Source of the DNA: Ectothiorhodospiraceae bacterium WFHF3C12
Lineage (GTDB): Bacteria > Pseudomonadota > Gammaproteobacteria > Nitrococcales > Nitrococcaceae
Reading direction: 5' to 3'
DNA length: 32,000 bases
NCBI GenBank assembly: GCA_013519935.1
Contig: JACDUA010000050.1
Span: 2,474-34,473, forward strand
Part shown: piece after piece, positions 1 to 32,000 of the stretch
Layout of the letters: every line of letters starts with the position of its first letter
Position numbering within the stretch: the first letter of the stretch is position 1
Position numbers and translations under genes: made by a program
Notes under the pieces: model-generated
Databases searched by the model: none
What the model was told of the DNA's origin: nothing
The model's input: the letters and a program-made list of their open reading frames with translations, nothing else

Positions 1-732
1 GGCTTCGCGCAAGTTGACTTGGATGGGCACCAGAATCGTTCCCTTTTCACCCAGTGCTTGAAGGTGTCGTACCGCCAATGCCTGTGCTCTGCCGCGGACG
101 ATCACGCTACACGTAACAAACTAGCGTTTGAAATCAGGGCCACGAACCGGCGCAGTCGCCACGGCGTCAAAACCGCCGATGCCGGTCACCGAAGCAGCCA
201 CGCTGCCCGATTTCCGTATTGTAGGCTGCTGCGCCGTGCGGGTACCACTCTAGACCCGGTTTGGCGATGGTGCGGAGCTTTGAGTGGTTGGGTGTACACT
301 GAGACTTCAGCACGTCCCTAATGTGGGTGGTCGTGATGGCACGGAGAAGCAGGCTCCGGGAGGCGCCCCCGGACGAGAATGGCGTCAGAGGATTCGGAAG
401 GAAGGTCAGGCAGCGCACCGTCGAAGAGAGCATCGAGATTGCCCGGCGTGCCATGCGAGAGTCAGAGAAGACCACGCGTGAGATTCGAGAGCGTCACAGG
501 GTGCAGGGCGGGCGCGACGAAGAGGAATACTGACGCAGGAGTCTCCACACTCGCCTCCTCTCTGCCGTCTGAATTCGCAATCCTCTCCGGAATTGCCGGC
601 GGCTGTCGGCTTACCACACCTGCGGTGCTTGAAGGGATTCGGTCACGACGGACCGATCGGGTCGGCCTGGGATGCTTACGGTATTCTGTCTACCTCCGAT
701 CCCGAAGATAGTGCCTGAGCCTTGAGGGAACT

Positions 733-1143
733 ATGCCGAATCCCCGCGTCTGTCCGCACACCAAGCTGCCGCTCGAGGGACTCGACGCCATCAAGGCTAT
801 CCGGGACGGCGTGCAGGCGGAGATTGCATATGAACTGACTTGCCAAGACCTCATCCCTCCAGAGCAGATCTACACGCTCGTATGCTCGAAGCGAACCCTG
901 GCGCGCCGCGTCTCGAGGGGTGAGCGGCTATCTTCCTTCGAGAGCGAGCGCCTGCTCCGATTGCTTCGGGTTCTTCGCTACGCTGCCGACTCGTTTGGTG
1001 ACGACGCCAAGGCGTGGAGCTATCTTGGTCGGCCAATGAGGCGATTCGACGGCTATAGCTGCGTCCAGATGCTGGATACGGACCTTGGAACCGCGCTTGT
1101 CGAGGAGCTTCTGGCTCGGATTGATCACGGCATACCTGGCTGA
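733..1143 (+). CDS. Xre/MbcA/ParS-type antitoxin (DUF2384 toxin-binding domain), normally the partner of a RES toxin
   Basis: 136-aa ORF. The C-terminal stretch AADSFGDDAKAWSYLGRPMRRFDGYSCVQMLDTDLGTALVEELLARIDHGI fits the hallmark pattern of RES-partner antitoxins (FG...A..WL..P...L.G..P..LL.T..G...V...L.RI.HG). Confidence 0.8.
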   Translation: MPNPRVCPHTKLPLEGLDAIKAIRDGVQAEIAYELTCQDLIPPEQIYTLVCSKRTLARRVSRGERLSSFESERLLRLLRVLRYAADSFGDDAKAWSYLGRPMRRFDGYSCVQMLDTDLGTALVEELLARIDHGIPG

Positions 1144-1473
1144 GCGCGCCTCGTTGAGGCCGCGCCTCGGGCTCGCGGTTCCGCGGTCCGGCACTCCACC
1201 TGTCTCGCCAACACCTGCCGAGGTGTTCTGAGGCCGGAAGGGAGTACGAGCCGAGCCGAAAAGCGCTGAGATATGTGGGTGGCCGCGTCCTTGTGTAACA
1301 ACCTGAGGAAGGAGCCGGTCAAGAAGACGTCTCTGCAAGATCCGGGAACTCGCGTGGGCAGATGTCTTCGACTGCATCGAGGCCTTCCACATTCGAGTAC
1401 TCTGCCACAGCTATCTAGGCCACGAGTCCCGAGGTGTTCGAGCAAACCTCACAATGAGGTGATGGGGTGCTCA
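1144..1473 (+). pseudogene. IS3-family transposase OrfB (DDE) 3' remnant, frameshifted, with terminal ...GGGGTGCTCA end
   Basis: Pieces in three frames read like an IS3 OrfB C-terminus: ..VRHST..RGVLRPEGSTSRAEKR*DMWVAASLCNNLRKEPVKK..TR, then IRELAWADVFDCIEAFHIRVLCHSYLGHESRGV. Compare HSD.G..SMSRkGNc.DNA.AESFF..LK.E...TR.EA...VF.YIE.FYN..R.HS.LG..SP. It ends in ...CTCA at 1473, like an IS3 right terminus. Confidence 0.55.
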
Positions 1474-1968
1474 CGATACCGGGGTTAGCCCATCCAATAC
1501 GGCATCGAGCAACTTCTCATGTCCTGCGACGAGTCTGCGAATGCTTCGCATGGTCTGCGGGTCCAAGCCCCCCTTTCTATTACGCTTCGGCGGCACTGGG
1601 CCCCGGGAACCATTCTCGAAACGGAGTGCGTCGACGACATGGTCGGGGACGACCAGGCGGCTTCGGAATAGCTGCAGGTGGGACCGGTCAGCGATCGCGT
1701 AGTCGTGTCGCGGGTACAGTCGACGGACCGGAATGCCAAGCCTAAGGCTTGCCTCAGCAGCATCCACAATGGCGTCTATCAGGATGAACCCCCCGATATA
1801 CAAGAGGCCCTTGTTCACGTTGGCAACGTAGAGTCGATCACCGGGTTCGATGCCGCGTTGGCGAAACTTGTCGCTGGCGGCGTATCGAAGGTACTTCTCA
1901 TCAAAAGAGCTGCCGGTAGCCCTCTCACGCCAGGTGCCAGCGTTCCAAGTGTAGACGTAACTCCGCAT
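1471..1968 (-). CDS. hypothetical 165-aa protein (weak PUA/EVE-like look only)
   Basis: Longest ORF here. GGAGAA lies 6 nt upstream of the ATG, 19 nt downstream of the UDG-like gene stop on the same strand. No motif recognised with confidence. The stop codon coincides with the IS3 terminus at 1471-1473. Confidence 0.65.
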   Translation of the reverse strand: MRSYVYTWNAGTWRERATGSSFDEKYLRYAASDKFRQRGIEPGDRLYVANVNKGLLYIGGFILIDAIVDAAEASLRLGIPVRRLYPRHDYAIADRSHLQLFRSRLVVPDHVVDALRFENGSRGPVPPKRNRKGGLDPQTMRSIRRLVAGHEKLLDAVLDGLTPVS

Positions 1969-1987
1969 ATTCTGTTCTCCGGGAGAG

Positions 1988-2797
1988 TCAGTTGCCGGTC
2001 ACCGACGTGGACTTCGACGCGCCGCGCAGACCCGCCATGAAAGCACGCGCGTGCTCGCGTCCCGTGTCCAACTTGGCCGCATTGGTCTTCGCGGAGAGAG
2101 CATCCCTTGATTTGGTGCCGATCAGGTATGCAATGCGTTCTGCGTTTGCCCCGGACGGGTGGACCAAGCCCGGAAAGATCTGGGTCTGGCGAATGACGCC
2201 GCGTTGCCCGAGGTGTTCCAGCGCCCGGGTGACCGTCTCCCCCAGTGGTACGAATACCGCCTCGGGAAGTTGCTGCAGTTGCCTCGGCAGATAGGTCTCC
2301 AGCTGCCTTCGGAGGAACGGATTGCGCAGGATGTCCGGTGATCGGCCGGCGTAATTCTTGCCGTTGACGAAGACCGGATACTGCAACGCCGACGCGAAAT
2401 GGGCGAGGTCGCGTCGGTGGGTGAACAGTTCTGCGGTGGACTGTACACCGAGCCACCCGTGAAGCCCGAAATAGTCCAGCATCCGCACCAGGTTCCGGCG
2501 GAGCGGCCCGCCGAAGCTGGCGGTGTTTTTCGCGGCCTTGGTGGCTTCCGAGATCGACTTGCCGGAACGGCGAGCGCTTCGAAAGGCGTCCACGGCCGTT
2601 AGTGCCTGGCTCTGACCCGGTGTGATCCCCACGATCACTACCCGTGCATTCGGATTGACGTAGTCGAAAGGCGCGAAGTACGCGGCACACGGTCCGTCAC
2701 GCTCGATCAGCAATGCCTCCGGCATCGGCGCGGCCGATCGGATCTCGTGATCGGAGAGGGCTTCCATCGTCGCTGCATAATCGTTTGTCGTTACCAT
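1988..2797 (-). CDS. uracil-DNA glycosylase superfamily protein (MUG/family-4-like motifs)
   Basis: 269 aa. Motif A-like VVIVGITPGQSQ (nt 2615-2629 = GITPG) and motif B-like VHPSGAN (nt 2144-2161), with spacing typical of the UDG fold. AAGGAAG SD lies before the ATG. Confidence 0.75.
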   Translation of the reverse strand: MVTTNDYAATMEALSDHEIRSAAPMPEALLIERDGPCAAYFAPFDYVNPNARVVIVGITPGQSQALTAVDAFRSARRSGKSISEATKAAKNTASFGGPLRRNLVRMLDYFGLHGWLGVQSTAELFTHRRDLAHFASALQYPVFVNGKNYAGRSPDILRNPFLRRQLETYLPRQLQQLPEAVFVPLGETVTRALEHLGQRGVIRQTQIFPGLVHPSGANAERIAYLIGTKSRDALSAKTNAAKLDTGREHARAFMAGLRGASKSTSVTGN

Positions 2798-2828
2798 TTT
2801 TCTTCCTTTTTATCGCTGCTTGAGGCCG

Positions 2829-3110
2829 TTACTGGCGGCGCATCTTCTTCTGATAGAGGTGGCCGACGGTGATCACCTGGTCCGCCGTGTCGGTGACCAC
2901 GAACGCATCGAGCTTGCCGTCGTCCTTGCGGAGGAGTCCGCCGGTGTAGCCAGCGGCCTGCCGCTTGCCCTTCTTGTCGAGGAAGAAGACGCGCTCATCC
3001 CCCTCGTGGCGCACTCGGCCGAACCGGACGATCAAGTCGACCACCAGGGGCGGGATTCCCCGTTGCTGGCTGCGTACCGACGCGTGCGTGCTGAAACGAA
3101 GTTGTTCCAT
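2829..3110 (-). CDS. DUF4258-like small toxin (BECR/RelE-like fold family)
   Basis: I start at the internal ATG at 3110, which has GAGGAGG 7 nt upstream and lies just after the upstream gene's TGA. MEQLRFSTHASVRSQQRGIPPLVVDLIV... resembles the DUF4258 N-terminal signature (..HA..R...RGI....i..vl). Confidence 0.65.
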   Translation of the reverse strand: MEQLRFSTHASVRSQQRGIPPLVVDLIVRFGRVRHEGDERVFFLDKKGKRQAAGYTGGLLRKDDGKLDAFVVTDTADQVITVGHLYQKKMRRQ

Positions 3111-3123
3111 GGTCACCGCCTCC

Positions 3124-3786
3124 TCAATTAACCACCGTTTCCACGAACCCCCGACGACCGCGAAGCCAGCGCAGTGCCTCCCTGGCGTCGACGTACACGG
3201 ACGAGCCCGACTGGAAGGTCTTGAGCCGATCCTTGGCGCTGGCCAACGTCGCATTGCGTACGGAGCGCTCAGTCATCCCGGCAAGCACTGCGACTTCCCG
3301 CAACGTCAGGTCGGTCGGCATCAGGAACTCCTCCACGATGTCGTTGCCTGCGTCGAGCTTCAGCCGCGCGTTGCCGGCTTCGAATGCTTGGCGGCACAGC
3401 ACAGGCTCGGCACAAGCGGGATTGGAACGTGCTGCCGCAGCGGCGAGTTCCGTGAACTGATGAGCTTCATCCCAGTAGCCCAACAAGTCGTCCTCGAAGT
3501 CGGAGGAGCGTCCACAGACGCCGTAGTCGTACATTCTCATGATTGCGTCGGTGCCTCTGACGGCGTAGAGGTCGCGTGGAATCTCGTTGCTTCGGCGCGG
3601 TCCTGGATCCGTGATGGCTCGATATTGGTCCGCCAGATCTTCATGGAAGACGCAGTAGCTTAGGACCTCAATCAAACCGTCGTAGATCTGCCAAACCTCG
3701 CGGATGAGATTCGACTTCGTCAGGGGGACGACTTGTGTGTCCGTTTGTGCCATATATGCCATGCTCCTGTGCATATCATGGCTCAA
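3124..3786 (-). CDS. 220-aa protein with C-terminal helix-turn-helix; putative antitoxin/regulator of the downstream DUF4258 gene
   Basis: C-terminus LTLREVAVLAGMTERSVRNATLAS...ALRWL is an excisionase/MerR-like HTH. The stop lies 13 nt before the DUF4258 start. The start is uncertain (ATG at 3786, 3774 or 3762). Confidence 0.65.
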   Translation of the reverse strand: MSHDMHRSMAYMAQTDTQVVPLTKSNLIREVWQIYDGLIEVLSYCVFHEDLADQYRAITDPGPRRSNEIPRDLYAVRGTDAIMRMYDYGVCGRSSDFEDDLLGYWDEAHQFTELAAAAARSNPACAEPVLCRQAFEAGNARLKLDAGNDIVEEFLMPTDLTLREVAVLAGMTERSVRNATLASAKDRLKTFQSGSSVYVDAREALRWLRGRRGFVETVVN

Positions 3787-4138
3787 GCTTAGGCGGGCAT
3801 GTAGTGTATGTCAACACAAATGGCATATTTTCGCGCCTAATCCCATTGCCCTGGTGCTGAGCACAGAACCAACTAGGCGCAAATAGGCTTCGAGCTATTC
3901 CCTGAATCCTCAGGGGCAGAGCACAACCGCCCGGTCGCCGCAGTAAGCTGAAGGCGCAATTGCCGTATCAGATCGGAAGTGCTTGGTTGTCGTGTCTGCA
4001 GAGCCTTTCGGGGAATGGGTATTCGGCGTTGTACCGCGCTACACGACTGCTGAGCGAAATTAGGAGGACACGCCCATTATACGAACAGCTTGGGGTCAGG
4101 TCGGGCTGCTTCCATCATTCGCCCTCGTAAATGCACTG

Positions 4139-5203
4139 GTGGAGGGCAGGTCATGGTCGGGGCGCGATTTCCGAACGATCTTCCAACCATGGCGTGCAGA
4201 TCCCAGGCTTCCTGACAGGAAGACGCTGGACCGGCTTGAGCGAGATGCCCGAGTCCGGAAGACGACACAGCAGCGATTCAGGGGGTTTCTGCCGAGCCTT
4301 GCTGATATCGACGGGGTGGAGTCTCTCGTAGCGCACTGGCAGGAGCGCGGGGTTGAGGGTGATCGCCTTGGCTGGCTTGGTGTTGTCTACTCGCTTGAGA
4401 ATAAGGGCTCCTATCCTGCTACGCGGTGGGAAATTCTGCGATTGCTCGAATTGGAGGTTGCACTGAAGCAAAGCGTTAGCGGCGACGCCCCGCACGAGTG
4501 GGAGCGTCACGTGTTCGAGATGCTGGATAAGTTCGCGCTTCTAGGGCCTGCTGGAGAGCATGTCCGTCACGGTTGGTTACCGACCTTGCCTGCCGATTCG
4601 GTGCACGAGGCGTTGCAAGGAGAATCGCAGCTTCCCCAACAAGGGCGTGCCTGGGCCGCCGAGGCATTTAGCGCTGCCTTCCTACGTCTGGCGACGCGGG
4701 TCGTGGAAGACCTCTCGGCCATGGCCTCTCAGGCATACCCGCCTGCCGAGGCGCAGTTGATTATGCCGCCCAATCTGTTGGATGAGCTCATCCCTTCGGA
4801 CCAACCTCGCGATTCAGATAGGCCGTTGAAGCGACTCATCGCGTTGTGGCAGATGCAGTTGGAAAGGATGGACGGCGACGCCTGGCCAGTAGTGAGGATC
4901 GCGCGGTCGATACCACCTGGGAGAAATAACCGTCGATCCATGGACCTCGAAGAGCAGAAACGCCGCCTCCGTGAGTGGCGAAACGGGGAGGAGTTGCCCA
5001 ACAACACGTCCGTTGTGCGATTTGCCTTGGGTTTGCTTCGTCGCGCTCAGAAGCAGCGCGACCCGAGTCGCGAGTTCCTGTGGTTGCGTTCGGCAACACT
5101 ATGTCTCGCAGTCGAGCGATTGCAACGGGAGATCAGCGGTCGTGGTCACCCCAACTCAGCCGTTGTCGAAGCCTACAGACGGCAAAGGCCACTACTGCAA
5201 TAG
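4139..5203 (+). CDS. hypothetical 354-aa helical protein
   Basis: Long ORF with normal composition, divergent from the HTH gene. GTG start at 4139, with no early in-frame ATG, so the start is uncertain. No motif recognised. Confidence 0.55.
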   Translation: MEGRSWSGRDFRTIFQPWRADPRLPDRKTLDRLERDARVRKTTQQRFRGFLPSLADIDGVESLVAHWQERGVEGDRLGWLGVVYSLENKGSYPATRWEILRLLELEVALKQSVSGDAPHEWERHVFEMLDKFALLGPAGEHVRHGWLPTLPADSVHEALQGESQLPQQGRAWAAEAFSAAFLRLATRVVEDLSAMASQAYPPAEAQLIMPPNLLDELIPSDQPRDSDRPLKRLIALWQMQLERMDGDAWPVVRIARSIPPGRNNRRSMDLEEQKRRLREWRNGEELPNNTSVVRFALGLLRRAQKQRDPSREFLWLRSATLCLAVERLQREISGRGHPNSAVVEAYRRQRPLLQ

Positions 5204-5247
5204 ACGGACCGGGGAGCGCGCGTGGCGCTCCCCGGCCACCCAAGGTG

Positions 5248-5391
5248 TCACGGACTTAGTTCGTCGGACTCCAGTCGTTCCTGCCAGTCCTCGGGTCGTT
5301 CATCGTGACCGCGACTCTCCCAGAACGCATCGTTGTTCGGGTTGAGTTGGTTGGCGTGGTTGTCCATGTCCGACTTCGACTTGTCGCTCAT
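5248..5391 (-). CDS. small hydrophilic 47-aa protein with NQLNPNN motif
   Basis: Internal ATG at 5391 preceded by CAGGAGG. MSDKSKSDMDNHANQLNPNNDAFWESRG resembles a widespread small-protein motif (N.LNPNN..Y/F). Confidence 0.5.
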   Translation of the reverse strand: MSDKSKSDMDNHANQLNPNNDAFWESRGHDERPEDWQERLESDELSP

Positions 5392-5454
5392 GATTGACGC
5401 CTCCTGTTCGTTGCGGATCGGTCTGCCAACTAACGGTGTGATCATCCGCGATCA

Positions 5455-5604
5455 CGGAAACAGCGTATGCAGGAGCGACTCCTCCCAGGGAGGAGGTGTT
5501 CTGGGAACTTTGAGGCGCAGCGTTCAGGGCACCGACACTGGGGCATCCGCTCAGCCCACCTCCAGAAACGCGATGATTTGTTCTCTGCTGTAGCGCTTCT
5601 TCAT
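5455..5604 (-). pseudogene. IS3-family (IS407-like) orfA 5' remnant
   Basis: GAGGAGG, then ATG at 5604 giving MKKRYSREQIIAFLEVG*. This matches the canonical MKK.R(F/Y)..EQII.FL.EAEAG start. Downstream frames keep traces (ADAPVS.., T...W). A possible TGAAGG... left terminus ends at 5690. Confidence 0.5.
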
Positions 5605-5869
5605 GCCCAACCTCCTCGCTTCGAGTGATTGGACTCCAGATCGCCACGCTACTCAATCTTTGGGGAATGTCGCGCAGCGGTCTACCTTCAACCGAGGAGT
5701 ATGCGTTGGGTGGTGAAAACCTCTAATGCAATGCCTAAATGTGTCCCCCGCTTTCGAGCAACTGCAGGGTCAGGGAAATGTGCCAAGAGGGGCATCGGCG
5801 CATTTGCAACACCCGGGAGTGGCGGCTACATTTCATTTATCCGTCGTGCCGGATTAGGGAAGTCCATCG

Positions 5870-7318
5870 ATGGCCGAGTTCGTACCGCTTTTCGATATCA
5901 ACGTCGGTCCTCACGGCACTTTCCGCCGCAGCGGAGACCTCCAGTCTACGCCCTCGCAGGTCGATGAGCTGTTCAACGCCGTGCGCCGCAGCGGCAAGCG
6001 CCGGGTGGTATTGCATTTCCACGGCGGGCTCATCGCCGAACAGTCCGGGCTGGCCATCGCCCGAAAGATGACGCCGTTATACGAGTGCGTAGGTGCGTAC
6101 CCGGTCAACATCATCTGGGAGACCGGGCTGTGGGAGACGGTCACGCGCAATCTCGACTCGCTCGGTCGTACGCGCCTGTTCAAGAAGCTGGTGAAGTACG
6201 GTCTGGATCAGCTCCGTAAGCGCATGGGAGTCGACATAGGTGGCCGAGGCACTAGCGGGTCCGGTCTGAGCGACACCGAGTTCGAGCGTATCTGGCAATC
6301 CGGCTCGGTCATCAGCGGTGCGAGCGCCATGGGACGCGGCGCTGGCACAACGCTCACTGAGCTGGAGGTCGAACAGGCCAAGGACCAGATCGAGCTCGAT
6401 CTGGAGTCGGAGCTGCAGGCCGATGCGGAGTTGCAGAACCTGCTGGACGAGGAGGCCCCGTTCACCGAATTGCTGGACCCAACGGTGGCCGAGGGTGCCC
6501 GGACACGGGGCGGCCGAGGTATGATCAGCACGGCGGTGATCGCAGTACGGCTGGCCAAGGTGGTGTACCAGGTTCTACGGCGCATGCTGAACGGTCGGGA
6601 CCATGGGCTATATCCGACCCTTATCGAGGAGCTGCTGCACGAGTTCTACCTTGCAGATCTGGGCGCCTGGGTCTGGGGCGGCATGAAGGATGCCGCGGCT
6701 GCCATGTTTCGACGCAACGAGCTTCCATTGGGCAGGGATAGCCATGTCGGCAGCTACTTCCTGGAGCGGCTGGCAACGCTGCTGACCTCGGAAGATGGTT
6801 GGTCCGTCGACCTGGTGGGGCACAGCGCCGGTTCCATCGCGATCTGCGAACTACTCAAGGCGGCGGCCGACCGCCATGACGGGTTTCAAGCCAGGAATAT
6901 CCTGTTCCTCGCCCCGGCGGTCACCTCTCGGCTCTTTCATGAGGAGCTGACGAGCAAGCCGGAACGCTTCGAGCGCTTTCGCATGTACACCATGACGGAT
7001 GCGCTGGAGGCGGTAGACGCGCTGTTCCCACCGCTCTACCCTCGGTCGCTTCTGTACTTCATATCCGGCGTCCTCGAGCCCGAATCGGATACGCACCTAG
7101 CAGGGCTCGCCCGCCATGCCGCCGGGGAGCCGCCCTACACGGATCCGCACCTGCTGGCCGTGCACGAGTTCCTGCACGAGCCGGGCGCGAACCGTCTAGT
7201 GCTGTCGGTCACCGATGACGGCGCTGCTCCGGGGCAACGTTCGGCGTCAACCTGCCACGGCGGGTTCGACGACGACCCGTTGACCCGTGAGAGCTTGGCT
7301 TGGATGGTGGGGAGTTGA
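5870..7318 (+). CDS. alpha/beta-hydrolase-fold protein (esterase/lipase-like) with a large charged insertion
   Basis: 482 aa. VVLHFHGGL looks like an oxyanion-hole HGG. The nucleophile elbow is VDLVGHSAGSIA, with Ser319 codon agc at 6824-6826. The C-terminal CHGGFDDDP is a His candidate. Confidence 0.8.
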   Translation: MAEFVPLFDINVGPHGTFRRSGDLQSTPSQVDELFNAVRRSGKRRVVLHFHGGLIAEQSGLAIARKMTPLYECVGAYPVNIIWETGLWETVTRNLDSLGRTRLFKKLVKYGLDQLRKRMGVDIGGRGTSGSGLSDTEFERIWQSGSVISGASAMGRGAGTTLTELEVEQAKDQIELDLESELQADAELQNLLDEEAPFTELLDPTVAEGARTRGGRGMISTAVIAVRLAKVVYQVLRRMLNGRDHGLYPTLIEELLHEFYLADLGAWVWGGMKDAAAAMFRRNELPLGRDSHVGSYFLERLATLLTSEDGWSVDLVGHSAGSIAICELLKAAADRHDGFQARNILFLAPAVTSRLFHEELTSKPERFERFRMYTMTDALEAVDALFPPLYPRSLLYFISGVLEPESDTHLAGLARHAAGEPPYTDPHLLAVHEFLHEPGANRLVLSVTDDGAAPGQRSASTCHGGFDDDPLTRESLAWMVGS

Positions 7319-8352
7319 CGGGCGTGCCCATCAACCGACACGACTATGCCTTGGTCATCGGCATCGACGACTATCCGCAGTTCCGCTCGCTGCGCGGCGC
7401 CAAAAATGATGCAGAGCGTTTCGCCGACTGGCTGACCGACACGGCCATCGGCGGCGGGCTGCCACCGGCCAACTGCCGGCTGGTGCTGTCCGCCAAGGCA
7501 CCGGTGAGACCGACCTTCGAGGAGGTCAACGATGCGCTCAAGGATCTCTACGACGCATCCAGGGCTGACCATAAACGCCGCCGATTCTACTTCTATTTCG
7601 CCGGGCACGGGCAAACTGGCACTGCCAGCGAGGTCAATCTCTGCCTCGCCGAGTGGAGCATGGGTGCCGGGCTTCGCATCGCATTGGCATACTCCGAGTG
7701 GGAGTCAACAATCGTCGACTGCACGGGCTTCGAGGAAGTGTTCTTCCTGCTCGACTGCTGCCGAACTCGCGTTCACGGCGGCGGCGGCATGCCGCCGCTC
7801 AAGGTAACCTGCGCCAAGCCGCAGACCCAGACCGGGGAAACCTTCGTCGCCTACGCCACGGAGTTCCAGAACCAGTCATTCGAGGCCGAGCGGGGCGTTC
7901 AGCCCGGCAGCGGTGACCCGATCTACGGCGGTCACTTCACCGAGGCGCTGATAATGGCGCTAACGGGCGGTGCCGCTACAGACGGCGGAGGAGTGCGCGC
8001 CCCCGACCTGAAGCGATACATGGAGCAGTGGACGCCGCGCCTGGCACAGGAGGCCACGAACCCGGAGCAGCGCGCCATCATCAAGAACGGGCTCTCATCG
8101 ATCCCAGAGGACCCGGTGCTCGGAGCAGCCGAGCCCACGGGGACACTGCAGGTGGAGATCCCCGGCACTCGTCCCGGCCCAATCCATCTGCTCGCGCCCG
8201 ACGGCAGTCTGGTCGAGAAAGGCGGCCCCGGAGTCTGGCAGGTTCCCGGGCTACGTTACGGCCAATACACCCTTCTTGACACCGCCAACGGCGAGGAGAA
8301 GGTCTGCCACTTCCAGCCGCGGGATCCTATGCGGCGCTCGCGGTTCGATTAA
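7300..8352 (+). CDS. caspase-family (peptidase C14) protease with C-terminal beta-sandwich (PEGA/CarboxypepD_reg-like) domain
   Basis: YALVIGIDDY..L.GAKNDAERFADWL, then FYFAGHG (His103, cac 7606-7608) and FLLDCCRT (Cys153/154, 7756-7761). The start is ambiguous: TTG 7300, TTG 7315 or GTG 7324. It overlaps or abuts the upstream stop at 7316-7318. Confidence 0.85.
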   Translation: MDGGELTGVPINRHDYALVIGIDDYPQFRSLRGAKNDAERFADWLTDTAIGGGLPPANCRLVLSAKAPVRPTFEEVNDALKDLYDASRADHKRRRFYFYFAGHGQTGTASEVNLCLAEWSMGAGLRIALAYSEWESTIVDCTGFEEVFFLLDCCRTRVHGGGGMPPLKVTCAKPQTQTGETFVAYATEFQNQSFEAERGVQPGSGDPIYGGHFTEALIMALTGGAATDGGGVRAPDLKRYMEQWTPRLAQEATNPEQRAIIKNGLSSIPEDPVLGAAEPTGTLQVEIPGTRPGPIHLLAPDGSLVEKGGPGVWQVPGLRYGQYTLLDTANGEEKVCHFQPRDPMRRSRFD

Positions 8353-8369
8353 CCGGGGAGGTTACGGCG

Positions 8370-9752
8370 GTGCTGACCATACGACTTCAAAATCCTAGGA
8401 ACCTGCTTCTAAACCCCGAGGACGTCAGTCTCTCCCTGTTCGATGGCTATGGCCGCGTGATCCTTGACCAGTGCACTGGTCAGTACGAAACCGTCGCTGA
8501 TGTAGCCACTGGGCTCTATACCGTGCGCGTGGAGGGCGCCGGCCGGATGATCGAGCGCAGTATGAGGGTAGAGGGCGACACTGTTATTGATGTCGAGATC
8601 CCCAAACAGTTCTCGCCCATTCCCGTGCGGGGCGCGTCCAGCACCCACGAGTATTACGAATACCCCGCTGCCAATCTCACGCAACAATTCGATGGGAACA
8701 CCACCGGACCCATCGGTGAAACGTCAGCCGCAGCGGCGGAACTGGTGGTGATAATCCGCGCGGCTAACGATCGCGTGGCACCGGACGGCGATCTTGGCGA
8801 CGGACTGCTGCTGACCGAGCTGGACGGTTCGCCGCTACGGCCAATCAACCTCGACCACTGTCACCGCGAGGACAATGGCTTCCAGGGTTTCCGCGCCAGG
8901 CTGGCGCCGGGGACCTATTTCCTCTATTACCCGGGCACACCCCCGCGCGCTCTGACTGTCCAAACGTTCGACGGCCGACAGACGCAGGTGTTCGTGACTT
9001 TCTGGGGGCGGCCTATCCTAGAGGAGGCGGGCATACTGCTGCCCGAAATCGGTGAGGGCTTCTACTCGGAAGACGAGGAAAACCGCGCCGCGGATTTCGC
9101 GATAAGAGGGCTGCTCAACAACCGGGACTGGCTCCCAAAGGAGGTCATGCGTAACCTGCTCGACGGTAAGTTCCGTAATCCCATGCTGGGGCTGCTTGGC
9201 GCCTTCGTGCTGCTCCAGCGGGAACTGCCCAATTGGAATTTGTTGGCTACCGTCGCTGGCAACCTGGAGAACCTAATTCCCGGATCCAACGATGTGCAGG
9301 TGCTGGTGCGGATCTTGGCCGAGGAGTGGGGCTTGGCCAATTCGTCCGCCCCGGCAGAGCTTCGGCCTGAGGCGCCGCCGATGCTACGCGCTGCCGCGGA
9401 GCATGCCATTCGCATCAGCTGGGGCGATGCCGACTACATCAGTGCCGATGGGATCCTCGGGCGCATGGCGCCCAGTCTTTACGCGGACTCGGCCTGGAAC
9501 AGCTGGCAGCCCCCCGCCGATTGGGCCCGGAAGGGCTTGAACTACAAGGCGCTATTCTCACCTGGGGCCGCAGCGTCGTGGGAGGCCGAGACCAGCACCC
9601 CCGGTGACTGGATAAATGAGACTGTCGCCGCCCAGGCACGCGTACTCCAGGCCCGCAATGAACGCGTGGACGCTGTTGCCATCGCCCGCCAGGTCGGGTT
9701 GCCGCTGTCTACTGTGGCGGCTTTAGTCGAGCAGAATTTCCTAGGGCGCTGA
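8370..9752 (+). CDS. hypothetical 460-aa protein: two N-terminal beta-sandwich-like units plus a helical C-terminal domain
   Basis: GTG start with GGGGAGG 7 nt upstream, 17 nt after the caspase stop. G.Y beta-sandwich signatures (ATGLYTVRVEG, LAPGTYFLYY). The remainder is unassigned. Confidence 0.8.
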   Translation: MLTIRLQNPRNLLLNPEDVSLSLFDGYGRVILDQCTGQYETVADVATGLYTVRVEGAGRMIERSMRVEGDTVIDVEIPKQFSPIPVRGASSTHEYYEYPAANLTQQFDGNTTGPIGETSAAAAELVVIIRAANDRVAPDGDLGDGLLLTELDGSPLRPINLDHCHREDNGFQGFRARLAPGTYFLYYPGTPPRALTVQTFDGRQTQVFVTFWGRPILEEAGILLPEIGEGFYSEDEENRAADFAIRGLLNNRDWLPKEVMRNLLDGKFRNPMLGLLGAFVLLQRELPNWNLLATVAGNLENLIPGSNDVQVLVRILAEEWGLANSSAPAELRPEAPPMLRAAAEHAIRISWGDADYISADGILGRMAPSLYADSAWNSWQPPADWARKGLNYKALFSPGAAASWEAETSTPGDWINETVAAQARVLQARNERVDAVAIARQVGLPLSTVAALVEQNFLGR

Positions 9753-9775
9753 CGCGCGATCATTTGTCTGTCAGT

Positions 9776-10050
9776 GTTGGCGTATGCGCTTGTGAGGGCG
9801 ACGCCATCGAGGCCACGAATGGCCTCCACAAGACTGAGATGATTCGTCACCGTACCCTTGGCCGAGCTTGGAGGCCGTGGCATCCGCCCCTCTAGATTGG
9901 GAGGAATGGTGCGATAACCGGCTCGAAGTGAATTCCATCGGCAACCGACCGCCTGCGGAAGTCGAAGCTGAATGCCAAGAGCAACTTGCCGAGTCGGCCC
10001 AGTCCACCCTACGCAAAACAAGGGGTATCCGGAAGAGTCGGGGCGGCTCA
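9776..10050 (+). mobile_element. IS3-family OrfB C-terminal remnant plus right inverted repeat
   Basis: GDAIEATNGLHKTEMIRHR..., a frameshift, then DWEEWCDNRLEVNSIGNRPPAEVEAEC. Compare DNA.AE..NGLYK.ELI and W..W.N.RRL...IG..PPAE.E. The terminus GGTATCCGGAAGAGTCGGGGCGGCTCA (10024-10050) matches the ends at 18374 and 22843 at 22/27 positions. Confidence 0.65.
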
Positions 10051-10401
10051 CCGGCTTCAGAATTTGAGGCTCCGCATGAGCGCGGGATCCAATGCCGCGC
10101 CCATGCTACCCAACGAGTTGTCAGCCTAGCCCACCATTGCCCCGAAAGTGTGGCCTAAACATGGAGATAGTTTCGGGCCTTAGTGGTAAGTGGGGCCACG
10201 CCGCAGACGACACGTCGGTTGGAAGACTACACTACGGTGGGTGCCCACGAGTTCCGTCCTTGTCGGACATTGTGCTGCTCGCGGTCATTCTGCTTGCCCC
10301 GTTATCGCTGGCCACTAAGAGACGAAGTGGACACACCTGGATCCGAGATTACCCCAAAGCACTCAAATGGCATCGCTCTCGCCACGTAAAAGAGGGACGA
10401 T

Positions 10402-11232
10402 ATGCAACCAGTTGAAGCTCTTGTATGGATCTTTGTGGCCGTTTTTCTACTGACTGCTTTACTGACTCTGGGCGGCATAGTCGAGAACATGCGGTTTGTC
10501 AACATTCCAGAGCGTTACCTAAAAGGATTATACGCTGCCTTGCTTATGCAGATTGCTACCGCAGGGGTTGCTATCGCCGTGGATACACTCGAGGAGGATT
10601 CTCCACCTCCGCCGGACCCCATCCCCGAAAGCCTAACGTTTACTTCGCTACTTTACGAACTTAATGTGACCTTGGACAAACTCGAAAAGGACGACGGCTC
10701 CCTTTTGCGTTACTACGTAAGATCTGGAGATGGGGAGCGGCTATTTGATGGTCTTTACTCCAACGCGCTATTCGCTGCCGGCGCAAGCCTTACGGGAACT
10801 ACGAGCCCACTAACCTACGGGAACCTGTATGAGTGGGACTCGAAATCTGGAAAGTTGCGCACAAAGTACTTTTATGGCCCATATAATGATGAAGTGATTT
10901 TGCGATCGTGGCCGGTAACAGGGCCTCATCAGGGAGTCGCTAGCAAGGCATTTACAAGCGGCGAAATTAGAATAGTAAACTCGACGGCATCAGTGCTAAA
11001 ACTAGAGGGAGAGATTCGTTTGAAGGCGTTCGTGTCTGTGCCAATCCCAGGTACTGGACCAGATGTTGATGACTCGCAAGGAATAGTATTACTTCATGTT
11101 GATTCGGCCAAGGAACACGTGTTTCCTGTGTCGGGCGAATGGGAGGGCAGTACTATGCGTATTCGAATAAAGCGCTTAGCTGAAACTATTGCAAGAATTA
11201 ATGCGTTGCGATCGGAGTATCTGATGAAATAG
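10402..11232 (+). CDS. two-TM membrane protein with C-terminal GAF-like domain
   Basis: AGAGGGA SD. TM helices VEALVWIFVAVFLLTALLTLGGIV and LYAALLMQIATAGVAIAV, then a Pro-rich linker. GVASKAFTSGEIRIVN ... VSVPIPG...SQGIVLLHVDS resembles GAF core strands. AT-richer codon usage. Confidence 0.6.
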   Translation: MQPVEALVWIFVAVFLLTALLTLGGIVENMRFVNIPERYLKGLYAALLMQIATAGVAIAVDTLEEDSPPPPDPIPESLTFTSLLYELNVTLDKLEKDDGSLLRYYVRSGDGERLFDGLYSNALFAAGASLTGTTSPLTYGNLYEWDSKSGKLRTKYFYGPYNDEVILRSWPVTGPHQGVASKAFTSGEIRIVNSTASVLKLEGEIRLKAFVSVPIPGTGPDVDDSQGIVLLHVDSAKEHVFPVSGEWEGSTMRIRIKRLAETIARINALRSEYLMK

Positions 11233-11235
11233 AGC

Positions 11236-11937
11236 ATGTTAACGCAAAACGGTGGCGCGGCAATGGTGGTAGAGACTGATTTAGCCAACACTGTGAACAG
11301 GTTATGGTGCGACTTCAAGAACAAAGACAGTGCATCTATTCATCGAAAGATGTCGCCAATATTAGCTCATGCGCTTGATCAAGCGCGTGAAGAGTCTTTA
11401 GAGTTAGCCTATTCATTCAGGCACAACCTAGGCTTTTCGAAGTACGTGTTAGCTGAATGTGGTGTAGAAAATTGTCAATTGAGGCTCCATGTGTGGGAAG
11501 CTGACGTGGTAGATATGCCTCATAGTCACCCGTGGGACTTTCAGTCATTGGTATTAAGTGGCCGTCTTTGGAATTCGACTTATCGGGCGGCTGGGTCTGG
11601 GGTGATGGTCGATGAAATAGTAGCTCGTTCTGACTTCCGTCGACCTGGTTTCCGATACAATAGGTGCGGAAAAAGATTCATTGAGATGACATCATCTGAA
11701 GAGCTTGCAGCGTTCGATTTCTACGGCTTGCCCTATTATTGCGTTCACGCGTCTTCAACATCGTTCTGTGGAGCAGCGACTTTATTCCTTCGTGGGCCTG
11801 CAAAAAGAAAGAAAAGTTATATTTATAAGTTCCAAGAAGAAGAAAAGAAAAGGCCTTATCTGGAAAAAATTAGAAAGGATGAGTACGAAGAATCTGTAAG
11901 CTGGCTGGCGTCACTTTTTTATGAAGCTAGCGAATAG
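11236..11937 (+). CDS. cupin-like metal-binding protein
   Basis: Starts 4 nt after the upstream stop. MPHSHPWDFQSLVLSGRL is an H.H...(x)G cupin motif-1-like stretch. Lys/Glu-rich tail. Alternative start at 11263. Confidence 0.55.
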   Translation: MLTQNGGAAMVVETDLANTVNRLWCDFKNKDSASIHRKMSPILAHALDQAREESLELAYSFRHNLGFSKYVLAECGVENCQLRLHVWEADVVDMPHSHPWDFQSLVLSGRLWNSTYRAAGSGVMVDEIVARSDFRRPGFRYNRCGKRFIEMTSSEELAAFDFYGLPYYCVHASSTSFCGAATLFLRGPAKRKKSYIYKFQEEEKKRPYLEKIRKDEYEESVSWLASLFYEASE

Positions 11938-12513
11938 GACATCATTATTAAGCGACTCCGCTTCTTGAGCCACATATCCATGCAGATGGAACAGGCGGCG
12001 CCATTGCATAGCCGACATCCGTTGCACGTGTGTTACGTCCAACTCGTGAGCCGGATTGTTGTACCTTCCATTCAACCCTAGAGGTACAACAATGAGTATT
12101 TTTTTTATCTTGTGGCTGGCAGCGGTGTTCAAAAATGAGAATAATTGATATCGATTAAGGTGTTCTAAGGTATGAAAAGACAAGATTGTGTCTATCTGAT
12201 TCCCTATTAGTAATGGTGAAATAGTGTTGGTGTAGTGATAGCAATAATGAGGCTCTATGGCGTTTCGGATAGCATAAGGCGAAATATCTGTCCCATAGGC
12301 CTCAATGCCGAAACTGCGCAGGCCGTGGACCATAAAACCCTTAGCGCAGCCAAAATCCAACACTCGGCTTGATGTCGAAAGCCCTAAGGATAATGCAGTT
12401 CGAGTCCATATTTTATTCTTGTGACTATCAAAATCATAGGACAAATAGTTCGAATATTTCGCGTCGCCGCTGTCGAAATATTCAATGCCGTATGCGCAAG
12501 GTGGTCGAATCAC
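11911..12513 (-). CDS. class I SAM-dependent methyltransferase
   Basis: Motif I RVLDFGCAKGFMV, then an acidic loop YGTDIS. The post-I/II spacing is typical. GTG start. The 3' end is convergent with the cupin gene and overlaps it by 27 nt. Confidence 0.8.
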   Translation of the reverse strand: MIRPPCAYGIEYFDSGDAKYSNYLSYDFDSHKNKIWTRTALSLGLSTSSRVLDFGCAKGFMVHGLRSFGIEAYGTDISPYAIRNAIEPHYCYHYTNTISPLLIGNQIDTILSFHTLEHLNRYQLFSFLNTAASHKIKKILIVVPLGLNGRYNNPAHELDVTHVQRMSAMQWRRLFHLHGYVAQEAESLNNDVLFASFIKK

Positions 12514-12723
12514 GAGTTGCGGAGAGTCGCTTGAGTTCGACTGTTTGTGACCATGCTGAGGCTTACGGAGAATGTCTCACGCTTTGGTGGGCGCTGCAAG
12601 CGTAATTGCGTACCGATCACTGATAGCTATTCAACAGGAGATGGATACAAGTTGAGCAAGTACCCGACGTTCTCCCCTTATCAGCAGCACTCAGCTTCGC
12701 AGTCTGGAGTTCTCCCGGTATCG

Positions 12724-12940
12724 TGAGGACCCCATCGCCTTATTGTGTGGCCTGCCTGGGGCCTCGGGAATGACGTCGCCGTCCCCGGTGGTAGAAGACC
12801 TCGATCTAGCCGAAGACATAGGCTCCGGGCGACGTCCCGCGTATTGTAGGTGCGCTTTTCACCGGCTCCATTTCCAACATGGAGAGGAATGACTCCGCAA
12901 GTACGGTTTCCTGAAATGGTTCACGATCCACGCAGATCGC
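12724..12940 (-). pseudogene. IS3-family OrfB C-terminal remnant with in-frame stop
   Basis: The minus strand reads ETVLAESFLSMLEMEPVKSAPTIRGTSPGAYVFG*IEVFYHRGRRRHSRGPRQ. Compare DNA.AESFF..LK.E....TR.EA...VF.YIEVFYNR.RRHS.LG. The terminal 23 nt match 1461-1483 with one mismatch. Confidence 0.6.
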
Positions 12941-12955
12941 GCCCGCCAAAGAGAA

Positions 12956-13939
12956 TCATTCCTGCCAGTGCGCGGCGATCACATCGTCGAGCGACTTCAG
13001 TTTACGTTCGGCTGCTATGGCGTTGACCTGATCGCGAAGCTGCTCGTTGTAGCTATAGATGGACAGCGCCTCAGCTGCGCGTACGGCCCTGAACGCCGGC
13101 GCGTTCGCTATGGTCTCAAGCAGATACTGAGTGGCGCGCTCCCTGCGCTGGAGGGCGAGCGCCTGGAACAGCAGCCTGGTCCGCGGATCGAGGGGCGAGA
13201 GGCTGTCGCATACCTCTATGAGTGGTTGCAGTGCAGCCTCAAGCCGGCTTTCACCAAGCGCCAGTGCGGCCGCTTCCTGGCGCGCCCGATCGCCACCCGA
13301 GAGCCACTCCAACGTGAAAGGCAGTGCGTCTTCTCCCGCGGCTTTGAGGAGCGAAGAAAAGCACTGCGCGATGACTTCGGGCTCCTCGTCGCCCTGAAAG
13401 ATTTTCTGCCTGATGACGATCTGGGCATGGACGGGGTTCACGAGCTCGAGCGCCTTCAGTGACCCAACGCGTGCCTGCCACTCGGCATCATTGAGTAGGG
13501 GCAGCAGCTCCAAAACTGCATTCGGGTCACCGCTCGCAACGAGCCCGAGGGCGCAGATGCAGCGTAGCTCCACCGCGGAGTCGAGCGAGCTACCGAAAGC
13601 GGGCTCCGGCTGCCTGTAGTCAAGAAAGCGTCGATAGAAGGCAGCGTCATCGAAATCCAGTTCATACAGGGCGCGGGCGATGGCGCGCTTGGCGGCGCAC
13701 GTCTTGTCCGCCTCCTGCGCGTCGTCCCCGGTAAACCGCTCGAATGCGGCGCGCAGTTCCGGGATCAGCTCGTACGCCAGTTTCTCGCCAGCGAACTTGG
13801 CCGCTTTCGCCACCAGGAAGTTGCTTCGCTCCGTCAACGCGTCTCTTAGGCAGTCGAGCGCTTGCGCCTCGGAGCCTAGCTCCACGCACTCGCGCAACCG
13901 CTCCAGCTTCTCCTCTGTTCGCAATCCCTTTCGTGGCAT
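12956..13939 (-). CDS. HEAT/armadillo-type repeat protein
   Basis: 327 aa, all-helical and Leu/Ala-rich, with recurring ~30-aa units (..A..ALG..G...AL..L...L.D....VR..A..AL). There is no enzymatic motif. Confidence 0.65.
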   Translation of the reverse strand: MPRKGLRTEEKLERLRECVELGSEAQALDCLRDALTERSNFLVAKAAKFAGEKLAYELIPELRAAFERFTGDDAQEADKTCAAKRAIARALYELDFDDAAFYRRFLDYRQPEPAFGSSLDSAVELRCICALGLVASGDPNAVLELLPLLNDAEWQARVGSLKALELVNPVHAQIVIRQKIFQGDEEPEVIAQCFSSLLKAAGEDALPFTLEWLSGGDRARQEAAALALGESRLEAALQPLIEVCDSLSPLDPRTRLLFQALALQRRERATQYLLETIANAPAFRAVRAAEALSIYSYNEQLRDQVNAIAAERKLKSLDDVIAAHWQE

Positions 13940-14091
13940 GGGGTCTCGAGCTCCATGTGACTGGTCGACCGGCCACCCCGACGACCGGAAGATCGTGGCT
14001 CAGCTGGCCGATGTACTTGAGCGCCCAGGTTGGGCGATGCGTATGCGTCTTGCTCTCCACTGCCCGCCCCGGTCCATACGCAGTCTGGCGT

Positions 14092-14472
14092 CTACGCCAG
14101 GACTCGGTAGCAGCGTCGCGCCTTGTCATAGATCAGGATCATCGGTTCATCCGTGTGCCAGTCCTCGCGGTGCGAGTAGACACGCACCGCGAGGACTTGC
14201 GGCGGCTCCGCCTGTGCCTCTGCCTCGCGAATCCAGTCCAGCCAGGTGTCGCGGATCTTCTGCGGCTCGTCCGCTACGCGCCTCGATCGGTGGAACCGGT
14301 CCCGAGGCGGAAAGACATCGGGCGCAACTTCTGTCGCCGCGGACTCCAAGCCTTCCGGCAGCGGCCTCAGGTCGCACTCGCTTACGGTGACCTCGGCTTG
14401 GTAGTCGGGCAGTCCGATGGCGCCCCGCATGTATTGGTCTGGCGTATCCCTCTCAGGACCTGGGGGTGTCAT
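14092..14472 (-). CDS. hypothetical 126-aa protein
   Basis: I prefer the internal ATG at 14472, which overlaps the upstream gene end by 20 nt. No motif recognised. The region carries strong antisense shadow ORFs, so the call is tentative. Confidence 0.45.
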   Translation of the reverse strand: MTPPGPERDTPDQYMRGAIGLPDYQAEVTVSECDLRPLPEGLESAATEVAPDVFPPRDRFHRSRRVADEPQKIRDTWLDWIREAEAQAEPPQVLAVRVYSHREDWHTDEPMILIYDKARRCYRVLA

Positions 14473-14902
14473 GGCGCCCCCTTCGTACCGCCCCGGTGCC
14501 CGCAATCGTCTCCTCCCCGACATCGGCCGTTGCACCGAGTAACCCGGCGAAGCCGTGATGAGCAGTTGGCGCATCCAGGTTCTTTGCGATCTCACCTGTC
14601 ACGTCACGCCAGTGTTGAATTCCGTATAGCCGCGACCAGCCGACCCATAGTTTCACGACCATCGGCTCGTGCCCTGGCGGACCTTCAAGCGTATACACCC
14701 GGCCCGAGGCTGTGACCGCGGTCCGAGCTTGCGGATCCAGGGACTGAACGGGGGTGCTTACGCGCCCCCGTGCCGTCTCTAGGGCGTACCCCACCAGATG
14801 CACGTCGCCGGACTTGGTCTGCATGGCTCGCCAGCGAATCAGCGCGACCTTGGGCAGGTCCTCTATGGACTGCCCGGGATGGATTCGGAAGATGAGTGGC
14901 AT
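14453..14902 (-). CDS. hypothetical 149-aa protein
   Basis: ATG with AGAGGA upstream, 12 nt after the phosphatase stop, same strand. No motif recognised. Confidence 0.55.
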   Translation of the reverse strand: MPLIFRIHPGQSIEDLPKVALIRWRAMQTKSGDVHLVGYALETARGRVSTPVQSLDPQARTAVTASGRVYTLEGPPGHEPMVVKLWVGWSRLYGIQHWRDVTGEIAKNLDAPTAHHGFAGLLGATADVGEETIAGTGAVRRGRHDTPRS

Positions 14903-14914
14903 CGGATGGTCCTC

Positions 14915-15709
14915 TTACAGCGGCTGGTCGGGATAGCGCGCATCGACGAGCGTCCAGTGCGCTGGCCAGGACAGGCGGGCCTCGAAGTCGGGCCTGGCGG
15001 CGGCCAGCCAGCCGCCGGTCTCGATAGTGACTCTATTGCCCAAGCGCCAGACGGTGCGGTCATACGTGATCGTGTGCCCATGTATGACGTGGGAAACGCC
15101 TCCCACCGACTGCGGATCTCCTGGGACCGGCGGCCCCACGTCCGCGACGGGCATTCCGCGGCTGCCGGCCTCCCGGTCCCAGAGAAGTGGGAGCATGTCG
15201 CAGAGCGAGAGCGAGGACGCACAGATGTGTGTCACCAATCCTGGCCAGTCGAGACCGGGCGGCACGCTCGCGTGAACGACGCCAACAAGTCCCTCCCGTG
15301 TTGGGATCTCGATGGCCAGTGGCAGCCGAGCCAGGGCGTCGAGTACAGCGTCCTGATGGAGATCCGATAGGGCCCGGAACCAATTGTGTTCGTGGCACAG
15401 ATGCTCGCCGAGGCAGACGCGGCTGTGGTTCTGGAGCCACTCCGGGAAACGACTTTCGCTCAGGATGAGCGAGGCGTCGTGGTTGCCGAGCACGCTGTGG
15501 AACCAGGGCTCGACAAGCCAATGTATAACGTTTCCGGACTCCGCGCCGCGGTCCACGAGGTCCCCCACGCAGATCAGTCTGTCGACAGCTGGGTCGAAGT
15601 CGACGCGCTCCAGTTCCTGCTCCAGGGAGCTGAAGGCGCCGTGGATATCGCCCACGACGATGTCGCGGCCGCTCTCGTTCAAAGGGAGACGCTTGAAGAC
15701 CTCTGCCAT
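14915..15709 (-). CDS. PPP-family (lambda/PrpA-like) Ser/Thr-Tyr protein phosphatase, metallophosphoesterase fold
   Basis: The full motif set is present: VVGDIHG (15638-15652), CVGDLVDRG, LGNHD and VIHGHT. Confidence 0.85.
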   Translation of the reverse strand: MAEVFKRLPLNESGRDIVVGDIHGAFSSLEQELERVDFDPAVDRLICVGDLVDRGAESGNVIHWLVEPWFHSVLGNHDASLILSESRFPEWLQNHSRVCLGEHLCHEHNWFRALSDLHQDAVLDALARLPLAIEIPTREGLVGVVHASVPPGLDWPGLVTHICASSLSLCDMLPLLWDREAGSRGMPVADVGPPVPGDPQSVGGVSHVIHGHTITYDRTVWRLGNRVTIETGGWLAAARPDFEARLSWPAHWTLVDARYPDQPL

Positions 15710-15728
15710 AGCTCAATCACTCAAAGTG

Positions 15729-17636
15729 TTATGTCATGTAGGTGTGCGGGTTGGACAGCCGCAGGGTGGCGTCGGGAGCCGATCCCTCGTCTATGCGGAT
15801 ACTCGGTCGAACCGCGCGCCTGAGCGCCTCCTTGACCTTCGGGACGGGTGAGCGAGGCAGGCCGGCCAACCGCTTGATGCGCCACTCGGTGACGGACTCG
15901 CCGCGGCGGGCGAACTCGCGAGCGGCCCACGCGACCCGCCTCACCTGCGCCGCCTCAACCGACTCCGTGCACTCGGCAAGCGCAGCCCGTGTCTGAGGTA
16001 ACAAGTGGCGGTACTTCTCGTAGGTGGCGGTCGCGTCCACTGTCCGCAGTAGGGCGGTGCGAGATAGCCGGCGGGGTTTGAGTGGGCAAGCCAAGGCCTG
16101 CGTGGCGGCTTGCCGGATCTCGCTCGCAAGTTGCGAATCGCGTCCTGCCCAGTCGCACAGGCGGCGGCGAGGCCGGGGTCTGCGTGGGGGCTGGAACTGT
16201 GCTCTGAGCCATTCGTAGTCGTGCCTGTAGAACCAGGCATAGGAGGCGGAATGCATCGCCCGGTAGTCGGACAGGGAGCCATCCGCGCGGTGCCGTCGGA
16301 ACCGGGCGACGCGCCGATGCTCCTGGGCCCGGCGACGGGACAGCTGGTGGTTACGCCATAGGCTTTTGAGCTCCGGGTTTGCGGCGAGCGTCCGGTAGAC
16401 CGTCGATGTCGACACACCGGTCCTATCGACGGTTTCATCGACACTGCAACCACCCCGAAGCACACGAATGATCTCCTGCTCCTTTTCGTTACTGATGTGC
16501 TTGCGACGCCGGGGCGTCGCCACGCCCAGTGCCTCTGCGCGGAGACGCACGGTCGTGATGGAAAGCCCAAGCCGACGGGCAACCTCGGTCAGCGTGAGGC
16601 CCTGACTCCCGATGAGTTGGAGAAGTTCTGTGGCCGACTCGTCGTCTTCGTGCTGTTGATCCGACGCGAACGCTACCGGCGCTGCAGTGGTGCGAGGCGG
16701 CGCGTAGTCCAGGAATCGCCCCAGGTCGCCGAAGAGCCAGCTGATCAGCAACAGATGCTTGGCGGGATGCTTGCCGGTGCGATGGGGCCTGAGCAGGCCG
16801 GCCAGCCAGTCGCATTCGCCATGCGGGTCCAGGCGCAGCCCGTTGAAGAGCGGCGTTGCACGAAGCGCCGCGTACTCGGCGCAGAACGCCTCGTGGATCT
16901 CGCCCTGGCGAAGCCGGCCGCTGGGGGTGGTCAGCCCCAGCTCGGCGAGTCTCGCTCGGTAGGTGTCACGCCAGCCGTCGGCCACACTTGCGGGAAGCCG
17001 CGCGGTAAGAAGCTGGTGGCTCAGTTGGGCAAGAGCCACCAGAGACGCCGGAGGTGCATCAGCACGACCCGGCACTCGGCCACCCACACCCGCGTCTGGC
17101 AGGTACAGAGCGTGACGGGCATGCCGCCCGCCAACGTCAACGAGTGGCACCAGCCACTGGTCGGGGTGGCGATGGCAGGCGGCCACGCCCGGTAGTTGAT
17201 GGGAGACATGGGCGTAGCCAACGCCATAGGCCGCACGATCCTCGACCACGCACGCGGGGCAACACTGCGGCCGGGGCGGCGAGCGCACGCCGGCGCGAGT
17301 GAGCCCAAGGCCCATCCACAGCCGGTGCCCTTCAATCCCTTGCATGGCCTGACCCAGCTGCGCCGCCTGCGCCCGAGAGAGGCAGGGCCGGTAGTACGCG
17401 ATTGCCGTGTGATGCTCGCTGATCCACGCATCCTGCCTGGTGCGATCCCGAACACTGCTTCCGAGAGCGCCGAGCCGCGTGGGCAGCGGCGTTGCGAGTA
17501 TGGCGTGGCGATCCTGGACGCACCGCCGAAGCGTATCGGTCCCGCAGTGATCGCCCGAGAGGAGGTATCGCCGACTGATCCAGCTGTGCACAGTCTCATC
17601 CGGGAGGGGCTCGAGCTGGAAGGTGGGCGGGGGCAT
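15729..17636 (-). CDS. tniQ: TniQ/TnsD-like protein (Tn7-type target-selector family) with two C-terminal HTH units
   Basis: The N-terminus LEPLPDETVHSWISRRYLLSG and the later CCPACVVEDRAAYGVGYAHVSHQLPGVAACHRH fit the TniQ pattern (P.p.E.l.S...R..; CP.C......G..Y....W.l.....C..H). HTHs: LTLTEVARRLGLSITTVRLR and VDETVDRTGVSTSTVYRTL. Confidence 0.8.
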   Translation of the reverse strand: MPPPTFQLEPLPDETVHSWISRRYLLSGDHCGTDTLRRCVQDRHAILATPLPTRLGALGSSVRDRTRQDAWISEHHTAIAYYRPCLSRAQAAQLGQAMQGIEGHRLWMGLGLTRAGVRSPPRPQCCPACVVEDRAAYGVGYAHVSHQLPGVAACHRHPDQWLVPLVDVGGRHARHALYLPDAGVGGRVPGRADAPPASLVALAQLSHQLLTARLPASVADGWRDTYRARLAELGLTTPSGRLRQGEIHEAFCAEYAALRATPLFNGLRLDPHGECDWLAGLLRPHRTGKHPAKHLLLISWLFGDLGRFLDYAPPRTTAAPVAFASDQQHEDDESATELLQLIGSQGLTLTEVARRLGLSITTVRLRAEALGVATPRRRKHISNEKEQEIIRVLRGGCSVDETVDRTGVSTSTVYRTLAANPELKSLWRNHQLSRRRAQEHRRVARFRRHRADGSLSDYRAMHSASYAWFYRHDYEWLRAQFQPPRRPRPRRRLCDWAGRDSQLASEIRQAATQALACPLKPRRLSRTALLRTVDATATYEKYRHLLPQTRAALAECTESVEAAQVRRVAWAAREFARRGESVTEWRIKRLAGLPRSPVPKVKEALRRAVRPSIRIDEGSAPDATLRLSNPHTYMT

Positions 17637-18272
17637 GGGGTCACTCCGGTGACGTTGGGTTGGCTGGTCGGGGCTAGGGGCTCAGGGTGACGATCATCAT
17701 GAGCTCAGTAAGGCACATCCAGCACCGGGCGTCAATAGACAACTTATTGATTTAATTGTTTTTTTATTAATTCGGCACGCCCTGGACCACTAGAGAAAGA
17801 CAACACCGGAGACCGTTCAGCCGGCAGCGTCTTTCTCGTCAGGGCAATAGGGGGCTCGGTTCGTAGCGGCAGGCGGCGTAAACGATCCGGCCGCCACCGT
17901 TGTCGCCGTAGAACGAGATGAAATCTTCCTCACCGGGTAGGAGCGTCGTACTGGCGAAATCTTGCCGCGAGCATGTGATGTGGCTCTTGGGGGGGTTGCA
18001 CGCAGTAGTGGATATTGATCCGGGCACTGCAGCTGTTGATTACGACTGTGTCGTACTTCTGGTGTTGAACGGCCACGCAGTGCGTCGCACTGTCGCCAGC
18101 AACAGTGGGAGGCCTCGGCAGTGCGAAGAGGGCTAGGGTAGCAAGTATGCATGAGCATGGCGCCCGGCCTTCTCAACCGGTACCTCCTCATTGCCTATGC
18201 CGATCCTCGGTGGGGTTTTCCTCCGTTTCCACAGATAGACCCGCTATGGCCGGCAAGGGTCCAGAAAGCATT

Positions 18273-18374
18273 CACTTAGCGACCCGCTCGGAAATGTCGG
18301 GGGAACATTTCGCAAAAGATGCTCATGACTTAACCATCAAGGTCTCGAGTATCCGGAAACGCCGGGGCGGTTCA
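18273..18374 (-). repeat. solo IS3-type terminal segment (IRL plus leader), copy 1 of a ~102-bp direct repeat
   Basis: Reverse complement begins TGAACCGCCCCGGCGTTTCCGGATACTCGAGACC, an IS3-family-style TGAAC... terminus. It matches 22743-22843 with 12 mismatches and one 1-nt indel. Confidence 0.6.
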
Positions 18375-18664
18375 GCTCGATCTCTGGCGGATACCGCAAC
18401 ACAGGACGAGACACCACTCGCCAAAAGGCCGAACTCCTCATACGGCATACAGGAGAACTTGCGAAGGCTGGTCAGGGAGACTGAGTGAGCAGCGCAGTTC
18501 GGTAGAAGGTCGTCGGTCGACCTATAAAATCAAAGAGTTGCACTGCTGGTCGGTTGAACTAACCTTTCTCTATGTTGATTGGGTGTCGCACTGCGGCAGT
18601 GCCAGCGACTCTCGGGGCCTGGCCACTGTGGCGGGAAAGGGACACGCCGGAGGGGCGCCAAGTC

Positions 18665-20227
18665 ATGGAAAAGATTAGCCTTTTCGCCGTCACGATTGGA
18701 ATCCTCTGCCTGGCCACTTCGGCCCAGGCGACCGAAGCTACCCCATATCCGGCTCAACCGAACAGTGTCTCTGAGTGTCAGCCTGCGTTCCAGGCCAATA
18801 TAAGGCAGTCCCAGGCGCTCAATAGACGCATCAGGGCATGCATCTCCTTTGACACCATGGACTCTGAGAACTCTGTGCCCACGCCCGAGTGCGACAACAT
18901 GCGCAACTTCAGCCAGAAAAGTACTCCGCATCCGAAGTGTGCCGGCCTCTACCGCCAACAGTGCCGACTGAAGAATTTCAACGACGAAGAGTACGACGCC
19001 TGCCGGGCACGGGCCCAACGCGCGGAGGCAGCCCGTCAGGCTAAAGCTCGGGCGGCGAAGCGTGAACGCCAAGAGGCCGCCCGTCGTGCAGCTTCCCATA
19101 GGCGGGCAATTGAGCAGCGTGCCGCAATACAGAATGCCTACCGCGAACGTCTTCGATCGCGCCGTCGCGCGGCCAATGAGGCCCAAGCCAGAGCCCAGGC
19201 GAAGGCTGAGGCGGTTGCCCGTGAGTTTATCGCCTCACAGCTGCCCGAGTCCGCGCGCAAGCTGTGGTCGATGGGCGAGAAGGGCAAAGGTACCTATAAG
19301 AACGTCAGCGCGATGGTCGATGCCAGTAGCTGGGTCGCGGGCATCGAAGCGGTCGGCGGCGTCGGGCGAGACTTGAATAGCGCTGCGAATACCCACCCAA
19401 TATCGTCGACAAGTACGGATTTGGCGATCGATATGCTTGTACGGCTGCATGCCGCTGCGGCCGGCGATCTTGACGCGGCTATGGCCCAGATCGGCGCACA
19501 GGCGCCAGCTCAACGGCTTGCGGCGCGCTGGCGCCGTGTCGGCGCCGCTCACCAGCGTGACTTCACGTCGAAGGCCGCTCCAATAATCCCAGGTTATGCG
19601 GGCGGTGCCGGTTCGGATGAGGTGAGATCATTCGGCCTGCCCACCGAGCTTCACACCGCGTTGACAGAACTCGAGCGCTGGCAGGCGTCCACCGCACGCC
19701 AGCGCAAGGCAAGCTATACACAGCAGTACCAAGCTCTGGTGGATCAGGAGAAGCGCATTGCGGCGCAGCGCCAGCGCCAAGCCGAGGAGGCCCGGGCCGC
19801 GGCGGAGCGAAGAGCGGCTGAGCGACGTGAGGCTGAGCGGCGTCAGCGTGAGCGCGAGCAGGTGCGTCAGCTCGCGCGGCGTTGCGACGACCTCAAGTCA
19901 AGAACAATGGCGACTGCCTCTAAGGTTTCGCTGGACTCCGCGGAAGTTGCGTTGGATCACGTCCAGGAGCGGCGGTCCAGGCTCCGGCGGATGGGGTGCG
20001 CCCCCCACCATGTGCGCGATCTCGATCGGGTGGCAGCCCAGCTGCGTCGCTCCGTGAGAATGGAGCAGGAAGCCCGGGACCGGGAACTGCGCCAAACCAT
20101 CGAAGGCGGTATCGAGTTGCTGCGGCAATACCAACAGCTTCAAGGTGGGTCTTCGGGAGGGACCGGCGGCGGTTACGGCGGTGGCTGTGCGTCGGATGAG
20201 GCGGGTTGTCTGAATCCTCTGGACTAG
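18665..20227 (+). CDS. secreted Cys-rich N-terminal / long Arg-Ala-Glu coiled-coil protein with Gly-rich tail
   Basis: Internal ATG at 18665 with GGAGGGG upstream. Signal peptide MEKISLFAVTIGILCLATSAQA. Long AERRAAERREAERRQRE-type heptad-like stretches. The tail is GGSSGGTGGGYGGGC. Confidence 0.7.
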   Translation: MEKISLFAVTIGILCLATSAQATEATPYPAQPNSVSECQPAFQANIRQSQALNRRIRACISFDTMDSENSVPTPECDNMRNFSQKSTPHPKCAGLYRQQCRLKNFNDEEYDACRARAQRAEAARQAKARAAKRERQEAARRAASHRRAIEQRAAIQNAYRERLRSRRRAANEAQARAQAKAEAVAREFIASQLPESARKLWSMGEKGKGTYKNVSAMVDASSWVAGIEAVGGVGRDLNSAANTHPISSTSTDLAIDMLVRLHAAAAGDLDAAMAQIGAQAPAQRLAARWRRVGAAHQRDFTSKAAPIIPGYAGGAGSDEVRSFGLPTELHTALTELERWQASTARQRKASYTQQYQALVDQEKRIAAQRQRQAEEARAAAERRAAERREAERRQREREQVRQLARRCDDLKSRTMATASKVSLDSAEVALDHVQERRSRLRRMGCAPHHVRDLDRVAAQLRRSVRMEQEARDRELRQTIEGGIELLRQYQQLQGGSSGGTGGGYGGGCASDEAGCLNPLD

Positions 20228-20238
20228 GGGGCCGGATA

Positions 20239-22386
20239 ATGAGCGGTTTGCGTAAACCATGTGACTCCTGCGCCGCCGCGCTGGCGCTGTCTTTGATCCT
20301 CTTGGGTGCGTGCGATTTCCAGACGGAGGCGGCGAGTGCTCAGGCGGATGGAGACAGTAGGACTGCCCCAGCGGACGACTCGGCACCTCAAAATCCAGGA
20401 TCAGGATCCGATGTCGCGGAAGAGGTGCCTGAGGGCGCAAAGGGTGAAACGCGCGACTCCATCGCCGCCGCAATCCGCCAGGATGCCGTCGACCAATACC
20501 TTGCGAGCGCCAAGCGCGAGTCCGCGAGTCCCAATGATCAGTCACGGCACTTGGCGAAGGCTGCCAGCCATGGGGCCAAGCGCATCGTCAGCCACCTTCT
20601 GGAGGCAAAGGTTGACCCCAACGCAAGAAATGGCGAGCACGTTAGCGCGCTAGAGCTTGCGATGGCGCACGAAGCACCGGCGGTGATCAAAGCGCTTGTC
20701 GAATCTGGCGCAAGCTATCCGAAAGATGCGCCTCAGTCTTTGGCCGAGGCTGCGGGGGCCCTTGAGGATCGCGAACTCGGAAACTGGCTGTTGCGGTATG
20801 CGCGCCGTGGCCCGCATCCGGTGCTCGACGTGGCGGCACGAGGCGATGTCGACACCTTGGCTGGTCTTCTTGATCAGGAGCCACGGGCAGTCAACGCCAC
20901 CGACCCGCTAGGTATGACCGCGCTGGTCCGCGCCATACTCTCTGGGCAGCGTGAAACGGCTGAGCTGCTCCTAGCGCGCGGTGCCCACCCGAATCTGAGC
21001 GGGACCGACGGTGTCACCCCGTTGGCGGCGGCCGCCATCGCCGGCGCCGCCGAGACTGCCAGATCGCTTATCGACGCCGATGCCATCGTCGACTACGCAG
21101 GTCCTGGCGGGCGTCGACCCTTGATGGCCGCGCTTGCCGCCGCGCGGCCGAGTACGGCATGGGTGCTGTTGGATGCTGGCGCGAATCGGGGGCGCATGGC
21201 GGAGGATTCGGGTCACCCGGCTGATCTGGCTGAGGCGACGGGCCTTGGGGCGTTGGCCAAGCGGACTGGTCTCGCCCGAAGCGGGCCGAATCCGCGTGCC
21301 GAGCTTGTACAGGCAATCACCAAGGGGGACGAGGATCGTGTCCTGATGCTGATTAAGAGCAACTCAGTAATTGATGCCAATGACACGGATGATGCCGGCG
21401 TTCCCTATCTTCACCTCGCGGCGATGGCTGCCAAGCCAGCGGTGATGCGGGTTCTGCTCTCTCTAGGGGCGAAGCTTGAGGGCACAGGCCCCTCCGGAGC
21501 GAATGTGCTTGGCGTGCTGGCGGCTAACGAGGGCACCTGCAGGGCCTGCTACGAGGCAGTCTTTGATCATCAGATGGATGCGGACTTTGGTGACCGGGGT
21601 CGAGCTCGGGCTCGATTGTCGACGCTGATCAATAGCCGCGACAGGCGGGGTCGAACGGCATTTCTCAGTGCGATAATCGCTGACAAGCCCTATGAGGCGG
21701 AATGGATGATCCGCCATGCCGGTGGCGATGTGTCGAATGTTGCCGACGAGGATGGCCTCACACCAGTGGTTGCCGCCGCCATTCGCGAACACGACAAGGT
21801 AGTAGATCACTATCTGAGATGGGCGACGGCCGAGTCCTTCGGCGAAGGTGAATTCAGTATCTATGATTATGCGAGGAGTGAGGCGAACTATAGGCTCCTC
21901 GCTCGCCTTCCCTATGATCGAGACATTGAGGGTATGCGTAAGGGGTCAACGAAAACAGCGATCAAGCGCTTCCAGCGTCGCGTTAAAGAATGGGGCTACT
22001 ACCACAGCGTCATCGATGGTGTTATTGGCAAAGGCCATCGTTCGGCTATGTTTGCGCTGCTCGATGACCAGCACGATGAGGTGATCGCCCTCGCTAAGGC
22101 CTCTGAGGACCTCTCTCCCTATGAGAAACAGTGGGGCGTGAGCGAGAGCGAGAGCGGCACACTGTACTACCAGTCTTCATCGGATGGAGAAATGCGCTGG
22201 GTCGTAATTGAGTGGCCCGGGGGAGACTCATTCGTTGGTCACGTACAGAACATGACTGGTGGGCACCATGTCATGTCCAAGGGCTTCGGTGTCGTCACCC
22301 GCTCTGAGGAGCGCACAAAAGAACTGGTACTACTTGACGATACGGCATGGGATGGCCTCCAATTGATCGCGGCCGTACCTTACTAA
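20239..22386 (+). CDS. ankyrin-repeat lipoprotein with C-terminal peptidoglycan-binding (PG_binding_1-like) domain
   Basis: ATG at 20239, 11 nt after the upstream stop. Lipobox LILLGAC. Several ANK units (G.T.L..A......A.LLL..GA.PN). IKRFQRRVKEWGYYHSVIDGVIGKGHRSAM fits the PG-binding motif. Confidence 0.8.
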   Translation: MSGLRKPCDSCAAALALSLILLGACDFQTEAASAQADGDSRTAPADDSAPQNPGSGSDVAEEVPEGAKGETRDSIAAAIRQDAVDQYLASAKRESASPNDQSRHLAKAASHGAKRIVSHLLEAKVDPNARNGEHVSALELAMAHEAPAVIKALVESGASYPKDAPQSLAEAAGALEDRELGNWLLRYARRGPHPVLDVAARGDVDTLAGLLDQEPRAVNATDPLGMTALVRAILSGQRETAELLLARGAHPNLSGTDGVTPLAAAAIAGAAETARSLIDADAIVDYAGPGGRRPLMAALAAARPSTAWVLLDAGANRGRMAEDSGHPADLAEATGLGALAKRTGLARSGPNPRAELVQAITKGDEDRVLMLIKSNSVIDANDTDDAGVPYLHLAAMAAKPAVMRVLLSLGAKLEGTGPSGANVLGVLAANEGTCRACYEAVFDHQMDADFGDRGRARARLSTLINSRDRRGRTAFLSAIIADKPYEAEWMIRHAGGDVSNVADEDGLTPVVAAAIREHDKVVDHYLRWATAESFGEGEFSIYDYARSEANYRLLARLPYDRDIEGMRKGSTKTAIKRFQRRVKEWGYYHSVIDGVIGKGHRSAMFALLDDQHDEVIALAKASEDLSPYEKQWGVSESESGTLYYQSSSDGEMRWVVIEWPGGDSFVGHVQNMTGGHHVMSKGFGVVTRSEERTKELVLLDDTAWDGLQLIAAVPY

Positions 22387-22446
22387 AAAACGGTAAAATC
22401 GCCTGTGCAAGCGCGAATGATTCAGCGCTTCATTGGGGGTGAACCG

Positions 22447-22843
22447 CTACAGTTTCTCCTGAGACCGTTTGTTATGAGGCTGTTCATCTGAGGCGACCCA
22501 ATGCATTATTCGTGGCACCTGGTCTCCGCCTTTGGCTAAGGGCCGCGGCGACGGATTCTCCGTCTCGTAGAGCCCGCGTATGTCCGCTAAGTCTCGAAGC
22601 CATCTACGCCACTGAGTAGCCACGCTCGGTGATCCATCTCAGCGTTTCGCGCTGGAATGCTTCCGTATATAGCTTGCTCGTTATACCCCCCGCAGTTCCA
22701 GAACACCTTGCTGGTGTCTATGGGATTCGGGGCGTGCCAATCCACTTAGCGACCCACTCGGAAATGTCAGGGGAACACTTCGTCAAGATACTCATAACCT
22801 GACCCTCAAGGTCTCGAGAATCCGGGAACGCCGGGGCGGTTCA
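22447..22843 (-). mobile_element. IS3-family left end (copy 2 of the 102-bp repeat) plus decayed orfA
   Basis: The terminus reverse-complements to TGAACCGCCCCGGCGTTCCCGGATTCTCGAGACC. Downstream, the minus strand reads ..SKLYTEAFQRETLRWITERGYSVA*, a frameshift, then LRDLADIRGLYE...EQPHNKRSQEKL*. This is an IS3 OrfA HTH plus a zipper remnant. Confidence 0.6.
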
Positions 22844-22845
22844 GA

Positions 22846-23652
22846 TCAACGTATGCCCACGGTCAGCCCAACCCACCCGCGTTTGGGACCTGATCGAACG
22901 TCGTGACCACTGACGTGTCCGCCAACTACTACTGTTCTGTCTGATACCTGATAGACGTTGTAGTCGACGCCAAGGCGCGCTTCAGTTGCACGTAGCCGAA
23001 GGGAATCACGGCCGTAGTCATCGGCGAACACCTGGACGCTCAAATTGACTACAGTGCTTTGTTGGAGAACTGGGGGCGTGTCGAGTCGTGCCCCGAGCGA
23101 AGCGTGAGTTGCGTCAAATCGGCCCAGATCCCTCAAGACGTGCCCAAAGAGCGTGGGAAGTCGCTCGGGTGGAAACGGTATGGGTACGCCGCCGAATCCC
23201 ACCCCAACCTCTGTGCCTGCTTTGTCCGGGGCGTTGTCATGAATGCGGTAGCCGGTGGCCAGTAATTCAGCATAGGCACCCTCCGAACCCAACTGTCGCG
23301 AGACGGCGAGTGTCACTTCACCGCGACTTCCGGAAGGCGCGCCATCTTGCTTGTCTAGGACACCCACGCCGCCCGCACGTACTGCGACGCCCCATGGCAT
23401 TTTTTTGCGATCCACAGTAACCGGATAACCGTAAATCCCTACCTCCGAATCAAGCTGTGTTCCAGGTGATCCCAGAAGAAACCCTCGCCAGACGGCTCTT
23501 GATTCGAGAGAGAGCGACAGCTCATTGAGTGTCGGACCCCAGTGGCTTATTGATGGCGGCTCAAACGGATCTGACGCTGTCGCCCATGGCCCGAAGGCAA
23601 TCCCGGTCGCGAATACGGTCTTGGCTAGGACTGAACGAGAAACCTTACGCAT
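22846..23652 (-). CDS. signal-peptide-bearing beta-rich protein (possible outer-membrane barrel)
   Basis: MRKVSRSVLAKTVFATGIAFGPWATA is a signal peptide. Alternating hydrophobic Gly/aromatic-rich strands follow. The start overlaps the SGNH gene stop (ATGCGTAA). Confidence 0.7.
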   Translation of the reverse strand: MRKVSRSVLAKTVFATGIAFGPWATASDPFEPPSISHWGPTLNELSLSLESRAVWRGFLLGSPGTQLDSEVGIYGYPVTVDRKKMPWGVAVRAGGVGVLDKQDGAPSGSRGEVTLAVSRQLGSEGAYAELLATGYRIHDNAPDKAGTEVGVGFGGVPIPFPPERLPTLFGHVLRDLGRFDATHASLGARLDTPPVLQQSTVVNLSVQVFADDYGRDSLRLRATEARLGVDYNVYQVSDRTVVVGGHVSGHDVRSGPKRGWVGLTVGIR

Positions 23653-24457
23653 CTTGAAACTCCCGTTCGCGGCGCTGCGTTTCCATCTTTGGAAGCTTAG
23701 CCTTCATTTGTGCGATGAACTCGTAAGCGACCTTGCGAAAGCCCTGGTTATTCGGATGAATCTCGTTTGCCCAGTCGGAATCCACGTTCAGTGTTCCCCG
23801 AAGGTCGACGTGTACGAAATCTAATGGGTAGTCGACCTGGATCTGTTGGAGTATTTCATTCATTCGATCCACTAGGACTGTCGCAATTGAACGTTGGGCT
23901 GCGTCCTCTACGATTCCCTTGTCCAGCATTGCCGGATGCATCCAAGGTCCTACAGGTAGCCGGACGCCGATGAACTTGACGGGTCGCGCCGAAGGCTGGA
24001 AGTAGTCGTAGCCGTGGGCAAGAACTGGGGCCATAGGACCGATTCGATCCAGCATGCGACGGTAGTGCCTGTCCAGTTCCTGGGTCATCTTGTCGACTTC
24101 GGCTTCCCGCAGGTGTGCAGATGGGTCATTGAACTGCCCTTTGCGGAATAGTCGACCAGCTTTCGCTAGCAGGTCGTTGCCACCGCCACTGAATAGGACG
24201 CATATTGGTTGCTCTTCCGCCACGATGTCGGCGAGAGCGTTCAGGTCTCGCTTAGTGCCGATCATGTCTGCGACGGTGGCGCCAGAGCTTTCAAGCCTCA
24301 GATGCGCGAAGTACCCCTCGTCATCGATTCGATCAATCAGATTCAGATACATTGGATAGTCGAACCAAGAGTCACCTTCACTCACCACAACGCGATAGCC
24401 CGCCCGCTTACGCCGCCTGAATCGAGACATTCGTTCCGCTGGGTTCGCCCGGCTCAT
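23645..24457 (-). CDS. SGNH/GDSL-family hydrolase
   Basis: Block I VVVSEGDSWFDY, block III LFSGGGNDL, block V WANEIHPN. I prefer the ATG at 24457 (GGGAGG 5 nt upstream) over the GTG at 24463. No signal peptide is seen. Confidence 0.8.
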   Translation of the reverse strand: MSRANPAERMSRFRRRKRAGYRVVVSEGDSWFDYPMYLNLIDRIDDEGYFAHLRLESSGATVADMIGTKRDLNALADIVAEEQPICVLFSGGGNDLLAKAGRLFRKGQFNDPSAHLREAEVDKMTQELDRHYRRMLDRIGPMAPVLAHGYDYFQPSARPVKFIGVRLPVGPWMHPAMLDKGIVEDAAQRSIATVLVDRMNEILQQIQVDYPLDFVHVDLRGTLNVDSDWANEIHPNNQGFRKVAYEFIAQMKAKLPKMETQRREREFQDA

Positions 24458-25152
24458 GGCCACCTCCCTGATCTATCCAACCTCTTTTTCGCATTGCGGT
24501 CAGAAGCCGCGAGAAACCCGTCCCGACTCGAAGAGCCCTTCCTTCCTCAATTACTATGCGATGGAAAACGCATTAGCCTCGAAAGGAACGACGATCCCGG
24601 GCTTTGACCGCGGTAAACTACGCGCATTTATCACCAACACCGACGACGTCAGTGGTATAGACGCTAATGGAAAGAGGAAAGCGAATGGTATCCGGTGCGA
24701 TGCACGCACATTGAAAGGCAAGAAAACGCCGCATGTCCGCTCTCCCTCCTTGGAGCATGGCAAATGGTTGACACCGCAGCGCCTGGACTCTGGCCTGCTG
24801 CGGCCTTCCTTCTCCTAACATCTAGTACAGGATCGAATGAATTGCAACGCGGATCCGGAAAAGGTTTCGCTACATCAATGTACGCTGCGTAATGAAGCCA
24901 AGTGTGCCCTTTATTGATTCTGTGAGGCCTCGCGACGCTAGCCTATGTCGCCCCCTAGGACTTGGTCCCATTTCAGTATTCGCTAAAATTAGGGCGCAAG
25001 CGGCTCGAGCGAGTCCGACGTCAAGCTTTGCGGCCCTTGCGCCGTTGAGTGTAGCGCTTCGGCTTTGCCATCAGACATCGCCCGCTTCAAGATGGGTTGT
25101 GACCGACGCTTTGTAAGCTCCCCAGTCAAGTAGAGATTCCGGAAACCTCTCT

Positions 25153-25458
25153 ATGTATACGCCCAAACCGATAGACACCCGTTCGATCGTGCTGCCATCG
25201 GAACTGAACGATTTGCAGGAGCGACTCGCAAGGCACGTTCACGACGTATGGGCGACGGCGCGCCTCGCAGAGGGCTGGACGTACGGACCGGAGCGCGATG
25301 ATCAGGAGAAGACGCACCCAGGGCTAGTGGCCTTCGACGATCTGTCAGAAGAAGAGAAGAAGTACGATCGCGCGACGGCCTTAGAGACGTTGAAAGCTGT
25401 TATTGCCGCAGGCTGGCGTATTCAGCCCGCTGGCGGCAGAGCGACAACAGAAGATTGA
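25153..25458 (+). CDS. stand-alone RyR-domain protein (single ryanodine-receptor-type repeat)
   Basis: LARHVHDVWATARLAEGWTYGPERDDQEKTHPGLVAFDDLSEEEKKYDR is the canonical RyR repeat pattern (H..W.......GW.YG..R.....HP.LV.(Y/F)..L.E..K..DR). Confidence 0.8.
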   Translation: MYTPKPIDTRSIVLPSELNDLQERLARHVHDVWATARLAEGWTYGPERDDQEKTHPGLVAFDDLSEEEKKYDRATALETLKAVIAAGWRIQPAGGRATTED

Positions 25459-25641
25459 TGTGCCGCGCTTGCAGCCGTTACAAAGGGCGGATCCGGACGG
25501 ACGGTGGGCTTCGCCACGGAAAACCGGTTGGAGGCTCGGGCACTCGAGTTTCTGACGAGCAATTGATGCGCAAACCTGGCGTTGGCCGTGCGTGCCAGGC
25601 CTAGGTCTTCAGACATCAAGAACAATTAGGAAGACGGACTT

Positions 25642-28600
25642 ATGGCCCGTGTGGACCCACGTCGCCTAGTAGGCGCGCCGTTCCGACTTGTTCGCCGAGT
25701 TCTGGCGCTCGCCCTGAACCGAGTACTGCGTTGGGACTGGCTCCGGCGCAACCTGTGGTGGGTGCAGGGTCTGCTGGTAGTCGCAACACTAGCCGGTGGC
25801 ACGTTCGCATCATTCGCAGTGGGTTTAAGAGAACCACAACAGGGTCTAAACGCCCTGACCCATTTGTACCGCGCTATTCAACTGTTTATCGGTGAGGGCG
25901 GCTGGACCGCTGACCCAGCCGATCTGAACGGGCTTGAGCTTACGGCGCTGAACGTCGCCCGCTTCGCTGGCCCGGCTGCAACAGTCTCGGTGCTGTTAGC
26001 GCTGTTGCGCTCCTTCCATCATCGCGCGCTGTTGTGGGCTCGGCCAAGTGAAGGCCATGTCGTGCTGTGTGGCCTTGGGGACGCCGGTTTCCAGTTCGTG
26101 GAGGCCTGGTTGGATGGCGGTGCCGAGGAGGTTTTGGGGTCGGGGCTTCAGAACTGGCGGCGCGCTGACGAGCACCTGGTCGTTGTGGAGGCTGATCCCG
26201 ACCGACCTGAAGTGGAGGCCTGCACGGAGCGGGGCGTGACGGTAATGGTCGGTAATGCATGCGATCCAGCCGTGTTGAGGGCCGCGAATGTGCAGCACGC
26301 GCGCGATGTGGTCGTAGCGCTACCCGAGGATCGCCACAATATCGAGGCTGCCCTCGCCACCCGGCAGCTTCTGGAAGCCTACCGCACCGACGGGCATCAA
26401 CGAGCGGATCCGCTTCGTGTGTTCGTCCACGTCGACAGCACGTGGTTGAGCGAGCGTCTCGAGTACTTCGCCCAGTTTGGAACCGATGCACCTGCTGCCG
26501 AGATTCGCTTCTTCAGCTTGTACGAAGCCGCTGTCCGCCGAGCATTGGCAGAGCACCCGCCAGACCTCTTCGCCGCCGTCCTCGACCGCCCCAGTCCGCG
26601 ATTCGCGATCTACGGATTTGGCATGATGGGGCAGGAAGTGCTGAGGCAACTGCTGCGGATCGCGCACTATCTACCGGAACAAGCGCCGTCATTCGTCATT
26701 TACGACCAGAACGCGCAGACCCGCGAGGCTGAGTTCAAGCGGCTATTTCCGGAAGTAGACCGCCATTTCGATGTCGACTTCCAGTTGATGCCTGTGGCCG
26801 CTGAGGCGGGACTGACCGTTGAGGGCGCCGCGGAGATCGCGAACGATGTCGTCCAGCATTTCATTTGCTTCGATTCCGATCGGCGTAGCGCGGCGTTCGC
26901 GCTATCGCTGCGTCAGGCATTGCTTAAAGCTGGCCCGGACGCCCATGGAACGCCGCGCAACACACCGCTCATGGTGCGTATGCGCCACCGCGACGGCCTG
27001 GCTACCCTTCTGATGCCGGCACGGCGGCATGCAGCTCCGGAAAACTCGGATACCGAGGAGCGCATCCCTGACAATCTCTACCCGTTCGGAATGGTTGAGG
27101 ACTTGTTTACACCACAGAATCTGTTGGCGAGCCGTTCGGACCAATACGCGCGCACCCTCCACGAGTGCGGATATATGGCGACACGTGCTAGCACGACGCT
27201 ACCAAAGGTGCCCGTTGACGATGACGCCGAAAACACCAGAACTCCGCGAATAACCCAGCTTGCATTCTGCGGCGGCGGCTTGGAACGGGATGGCGCCGAT
27301 ACCTTGCGATTCGTCGCCTACACCGAAACGGGCCGAGCGTTTAGCTTCGACTTGATAACCAGGGGCAACGAACGGGGCGCCATCAAGCGGGCCAGCGATC
27401 ACTCGGACGCGGATCTCACAACTCCCGGAGAAAAAGGGGCTGAACATACGCAGGGGACGCGCGTGCTGGAGCTCACTGTTAAGCGGGGGCGAAGTGGCAA
27501 AGTGACAGAGAGGTTCACGGTTCCAGCCGACGACCCCTCGGCCGTATACCGAGTGGAGGCTGATGGCGATGCCAGGGATTCCAGATGCCGGGCATTTCGT
27601 GTCTTCGGGGAGCGCATCACGGCGCTCGCGACCTCACCGGATCAGACCTGGCTGGCCATGGGCACGGATGCCGGCGCACTCCGGAGTTGGCGCATCGACG
27701 GAGAAGAAAGCGTGCTGCCAACGGCAGCGCGCTCGGGCGAGGTGTGGCGGCGTGCGAGCGGGGTACCCTGGCGCGATCTACCCGCCCGGTTCAAGGCTTC
27801 CAACCGCCGTCAGGCCGATCACATGGAAGTGAAACTGCGTGCGGTGGGCTGCGCGAGCCACCCCAGGGACAAGGAAAGCGGCAAGTCCGACAAGCAGGGC
27901 TACGGATGGTGGCGGACAGCGTTGGAGCAAGACCACAGGTTGCTTGGAGAGACGCCGCTGCTGCGGCTTGCAAGGCTTGAGCACCAAGCCTGGAACGCAG
28001 CGCACCACGCAGCAGGGTGGCGACATGGTGAGCGCCGGGTCGATGCTGCCCGCGTCCATCAGAACCTCATCCCCTGGAGCGACCTCGACGCCGGCACCCA
28101 ATCATTCGATTCGAACCATGTTCGCCAGATTCCCCATGTGCTCGACGGCAGCTTGCGAGATCAATTCTCCGGGATCGATTCGGCTGGCGATACGGACATC
28201 GAGCGTCGTCAGCTCACGCGGGTGGTGCGAGTCGGCGTCATTGGCCCCGGCCCCATTGAGTTCCATCAGCTCGCCAAGGAGTCCGACTGGACAATTGAGA
28301 GAGCTTCCGATGTCATCGCCCAGCGAGCACAAGATAGGCTGAGCGAAATCCGGGATCGTTGGGCCAGTCTGGGCGGCGCGACGTCCATGACGTTAATGTC
28401 GGCCCTACGCGAGGGCGCGGAGCGCTCAGTCGCTGAGCACCTTCTCAAGCCGGAAGGGACACCGACTCGATCCTTGGGCTTGATCGCGGTTCTGCCTCTG
28501 CCTTTCGAAGTATTCGTCAATGATTTCCGCCGCGATGAGGACGACCCGCGCCGTTCGGTCCGCGAGTTCACGGAATTGGTCGCAAGCTCGGATCATTACA

Positions 28601-28998
28601 TAGAGCTACCGCAGCGATTTGGCTCCTTGGAGGACGTTGGTTGGGCCGATCTCAGGGCCGGCTTAAACAAGGCGCGAAGGCTCCAGTATGAGCTCTACGC
28701 GGCTTTCCTTGTTCAACACTGTGACGAACTCATCATCATCCCGGGCGTCACGGATGAAGACTGGGCAGACCGGCTGAAGACGACCGAAACGGGAATGGCG
28801 GAGGCGCAGGCAAGGGTTTGGCACCTGGCACGCGACTGGTGGCGAAACCGCTCCGAGACGTCGGCGCGGATGCCTGCTCGTTACCGTTGGACCACGCACT
28901 ACCGGGTAGCGTTGGACCGTCCAGAGTCCAGCGCCGAGCAACGCCGATCAGCCGAACTCTCCCTAGGCACCAGTATCGGGCATGGAGAGAGGTCGTAG
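25642..28998 (+). CDS. 1118-aa membrane protein: 2 TM, two Rossmann (TrkA-N/RCK-like) units, an unassigned middle, a RyR repeat and a SLOG-like C-terminal module
   Basis: AGGAAG SD. TM helices near nt 25760-25830 and 25950-26010. GxGxxG units at 26059 (VVLCGLGDAGFQF) and about 26601 (FAIYGFGMMGQEV). RyR repeat at 27958-28140. The C-terminal module starts VVRVGVIGPG at 28222. Confidence 0.85.
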   Translation: MARVDPRRLVGAPFRLVRRVLALALNRVLRWDWLRRNLWWVQGLLVVATLAGGTFASFAVGLREPQQGLNALTHLYRAIQLFIGEGGWTADPADLNGLELTALNVARFAGPAATVSVLLALLRSFHHRALLWARPSEGHVVLCGLGDAGFQFVEAWLDGGAEEVLGSGLQNWRRADEHLVVVEADPDRPEVEACTERGVTVMVGNACDPAVLRAANVQHARDVVVALPEDRHNIEAALATRQLLEAYRTDGHQRADPLRVFVHVDSTWLSERLEYFAQFGTDAPAAEIRFFSLYEAAVRRALAEHPPDLFAAVLDRPSPRFAIYGFGMMGQEVLRQLLRIAHYLPEQAPSFVIYDQNAQTREAEFKRLFPEVDRHFDVDFQLMPVAAEAGLTVEGAAEIANDVVQHFICFDSDRRSAAFALSLRQALLKAGPDAHGTPRNTPLMVRMRHRDGLATLLMPARRHAAPENSDTEERIPDNLYPFGMVEDLFTPQNLLASRSDQYARTLHECGYMATRASTTLPKVPVDDDAENTRTPRITQLAFCGGGLERDGADTLRFVAYTETGRAFSFDLITRGNERGAIKRASDHSDADLTTPGEKGAEHTQGTRVLELTVKRGRSGKVTERFTVPADDPSAVYRVEADGDARDSRCRAFRVFGERITALATSPDQTWLAMGTDAGALRSWRIDGEESVLPTAARSGEVWRRASGVPWRDLPARFKASNRRQADHMEVKLRAVGCASHPRDKESGKSDKQGYGWWRTALEQDHRLLGETPLLRLARLEHQAWNAAHHAAGWRHGERRVDAARVHQNLIPWSDLDAGTQSFDSNHVRQIPHVLDGSLRDQFSGIDSAGDTDIERRQLTRVVRVGVIGPGPIEFHQLAKESDWTIERASDVIAQRAQDRLSEIRDRWASLGGATSMTLMSALREGAERSVAEHLLKPEGTPTRSLGLIAVLPLPFEVFVNDFRRDEDDPRRSVREFTELVASSDHYIELPQRFGSLEDVGWADLRAGLNKARRLQYELYAAFLVQHCDELIIIPGVTDEDWADRLKTTETGMAEAQARVWHLARDWWRNRSETSARMPARYRWTTHYRVALDRPESSAEQRRSAELSLGTSIGHGERS

Positions 28999-29500
28999 CT
29001 GCGCTACTTCCCGCTTTCCTCCGAGGACAGGCTTGAGGGGCGCTCTGCGACTATACCTTCTTCACCGTGACGGTGGATTAGGTAGAGCGCCAGCGCGATG
29101 ATGCTGATCCCGCCAGCCAGCATCAGCACGGACTCTTGCTTGAACTCGGGGGACTTCTTTCTACACTTGTTAACGATGGTTCGTTCAAATCCATCGAAAG
29201 CCTCCCACCGGGAGCAGCATTAGTGAGGGAAAGCTCCAGAGGTTCTCCTGGACCAATCGTTCGACAGACGCCCGCTCTAGAGGTGGGCGCGATGGGGCTA
29301 CCTAGCCCGACGCCCCGCTCGCCTATTCAACTCGGCTCCGCCACACGCTCTCATGGTGCCCCTCCGTCGCTGCAACCAAGTGGCCGTAGCCCTAAGGAAG
29401 CAGTACCGTACGACGCGCCCGCTGACCATCCTATATACACGATGGCGCGCAGCCTCAACGGGCTGACGCAACGGCGAACATAGGGCGAGACTCTCCGACA

Positions 29501-30370
29501 ATGCCACACGAAACGAGTCAATATGCCGGACTTATTGTCTACGCTTCCCCCGACAAGGAAAAGGCGCTCCATATTCAGCGCAGTCTAGAAGCGAGAGGGC
29601 TTCTTTGCGCCTTGGCTTCACTAGACACAATCGCCACTGAACAATCCACCCGTTATTTTATCGCGCAACTTAACGTTTCTCTGTGCATCATTCCAATTCT
29701 TTCCACGGCCGCCAACGATTGTCGATACTTTCGGTTCGCAATTTCTAAATCTGTAGCGCTGGGAAAACCAGTCTACCCCTTTCGCGTAGAGGACATGATT
29801 CCATCGCCAGACTTAGAGTTCTTCATCTCGACCACGCAGTGGATAGAGGCTTGGCCAGAGATCTCGCCGAGCCACGTTGAAACCCTTTACACTTCTGTTG
29901 CGCATCATCAAGACAATCCTCGGTCGGGCGAGCCAAAAGCGCACCTCCACAAGAGGCATACACGATGGCCCGTTCGAACGGCGTCTGTAATCGTTCTCAC
30001 GTTCGTCGCGGTATCGGCCGCGAATTGGTGGAGCCCAAACATAACGTATATCGGCAACACGGGCACACCGATTCGGGACATTAACGCGTCAGACATACGC
30101 TTAGAGGCGATACCCTATCTTGGCGCGTACCGCGTCTATATTCGCTTTGGCCCAGGCATAACTGATAAATATTCAATTGAAGAGTCTTTATACTCCCTCG
30201 ACGAGGGCGAGTTTCAGAAAGCGAGCCGCTCCAGATATTTTGGAGTTTCGAGAAAAAATCAGTTAGATTCGGTAAAGCTGAAGCTTAAGCTTCGAAGCGG
30301 AGAAGTTATTGGCCCTTTAGGCCCATATAACGCCCGCGTTCTTCCTGGCTCTTTTGATAGGGAGGGCTGA
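29501..30370 (+). CDS. TIR-like (catalytic Glu missing) single-TM protein, paralogue of the next gene
   Basis: LIVYASPDKEKALHIQRSLEARG...KPVYPF aligns with the TIR of the next ORF. TM helix VRTASVIVLTFVAVSAANWW. The C-terminal YSLDEGEF...GPLGPY motifs are shared with the next ORF. Confidence 0.7.
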   Translation: MPHETSQYAGLIVYASPDKEKALHIQRSLEARGLLCALASLDTIATEQSTRYFIAQLNVSLCIIPILSTAANDCRYFRFAISKSVALGKPVYPFRVEDMIPSPDLEFFISTTQWIEAWPEISPSHVETLYTSVAHHQDNPRSGEPKAHLHKRHTRWPVRTASVIVLTFVAVSAANWWSPNITYIGNTGTPIRDINASDIRLEAIPYLGAYRVYIRFGPGITDKYSIEESLYSLDEGEFQKASRSRYFGVSRKNQLDSVKLKLKLRSGEVIGPLGPYNARVLPGSFDREG

Positions 30371-30506
30371 GTAAGTATCAACTTAGGCCCTTGGGTCTCT
30401 ATAGGAAAGCACTCATTCGAAACGCTCTGGGGGCATGGATGGGTGTCATTGGTGCCCCGGGGCGCAATGCCTGACATATGGGAATGTAATAGAGAAGGCG
30501 TAGCCG

Positions 30507-32000
30507 ATGGTAGGCGTGTCAAGCGAACATGGGCGAAAAAACCAGGCCGCCGAACACAGCGCGTTTATAAGCTACGCGTCTGAAGACCGAGAGACGGCTA
30601 ATTCGGTGTGTAGCGTGCTAGAGCGCAAAGGGCAAAGCTGCTGGATTGCTCCTCGGGACGTACAACCGGGTCATGACTACGGGGAAGAGATAATAAGGGG
30701 CATAGAGCAGTCCCGAGCCGTAATCGTAATTATCTCGGATTCGGCTAATCGATCTGTGTTCGTCGCGCGAGAGGTAGAACGCGCTGTAAGCAAGAGAAAA
30801 CCTGTCTTTCCCGTCAAGACCGACGGGTCGTCTTTGTCTAAGAAGCTTGAGTTGTTTCTCGCCACCGCAAGGTGGATTGATTATAGGGAAGGGGCACTAA
30901 CAGATTCACTCGCCGAGTTGTCTCATTATTTAGATGACGAGAGGGCGCTCGCGGAAGGCGAGGCGCTCTCGAAGCGCGCACTGTGGCGCGCGCGCTTACC
31001 ACGGCTTGCAATGGCGGCAGCGTCGCTATTTGTGGTTGTGGTCGGCGCTGTGGTGGTCGCGAACTGGTATATGGCAGAACTGCTGAAGGATCGGGGTTTT
31101 GACGATACTGCCAGCCTGTCCTCACTTGATACAAAGGACTTTGCGATTGACCGAGTCGATTTCGATTCTCACTCTCCTCCCGCGGTACCGAGTGTATGGC
31201 GTGTCTCTATCCAGCTTCCCGGCCGAGTGCTTCGGGGTCCCTTGACGGAAAGTTTCTTCAGCGGCTCTATTGAGTACTCTCTCGATGGCGAGAGATTCGA
31301 GGCCTCTATAAGCCCGCACTCGATAAGGCTTACGGGGAAAGAACACATACAATATGATCGCATATGGTTTAGGCATGTCGAGCACGATGGCACCCGACAT
31401 GGACCGTTTGGGCCCTATGAACTGGACTTGCGGGATGTGGCGCTGGGGGCCGTAAAAAGGGAGGTGCGCGAAAACGACAAAAGTCTCTCAACTGGATCGG
31501 ATCAAGTTGGCACAGAAAACGGAGAGGCAGAGTGTGAGGCGATGACTGAAATCGCGGATATTTCCTCGGTTACCCGTGACTGCATTATCGAGGTTAGCGG
31601 GTACGGCGACGGCGAAATCTTGGCAGCGGGTTTGAGTGAAGCAGGAGAGTTCAGAGACTTCGTCTGGCAAAACGCGGCTCTCATTGATCGCGTTGAATAC
31701 TGGATAGAGCGTGATGGCGGTGGGGGTGAGAAGGAGTTCGATCAAGGGGAAATCGATATAGCGGGCAGGGAAGTCGATGGGTTTGCGAGTTATGAAGAGG
31801 CGGATGAGTACTGGAAAGAGGCGCTGACGGTTGATTTGCCGCAACATGCGAGACGATTTTATGGACGTCTGGTTCTGATAGATGGATCAGCGACGCTGAT
31901 TGAAAGAGTGGAGGTCGAGGCCGTGGGGTCCGTCATTGACGAGAATTCAGGGGCCGTCATTGATGAGAATCCATTCGAGGCATTTGAACCTCTGCGGTAG
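30507..32000 (+). CDS. TIR-domain (TIR_2-like) single-TM protein with large C-terminal domain
   Basis: FISYASEDRETANSVCSVLERKGQSCWIAPRDVQPGHDYGEEI...VIVIISDSANRSVFVAREVERAV..KPVFPV. The Glu89 codon gag lies at 30771-30773. TM helix LAMAAASLFVVVVGAVVVANWYM. The stop codon is the last triplet of the window. Confidence 0.85.
   Translation: MVGVSSEHGRKNQAAEHSAFISYASEDRETANSVCSVLERKGQSCWIAPRDVQPGHDYGEEIIRGIEQSRAVIVIISDSANRSVFVAREVERAVSKRKPVFPVKTDGSSLSKKLELFLATARWIDYREGALTDSLAELSHYLDDERALAEGEALSKRALWRARLPRLAMAAASLFVVVVGAVVVANWYMAELLKDRGFDDTASLSSLDTKDFAIDRVDFDSHSPPAVPSVWRVSIQLPGRVLRGPLTESFFSGSIEYSLDGERFEASISPHSIRLTGKEHIQYDRIWFRHVEHDGTRHGPFGPYELDLRDVALGAVKREVRENDKSLSTGSDQVGTENGEAECEAMTEIADISSVTRDCIIEVSGYGDGEILAAGLSEAGEFRDFVWQNAALIDRVEYWIERDGGGGEKEFDQGEIDIAGREVDGFASYEEADEYWKEALTVDLPQHARRFYGRLVLIDGSATLIERVEVEAVGSVIDENSGAVIDENPFEAFEPLR

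What the first reader, a model, noticed from the sequence alone, without database searches (positions are those of the whole stretch)
5870..9752. Tightly coupled operon of alpha/beta-hydrolase, caspase (C14) and a beta-sandwich/helical protein, with no gasdermin, NTPase or TPR partner
Seen in sequence:
- Three same-strand genes are closely spaced. The stop at 7316-7318 overlaps or abuts the candidate caspase starts (7300, 7315, 7324). The third gene has a GTG start 17 nt after the caspase stop, with its own GGGGAGG.
- The caspase keeps the His/Cys dyad (AGHG, LDCC) and the hydrolase keeps GHSAG.
- The module is bounded by IS3 fragments at 5455-5604 and 9776-10050.

Established knowledge: bacterial caspase-like proteases act in defence by cleaving and activating neighbouring effector proteins, for example gasdermins.

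Inference: the hydrolase could be a protease-licensed lipase/esterase effector, and the 460-aa protein a sensor or scaffold. I am not aware of a named system with this three-gene composition.
Basis: partly seen in the sequence, partly recalled or inferred. Interest (0 to 1): 0.75.

Follow-up and report, generated by a model that had tools for sequence, protein, structure and literature searches.

The report
Caspase-activated hydrolase three-gene cassette
This is a widespread, horizontally mobile three-gene bacterial cassette in which a caspase-like protease most likely switches on a dormant lipase-like enzyme by cutting out an acidic plug, while a third, undescribed protein links the two; the protease-hydrolase principle was shown for a comparable pair in 2025, so the new part is the third partner and its swappable effectors.

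Summary
Three co-directional, tightly spaced genes encode a 482-aa alpha/beta-hydrolase (A), a C14 caspase-like protease (B) and a 460-aa protein with no family (C).

The trio is not a local accident. Of 80 genomes from at least eight phyla that carry an A homologue, 76 have B directly downstream and 75 have C. B and C are fused in 8 loci, C and A in one, and the order is B-C-A in two others.

A keeps its catalytic motifs. It also has two almost invariant [R/K]-G sites (R126|G127, R216|G217). They sit in the only disordered loops of a confident AlphaFold model and flank a strongly acidic insert.

This matches a 2025 preprint (Evans et al.), in which a Lysobacter caspase activates an adjacent alpha/beta-hydrolase zymogen by two R|G cuts.

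Not described, as far as I could find, is C. It is a large family (about 2,800 clusters). It always follows the caspase. It is paired with interchangeable effectors: this hydrolase, a second hydrolase family or an astacin-like metzincin as neighbours, and PLD or TIR domains as fusions.

Nothing here is experimentally tested, and a defence role is inferred.

Verdict: new variant of a known kind, moderate interest.

The parts
5870..7318 (+). Gene A: 482-aa alpha/beta-hydrolase, proposed latent (zymogen) effector
   Evidence: ORF. HGG 51-53, GHSAG with S319, D377/E380/D383 and H463 are invariant or nearly so in 82 homologues. AlphaFold2 pLDDT 87.4, pTM 0.88. Foldseek gives only weak lipase/esterase/DDHD matches, E >= 0.035. 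No TM segment.
6245..6250 (+). Proposed cleavage site 1, R126|G127
   Evidence: Basic residue in 80/82 homologues and Gly in 76/82, while flanking columns are variable or gapped. Lies in model segment 126-129 with pLDDT < 50.
6335..6340 (+). Possible auxiliary site, R156|G157
   Evidence: Basic in 57/82 and Gly in 42/82. Lies in low-confidence segment 149-159. Less conserved, so uncertain.
6515..6520 (+). Proposed cleavage site 2, R216|G217
   Evidence: Basic in 80/82 and Gly in 76/82. Lies in low-confidence segment 213-216. It is followed by the most hydrophobic helix of the protein, 218-240.
6248..6517 (+). Acidic helical insert (residues 127-216), proposed inhibitory fragment that is excised
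   Evidence: Net charge -13 in the window protein. Median -13, range -26 to -2, in 82 homologues; length 68-115 aa.
7306..7314 (+). Shine-Dalgarno-like GGTGGGGAG for gene B, inside the end of gene A
   Evidence: Sequence read directly. It lies 9 nt before GTG 7324.
7324..8352 (+). Gene B: caspase-like (C14) protease, 342 aa from GTG 7324 (the longest ORF starts at TTG 7300)
   Evidence: Pfam Peptidase_C14 6.5e-15; PADLOC 'caspase' 2.3e-18; NCBIfam caspase_w_EACC1 65 bits, below its cut-off of 140. H103, C154, D37, D152 and E195 are conserved in all 72 homologues and E146 in 67 of 72 (93%) (TTG-7300 numbering). The C-terminal ~100 aa are missing in some homologues (259-263 aa).
8355..8361 (+). 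Shine-Dalgarno-like GGGGAGG for gene C
   Evidence: Sequence read directly.
8370..9752 (+). Gene C: 460-aa protein of an undescribed family, with two beta-sandwich domains and a helical domain; proposed scaffold or sensor that couples caspase and effector
   Evidence: No Pfam, NCBIfam or PADLOC family. AlphaFold2 pLDDT 83, pTM 0.82: strands 1-76 and 123-223, helices 236-460. Foldseek finds only generic Ig/transthyretin-like hits. 2,802 clusters in a profile search. Invariant motifs KFxNPMLGL (267-275) and PPMLR (336-340). Fused to B in 8 loci and to A in L039.
9808..10051 (+). Remnant of an IS3-family transposase gene (3' end) flanking the cassette
   Evidence: blastn at 66-70% identity to annotated IS3-family transposase genes on plasmids.
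5440..5607 (-). Possible remnant of an IS3 OrfA start, with in-frame stops
   Evidence: Translation MKKRYSREQIIAFLEVG*.... The resemblance is judged by eye only; blastn found nothing.

Best explanation
**What it is.** A self-contained, horizontally mobile, cytoplasmic three-component cell-death (probably abortive-infection) cassette.

**Gene A** is an alpha/beta-hydrolase made as an inactive zymogen. An acidic helical insert (residues 127-216), placed between the N-terminal strands and the catalytic core, keeps it off.

**Gene B** is a metacaspase-like cysteine protease that cuts after Arg/Lys.

**Gene C** binds the caspase and also recruits or holds the effector. It acts as the scaffold and probably as the trigger-sensing subunit.

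**Proposed sequence of events.**
1. A trigger acts on C. This step is unknown; a phage cue is inferred.
2. The caspase becomes active, probably through oligomerisation.
3. The caspase cuts A at R126|G127 and R216|G217, and possibly at R156|G157.
4. The acidic fragment leaves. [quoted passage not shown]
5. The cell is killed or arrested.

**Shown here:**
- gene linkage;
- B-C and C-A fusions;
- conserved catalytic residues;
- conserved basic-Gly sites in disordered loops.

**Shown elsewhere, for a different hydrolase:** double R|G cleavage by the neighbouring caspase, and toxicity of the N- plus C-terminal fragments.

**Inferred:** that A is cut at these sites, that C senses the trigger, what the substrate is, and that the trigger is a phage.
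For: **Linkage.**
- In 80 A-containing genomes from many phyla (Pseudomonadota, Bacteroidota, Chloroflexota, Planctomycetota, Verrucomicrobiota, Myxococcota, Gemmatimonadota and Actinomycetota are named in the record titles), B follows A in 76 and C is present in 75.
- Gaps are typically under 15 nt, and B and C often overlap by 14 nt.
- B and C are one polypeptide in 8 loci. C and A are one polypeptide in L039. The order is B-C-A in L109 and L136.

**Zymogen signature.**
- R126 and R216 are basic in 80/82 homologues, and G127 and G217 are Gly in 76/82, within otherwise variable stretches.
- These sites and 149-159 are the only segments of the model with pLDDT < 50.
- The intervening fragment has a median net charge of -13.

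**Precedent.**
- LcCaspase cuts LcHydrolase at two R|G sites. The N- plus C-terminal fragments are toxic, and the motifs are conserved in 161 homologues (PMC12642450).
- The pairing was already noted in PMC7159879.

**Protease competence.** The His/Cys dyad and conserved acidic residues D37, E146, D152 and E195 are present. The LRGAKND motif resembles the metacaspase S1-pocket motif; this rests on my own recollection and was not tested.

**Effector swapping around a constant B-C pair.**
- An astacin-like metzincin carries a conserved [R/K]|A(A/G)L junction in 11/11 sequences.
- A second alpha/beta-hydrolase family has its own R|G sites.
- C is fused to trypsin+PLD, TIR+STAND-like, astacin and sedolisin-prodomain modules.

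**Mobility and context.**
- The cassette is flanked by an IS3 remnant.
- The window also holds a TnsD/TniQ gene and TIR-domain genes, and has mosaic GC.
- The closest relative, L001, sits among integrases and nSTAND6, CHAT and SIR2 genes.
- A, B and C have no TM segments.
Against: - There are no experimental data for this family.
- Homology of A to the characterised LcHydrolase could not be tested because no sequence was available. A is about 180 aa longer.
- A and the other caspase-linked hydrolase family align only around the nucleophile elbow (hhalign probability 48%). The shared design may therefore be convergent.
- Low pLDDT shows flexibility, not cleavage.
- Site R156|G157 is only moderately conserved.
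- Immediate neighbours of the trio in other genomes are mostly ordinary genes. Only a minority are defence genes.
- Only one of 2.9 million viral contigs carries the trio.
- C also occurs fused to REC, HATPase/GAF and a 3-keto-disaccharide-hydrolase-like domain. These point to signalling roles that need not involve phages.
- The hydrolase has no significant structural neighbour, so its substrate is unknown.
Confidence: 0.6

Rival explanations
1. Same protease-to-zymogen logic, but C is not the sensor. C would be a stoichiometric inhibitor or chaperone, antitoxin-like, that holds the caspase or the hydrolase inactive. Loss or degradation of C under stress or infection would release activity.
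For: - C is always paired with B, is often translationally coupled through a 14-nt overlap, and is sometimes fused to it.
- C's most conserved part is the helical core with invariant KFxNPMLGL and PPMLR motifs, rather than a fast-evolving surface.
- No ligand-binding or NTPase domain is recognisable.
Against: - Covalent B-C and C-A fusions are hard to reconcile with an inhibitor that must dissociate or be degraded.
- C carries varied effector and signalling domains at its C-terminus, which is the pattern of an adaptor or sensor platform.
Confidence: 0.2
2. A regulated cell-death or stress-response module unrelated to phages, for example triggered by envelope, proteotoxic or developmental signals. 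It would use the same caspase-licensed hydrolase.
For: - Most immediate neighbours in other genomes are not defence genes.
- C is fused to REC, HATPase/GAF and PAS-like modules in some homologues.
- Evans et al. themselves raise stress sensing for protease-effector modules.
- The trio is almost absent from viral contigs.
Against: - The distribution is patchy and cross-phylum, and neighbourhoods are variable.
- There is an IS or integrase context.
- Some C homologues are fused to TIR/STAND-like and PLD modules typical of immunity genes.
- TIR genes and a Tn7-like TnsD lie in the same window.
Confidence: 0.15
3. A housekeeping or offensive function: proteolytic maturation of a secreted lipase or an interbacterial toxin, with C as a helper or immunity protein.
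For: - There is a weak DUF900 hit.
- Structural neighbours, though weak, are lipase-like and include a T6SS Tle3 lipase.
Against: - A, B and C have no signal peptide or TM segment.
- No secretion-system genes recur in the neighbourhood.
- The trio is absent from most genomes and scattered across phyla.
- The DUF900 score is below threshold.
Confidence: 0.04

Closest known systems
LcHydrolase-LcCaspase protease-effector module of Lysobacter capsici AZ78 (Evans et al., bioRxiv 2025, PMC12642450)
   Same: - An alpha/beta-hydrolase gene sits next to a caspase-like protease.
- There are two conserved Arg|Gly sites that bracket a dispensable middle fragment.
- The N- plus C-terminal fragments form the toxic enzyme.
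- The nearest fold relatives are lipase-like, and the substrate is unknown.
   Different: - Our hydrolase is about 480 aa against about 300 aa. It has a longer N-fragment (126 vs 73 aa), a longer and strongly acidic insert (90 vs 44 aa), and a possible third site.
- Sequence homology was not testable here.
- The published proteases are described as fused to WD40 or STAND sensors. Here the partner is the separate, undescribed protein C.
- Cleavage is shown there and only inferred here.
Alpha/beta-hydrolase-caspase pairing in vWA-MoxR-VMAP ternary conflict systems (Kaur et al., eLife 2020, PMC7159879)
   Same: A caspase-superfamily domain is regularly accompanied by a neighbouring alpha/beta-hydrolase gene. 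The pair is interpreted as working together in a conflict system.
   Different: No vWA, MoxR or VMAP gene is present in the window or recurs among the neighbours sampled. The constant third component here is C.
Bacterial gasdermin-protease systems (Johnson et al., Science 2022)
   Same: A neighbouring caspase-like protease removes an inhibitory segment from a latent death effector.
   Different: The effector here is an enzyme, not a pore former. There are two internal cuts rather than one C-terminal cut. There is no gasdermin gene.
Metacaspases/orthocaspases (peptidase family C14B)
   Same: Both have a His-Cys dyad on the caspase-haemoglobinase fold. Acidic residues are conserved where metacaspases build an Arg/Lys-specific S1 pocket (the last point is from my own recollection).
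   Different: No p10-type region was recognised and no Ca-binding was assessed. The closest profile (NCBIfam caspase_w_EACC1) scores far below its cut-off. Specificity is untested.
Astacin-type zymogen activation (for the sister variant of the cassette)
   Same: The metzincin that replaces A upstream of B-C has a short N-terminal propeptide ending in a conserved basic residue. It is followed by A(A/G)L, which resembles the mature astacin N-terminus (my recollection of astacin biology).
   Different: Activation by a caspase-like protease in a bacterial cytoplasm has not been described to my knowledge, and it is not tested here.

Membership tests
Peptidase C14 (caspase/metacaspase superfamily): gene B | Profile match above the curated threshold | tested here: met
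   Pfam PF00656, E = 6.5e-15, 55.9 bits against a cut-off of 21.4.
Peptidase C14 (caspase/metacaspase superfamily): gene B | Catalytic His-Cys dyad | tested here: met
   H103 and C154 (TTG-7300 numbering) are conserved in all 72 homologues; C153 in 97%.
Peptidase C14 (caspase/metacaspase superfamily): gene B | P1 specificity (Arg/Lys as in metacaspases, or Asp as in caspases) | not testable with these tools
   Only indirect: conserved acidic residues D37, E146, D152 and E195, and basic residues at the proposed sites in A.
Alpha/beta-hydrolase fold: gene A | Nucleophile elbow G-x-S-x-G, oxyanion HGG, and conserved acid and His | tested here: met
   GHSAG (S319), H51-G52-G53 and H463 are each conserved in every homologue that has a residue at that column. 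D377, E380 and D383 are 87-99% conserved.
Alpha/beta-hydrolase fold: gene A | Fold similarity to solved alpha/beta-hydrolases | tested here: inconclusive
   The model is confident (pTM 0.88). The best Foldseek hits are lipases/esterases/DDHD at E >= 0.035. The profile search against PDB gives best E = 0.21.
DUF900 (PF05990) | Score above the Pfam gathering threshold | tested here: not met
   17.2 bits against a cut-off of 20.5. A minority of homologues carry a precomputed PF05990 hit.
Caspase-licensed alpha/beta-hydrolase zymogen (Evans et al. 2025) | Hydrolase gene adjacent to a caspase-like protease gene | tested here: met
   76 of 80 genomes, with gaps mostly under 15 nt.
Caspase-licensed alpha/beta-hydrolase zymogen (Evans et al. 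2025) | Two conserved Arg|Gly motifs that bracket an internal fragment | tested here: met
   R/K126-G127 and R/K216-G217: 80/82 basic and 76/82 Gly, in loops with pLDDT < 50.
Caspase-licensed alpha/beta-hydrolase zymogen (Evans et al. 2025) | Sequence homology to LcHydrolase | not testable with these tools
   No LcHydrolase sequence was available and no supplement is held. A second caspase-linked hydrolase family aligns with A only at the nucleophile elbow.
Caspase-licensed alpha/beta-hydrolase zymogen (Evans et al. 2025) | Cleavage by the cognate caspase, and toxicity of the N- plus C-terminal fragments | not testable with these tools
   Needs biochemistry and expression assays.
Named anti-phage systems in PADLOC-DB v2.0.0 | Model hits to the system's components | tested here: not met
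   Only a generic 'caspase' model hits B. A and C hit nothing at E <= 0.1. DefenseFinder was not available.
EACC1-associated caspase (NCBIfam NF047832) | Score above the curated cut-off, and an EACC1 partner | tested here: not met
   65.4 bits against a cut-off of 140. No small EACC1-like gene lies in the cassette.
Bacterial gasdermin system | Gasdermin gene next to the protease | tested here: not met
   No gasdermin family hit for A, C or the flanking ORFs.
vWA-MoxR-VMAP ternary system | vWA and MoxR ATPase genes, with the caspase fused to VMAP | tested here: not met
   None in the window. None among the 25 commonest families, the only ones listed, found in the 122 immediate neighbours in other genomes.

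The most novel reading that the evidence does not exclude
Protein C defines a large, unrecognised family of NTPase-independent adaptor/sensor platforms. Each platform would dock a caspase-like protease at one end and an interchangeable latent effector at the other. The effectors seen are two alpha/beta-hydrolase families, an astacin-like metzincin, PLD, TIR and sedolisin-type modules. C would thus be a bacterial counterpart of a caspase-recruitment scaffold, distinct from STAND/Avs, CBASS, Thoeris or CRISPR-linked protease systems, and would include a caspase-to-metalloprotease cascade.
Probability: 0.35. Interest if true: 0.75.

Novelty: new variant of a known kind. Interest (0 to 1): 0.55.

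Why it matters
- **More instances of a known logic.** Proteolytic licensing of death effectors is emerging as a main logic of bacterial immunity. This cassette adds a widespread, compact version: at least 251 species genomes for the hydrolase and about 2,800 sequence clusters for C.
- **An unusual control subunit.** Its controlling subunit is not a STAND NTPase, WD40, TPR or nucleotide-signal receptor. It is an undescribed beta-sandwich plus helical protein.
- **A possible new coupling module.** Fusions tie C to both protease and substrate, and the effector next to it is swapped between enzyme classes. C is therefore a candidate for a new sensing or coupling module, and the cassette is a tractable three-protein system for asking how a bacterial caspase is switched on.
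- **Directly testable predictions.** The predicted cut sites (R126|G127, R216|G217) and the catalytic residues (C154, S319) can be tested directly.
- **An open substrate question.** The substrate of this class of caspase-licensed hydrolases is still unknown, including for the published example.

Tried and rejected
1. **"C is very rare."** The word-indexed search found only 13 relatives. This was a sensitivity artefact: the exhaustive profile search found 2,802 clusters, and tblastn/HMM found C in 75 of 80 hydrolase loci.
2. **Fold assignment for C.** Foldseek against PDB returned only generic Ig/transthyretin-like sandwiches and nothing for the helical domain. The profile search against PDB sequences gave only marginal gingipain C-terminal-domain hits.
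3. **Substrate of A from structure.** There was no significant Foldseek or PDB-sequence match.
4. **Linking A to the published LcHydrolase.**
   - No sequence or supplement was available.
   - I used the last homology search on the shorter caspase-linked hydrolase from L140, hoping to reach Lysobacter. It returned a Streptomyces-rich family and no Lysobacter.
   - Its profile aligns with A only around the nucleophile elbow.
5. **A conserved fourth gene or a clear defence-island signal.** Neighbours are heterogeneous.
6. **Promoter and terminator scans.** They were uninformative: one promoter-like site inside gene B, against 1.2 expected by chance, and no terminator-like site.
7. **Left IS3 remnant.** No database match.
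8. **Known-system check.** The Liu et al. 2026 NAR paper mentions caspases only in the context of type IV Thoeris, which is not this cassette.
9. **Tool limits.** Two family scans failed on a size limit and were repeated on a smaller set.

Full report
**Source and observation.** The window comes from Ectothiorhodospiraceae bacterium WFHF3C12: proteins A and C are 100% identical to H0Z60_14565 and H0Z60_14575.
- A's stop (7316-7318) lies inside or just before B's start region, and each downstream gene has a purine-rich ribosome-binding motif.
- I take GTG 7324 as B's start. It lies 9 nt after GGTGGGGAG and gives a +5 nt gap after A, and the family norm is +2 to +13 nt.
- B is a bona fide C14 peptidase (Pfam 6.5e-15).
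- A matches only DUF900, below threshold. C matches nothing in Pfam, NCBIfam or PADLOC.
- The right-hand IS3 remnant is real. The left one is only suggestive.

**Is the trio a unit?** Yes.
- A pattern scan of one genome per GTDB species found 251 relatives of A, and the best 80 loci were kept. They include Pseudomonadota, Bacteroidota, Chloroflexota, Planctomycetota, Verrucomicrobiota, Myxococcota, Gemmatimonadota and Actinomycetota.
- With HMMs built from the families, B lies immediately downstream of A in 76 of 80 and C is present in 75 of 80. Three of the four loci without B end at the contig edge; L038, which has room downstream, lacks B and C.
- B and C typically overlap by 14 nt.
- In eight loci B and C are a single 740-870-aa polypeptide, with the caspase at residues about 3-270 and C from about 290.
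- In L039, C and a full-length A are one polypeptide.
- In L109 and L136 the order is B-C-A.
- These rearrangements and fusions are classical evidence that the three proteins act together physically, with C linked to both the protease and the hydrolase.
- RefSeq annotates the genes only as "alpha/beta hydrolase", "caspase family protein" and "hypothetical protein".

**Gene A.**
- The family is well conserved (mean column identity 52%). HGG 51-53, GHSAG with S319, H463 and E380 are each conserved in every homologue that has a residue at that column. D377 and D383 are nearly invariant. It is therefore an active Ser-His-acid hydrolase.
- The AlphaFold2 model is confident (pLDDT 87.4, pTM 0.88). 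Only three segments fall below pLDDT 50: 126-129, 149-159 and 213-216.
- Exactly there lie conserved basic-Gly dipeptides. Position 126 is R/K in 80/82 and 127 is G in 76/82. Position 216 is R/K in 80/82 and 217 is G in 76/82. The R156-G157 pair is weaker (57/82 and 42/82). Neighbouring columns are variable or gapped.
- The fragment between the two strong sites is helical and strongly acidic: net charge -13 here, median -13 and range -26 to -2 across homologues.
- The segment that would become the new N-terminus after the second cut (218-240) is the most hydrophobic stretch of the protein.
- Structural neighbours are lipases, esterases, monoglyceride lipase, a DDHD phospholipase-type domain and a T6SS Tle3 lipase. 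None is significant (best E = 0.035; PDB sequence search E >= 0.21).

**Gene B.**
- H103 and C154 (numbering from TTG 7300) are conserved in all 72 homologues; C153 in 97%.
- D37, D152 and E195 are also conserved in all 72, and E146 in 67 of 72 (93%).
- The LRGAKND motif resembles the metacaspase motif that contributes an S1-pocket Asp for Arg/Lys specificity. This is my recollection, not a test.
- The last ~100 residues look like a beta-sandwich and are absent from some homologues of 259-263 aa.

**Gene C.**
- The word-indexed search suggested rarity, with 13 hits. The exhaustive profile search found 2,802 clusters at 50% identity, 1,642 of them at E <= 1e-30.
- The model (pLDDT 83, pTM 0.82) has two beta-sandwich domains (1-76, 123-223) and a helical domain (236-460).
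- Invariant motifs are KFxNPMLGL (267-275) and PPMLR (336-340).
- Foldseek and PDB sequence searches recognise only generic sandwich folds.

**A C-centred sample of metagenomic contigs.**
- B precedes C wherever the contig allows.
- A is present in about half of the loci.
- In 15 loci the upstream gene is instead a ~225-aa astacin-like metzincin: HEFGHALGLIHEH, Met-turn SIMMYP, Pfam Astacin 2.8e-6. It has a short N-terminal extension ending in a conserved basic residue followed by A(A/G)L in 11 of 11 sequences. This is a plausible propeptide junction for an Arg/Lys-specific protease.
- In L140 and L142 the upstream gene is a different 398-aa alpha/beta-hydrolase with its own VR|G and QR|G motifs.
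  - Its family is rich in Streptomyces.
  - It aligns with A only at the nucleophile elbow (hhalign 48%).

**C-terminal fusions of C.**
- Trypsin plus PLD. This includes a 1,449-aa Mesorhizobium plasmid protein encoded after an A-B pair.
- TIR with an NB-ARC/AAA-like region.
- Astacin.
- A pro-kumamolisin activation domain.
- REC.
- HATPase/GAF.
- A 3-keto-disaccharide-hydrolase-like domain.

The caspase-C pair is thus the constant core, and the enzyme next to it is exchangeable.

**Literature.**
- Kaur et al. (2020) noted that caspase domains in vWA-MoxR-VMAP systems are always accompanied by a neighbouring alpha/beta-hydrolase.
- Evans et al. (bioRxiv, Nov 2025) showed the following:
  - The Lysobacter capsici caspase cuts its neighbouring hydrolase at two R|G sites (R73, R117).
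  - The N- plus C-terminal fragments kill E. coli.
  - The motifs are conserved in 161 homologues.
  - The substrate remains unknown.
- That paper describes the proteases as fused to WD40 or STAND sensors. I found no mention of a C-like partner, and no paper describing this trio.
- PADLOC v2 models cover only the caspase.

**Context.**
- The window looks like a mosaic mobile region.
  - GC swings between 44% and 69%.
  - There is an IS3 remnant and a TnsD/TniQ gene at 15729-17636.
  - There are two TIR-domain genes at 29501-32000.
  - An ankyrin protein matches the PADLOC candidate PDC-M72A.
- The closest relative of the trio (L001) lies between three integrases and nSTAND6, CHAT and SIR2 genes.
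- Across 122 immediate neighbours in other genomes there is no recurrent fourth gene. Only a minority are defence genes: type I R-M, mad2, PbeA, DpdF-like and GajB-like. The defence-island signal is therefore modest.
- Only one IMG/VR contig carries the trio.
- A, B and C have no TM segments, which argues for a cytoplasmic system and against a secreted lipase.

**Interpretation.**
- *Best-supported model (confidence about 0.6).* C-controlled activation of the caspase leads to double cleavage of A at R126|G127 and R216|G217. This releases the acidic insert and yields an active lipase/esterase-like enzyme that kills or arrests the cell. The likely setting is abortive infection.
- *Shown here.* Linkage, fusions, intact catalytic sites, and conserved basic-Gly sites in flexible loops.
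- *Taken from a published analogue.* The cleavage logic.
- *Inferred.* The role of C, the trigger and the substrate.
- *Rivals.*
  - C acts as an inhibitor rather than a sensor.
  - The module responds to stress or development rather than to phages.
  - The hydrolase is a secreted or offensive lipase (unlikely).

**Verdict.** This is a new variant of a known kind. The remaining novelty is the undescribed C family as the constant partner of a caspase with swappable zymogen effectors. Interest 0.55.

Noticed in passing
L122, L129-L134, L144, L147, L149, L153, L156, L160-L162 (e.g. L161:2330-3010); also L006:1221-1907: A sister version of the cassette replaces the hydrolase with a ~225-aa astacin-like metzincin (HEFGHALGLIHEH, SIMMYP). 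Its short N-terminal extension ends in a conserved R/K followed by A(A/G)L. This suggests a caspase-to-metalloprotease activation cascade.
   Followed up: partly
L140:1592-2788 and L142:714-1910: A second, unrelated-looking 398-aa alpha/beta-hydrolase sits upstream of a caspase-C pair. It has Thioesterase/Abhydrolase hits and its own VR|G and QR|G motifs. Its family is common in Streptomyces and may be closer to the hydrolase studied by Evans et al.
   Followed up: partly
L132:5893-10281, L156:5845-10305, L160:5881-10278; L168:11552-15901 (Mesorhizobium pOM4); L087:10133-13792; proteins P0181, P0233, P0231, P0175, P0271: C-family proteins carry very different C-terminal modules. These are trypsin+PLD, TIR plus an NB-ARC/AAA-like region, astacin, a pro-kumamolisin activation domain, REC, HATPase/GAF and a 3-keto-disaccharide-hydrolase-like domain.
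   Followed up: partly
L039:162-3068; L109 and L136: L039 has a C-A fusion protein (C at residues 4-367, full-length hydrolase at 478-968). L109 and L136 have the permuted gene order B-C-A.
   Followed up: yes
window 15729-17636 (-): A TnsD/TniQ-type Tn7-like target-selection protein (Pfam TnsD 5.4e-44). The region may be cargo of, or adjacent to, a Tn7-like element.
   Followed up: no
window 29501-30370 (+) and 30507-32000 (+): Two adjacent TIR-domain proteins. The second has weak PADLOC hits to PDC-S66, SAVED_TIR and ThsB, and its ORF runs to the window end without a stop. This may be a separate defence locus.
   Followed up: no
window 20206-22386 (+) and 25642-28998 (+): A 726-aa ankyrin-repeat protein matches PADLOC candidate PDC-M72A (2.5e-33). 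A 1,118-aa protein has TrkA_N and RyR domains. Their functions are unknown.
   Followed up: no
window 10400-12500: A low-GC island (44-48% against about 60-65% around it) holds two ORFs with no family hit (10402-11232, 11236-11937) and a methyltransferase on the minus strand (11911-12513). It looks like a separate horizontally acquired insert next to the IS3 remnant.
   Followed up: no
window 4139-5203 (+): A 354-aa ORF immediately upstream of the left IS-like remnant has no hit in Pfam, NCBIfam or PADLOC.
   Followed up: no
L170:7875-12149 (IMG/VR contig IMGVR_UViG_3300011630_000002): This is the only viral-collection contig with an A homologue, and the A homologue is followed by two co-directional ORFs of B-like and C-like size (512, 364 and 566 aa), which were not checked against B or C. 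The cassette can therefore ride on a predicted (pro)phage but rarely does.
   Followed up: partly

Follow-up and report, generated by a model that had tools for sequence, protein, structure and literature searches.

What do a stand-alone ryanodine receptor (RyR) repeat and a large membrane protein carrying a repeat of the same kind do when their genes lie side by side in a bacterial chromosome? A sequence-only reading of this locus had proposed that the small protein supplies, in trans, the missing second repeat of a channel-like, ligand-gated membrane effector involved in conflict. We analyzed the two genes within a window of 32,000 nt, the whole stretch of DNA considered here. A channel-like protein with an RyR repeat, encoded beside TIR genes and accompanied by a stand-alone repeat, suggests an undescribed defense module in which ADP-ribose-type signals would open the channel-like protein.

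The locus combines two RyR genes with two TIR genes

Both RyR reading frames have the position, strand, and length first assigned to them, with 183 nt between them, and the TIR and caspase-like neighbors were likewise found. The features are as follows.

25153-25458, + strand: small RyR gene (101 aa, ATG start)
25459-25641: spacer of 183 nt between small and large genes, without a terminator-like hairpin on the + strand; AGGAAG lies 12 nt ahead of the large-gene ATG
25642-28998, + strand: large gene (1118 aa, ATG start) encoding 2TM region, tandem RCK units, insert, RyR repeat, and Rossmannoid (SLOG-like) module
29133-29152, + strand: terminator-like hairpin (consensus match only) in the 502-nt gap between large gene and TIR1
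29501-30370, + strand: TIR1 (289 aa; Pfam TIR_2, E 1.6e-6), with TIR domain, one TM helix, and C-terminal domain
30507-32000, + strand: TIR2 (497 aa, complete; Pfam TIR_2, E 3.7e-22), with TIR domain, TM helix, and C-terminal domain
7300-8352: caspase-like gene

Sharing one orientation, the genes for the small RyR protein, the large protein, TIR1, and TIR2 probably form one four-gene unit, and the two TIR genes, downstream of the large gene on the same strand, probably belong to the same system as the RyR genes. The GC content of the TIR genes is clearly lower (0.505/0.540 versus 0.585/0.623). Together with the 502-nt gap and its hairpin, which comes from a consensus scan whose count did not exceed that of shuffled sequence, this means that the TIR genes may have arrived separately and may be transcribed separately.

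The two TIR proteins are paralogous (E 2.6e-16) and differ at the catalytic position. TIR1, with a TM helix at 156-176, has Ala in the alignment column of the catalytic Glu and is therefore probably inactive. TIR2 retains the Glu and has one strong TM helix at 161-194; it matches the Pfam ThsB_TIR family and the PADLOC ThsB models, all weakly, and is weakly similar to AbTIR and others. These features make TIR2 a candidate signal synthase.

The small protein resembles a phage protein that binds TIR-made signals

The small protein is one complete RyR repeat, as first read: Pfam PF02026 spans residues 2-91 and profile positions 1-90 of 91 (E 6.6e-35, 119.7 bits, cutoff 27.4). Matches to the R12/R34 repeats of RyR1-3 reach E ~1e-61 for whole chains and up to 9e-21 per repeat. 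With 267 relatives at E<=1e-15 that are 55-69% identical, the small protein is, by sequence comparison, a member of a widespread, highly conserved cellular RyR family of ~95 aa, distinct from the repeat of the large protein.

The most informative lead was absent from the earlier reading: RyR repeats are known to bind and hydrolyze cADPR isomers produced by TIR proteins. RyDEP, a phage RyR-domain glycosidase and sponge directed against Thoeris, forms homodimers, and both it and six of eight tested phage homologs bind 2'cADPR/3'cADPR (PMC13232231). Its residues H75, W78, H100, and D117 touch the ligand, the H75/D117 dyad catalyzes cleavage, and the product, linear ADPR, remains in the RyR pocket (PMC13232231). 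The RyDEP structure is probably PDB 35tm. The small protein is 35% identical to phage DyoEdafos gp78/RyDEP by tblastn and 38% identical in a MAFFT alignment, in which H30, W33, H55, and D72 line up with the four RyDEP residues. Given that most RyDEP homologs with conserved residues bind without cleaving (PMC13232231), the activity of the small protein cannot be read from this conservation.

The same homology, with its full catalytic tetrad, would also fit a selfish anti-defense gene, that is, a RyDEP-type sponge or hydrolase of a mobile element that acts against resident TIR immunity and neighbors the large gene by coincidence. Relatives in viral contigs are up to 56% identical, and a TnsD/TniQ-like gene and compositional patchiness suggest mobile DNA in the window. 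However, the window ORFs scanned around the small gene include none for phage structure or replication, and no homologs of the large protein were found in viral contigs. Moreover, the closest relatives of the small protein are cellular and lie repeatedly beside TIR genes, where an inhibitor would be unexpected unless it served to regulate these genes. We consider this explanation very improbable.

The large protein is related to RCK-gated channels

The large protein comprises the following regions, all encoded on the + strand.

25732-26040, + strand: M1-P-M2 region (aa 31-133), consisting of a helix, a short pore-helix-like helix, and a helix
26056-27189, + strand: tandem Rossmann/RCK units (aa 139-516) in a GsuK-like arrangement
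27190-27750, + strand: insert (aa 517-703), lineage-specific and beta-rich, containing a "WD-like" stretch
27751-28176, + strand: conserved linker (WxxLP..SNRxQADH..KLR) and single RyR repeat (aa 704-845)
28204-28896, + strand: Rossmannoid alpha/beta module (aa 855-1085) of five strands, model pLDDT 83

The two hydrophobic helices and two GxGxxG units noted earlier were located in the N-terminal half. The hydrophobic helices lie at about aa 40-63 and 102-123 with LYRAIQLFIGEGGW between them, and the AF2 model places helices at 31-63, 71-83, and 97-133. Both glycine motifs are intact (GLGDAG at 144, GFGMMG at 325), the RCK region is modeled with pLDDT mostly 85-95, and Pfam detects TrkA_N at aa 173-246 (E 3.6e-15), so that this family and PF02026 were found where they had been expected. 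The best Foldseek matches are the GsuK structures 4gx1/4gx0 (E 2.6e-9), which contain bound ADP and NAD; TrkA, Slo1, and MthK were also matched. Residues 34-243, pore region included, match the Ion_trans_2-RCK protein P0156 (BLASTP E 8e-6). Pfam gives no Ion_trans_2 match in the large protein, and a K+ selectivity filter of the TVGYG type is absent: a 4-residue deletion sets "LF----IGEGGW" opposite "IITTVGFGD" of P0156, a true Ion_trans_2 channel. These fold matches support a channel-derived membrane protein with cytoplasmic ligand-binding domains, in keeping with the channel-like, putatively ligand-gated protein first envisaged.

The stretch of about 230 aa that had defied assignment corresponds to the insert at aa 517-703, which has no match to any Pfam family, WD40 included. 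It is modeled as low-confidence beta structure (pLDDT 22-50) and is absent from relatives, whose own inserts differ and occupy another place in the protein.

The RyR repeat that follows (aa 775-830) scores barely over the Pfam cutoff (E 6e-7, 30.1 bits against 27.4). Its alignment to the small protein, recognized earlier by eye, is gapless over the core, with 31% identity across 71 aa (E 8e-9). Residues H781, W784, H806, and D823 line up with the RyDEP tetrad, which is invariant across the 8-member close clade of the large protein. Family-wide, the pocket residues are conserved in 139/147 (H), 137/147 (W), and 116/147 (D) proteins. Of the 152 proteins listed, comprising the query, 150 representatives of the family, and two previous matches, 147 have a single repeat.

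The C-terminal module, earlier described as Rossmannoid and SLOG-like, proved to be a confidently modeled five-stranded fold; its SLOG character is weakly supported by sub-threshold matches, and it probably belongs to the YAcAr/YpsA-like part of this superfamily. Among 18 family members, Pfam YAcAr was matched in seven (best E 6.6e-5) and YpsA in two, weakly throughout (13 bits against a 28-bit cutoff in one checked case). The family consensus reads GxGHR ... LAEGADR ... WDG ... GGT. In the alignment, the window copy shows eroded GxGHR and GGT glycine motifs, and the module has no specific PDB fold match.

TIR genes recur beside the closest relatives

TIR genes were found in five of six close-clade loci with usable flanks versus none of four distant-homolog loci, in a small sample (about 6 + 6 neighborhoods, counting those of stand-alone RyR genes) that is partly related, as L005 and L008 have gene content in common. 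One of the five is the window itself. At L009, the large-gene stop and the TIR start codon overlap (ATGA). A CAP12-type TIR gene lies 19 nt downstream at L005, which also has TIR-NB-ARC-TPR and TIR-nSTAND1 genes; L008 has TIR-NB-ARC-TPR and CAP12-type TIR genes, both upstream, and L002 has a TIR-STAND-TPR gene at a distance of 2.3 kb. No TIR gene was detected in the flanks of L004. The catalytic Glu is retained in the TIR genes of L002, L005, L008, and L009. Overall, the closest relatives lie in the conflict-type surroundings that had been anticipated (TIR, STAND/NB-ARC, SIR2, and SLATT genes), not in K+ transport operons.

Stand-alone RyR genes show a related pattern. A TIR gene adjoins three of the six relatives looked up (P0160, P0180, and P0164), divergently or in the same operon, and a gene with a weak NUDIX match adjoins P0165.

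These neighborhoods bear on whether the large protein is an ordinary channel or regulator of a housekeeping family, the small protein a generic RyR protein, and the TIR genes unrelated defense genes accreted nearby. With 3,807 representatives, the wider family is very large, and its distant members lie in conserved non-defense synteny with LacI, IlvD, cNMP-binding, and CHASE2-cyclase genes and no TIR gene; immunity is therefore not inherent to RyR/RCK sensing. Some stand-alone RyR genes also have housekeeping surroundings, no PADLOC defense model matches the large protein, and the GC discontinuity and gap ahead of the window TIR genes point the same way. Since defense genes gather in islands, TIR adjacency could reflect island accretion. 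Against this, TIR genes are rare in bacteria, present by our estimate in far less than 1% of random 20-kb segments, which makes chance recurrence very unlikely. The contrast between close and distant loci, the overlapping and 19-nt junctions, and the TIR genes beside half of the stand-alone RyR genes, on unrelated contigs, are at odds with an ordinary channel, an explanation we regard as unlikely.

A stand-alone RyR gene lies next to a relative of the large protein at two of about ten loci, the window and L003. L003 is the single case that fits an in-trans repeat: there, the large homolog retains no more of its repeat than the first helix, and a complete RyR gene precedes the large gene by 9 nt. 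In such an arrangement, the small protein would pair with the large-protein repeat and rebuild a two-fold R12-like module, serving as a regulatory subunit, either obligate or detachable. The co-orientation of the two window genes without a terminator-like site between them is consistent with this, as is the function of RyR repeats as dimers or pseudo-dimers (the RyDEP homodimer and the R12 tandem pair; PMC13232231). Because RyDEP forms homodimers, however, the repeats of neighboring subunits could pair with each other and make a helper repeat dispensable; such pairing is expected in a family of nearly all single-repeat proteins. None of the six stand-alone relatives has an annotated TrkA/RCK neighbor. 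Nor was a 2TM-RCK homolog found at the five loci re-scanned (L024, L025, L027, L032, and the downstream side of L029-31), a scan of neighbors other than the 1587-aa gene flanking P0165. The small protein also belongs to its own conserved family, far closer to its kin than to the large-protein repeat. Thus, an obligate second repeat encoded by a separate gene is not supported, whereas the earlier reading of a channel-derived membrane protein with ligand-binding cytoplasmic domains, in conflict-type surroundings, is. We judge in-trans pairing unlikely; it is compatible with the explanation that we prefer.

A Thoeris-like signaling module is the preferred explanation

We tentatively favor, at a little below even probability, a module resembling Thoeris: a TIR protein would make an ADP-ribose signal that gates the channel-like effector through its RyR pocket, and the small protein would buffer this signal or switch it off. 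Upon a trigger such as phage infection, membrane-anchored TIR2 would use NAD+ to make a signal derived from ADP-ribose, either a cADPR isomer or a related molecule. This signal would bind the RyR repeat in the cytoplasmic tail at its conserved H-W-H-D pocket, and possibly the SLOG-like module as well. The large protein may form a GsuK/MthK-type assembly, a tetramer by analogy, whose 2TM pore domain, with the K+ filter deleted, lies beneath a gating ring of tandem RCK units. With ligand bound, the pore would open or become distorted, collapsing the membrane potential and halting growth or phage replication. The small protein, a cellular RyDEP homolog that shares all four pocket and catalytic residues, would bind or hydrolyze the signal as a built-in buffer or off-switch, and might also dock on the large-protein repeat. 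The ring nucleases of type III CRISPR are a parallel for such a switch.

The domain identities, the conservation of pocket residues, and the recurrent TIR linkage are direct observations; from homology and gene neighborhoods we infer the identity of the signal, gating, toxicity, and the role of the small protein. The mechanism draws support from the binding of TIR signals by RyR repeats and the retention of the tetrad in both window proteins. In addition, Thoeris systems of types II, V, and X are established to act through membrane-disrupting or ion-channel effectors (10.64898/2025.12.03.692087). Weighing against it are the loss of the SLOG-like glycine motifs in the window copy, the lack of a defense-database model for the large protein, L004 with no TIR gene, and the gap, hairpin, and GC content that set the window TIR genes apart.

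The TIR proteins linked at other loci are mostly TIR-STAND/NLR-like, a class usually taken to be self-contained NADase defense proteins. This raises the alternative of an NAD+/nucleotide-state sensor, in which TIR proteins deplete NAD+ and the large protein senses falling NAD+ or rising ADPR through its RCK units and RyR pocket. Metabolic collapse would then be coupled to changes in membrane potential, with the RCK Rossmann sites acting as in GsuK, which binds NAD+ and ADP. The ligand-bound GsuK structures, the intact GxGxxG motifs, the TIR-STAND proteins of L002, L005, and L008, and the retention of linear ADPR by RyDEP (PMC13232231) are all in line with such a sensor. It offers no reason, however, for a neighboring gene whose RyDEP-like product would bind or hydrolyze a signal. 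At L009 and L005, the tight operonic junction of the large gene with a plain or CAP12-type TIR gene resembles a two-component system, and strict tetrad conservation in the TIR-linked clade points to a specific ligand. We regard this sensor as unlikely.

Comparison with known systems

Like the SLOG sensors (ThsA SLOG, YpsA, YAcAr, and TRPM MHR1/2), the C-terminal module is a five-stranded Rossmannoid, with weak YAcAr/YpsA matches in 9/18 members; it differs in its lost glycine motifs in the window copy and in lacking a specific PDB match, all matches being weak. With GsuK, MthK, and Slo1, the large protein shares a 2TM M1-P-M2 domain followed by two RCK (TrkA_N) units per subunit. In contrast to them, this putative channel has "IGEGGW" in place of a TVGYG-type filter, no Ion_trans_2 profile match, and ~600 extra C-terminal residues (insert, RyR repeat, and SLOG-like module). 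As in eukaryotic ryanodine receptors, an RyR repeat belongs to the cytoplasmic part of a protein resembling a cation channel, although here there is one repeat per chain rather than tandem pairs, the context is bacterial, and the channel core is unrelated (2TM-RCK versus the 6TM RyR/IP3R type).

Like RyDEP, the small protein consists of one RyR/R12-type repeat with H/W/H/D at the aligned positions, and the large-protein repeat has the same tetrad. Whereas RyDEP is encoded in a phage by NAD+-salvage genes, the small gene lies in a bacterial chromosome by genes for TIR proteins and an RyR membrane protein, and its product, a putative binder or hydrolase, comes from a distinct conserved ~95-aa cellular family.

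Thoeris systems, types I-XI, pair the TIR signal synthase ThsB with a signal-activated effector; these include the membrane effectors ThsC and ThsF and the type X "ion channel" effector ThsK (10.64898/2025.12.03.692087). The present locus likewise has TIR genes beside a multidomain protein with a putative ADPR-signal-binding domain and a membrane or toxic module; its SLOG-like domain recalls ThsA and ThsD, and its putative output, like those of Thoeris, is a membrane or channel effector. An RyR repeat as sensor is used by no Thoeris effector described in the available part of a systematic survey, from whose text and tables "RyR," "TrkA," PF02026, and PF02254 are absent and which excludes STAND-type TIRs as NADase effectors (10.64898/2025.12.03.692087). 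The putative system here further differs in that its partner TIRs are mostly TIR-STAND/NLR-like or TIR-TM rather than small ThsB proteins, and in its additional RyDEP-like gene.

Two adjacent genes encode RyR repeats

A sequence-only reading of the window had described a pair of RyR genes, and database searches confirmed it: both ORFs are present on the same strand, and both proteins carry the repeat.

25153-25458, + strand: small gene, 101-aa ORF
25642-28998, + strand: large gene, 1118-aa ORF

RyR membership was called from a Pfam PF02026 match above the curated gathering score of 27.4 bits. The small protein consists of a single, complete RyR repeat (E 6.6e-35, 119.7 bits, profile positions 1-90 of 91), with very strong matches to R12/R34 of the animal receptors RyR1-3. 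The repeat of the large protein (aa 775-830) scores 30.1 bits against the same cutoff and is accompanied by a TrkA_N domain at aa 173-246 (E 3.6e-15); the earlier expectation of RyR in both proteins and TrkA_N in the larger one was thus borne out. The two repeats are 31% identical over 71 aligned residues (E 8e-9). A spacer of 183 nt separates the genes, and no terminator-like hairpin was found in it. Neither Rfam families nor tRNA genes were found when the window was scanned. None of the PADLOC models matched either protein, and the neighbouring genes gave domain-level matches only.

The large protein resembles an RCK-gated channel that has lost its filter

An exhaustive HMMER search recovered 3,807 representatives of the large-protein family at E<=1e-3; word-indexed homologue searches, queried with the large protein or with the profile of its family, returned 3 and 7 proteins only. 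The family core of ~580-600 aa comprises 2TM helices, two Rossmann/RCK units, a conserved linker and the RyR repeat, which was single in 147 of 152 proteins (150 family representatives, the query and two earlier matches). A C-terminal module is present in a subset of the family, namely the ~770-aa members and the closest relatives of the query (840-1,533 aa).

An AlphaFold2 model built from the family alignment (pLDDT 71.7, pTM 0.72) was confident for the membrane/RCK half, the RyR repeat and the C-terminal module, and M1-P-M2 helices were visible in it. GsuK was the closest solved structure, followed by TrkA, Slo1 and MthK, with full-length GsuK chains aligned by Foldseek over 513-517 columns (E about 1e-8). 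GsuK is a 2TM K+ channel with tandem RCK domains whose structures have been solved with ADP and NAD. The large protein has this GsuK/MthK type of organization, a 2TM pore domain followed by RCK domains.

The features of a K+-selective channel, a TVGYG-type filter and an Ion_trans_2 profile match, were both missing: no match to the profile was obtained with aa 1-153 or with the whole protein. As a reference for the pore we used P0156, a relative that has a true Ion_trans_2 pore; BLASTP aligned it with aa 34-243 of the large protein, pore included. In this alignment 'LYRAIQLF----IGEGGW' of the large protein stands opposite 'VYVCVQIITTVGFGDIP' of P0156, placing 'F----IGEGGW' at the filter position occupied by 'TTVGFGD'. 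Because the alignment spans the pore with the filter deleted, the large protein is, as judged from its sequence, a derivative of an RCK-gated K+ channel from which the selectivity filter has been lost.

Residues 517-703 form a private insert that has no profile match and was modelled with low confidence as a beta-rich region. In close relatives a different point of the protein is occupied by other inserts, which are just as anonymous. A stretch of the insert had initially been read as WD-like; with no WD40 match in Pfam and a low-confidence model, we discarded that assignment.

Modelled alone, the C-terminal module is a five-stranded Rossmannoid domain (pLDDT 83). Pfam matches to SLOG-type families were obtained for YAcAr in 7 of 18 members (best E 6.6e-5) and for YpsA in 2 of 18, with weak E-values throughout. 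A profile search of PDB sequences with the module found nothing, and a fold search with its confident model gave generic Rossmannoid matches only (best E 0.013). The window copy has eroded versions of the family motifs GxGHR and GGT. A SLOG-like identity for this module is plausible but unproven.

Both repeats keep the residues of the RyDEP ligand pocket

RyDEP, an anti-Thoeris RyR-domain protein of a mycobacteriophage, is a homodimeric glycosidase with a catalytic dyad of H75 and D117, in which W78 stacks on adenine and H100 contacts phosphates (PMC13232231, May 2026 preprint). Among its phage homologues, six of the eight tested bind the 2'cADPR/3'cADPR signals and the two characterised are nanomolar sponges; residue conservation did not predict cleavage (PMC13232231). 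The preprint covers viral proteins only (PMC13232231).

A tblastn search with the small protein reached RyDEP itself (DyoEdafos gp78; 35% identity, E 9e-7). W78, H100 and D117 fall in invariant alignment columns, and a His stands opposite H75 in the small protein, in the large-protein repeat and in a second small RyR protein from a Hydrogenedentota MAG (locus L003). The resulting tetrad is H30/W33/H55/D72 in the small protein and H781/W784/H806/D823 in the large one, the latter invariant across the eight-member close clade of nearest large-protein relatives. Among the 147 family matches, the pocket H is kept in 139, the W in 137 and the D in 116, and the phosphate position is H, S, N or T. All four RyDEP-type residues are therefore present at the aligned positions, as a putative ligand pocket. 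The small protein does not qualify as a phage-encoded anti-defence gene, since no phage genes were found near it among the ORFs scanned, its neighbours are of cellular or island type, and its closest relatives lie on cellular-looking contigs.

TIR genes recur beside the large gene

Two TIR genes follow the large gene on the same strand.

29501-30370, + strand: TIR1 gene (289 aa), TIR domain, one TM helix, C-terminal domain
30507-32000, + strand: TIR2 gene (497 aa), TIR domain, one TM helix, C-terminal domain

Their products are paralogous (23% identity, E 2.6e-16) and share the C-terminal domain. The layout is unusual in that this shared domain, which follows a TIR domain and a single TM helix, has no recognised fold. 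The catalytic Glu is kept in TIR2 and is Ala at the same column in TIR1; the absence of this residue from TIR1 suggests an active/inactive pair, as far as sequence can indicate.

Using an 8-sequence alignment, we fetched 4 genome and 8 metagenome loci of large-protein relatives. Of the six close-clade loci with usable flanks, a uniform HMM scan detected TIR genes in five; of four loci of distant homologues, in none. The sample is small. Coupling to TIR genes thus recurs, in the window and in L002, L005, L008 and L009, and the catalytic Glu is kept in the TIR genes of those four loci too.

Gene neighbourhoods of close relatives of the large protein
L002: TIR-STAND-TPR gene at 2.3 kb distance
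L004 (Halomonas): nSTAND1-ankyrin and SLATT genes; no TIR gene found
L005: TIR-NB-ARC-TPR gene upstream; CAP12-type TIR gene 19 nt downstream, then TIR-nSTAND1 gene
L008: CAP12-type TIR gene and TIR-NB-ARC-TPR gene, both upstream
L009: TIR ATG overlapping the stop of the large gene; TIR gene truncated next to an IS3 transposase; locus flanked by NACHT and SIR2 genes

The L009 TIR gene ends just past its catalytic Glu, shortly upstream of the IS3-family transposase (11963-12190, 12671-14139), and this copy of the system looks inactivated. No relatives of the large protein were found in plasmids or viral contigs.

The distant-homologue loci, L001 and L014 among them, show conserved, housekeeping-looking synteny. 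Their ~790-aa homologues (P0002, P0155) have a 2TM-RCK-RyR-(SLOG-like) layout and belong to a conserved block that also encodes LacI, IlvD/Edd, two cNMP-binding proteins, FecR and a CHASE2-guanylate/adenylate cyclase. Such a context hints that the branch is tied to cyclic-nucleotide signalling, not to TIR.

A real alternative is that TIR genes and the large gene have come to adjoin through island accretion, since TIR-STAND proteins, which are generally considered self-contained, make up many of the partners. In the window, moreover, the TIR genes lie 502 nt beyond the large gene, past a terminator-like hairpin, and their GC content (0.505 and 0.540) is 5-10 points lower than that of the RyR genes (0.585 and 0.623). 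Against these points stands the recurrence of TIR genes in the close clade.

The small and large genes are paired only sporadically

The small protein belongs to a family of ~95-aa stand-alone RyR proteins (267 matches at E<=1e-15, 55-69% identity), which by these matches is widespread and highly conserved. Three of six stand-alone RyR genes looked up adjoin a TIR gene, divergently for P0160 and for P0180 (a weak TIR match) and in the same operon for P0164. Two others lie just after FtsH-like protease genes, in ordinary contexts. For the sixth, P0165, the next gene downstream has a weak NUDIX match. None of the six has an annotated TrkA/RCK neighbour, and no large-protein relative was found in five re-scanned loci (L024, L025, L027, the L029 downstream flank and L032), a scan that left out the 1587-aa gene adjoining P0165.

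The P0165 protein is 69% identical to the small protein. On its contig (JGI 3300047160) the RyR gene (4976-5275) and the weak-NUDIX gene (5296-6201) are 20 nt apart, with TCAD9/TPR-S conflict-system genes nearby; the pair may carry out a two-step degradation, cADPR to ADPR to AMP. An FtsH-like AAA/Peptidase_M41 gene directly precedes the RyR gene at L025 4873-6282, L026 514-1923 and L029 3-1480 (also in L030 and L031). This pairing recurs in two separate gut/Clostridia-type lineages and is unrelated to TIR.

A stand-alone RyR gene adjoins a large homologue only in the window and in L003, where a full RyR gene (345-656) lies 9 nt upstream of the large homologue (665-3553), whose own repeat is truncated to the first helix (LEHQRF..GWR). 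The 7.5-kb L003 contig has carbamoyltransferase genes downstream and no TIR gene. In L007/L008, an ORF of 107 aa upstream of the large gene was considered as an alternative small partner and rejected for its lack of a Pfam match and its implausible Cys/Pro/Ser-rich sequence.

Given that the two genes adjoin in these two loci only, the pairing is sporadic and does not constitute a conserved two-gene module; the recurrent links are those of RyR with TIR and of the large protein with TIR. The small gene is thus not always adjacent, which answers the question posed for a survey of homologues, and the proposal that the small protein is an obligate second repeat supplied in trans is not upheld. The earlier interpretation is supported in part, in that the accompanying idea of a putative ligand-gated membrane effector in a conflict setting holds.

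Other genes of the island

A TnsD/TniQ-like Tn7 target-selector gene lies at 15729-17636 on the - strand (TnsD E 5.3e-44), with no tnsA/B/C genes beside it; on the side expected for tnsC, the next gene (18572) is unrelated and runs in the opposite direction. The selector gene may be an orphan, or what is left of a Tn7-like element carrying this island among its cargo. At 5870-9752 (+), three ORFs of 482, 350 and 460 aa lie back to back or overlap. The second encodes a caspase-like protein (Peptidase_C14 E 6.5e-15), and neither of the ORFs beside it has a Pfam match; the trio may be a separate conflict system. A low-GC patch at 10000-13000 (0.45-0.53 versus about 0.62 around it) holds two ORFs without a family match (10402-11232 and 11236-11937) and, on the other strand, a methyltransferase (11911-12513).

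A 726-aa ankyrin-repeat protein encoded within 18572-22386 (+) matches the PADLOC candidate PDC-M72A (E 2.5e-33), and the start of its gene is overlapped by a 551-aa Arg/Ala-rich ORF with a signal peptide and coiled coil. In L004 (13766-18988) the nSTAND1-ankyrin protein directly follows the large homologue and matches the same candidate (E 6.4e-46). Ankyrin proteins are candidates for a recurrent partner.

A proposed Thoeris-like module and its place among known systems

The best-supported reading of these domains, residues and linkages is a Thoeris-like module. We infer that the TIR product would be an ADP-ribose-type signal, read by the RyR pocket of the large protein and perhaps also by its SLOG-like module. 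Signal binding would open the filter-less GsuK-type channel and so damage the membrane potential. As for the RyDEP-like small protein, it would buffer the signal or terminate it, and docking on the large-protein repeat is a further possibility. A more specific version of this scheme we regard as possible and rather doubtful: a bacterial axis in which a cADPR-type signal made by TIR acts on an RyR repeat to open a cation-channel-like protein, with a host RyDEP-like enzyme or sponge as the off-switch. In that case the large protein would found a new Thoeris-class effector family, and the axis would set a prokaryotic precedent for direct action of cADPR on ryanodine receptors through their R12 repeats, which has long been debated.

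If the Thoeris-like reading is true, TIR-based bacterial immunity would gain an RyR-repeat sensor on a filter-less RCK channel chassis. TIR-STAND (NLR-like) proteins, which are commonly treated as stand-alone NADases and left aside, could then feed a dedicated downstream membrane effector, an arrangement similar to that of plant TNL immune receptors, which feed Ca2+-channel helpers. A single bacterial locus uniting an RyR repeat, a channel chassis and candidate cADPR-type signal synthases would provide a small, tractable system for the transduction of cADPR-type ligands into channel gating by RyR repeats. Whether these ligands gate through RyR repeats is a question explicitly raised in the RyDEP preprint (PMC13232231) and still debated for animal ryanodine receptors. 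The host RyDEP-like gene beside the TIR genes would be the first candidate for a built-in terminator of Thoeris-type signalling.

We found no paper combining RyR, SLOG and TIR. A systematic Thoeris survey, in the portions available to us, describes 29 effector types, including membrane effectors and a type X 'ion channel', and deliberately removed Avs/STAND TIR proteins; those portions of its text and tables do not mention RyR or TrkA (10.64898/2025.12.03.692087). By the PADLOC models and by these portions of the survey, the large protein belongs to none of the described effector types (ThsA to ThsL, or the 29 listed), although identity with type X is conceivable. Set against these systems, the locus would represent a defence by TIR signalling in which sensor and effector are new and a RyDEP-like accessory is host-encoded.

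What the first reader, a model, noticed from the sequence alone, without database searches (positions are those of the whole stretch)
29501..32000. Tandem paralogous TIR / single-TM / shared C-terminal-domain proteins in an AT-richer block at the window edge
Seen in sequence:
- Both ORFs have an N-terminal TIR with no signal peptide, one TM helix and a C-terminal region sharing YSLD(E/G)(G/E)(E/R)F and GP(L/F)GPY motifs.
- The second ORF is about 200 aa longer and has an acidic tail with a 24-nt tandem duplication at 31931-31970.
- Codon usage is visibly AT-richer than the flanks.

Established knowledge: prokaryotic TIR domains are NAD+-consuming or signal-generating enzymes in defence. The known Thoeris-type TIR proteins are cytosolic.

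Inference: with N-in topology, the TIR would face the cytoplasm and the shared domain the periplasm. That would make an envelope-sensing TIR pair, an arrangement I have not seen described. The window ends at the second stop, so further partner genes may lie beyond it.
Basis: partly seen in the sequence, partly recalled or inferred. Interest (0 to 1): 0.65.

Follow-up and report, generated by a model that had tools for sequence, protein, structure and literature searches.

The report
Membrane-anchored TIR receptor-like gene pair
Two neighbouring genes encode membrane-anchored TIR proteins, one apparently active and one catalytically dead, each with an immunoglobulin-like domain predicted outside the cell; they sit next to a putative signal-sensing membrane protein, so this looks like a receptor-style variant of the bacterial Thoeris immune signalling systems.

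Summary
ORF1 (29501-30370) and ORF2 (30507-32000) are diverged paralogues: an N-terminal TIR, one transmembrane helix and a shared post-membrane module. They lie in an AT-richer block, and ORF2 ends with a 24-nt tandem duplication.

- **ORF2.** It keeps the catalytic-position Glu and nearly all invariant residues of a very widespread TIR subfamily (CWIAPRD motif, more than 570 genome hits). In that subfamily the TIR is followed by one TM helix and a swappable C-terminal module (TPR, discoidin, LCCL, or this module).
- **The module.** It models as two tandem Ig/FnIII-like beta-sandwiches.
- **ORF1.** It keeps the TIR core but has lost the catalytic Glu and the functional motifs. It has no relatives other than ORF2.
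- **Pairing.** Tandem pairing is recurrent but not the rule (4 of 11 close loci).
- **The conserved partner.** The partner is upstream, not beyond the window: the 1118-aa gene with TrkA_N, RyR and a C-terminal SLOG-like domain. Relatives carry SLOG-like plus SLATT proteins and CapV-like patatins next to the TIR gene.

Best reading: a Thoeris-like TIR signalling system whose TIR is a single-pass membrane protein. Sensing from outside the cell is plausible but untested. I rate it a new variant of a known kind.

The parts
25642..28998 (+). Putative partner or effector gene (1118 aa). It has two N-terminal hydrophobic helices flanking a short conserved segment, then TrkA_N/RCK, a RyR repeat and a C-terminal SLOG-like domain.
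   Evidence: Pfam gives TrkA_N at 3.6e-15 and RyR at 6e-7. The RyR repeat matches PDB 6uhi at 6e-12. The L010 824-aa protein has the same architecture and the same position upstream of a TIR-TM gene (BLASTP 6e-20 and 9e-12).
26158..26379 (+). TrkA_N / RCK-type Rossmann domain of the partner (aa 173-246).
27964..28131 (+). RyR repeat domain of the partner (aa 775-830).
28222..28734 (+). SLOG-like domain of the partner. It is homologous to the N-terminal domain of the SLOG-like plus SLATT proteins encoded next to related TIR genes.
   Evidence: A profile built without the window sequence hits here at E 1.2e-14, 47 bits. tblastn with L003_606 gives 1.5e-5. The motif alignment is A6. SLOG identity itself rests only on sub-threshold Pfam hits.
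28999..29500 (.). A 502-bp intergenic spacer between the partner gene and ORF1 (GC 0.60).
   Evidence: There is only a weak terminator-like site at 29133-29152 and no convincing promoter match.
29501..30370 (+). ORF1 (289 aa): a degenerate, catalytically dead-looking TIR, one TM helix and module A only.
29534..29854 (+). ORF1 pseudo-TIR domain (aa 12-118). Ala80 stands at the catalytic Glu position, and WIAPR has become ALASL.
   Evidence: Pfam TIR_2 scores 29.1 bits.
29966..30028 (+). ORF1 transmembrane helix (about aa 156-176), preceded by KRHTRWPVR.
30083..30340 (+). ORF1 module A (about aa 195-280; YSLDEGEF ... GEVIGPLGPY).
30507..32000 (+). ORF2 (497 aa): an intact TIR, one TM helix, module A, a helix, module B and an acidic tail.
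30564..30893 (+). ORF2 TIR domain (aa 20-129). It has CWIAPRD, Glu61 and Arg88-Glu89-Val-Glu91-Arg92; Glu89 is at the catalytic position.
   Evidence: Pfam scores 79.5 bits. Glu89 aligns with the motif Glu of TIR-STING 6wt6. Family conservation is and fold matches.
31005..31067 (+). ORF2 transmembrane helix (aa 167-187), preceded by KRALWRARLPR.
31143..31421 (+). ORF2 module A (aa 213-305): a beta-sandwich with YSLDGERF ... DGTRHGPFGPY.
   Evidence: Model pLDDT is 80-95.
31683..31913 (+). ORF2 module B (aa 393-469): a second beta-sandwich (IDRVEY ... FYGRLVLIDGS).
   Evidence: Model pLDDT is 72-85.
31926..31973 (+). A 24-nt tandem duplication in the disordered acidic tail (GSVIDENS/GAVIDENP).
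   Evidence: The tail has low pLDDT.

Best explanation
**What the genes encode**
- ORF2 encodes a single-pass membrane protein with its N-terminus in the cytoplasm and its C-terminus outside.
- Its cytoplasmic N-terminal TIR domain keeps the residues needed for NAD+ cleavage. Its C-terminal part forms two Ig/FnIII-like beta-sandwich domains outside the cytoplasmic membrane.
- It belongs to a large, uncharacterised clade of receptor-like bacterial TIR proteins. These share a conserved TIR, one TM helix and an interchangeable outer module.
- ORF1 is a shortened paralogue. It keeps the TIR scaffold, the TM helix and the first outer domain but has lost the catalytic Glu and the substrate-side motifs. 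It most likely acts as a non-catalytic partner or regulator of ORF2, or is on its way to loss.
- The functional partner is the gene immediately upstream, a membrane protein with an RCK/TrkA_N domain, a RyR repeat and a C-terminal SLOG-like domain.

**Proposed mechanism (inferred by analogy with Thoeris)**
1. A trigger changes the oligomeric state of the membrane TIR proteins. The trigger may be perceived by the outer domains.
2. The ORF2 TIR converts NAD+ into an ADP-ribose-derived signal of the cADPR type.
3. The SLOG-like domain binds the signal and opens or activates the membrane protein that carries it. In relatives this role is taken by SLATT pores and CapV-like phospholipases.
4. Membrane integrity or ion balance collapses, and growth or phage replication stops.

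**Shown:** domain architecture, catalytic-residue status, family membership and conserved gene linkage.

**Inferred:** topology, enzymatic activity, the signal, the sensing step and the defence role.
For: **Architecture**
- The TM helix and charge bias are.
- The ectodomain model has pTM 0.66 and shows two beta-sandwiches with FnIII/Ig-like matches.

**Family**
- About 108 of the 120 closest TIR relatives have one helix at residues 150-195.
- After that helix, 44 carry TPR, 15 discoidin, 14 LCCL and 17 the A-B module.
- More than 572 relatives were found in species-representative genomes across many phyla.
- The A-B module also occurs behind a different cytoplasmic head, DUF4062 plus a TM helix, in P0123.

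**Active versus dead TIR**
- Glu89 is kept in ORF2 and in 103 of 106 TIR copies in the loci; ORF1 has Ala at that position.
- ORF1 retains 41 of 77 conserved TIR columns, the structural core. It has replaced WIAPR, the BB-loop region and REVERAVSK.

**Partner linkage**
- A SLOG-like gene is present in 8 of 11 distinct loci of the A-B subfamily, usually directly adjacent. A patatin gene is present in 7 of 11.
- The window's upstream gene carries the same domain, E 1.2e-14 with a profile that excludes it.
- The Woeseiaceae locus L010 has the same TrkA_N, RyR and SLOG-like gene directly upstream of, and overlapping, its TIR-TM-AB gene.
- The partner family carries SLATT (SLATT_1 best E 2.3e-11; DUF4231) and four TM helices.
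- The patatin partners match CBASS phospholipase effector models at 1.7e-44.

**Literature precedent**
- TIR with a SLOG effector is Thoeris types I and III. TIR with a SLATT effector is type VII, with a canonical cADPR signal. TIR with an ion channel is type X. Phospholipases are among the predicted effectors (bioRxiv 10.64898/2025.12.03.692087).
- YpsA-like SLOG domains sense cADPR variants, and SLATT is predicted to be an effector regulated by ADP-ribose derivatives (PMC9503650).
Against: - SLOG identity of the partner domain is not established. There are only sub-threshold Pfam hits (YpsA 0.0031, YAcAr 0.0057-0.054, DprA 0.2). Two profile searches found no solved-structure sequence match.
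- The window copy of that domain is divergent at the C-terminal glycine-rich motif (IIIPGVTDE in place of WDG..GGT).
- The window contains no SLATT domain and no patatin gene.
- The TIR genes differ in composition from the partner gene (GC3 0.52-0.56 against 0.69) and are separated from it by 502 bp. Co-transcription and shared history are therefore uncertain.
- Most loci of the wider TIR-TM family (about 70 of 86) have no SLOG-like neighbour. Three A-B loci lack one (L002, L086, L088).
- Nothing tested here shows that the outer domains sense anything. Fold matches are generic, with TM-scores of 0.2-0.34.
- PADLOC and NCBIfam recognise no system here.
- ORF1 has no homologues other than ORF2, so selection on it cannot be measured.
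Confidence: 0.5

Rival explanations
1. Self-contained membrane NADase effectors. Each TIR-TM protein is a one-gene abortive-infection or stress suicide module that depletes NAD+ when triggered. The neighbouring SLOG-like, SLATT and patatin genes are separate island cargo.
For: About 70 of 86 loci of the wider TIR-TM family have no SLOG-like or patatin gene within 10 kb. Several bacterial TIRs act by NAD+ depletion; this is established for CBASS and Pycsar TIR effectors and is cited in PMC9122126. The window TIR genes have a different composition and a 502-bp gap from the upstream gene.
Against: In the A-B subfamily the SLOG-like gene is present in 8 of 11 loci and is often separated from the TIR gene by 4-110 bp or overlaps it. 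The same rare TrkA_N, RyR and SLOG-like architecture recurs upstream of a TIR-TM-AB gene in an unrelated MAG. SLATT domains and CapV-like patatins are typical signal-activated effectors.
Confidence: 0.2
2. The outer domains are an anchor or oligomerisation scaffold, not a sensor. The TIR is simply held at the membrane next to its membrane effectors, and the trigger is cytoplasmic, such as a phage protein, as in known Thoeris systems.
For: Known ThsB proteins sense infection in the cytoplasm (background). All the partner effectors are membrane proteins or membrane-acting enzymes. The fold matches are generic beta-sandwiches with no ligand-site similarity.
Against: The position after the TM helix is filled in relatives by classic ligand-binding modules (discoidin/F5-8C, LCCL, FGE-sulfatase/lectin-like, TPR) on an almost invariant TIR. 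That is the pattern expected of interchangeable sensors. The A-B module is highly divergent and often duplicated, unlike a simple anchor.
Confidence: 0.2
3. A housekeeping or social signalling role rather than phage defence. The TIR-TM proteins would report an envelope, cell-contact or kin-recognition cue and regulate ion flux through the RCK-domain partner.
For: The family is very widespread in free-living soil and sediment bacteria, and many copies lie on large chromosomal contigs. The partner has TrkA_N/RCK, a domain typical of K+ transport regulation. Neighbouring genes such as caspase, ankyrin, nSTAND1 and MAP3K_TRAF_bd belong to the conflict or apoptosis-like systems of multicellular bacteria described in PMC7159879 and PMC8195603.
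Against: Several loci lie next to integrases or transposition genes, with variable cargo. The partner effectors (SLATT, CapV-like patatin) are cell-killing types.
Confidence: 0.1
4. ORF1 is a decaying duplicate with no function, and the 'pair' is incidental.
For: ORF1 has no homologue in 5.8 billion clustered proteins apart from itself. Its Pfam score is borderline. It has lost the catalytic residue and lacks module B. It has the weakest TM hydropathy and no obvious Shine-Dalgarno sequence.
Against: The reading frame is intact over 289 codons. Losses are concentrated in the functional motifs, while the core columns are kept, some better than in ORF2. The invariant G..GP..Y of module A is kept. 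A second locus (L060) also has a Glu-less TIR immediately upstream of an intact one. Tandem membrane TIR genes recur in L015, L088, L033, L037, L039, L071 and L077.
Confidence: 0.35

Closest known systems
Thoeris anti-phage systems (ThsB TIR plus a signal-activated effector; types I, III, VII and X in particular)
   Same: A TIR protein with an intact catalytic Glu is encoded next to a protein with a putative nucleotide-sensing domain and a membrane-acting output. In relatives the neighbours are SLOG-like plus SLATT proteins (compare type VII ThsH SLATT and type I/III SLOG effectors) and phospholipases. The window partner resembles an RCK-gated membrane protein (compare the type X ion channel). 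Multiple TIR genes per locus occur in type III.
   Different: The TIR here is a single-pass membrane protein with about 300 aa predicted outside the cell; described ThsB proteins were not reported with this architecture in the papers I could read. One of the two TIRs is catalytically dead. The partner architecture (TrkA_N, RyR and SLOG-like) is not among the named effectors. No curated model matches: NCBIfam ThcB4 scores 15.8 bits against a cut-off of 220, and PADLOC ThsB E-values are 3.5e-4 or weaker. There are no functional data.
Animal Toll-like and IL-1 receptors
   Same: A ligand-binding ectodomain (Ig-like in IL-1R), one TM helix and a cytoplasmic TIR. The ectodomains are interchangeable on a conserved TIR. 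Non-signalling or accessory TIR chains exist (own knowledge).
   Different: The polarity is opposite, with the TIR at the N-terminus in a type II orientation. No homology is detectable outside the TIR. The bacterial TIR keeps the enzymatic Glu, whereas TLR and IL-1R TIRs act as scaffolds. The resemblance is architectural and probably convergent.
CBASS membrane effectors (CapV patatin, SLATT/2TM effectors)
   Same: Patatin genes next to related TIR-TM genes match CBASS phospholipase effector models at E 1.7e-44. SLATT domains occur in the partner proteins.
   Different: No CD-NTase is present. The signal generator would be a TIR. Neither patatin nor SLATT is found within the window.
The phage AC1 system of a TIR protein plus transmembrane proteins (Rousset et al. 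2022, PMC9122126)
   Same: A validated defence locus combining a TIR protein with transmembrane proteins. It is interpreted as TIR-made messenger activation of membrane effectors.
   Different: That locus has three genes, and the paper describes the TIR protein and 'the associated transmembrane proteins' separately. No large outer domain and no SLOG-like partner are described. Sequence relatedness was not tested here.
Paired plant TIR-NLRs such as RRS1/RPS4 (own knowledge, not tested)
   Same: Adjacent genes encode one signalling-competent TIR and one non-catalytic TIR that regulates it through TIR-TIR contact.
   Different: These are intracellular NLR proteins in a different kingdom. This is a functional analogy only, for the possible role of ORF1.

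Membership tests
TIR domain superfamily (Pfam TIR_2 / STIR) | A profile match above the curated cut-off and a flavodoxin-like TIR fold. | tested here: met
   ORF2 scores 79.5 bits and ORF1 29.1 bits against a cut-off of 28. The ORF2 model matches TIR structures at E 9e-6 to 1e-3. The ORF1 fold was not modelled.
Catalytically competent TIR NADase/cyclase | A conserved Glu in the alpha-C motif (S..W/F..E) and an intact BB-loop region. | tested here: met
   This holds for ORF2. Glu89 aligns with the motif Glu of TIR-STING 6wt6 and is conserved in 118 of 119 relatives. Enzyme activity itself cannot be tested with these tools.
Catalytically competent TIR NADase/cyclase | The same feature, assessed for ORF1. 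| tested here: not met
   ORF1 has Ala80 at the Glu position. WIAPR has become ALASL, and REVERAVSK has become FAISKSVAL.
Thoeris (any type) | A TIR (ThsB-like) gene adjacent to an effector gene with a ligand-sensing domain. | tested here: inconclusive
   ThsB_TIR scores 24.8 bits against a cut-off of 21.2 for ORF2. The adjacent gene has a domain homologous to the head of SLOG-like plus SLATT proteins, but its SLOG identity is only sub-threshold.
Thoeris (any type) | Infection-dependent production of an ADPR-derived signal, and phage defence. | not testable with these tools
   This needs LC-MS of lysates and plaque assays.
Thoeris type III (ThcA/ThcB1-4) | A match to the curated ThcB models. 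| tested here: not met
   NCBIfam Thoeris_type3_ThcB4 scores 15.8 bits against a cut-off of 220.
Thoeris type VII (TIR plus SLATT effector ThsH) | A SLATT-domain effector next to the TIR gene. | tested here: not met
   No SLATT domain was found in the window. The full-length partner profile matches only the SLOG-like part of the upstream gene. The feature is met in relatives L001, L003, L004, L006, L015, L026 and others.
Thoeris type X (TIR plus ion channel) | An adjacent ion-channel effector. | tested here: inconclusive
   The upstream protein has two N-terminal helices flanking a conserved short segment, followed by TrkA_N/RCK. There is no Ion_trans Pfam hit and no pore signature.
SLOG superfamily (YpsA-like clade) for the partner domain | A Rossmann-like fold with an N-terminal G-rich strand-loop and a C-terminal GG(x)T-type loop, plus a profile match. 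| tested here: inconclusive
   The motif pattern is visible in A6. Pfam hits to YpsA, YAcAr and DprA are all below cut-off. PDB profile searches were negative.
N-in, C-out single-pass membrane protein | One TM helix, positive-inside charge bias and no cleavable signal peptide. | tested here: met
   The family-wide bias is 92 of 110. This is sequence-based prediction only; experimental topology was not tested.
CBASS | A CD-NTase signal synthase. | tested here: not met
   PADLOC gave no CD-NTase or CBASS hit for the locus proteins. Only the patatins in related loci match CBASS effector models.

The most novel reading that the evidence does not exclude
Bacteria possess a widespread class of true outside-in TIR receptors. 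Binding of an extracellular or periplasmic cue, such as a phage particle, a cell-wall fragment or a neighbouring cell, to interchangeable ectodomains (Ig/FnIII-like A-B, discoidin, LCCL, TPR) would cluster a cytoplasmic TIR. The TIR would then make a cADPR-type messenger. In this locus the messenger would gate a membrane protein combining RCK, a ryanodine-receptor repeat and a SLOG-like sensor, with the dead-TIR paralogue ORF1 setting the threshold. That would be a prokaryotic counterpart of both TLR/IL-1R architecture and cADPR-to-RyR signalling.
Probability: 0.22. Interest if true: 0.88.

Novelty: new variant of a known kind. Interest (0 to 1): 0.62.

Why it matters
In all experimentally described bacterial TIR signalling systems (Thoeris types I-XI), infection is thought to be sensed inside the cell. 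A TIR protein that spans the membrane and exposes variable binding-type domains would extend TIR immunity to surveillance of the cell surface. That would let a cell respond before or at genome entry, or respond to envelope damage.

The architecture would also be the closest bacterial parallel to animal TLR/IL-1R receptors.

The family is large, with hundreds of species across at least eight phyla. It has clear genetic partners (SLOG-like plus SLATT, CapV-like patatin, and an RCK/RyR protein). The hypothesis is therefore directly testable with a three-gene cassette.

The pairing of an active and an inactive TIR offers a simple model for regulation by pseudo-enzymes. The juxtaposition of a TIR with a RyR-repeat protein bears on the evolutionary origin of cADPR-to-ryanodine-receptor signalling.

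Tried and rejected
- **Sequence beyond position 32000.** The exact-protein look-up found no contig. An exact 40-mer scan of metagenome contigs found nothing. The source genome is not among the GTDB representatives. The cluster record says the source contig is 34,622 nt, so at most about 2.6 kb is missing.\n- **Exhaustive phmmer with the ORF2 ectodomain.** It gave only three weak hits. P0121 and P0122 were rejected as motif-only matches ('YSLDGGxF') within SprB/Ig-like surface repeats. P0123 was kept.\n- **Profile search with the ectodomain alignment A4.** It returned only the query's own protein.\n- **Search with ORF1.** It returned only ORF1 itself.\n- **search for related loci with the partner alignment A5 in metagenomes.** Patterns matched 321 stretches, but none was confirmed.\n- **Three PDB sequence searches with SLOG-like profiles (A1, A3, A6).** They gave only spurious hits such as phosphofructokinase, designed coiled coils and TyrRS.\n- **Tandem Repeats Finder.** It did not report the 24-nt duplication; the repeat finder did.\n- **PADLOC and NCBIfam.** Neither recognises a system or an equivalog.\n- **Promoter and terminator scan.** It gave nothing above the shuffled background that would define the transcription unit.\n- **Tn7 cargo.** I considered that the locus might be cargo of the TnsD-bearing element at 15.7-17.6 kb. 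No TnsABC genes or element ends were identified, so this is left open.\n- **Asp-box/BNR.** I considered this reading of the 'YSLDG' motif and rejected it, because the spacing differs and the model shows a sandwich rather than a propeller.

Full report
**1. The observation**

- The window ends with two same-strand ORFs. ORF1 is 29501-30370 (289 aa). ORF2 is 30507-32000 (497 aa), and its stop codon is the last triplet of the window.
- Both hit Pfam TIR_2. ORF2 is clear (79.5 bits, E 3.7e-22, and also TIR and ThsB_TIR). ORF1 is only borderline (29.1 bits against a cut-off of 28).
- BLASTP of the two proteins gives E 3e-16 and 23% identity from the TIR through the hydrophobic helix into the first about 100 residues beyond it. 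The match includes YSLDEGEF/YSLDGERF and GPLGPY/GPFGPY.
- Each protein has one hydrophobic segment. In ORF2 it is residues 167-187 (Kyte-Doolittle 2.7). In ORF1 it is about 156-176 (1.5).
- Both segments are preceded by Arg/Lys clusters (KRALWRARLPR and KRHTRWPVR). Neither protein has an N-terminal signal sequence.
- The 24-nt tandem duplication lies at 31926-31973 (88% identity). GC3 is 0.52 and 0.56, against 0.69 in the upstream gene.

**2. What ORF2 is**

- A search of 5.8 billion clustered proteins returned 385 significant relatives. Nearly all of them match only the first 22-40% of ORF2, that is the TIR.
- In about 108 of the best 120, a single hydrophobic helix follows the TIR at residues 150-195. 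In 92 of 110 the K/R excess is on the TIR side of that helix.
- The TIR of this clade is strikingly conserved: AFISYA..D..A..I...LE..G..CWIAPRD..PG..Y..EII.GI ... S..N.S.FV.REVERAVSK.KP.FP.R.
- What follows the helix varies. It is TPR repeats in 44 proteins, F5/8C discoidin in 15, LCCL in 14, the module found here in 17, and other or unknown in 29.
They come from Proteobacteria, Acidobacteriota, Planctomycetota, Verrucomicrobiota, Gemmatimonadota, Bacteroidales, Lachnospiraceae and others.
- The architecture of a conserved cytoplasmic TIR, one TM helix and an interchangeable C-terminal module is therefore common in sequence databases.
- ORF2 keeps Glu89. This aligns with the motif Glu of the TIR-STING structure 6wt6 and is present in 118 of 119 relatives. 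The ORF2 model matches solved TIR domains.

**3. The shared C-terminal domain**

- An exhaustive phmmer search of 1.84 billion representatives with ORF2 residues 190-497 found only three weak hits.
- Two of them are surface-repeat proteins that share only a 'YSLDGGxF' motif, so I set them aside.
- The third, P0123, has DUF4062, a TM helix and two copies of a unit colinear with the whole ORF2 ectodomain.
- A local iterative profile search then showed the same unit in the closest TIR relatives, often in two copies. These are P0002, P0003, P0005, P0007, P0009-P0011, P0014, P0017, P0019, P0024, P0028, P0033 and others.
- The unit has three parts. Module A reads ...Y(S/A)(L/F)D.G.F ... DG...GPF.Y. 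A helix follows. Module B reads V(K/D)(E/R)(I/V)(R/E)(Y/L/I) ... (V/I)Y..(F/L).F.DG..S.
- ORF2 has one A-B unit. ORF1 has module A only.
- A dedicated AlphaFold2 model of ORF2 residues 200-497 reached pTM 0.66. Module A has pLDDT 80-95 and module B 72-85. A disordered acidic linker separates them, and the tail is disordered.
- Foldseek finds tandem fibronectin-III/Ig-like ectodomains: PTPRD FN4-6, the interferon-gamma, prolactin and gp130 receptors, and the bacterial adhesins Bap, SiiE and GhpA. E-values are only marginal (6.8e-4 to 1e-2) and TM-scores low (0.2-0.34).
- I read this as two generic beta-sandwich domains of the kind normally found outside the cytoplasm. There is no clue to a ligand.

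**4. What ORF1 is**

- ORF1 has no homologue in the clustered database other than itself. It is recognisable only through ORF2 or the family profile.
- In 13 A-B-subfamily TIRs, 77 columns are at least 85% conserved. ORF1 keeps 41 of them and ORF2 keeps 56.
- The columns ORF1 keeps are the structural core: YAS-D, LEG-C, LSAAN, KPV-P and PSLEFSTQWIEAW. Some of these are closer to the consensus than in ORF2.
- The columns ORF1 has lost form the functional surface. WIAPR has become ALASL, the PG..Y..EI..GI region is lost, and REVERAVSK has become FAISKSVAL. The catalytic-position Glu is replaced by Ala80.
- Across 106 TIR copies in all fetched loci, only three lack this Glu. One of the other two (L060) is also the upstream member of a tandem pair.
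- This selective pattern suggests a pseudo-enzyme retained as a partner or regulator. With no orthologues, however, purifying selection cannot be tested, and decay remains a live alternative.

**5. Is pairing conserved?**

- I assembled 11 distinct loci of the A-B subfamily: the window, L001, L002, L003, L004, L006, L010, L015, L086, L088 and L089.
- A second TIR gene lies adjacent in four of them. These are the window, L003 (convergent, 575 aa), L015 (two tandem TIR-TM-AB genes of 435 and 436 aa) and L088 (a tandem 1261-aa TIR with its own TM helix).
- In the wider set of 86 loci, 14 have two or three TIR genes.
- Pairing is therefore recurrent but not defining. In the other three A-B pairs, the L003 and L015 copies keep the Glu; the divergent L088 copy was not scored.

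**6. The conserved partner**

- Near P0024, P0007, P0028 and P0033 there is a patatin gene together with an unannotated protein of about 600 aa. The 600-aa proteins are homologous to one another.
- They have four TM helices arranged as two pairs. They hit SLATT_1 (best E 2.3e-11), DUF4231, SLATT_3 and SLATT_5.
- Their N-terminal 200 aa gives only sub-threshold hits to the SLOG families YpsA, YAcAr and DprA. The motif pattern is LOG/SLOG-like: GvtGhR ... lAEGaDr ... sD.LiAlWDG..g.GGT..g.Pv.
- A profile of this domain built without the window sequence hits the C-terminal part of the gene immediately upstream of ORF1, at E 1.2e-14.
- That gene is 25642-28998 and encodes 1118 aa. It also has TrkA_N (3.6e-15), a RyR repeat (Pfam 6e-7; PDB 6uhi 6e-12) and two N-terminal hydrophobic helices.
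- A Woeseiaceae MAG (L010) has the gene order patatin, then an 824-aa protein with the same TrkA_N, RyR and SLOG-like architecture, then TIR-TM-(A-B)x2. BLASTP to the window protein gives 6e-20 and 9e-12, and the genes overlap.
- Altogether a SLOG-like gene is present in 8 of 11 A-B loci and a patatin in 7 of 11. Typical operons are L006 (TIR, SLOG-like-SLATT, patatin) and L015 (SLOG-like-SLATT, patatin, TIR, TIR).
- The patatins match CBASS phospholipase effector models at 1.7e-44.
- In the wider TIR-TM family the SLOG-like gene is present in 16 of 86 loci and is usually adjacent to the TIR gene.

**7. Mechanism**

- The linkage of a TIR with a SLOG-like, SLATT or phospholipase partner is the Thoeris logic. 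The TIR makes an ADPR-derived messenger, and a sensor domain on the effector binds it.
- The recent systematic survey (bioRxiv 10.64898/2025.12.03.692087) lists 29 putative Thoeris types. Type VII is a TIR with the SLATT effector ThsH and uses canonical cADPR. Type X is a TIR with an ion channel. Type III has several TIRs with a SLOG effector. Phospholipases are among the predicted effectors.
- Iyer et al. (PMC9503650) state that YpsA-like SLOG domains sense cADPR variants and that SLATT is predicted to be a permeability effector regulated by ADPR derivatives.
- I therefore propose that ORF2 is the signal generator, ORF1 a non-catalytic modulator and the upstream protein the receptor-effector.
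- The layout of helix, short conserved segment, helix and RCK resembles two-TM channels with an RCK domain. This is inference only, because no pore signature or Ion_trans hit was found.
- What differs from described systems is the TIR protein itself, which is membrane-anchored and carries outer domains. The idea that these domains are the sensor rests on family-level domain swapping with classic binding modules. It has not been tested.

**8. Caveats**

- The window copy is divergent at the last motif.
- The TIR genes are compositionally distinct from the partner gene and lie 502 bp from it.
- Neither SLATT nor patatin is in the window. The sequence beyond 32000 could not be obtained.
- Three A-B loci lack a SLOG-like neighbour.
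- PADLOC and NCBIfam recognise no system.
- My literature search covers open-access papers only, and the 2015 Burroughs et al. paper was not held. Earlier descriptions of membrane-anchored bacterial TIRs cannot be excluded.
- Kaur et al. 2021 describe lectin-TIR fusions but treat them as intracellular sensors.

**9. Verdict**

- The 'pair' is one active and one dead TIR. Pairing is facultative.
- The likely partner is upstream.
- The locus is best filed as a new, receptor-like variant of Thoeris-type TIR signalling rather than a new category.
- Interest is moderately high. The family is large, is not described in the literature I could search, and is readily testable.

Noticed in passing
window 10402-11937 (AT-rich block about 10.3-12.6 kb): There is a second AT-rich island, stronger than the one in the finding (GC 0.44-0.49, GC3 0.43-0.48). 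It holds two adjacent + strand ORFs of 276 and 233 aa with no Pfam or NCBIfam hit. It is probably foreign DNA.
   Followed up: partly
window 5870-9752: A caspase-like Peptidase_C14 gene (7300-8352, E 6.5e-15) lies between two unannotated ORFs of 482 and 460 aa. The upstream ORF overlaps it and the downstream one starts 18 nt after its stop, which looks like a three-gene operon. TIR-activated caspase-like effectors are known (type IV Thoeris), but this one is 21 kb from the TIR genes.
   Followed up: no
window 15729-17636 (-): A TnsD/TniQ-like Tn7 target-selection protein (TnsD 5.4e-44, TniQ 4.7e-10) has no obvious TnsA, TnsB or TnsC next to it. Whether the downstream genes, including the TIR locus, are transposon cargo was not resolved.
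   Followed up: no
window 18572-22386: A 551-aa ORF with a low-complexity, TolA-like stretch overlaps by 22 nt the start of a 726-aa ankyrin-repeat protein. An ankyrin plus pentapeptide protein also lies near the related TIR gene in L086.
   Followed up: no
P0123 (675 aa): The same A-B outer unit, in two copies, is attached through a TM helix to a different cytoplasmic head, DUF4062 (PF13271, 1.3e-10). The outer module is therefore a mobile unit, not tied to this TIR.
   Followed up: partly
L060 9959-11881 (Pyrinomonadaceae MAG): A TIR copy with Gln at the catalytic Glu position and a degenerate CWIAPR motif lies 3 nt upstream of an intact TIR-TM gene. It is either a second dead-plus-active tandem or a frameshifted gene.
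   Followed up: no
L088 6962-12940: A TIR-TM-(A-B)x2 gene is followed in tandem by a 1261-aa protein with a divergent TIR (TIR_2 44.8 bits), a TM helix at about residue 199 and an unannotated C-terminal region of about 1000 aa.
   Followed up: partly
L001 5599-6933 and L089 8816-10150: A 444-aa protein with MAP3K_TRAF_bd and TPR-S is conserved between the TIR gene and the patatin and SLOG-like-SLATT genes in two loci that also carry a phage-type integrase. L004 has an nSTAND1 ATPase in the equivalent neighbourhood.
   Followed up: no
window 23645-24463 (-) and 1988-2797 (-): These ORFs give weak hits to GDSL-like lipase (2.6e-5, below cut-off) and to the uracil-DNA glycosylase superfamily (4e-7). 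The lipase-like gene lies 1.2 kb upstream of the partner gene on the opposite strand.
   Followed up: no
window 27120-27720 (partner protein aa about 490-700): The window partner protein has an insert of about 200 aa between the TrkA_N region and the RyR repeat that is absent from the L010 homologue. The insert has no family hit.
   Followed up: no
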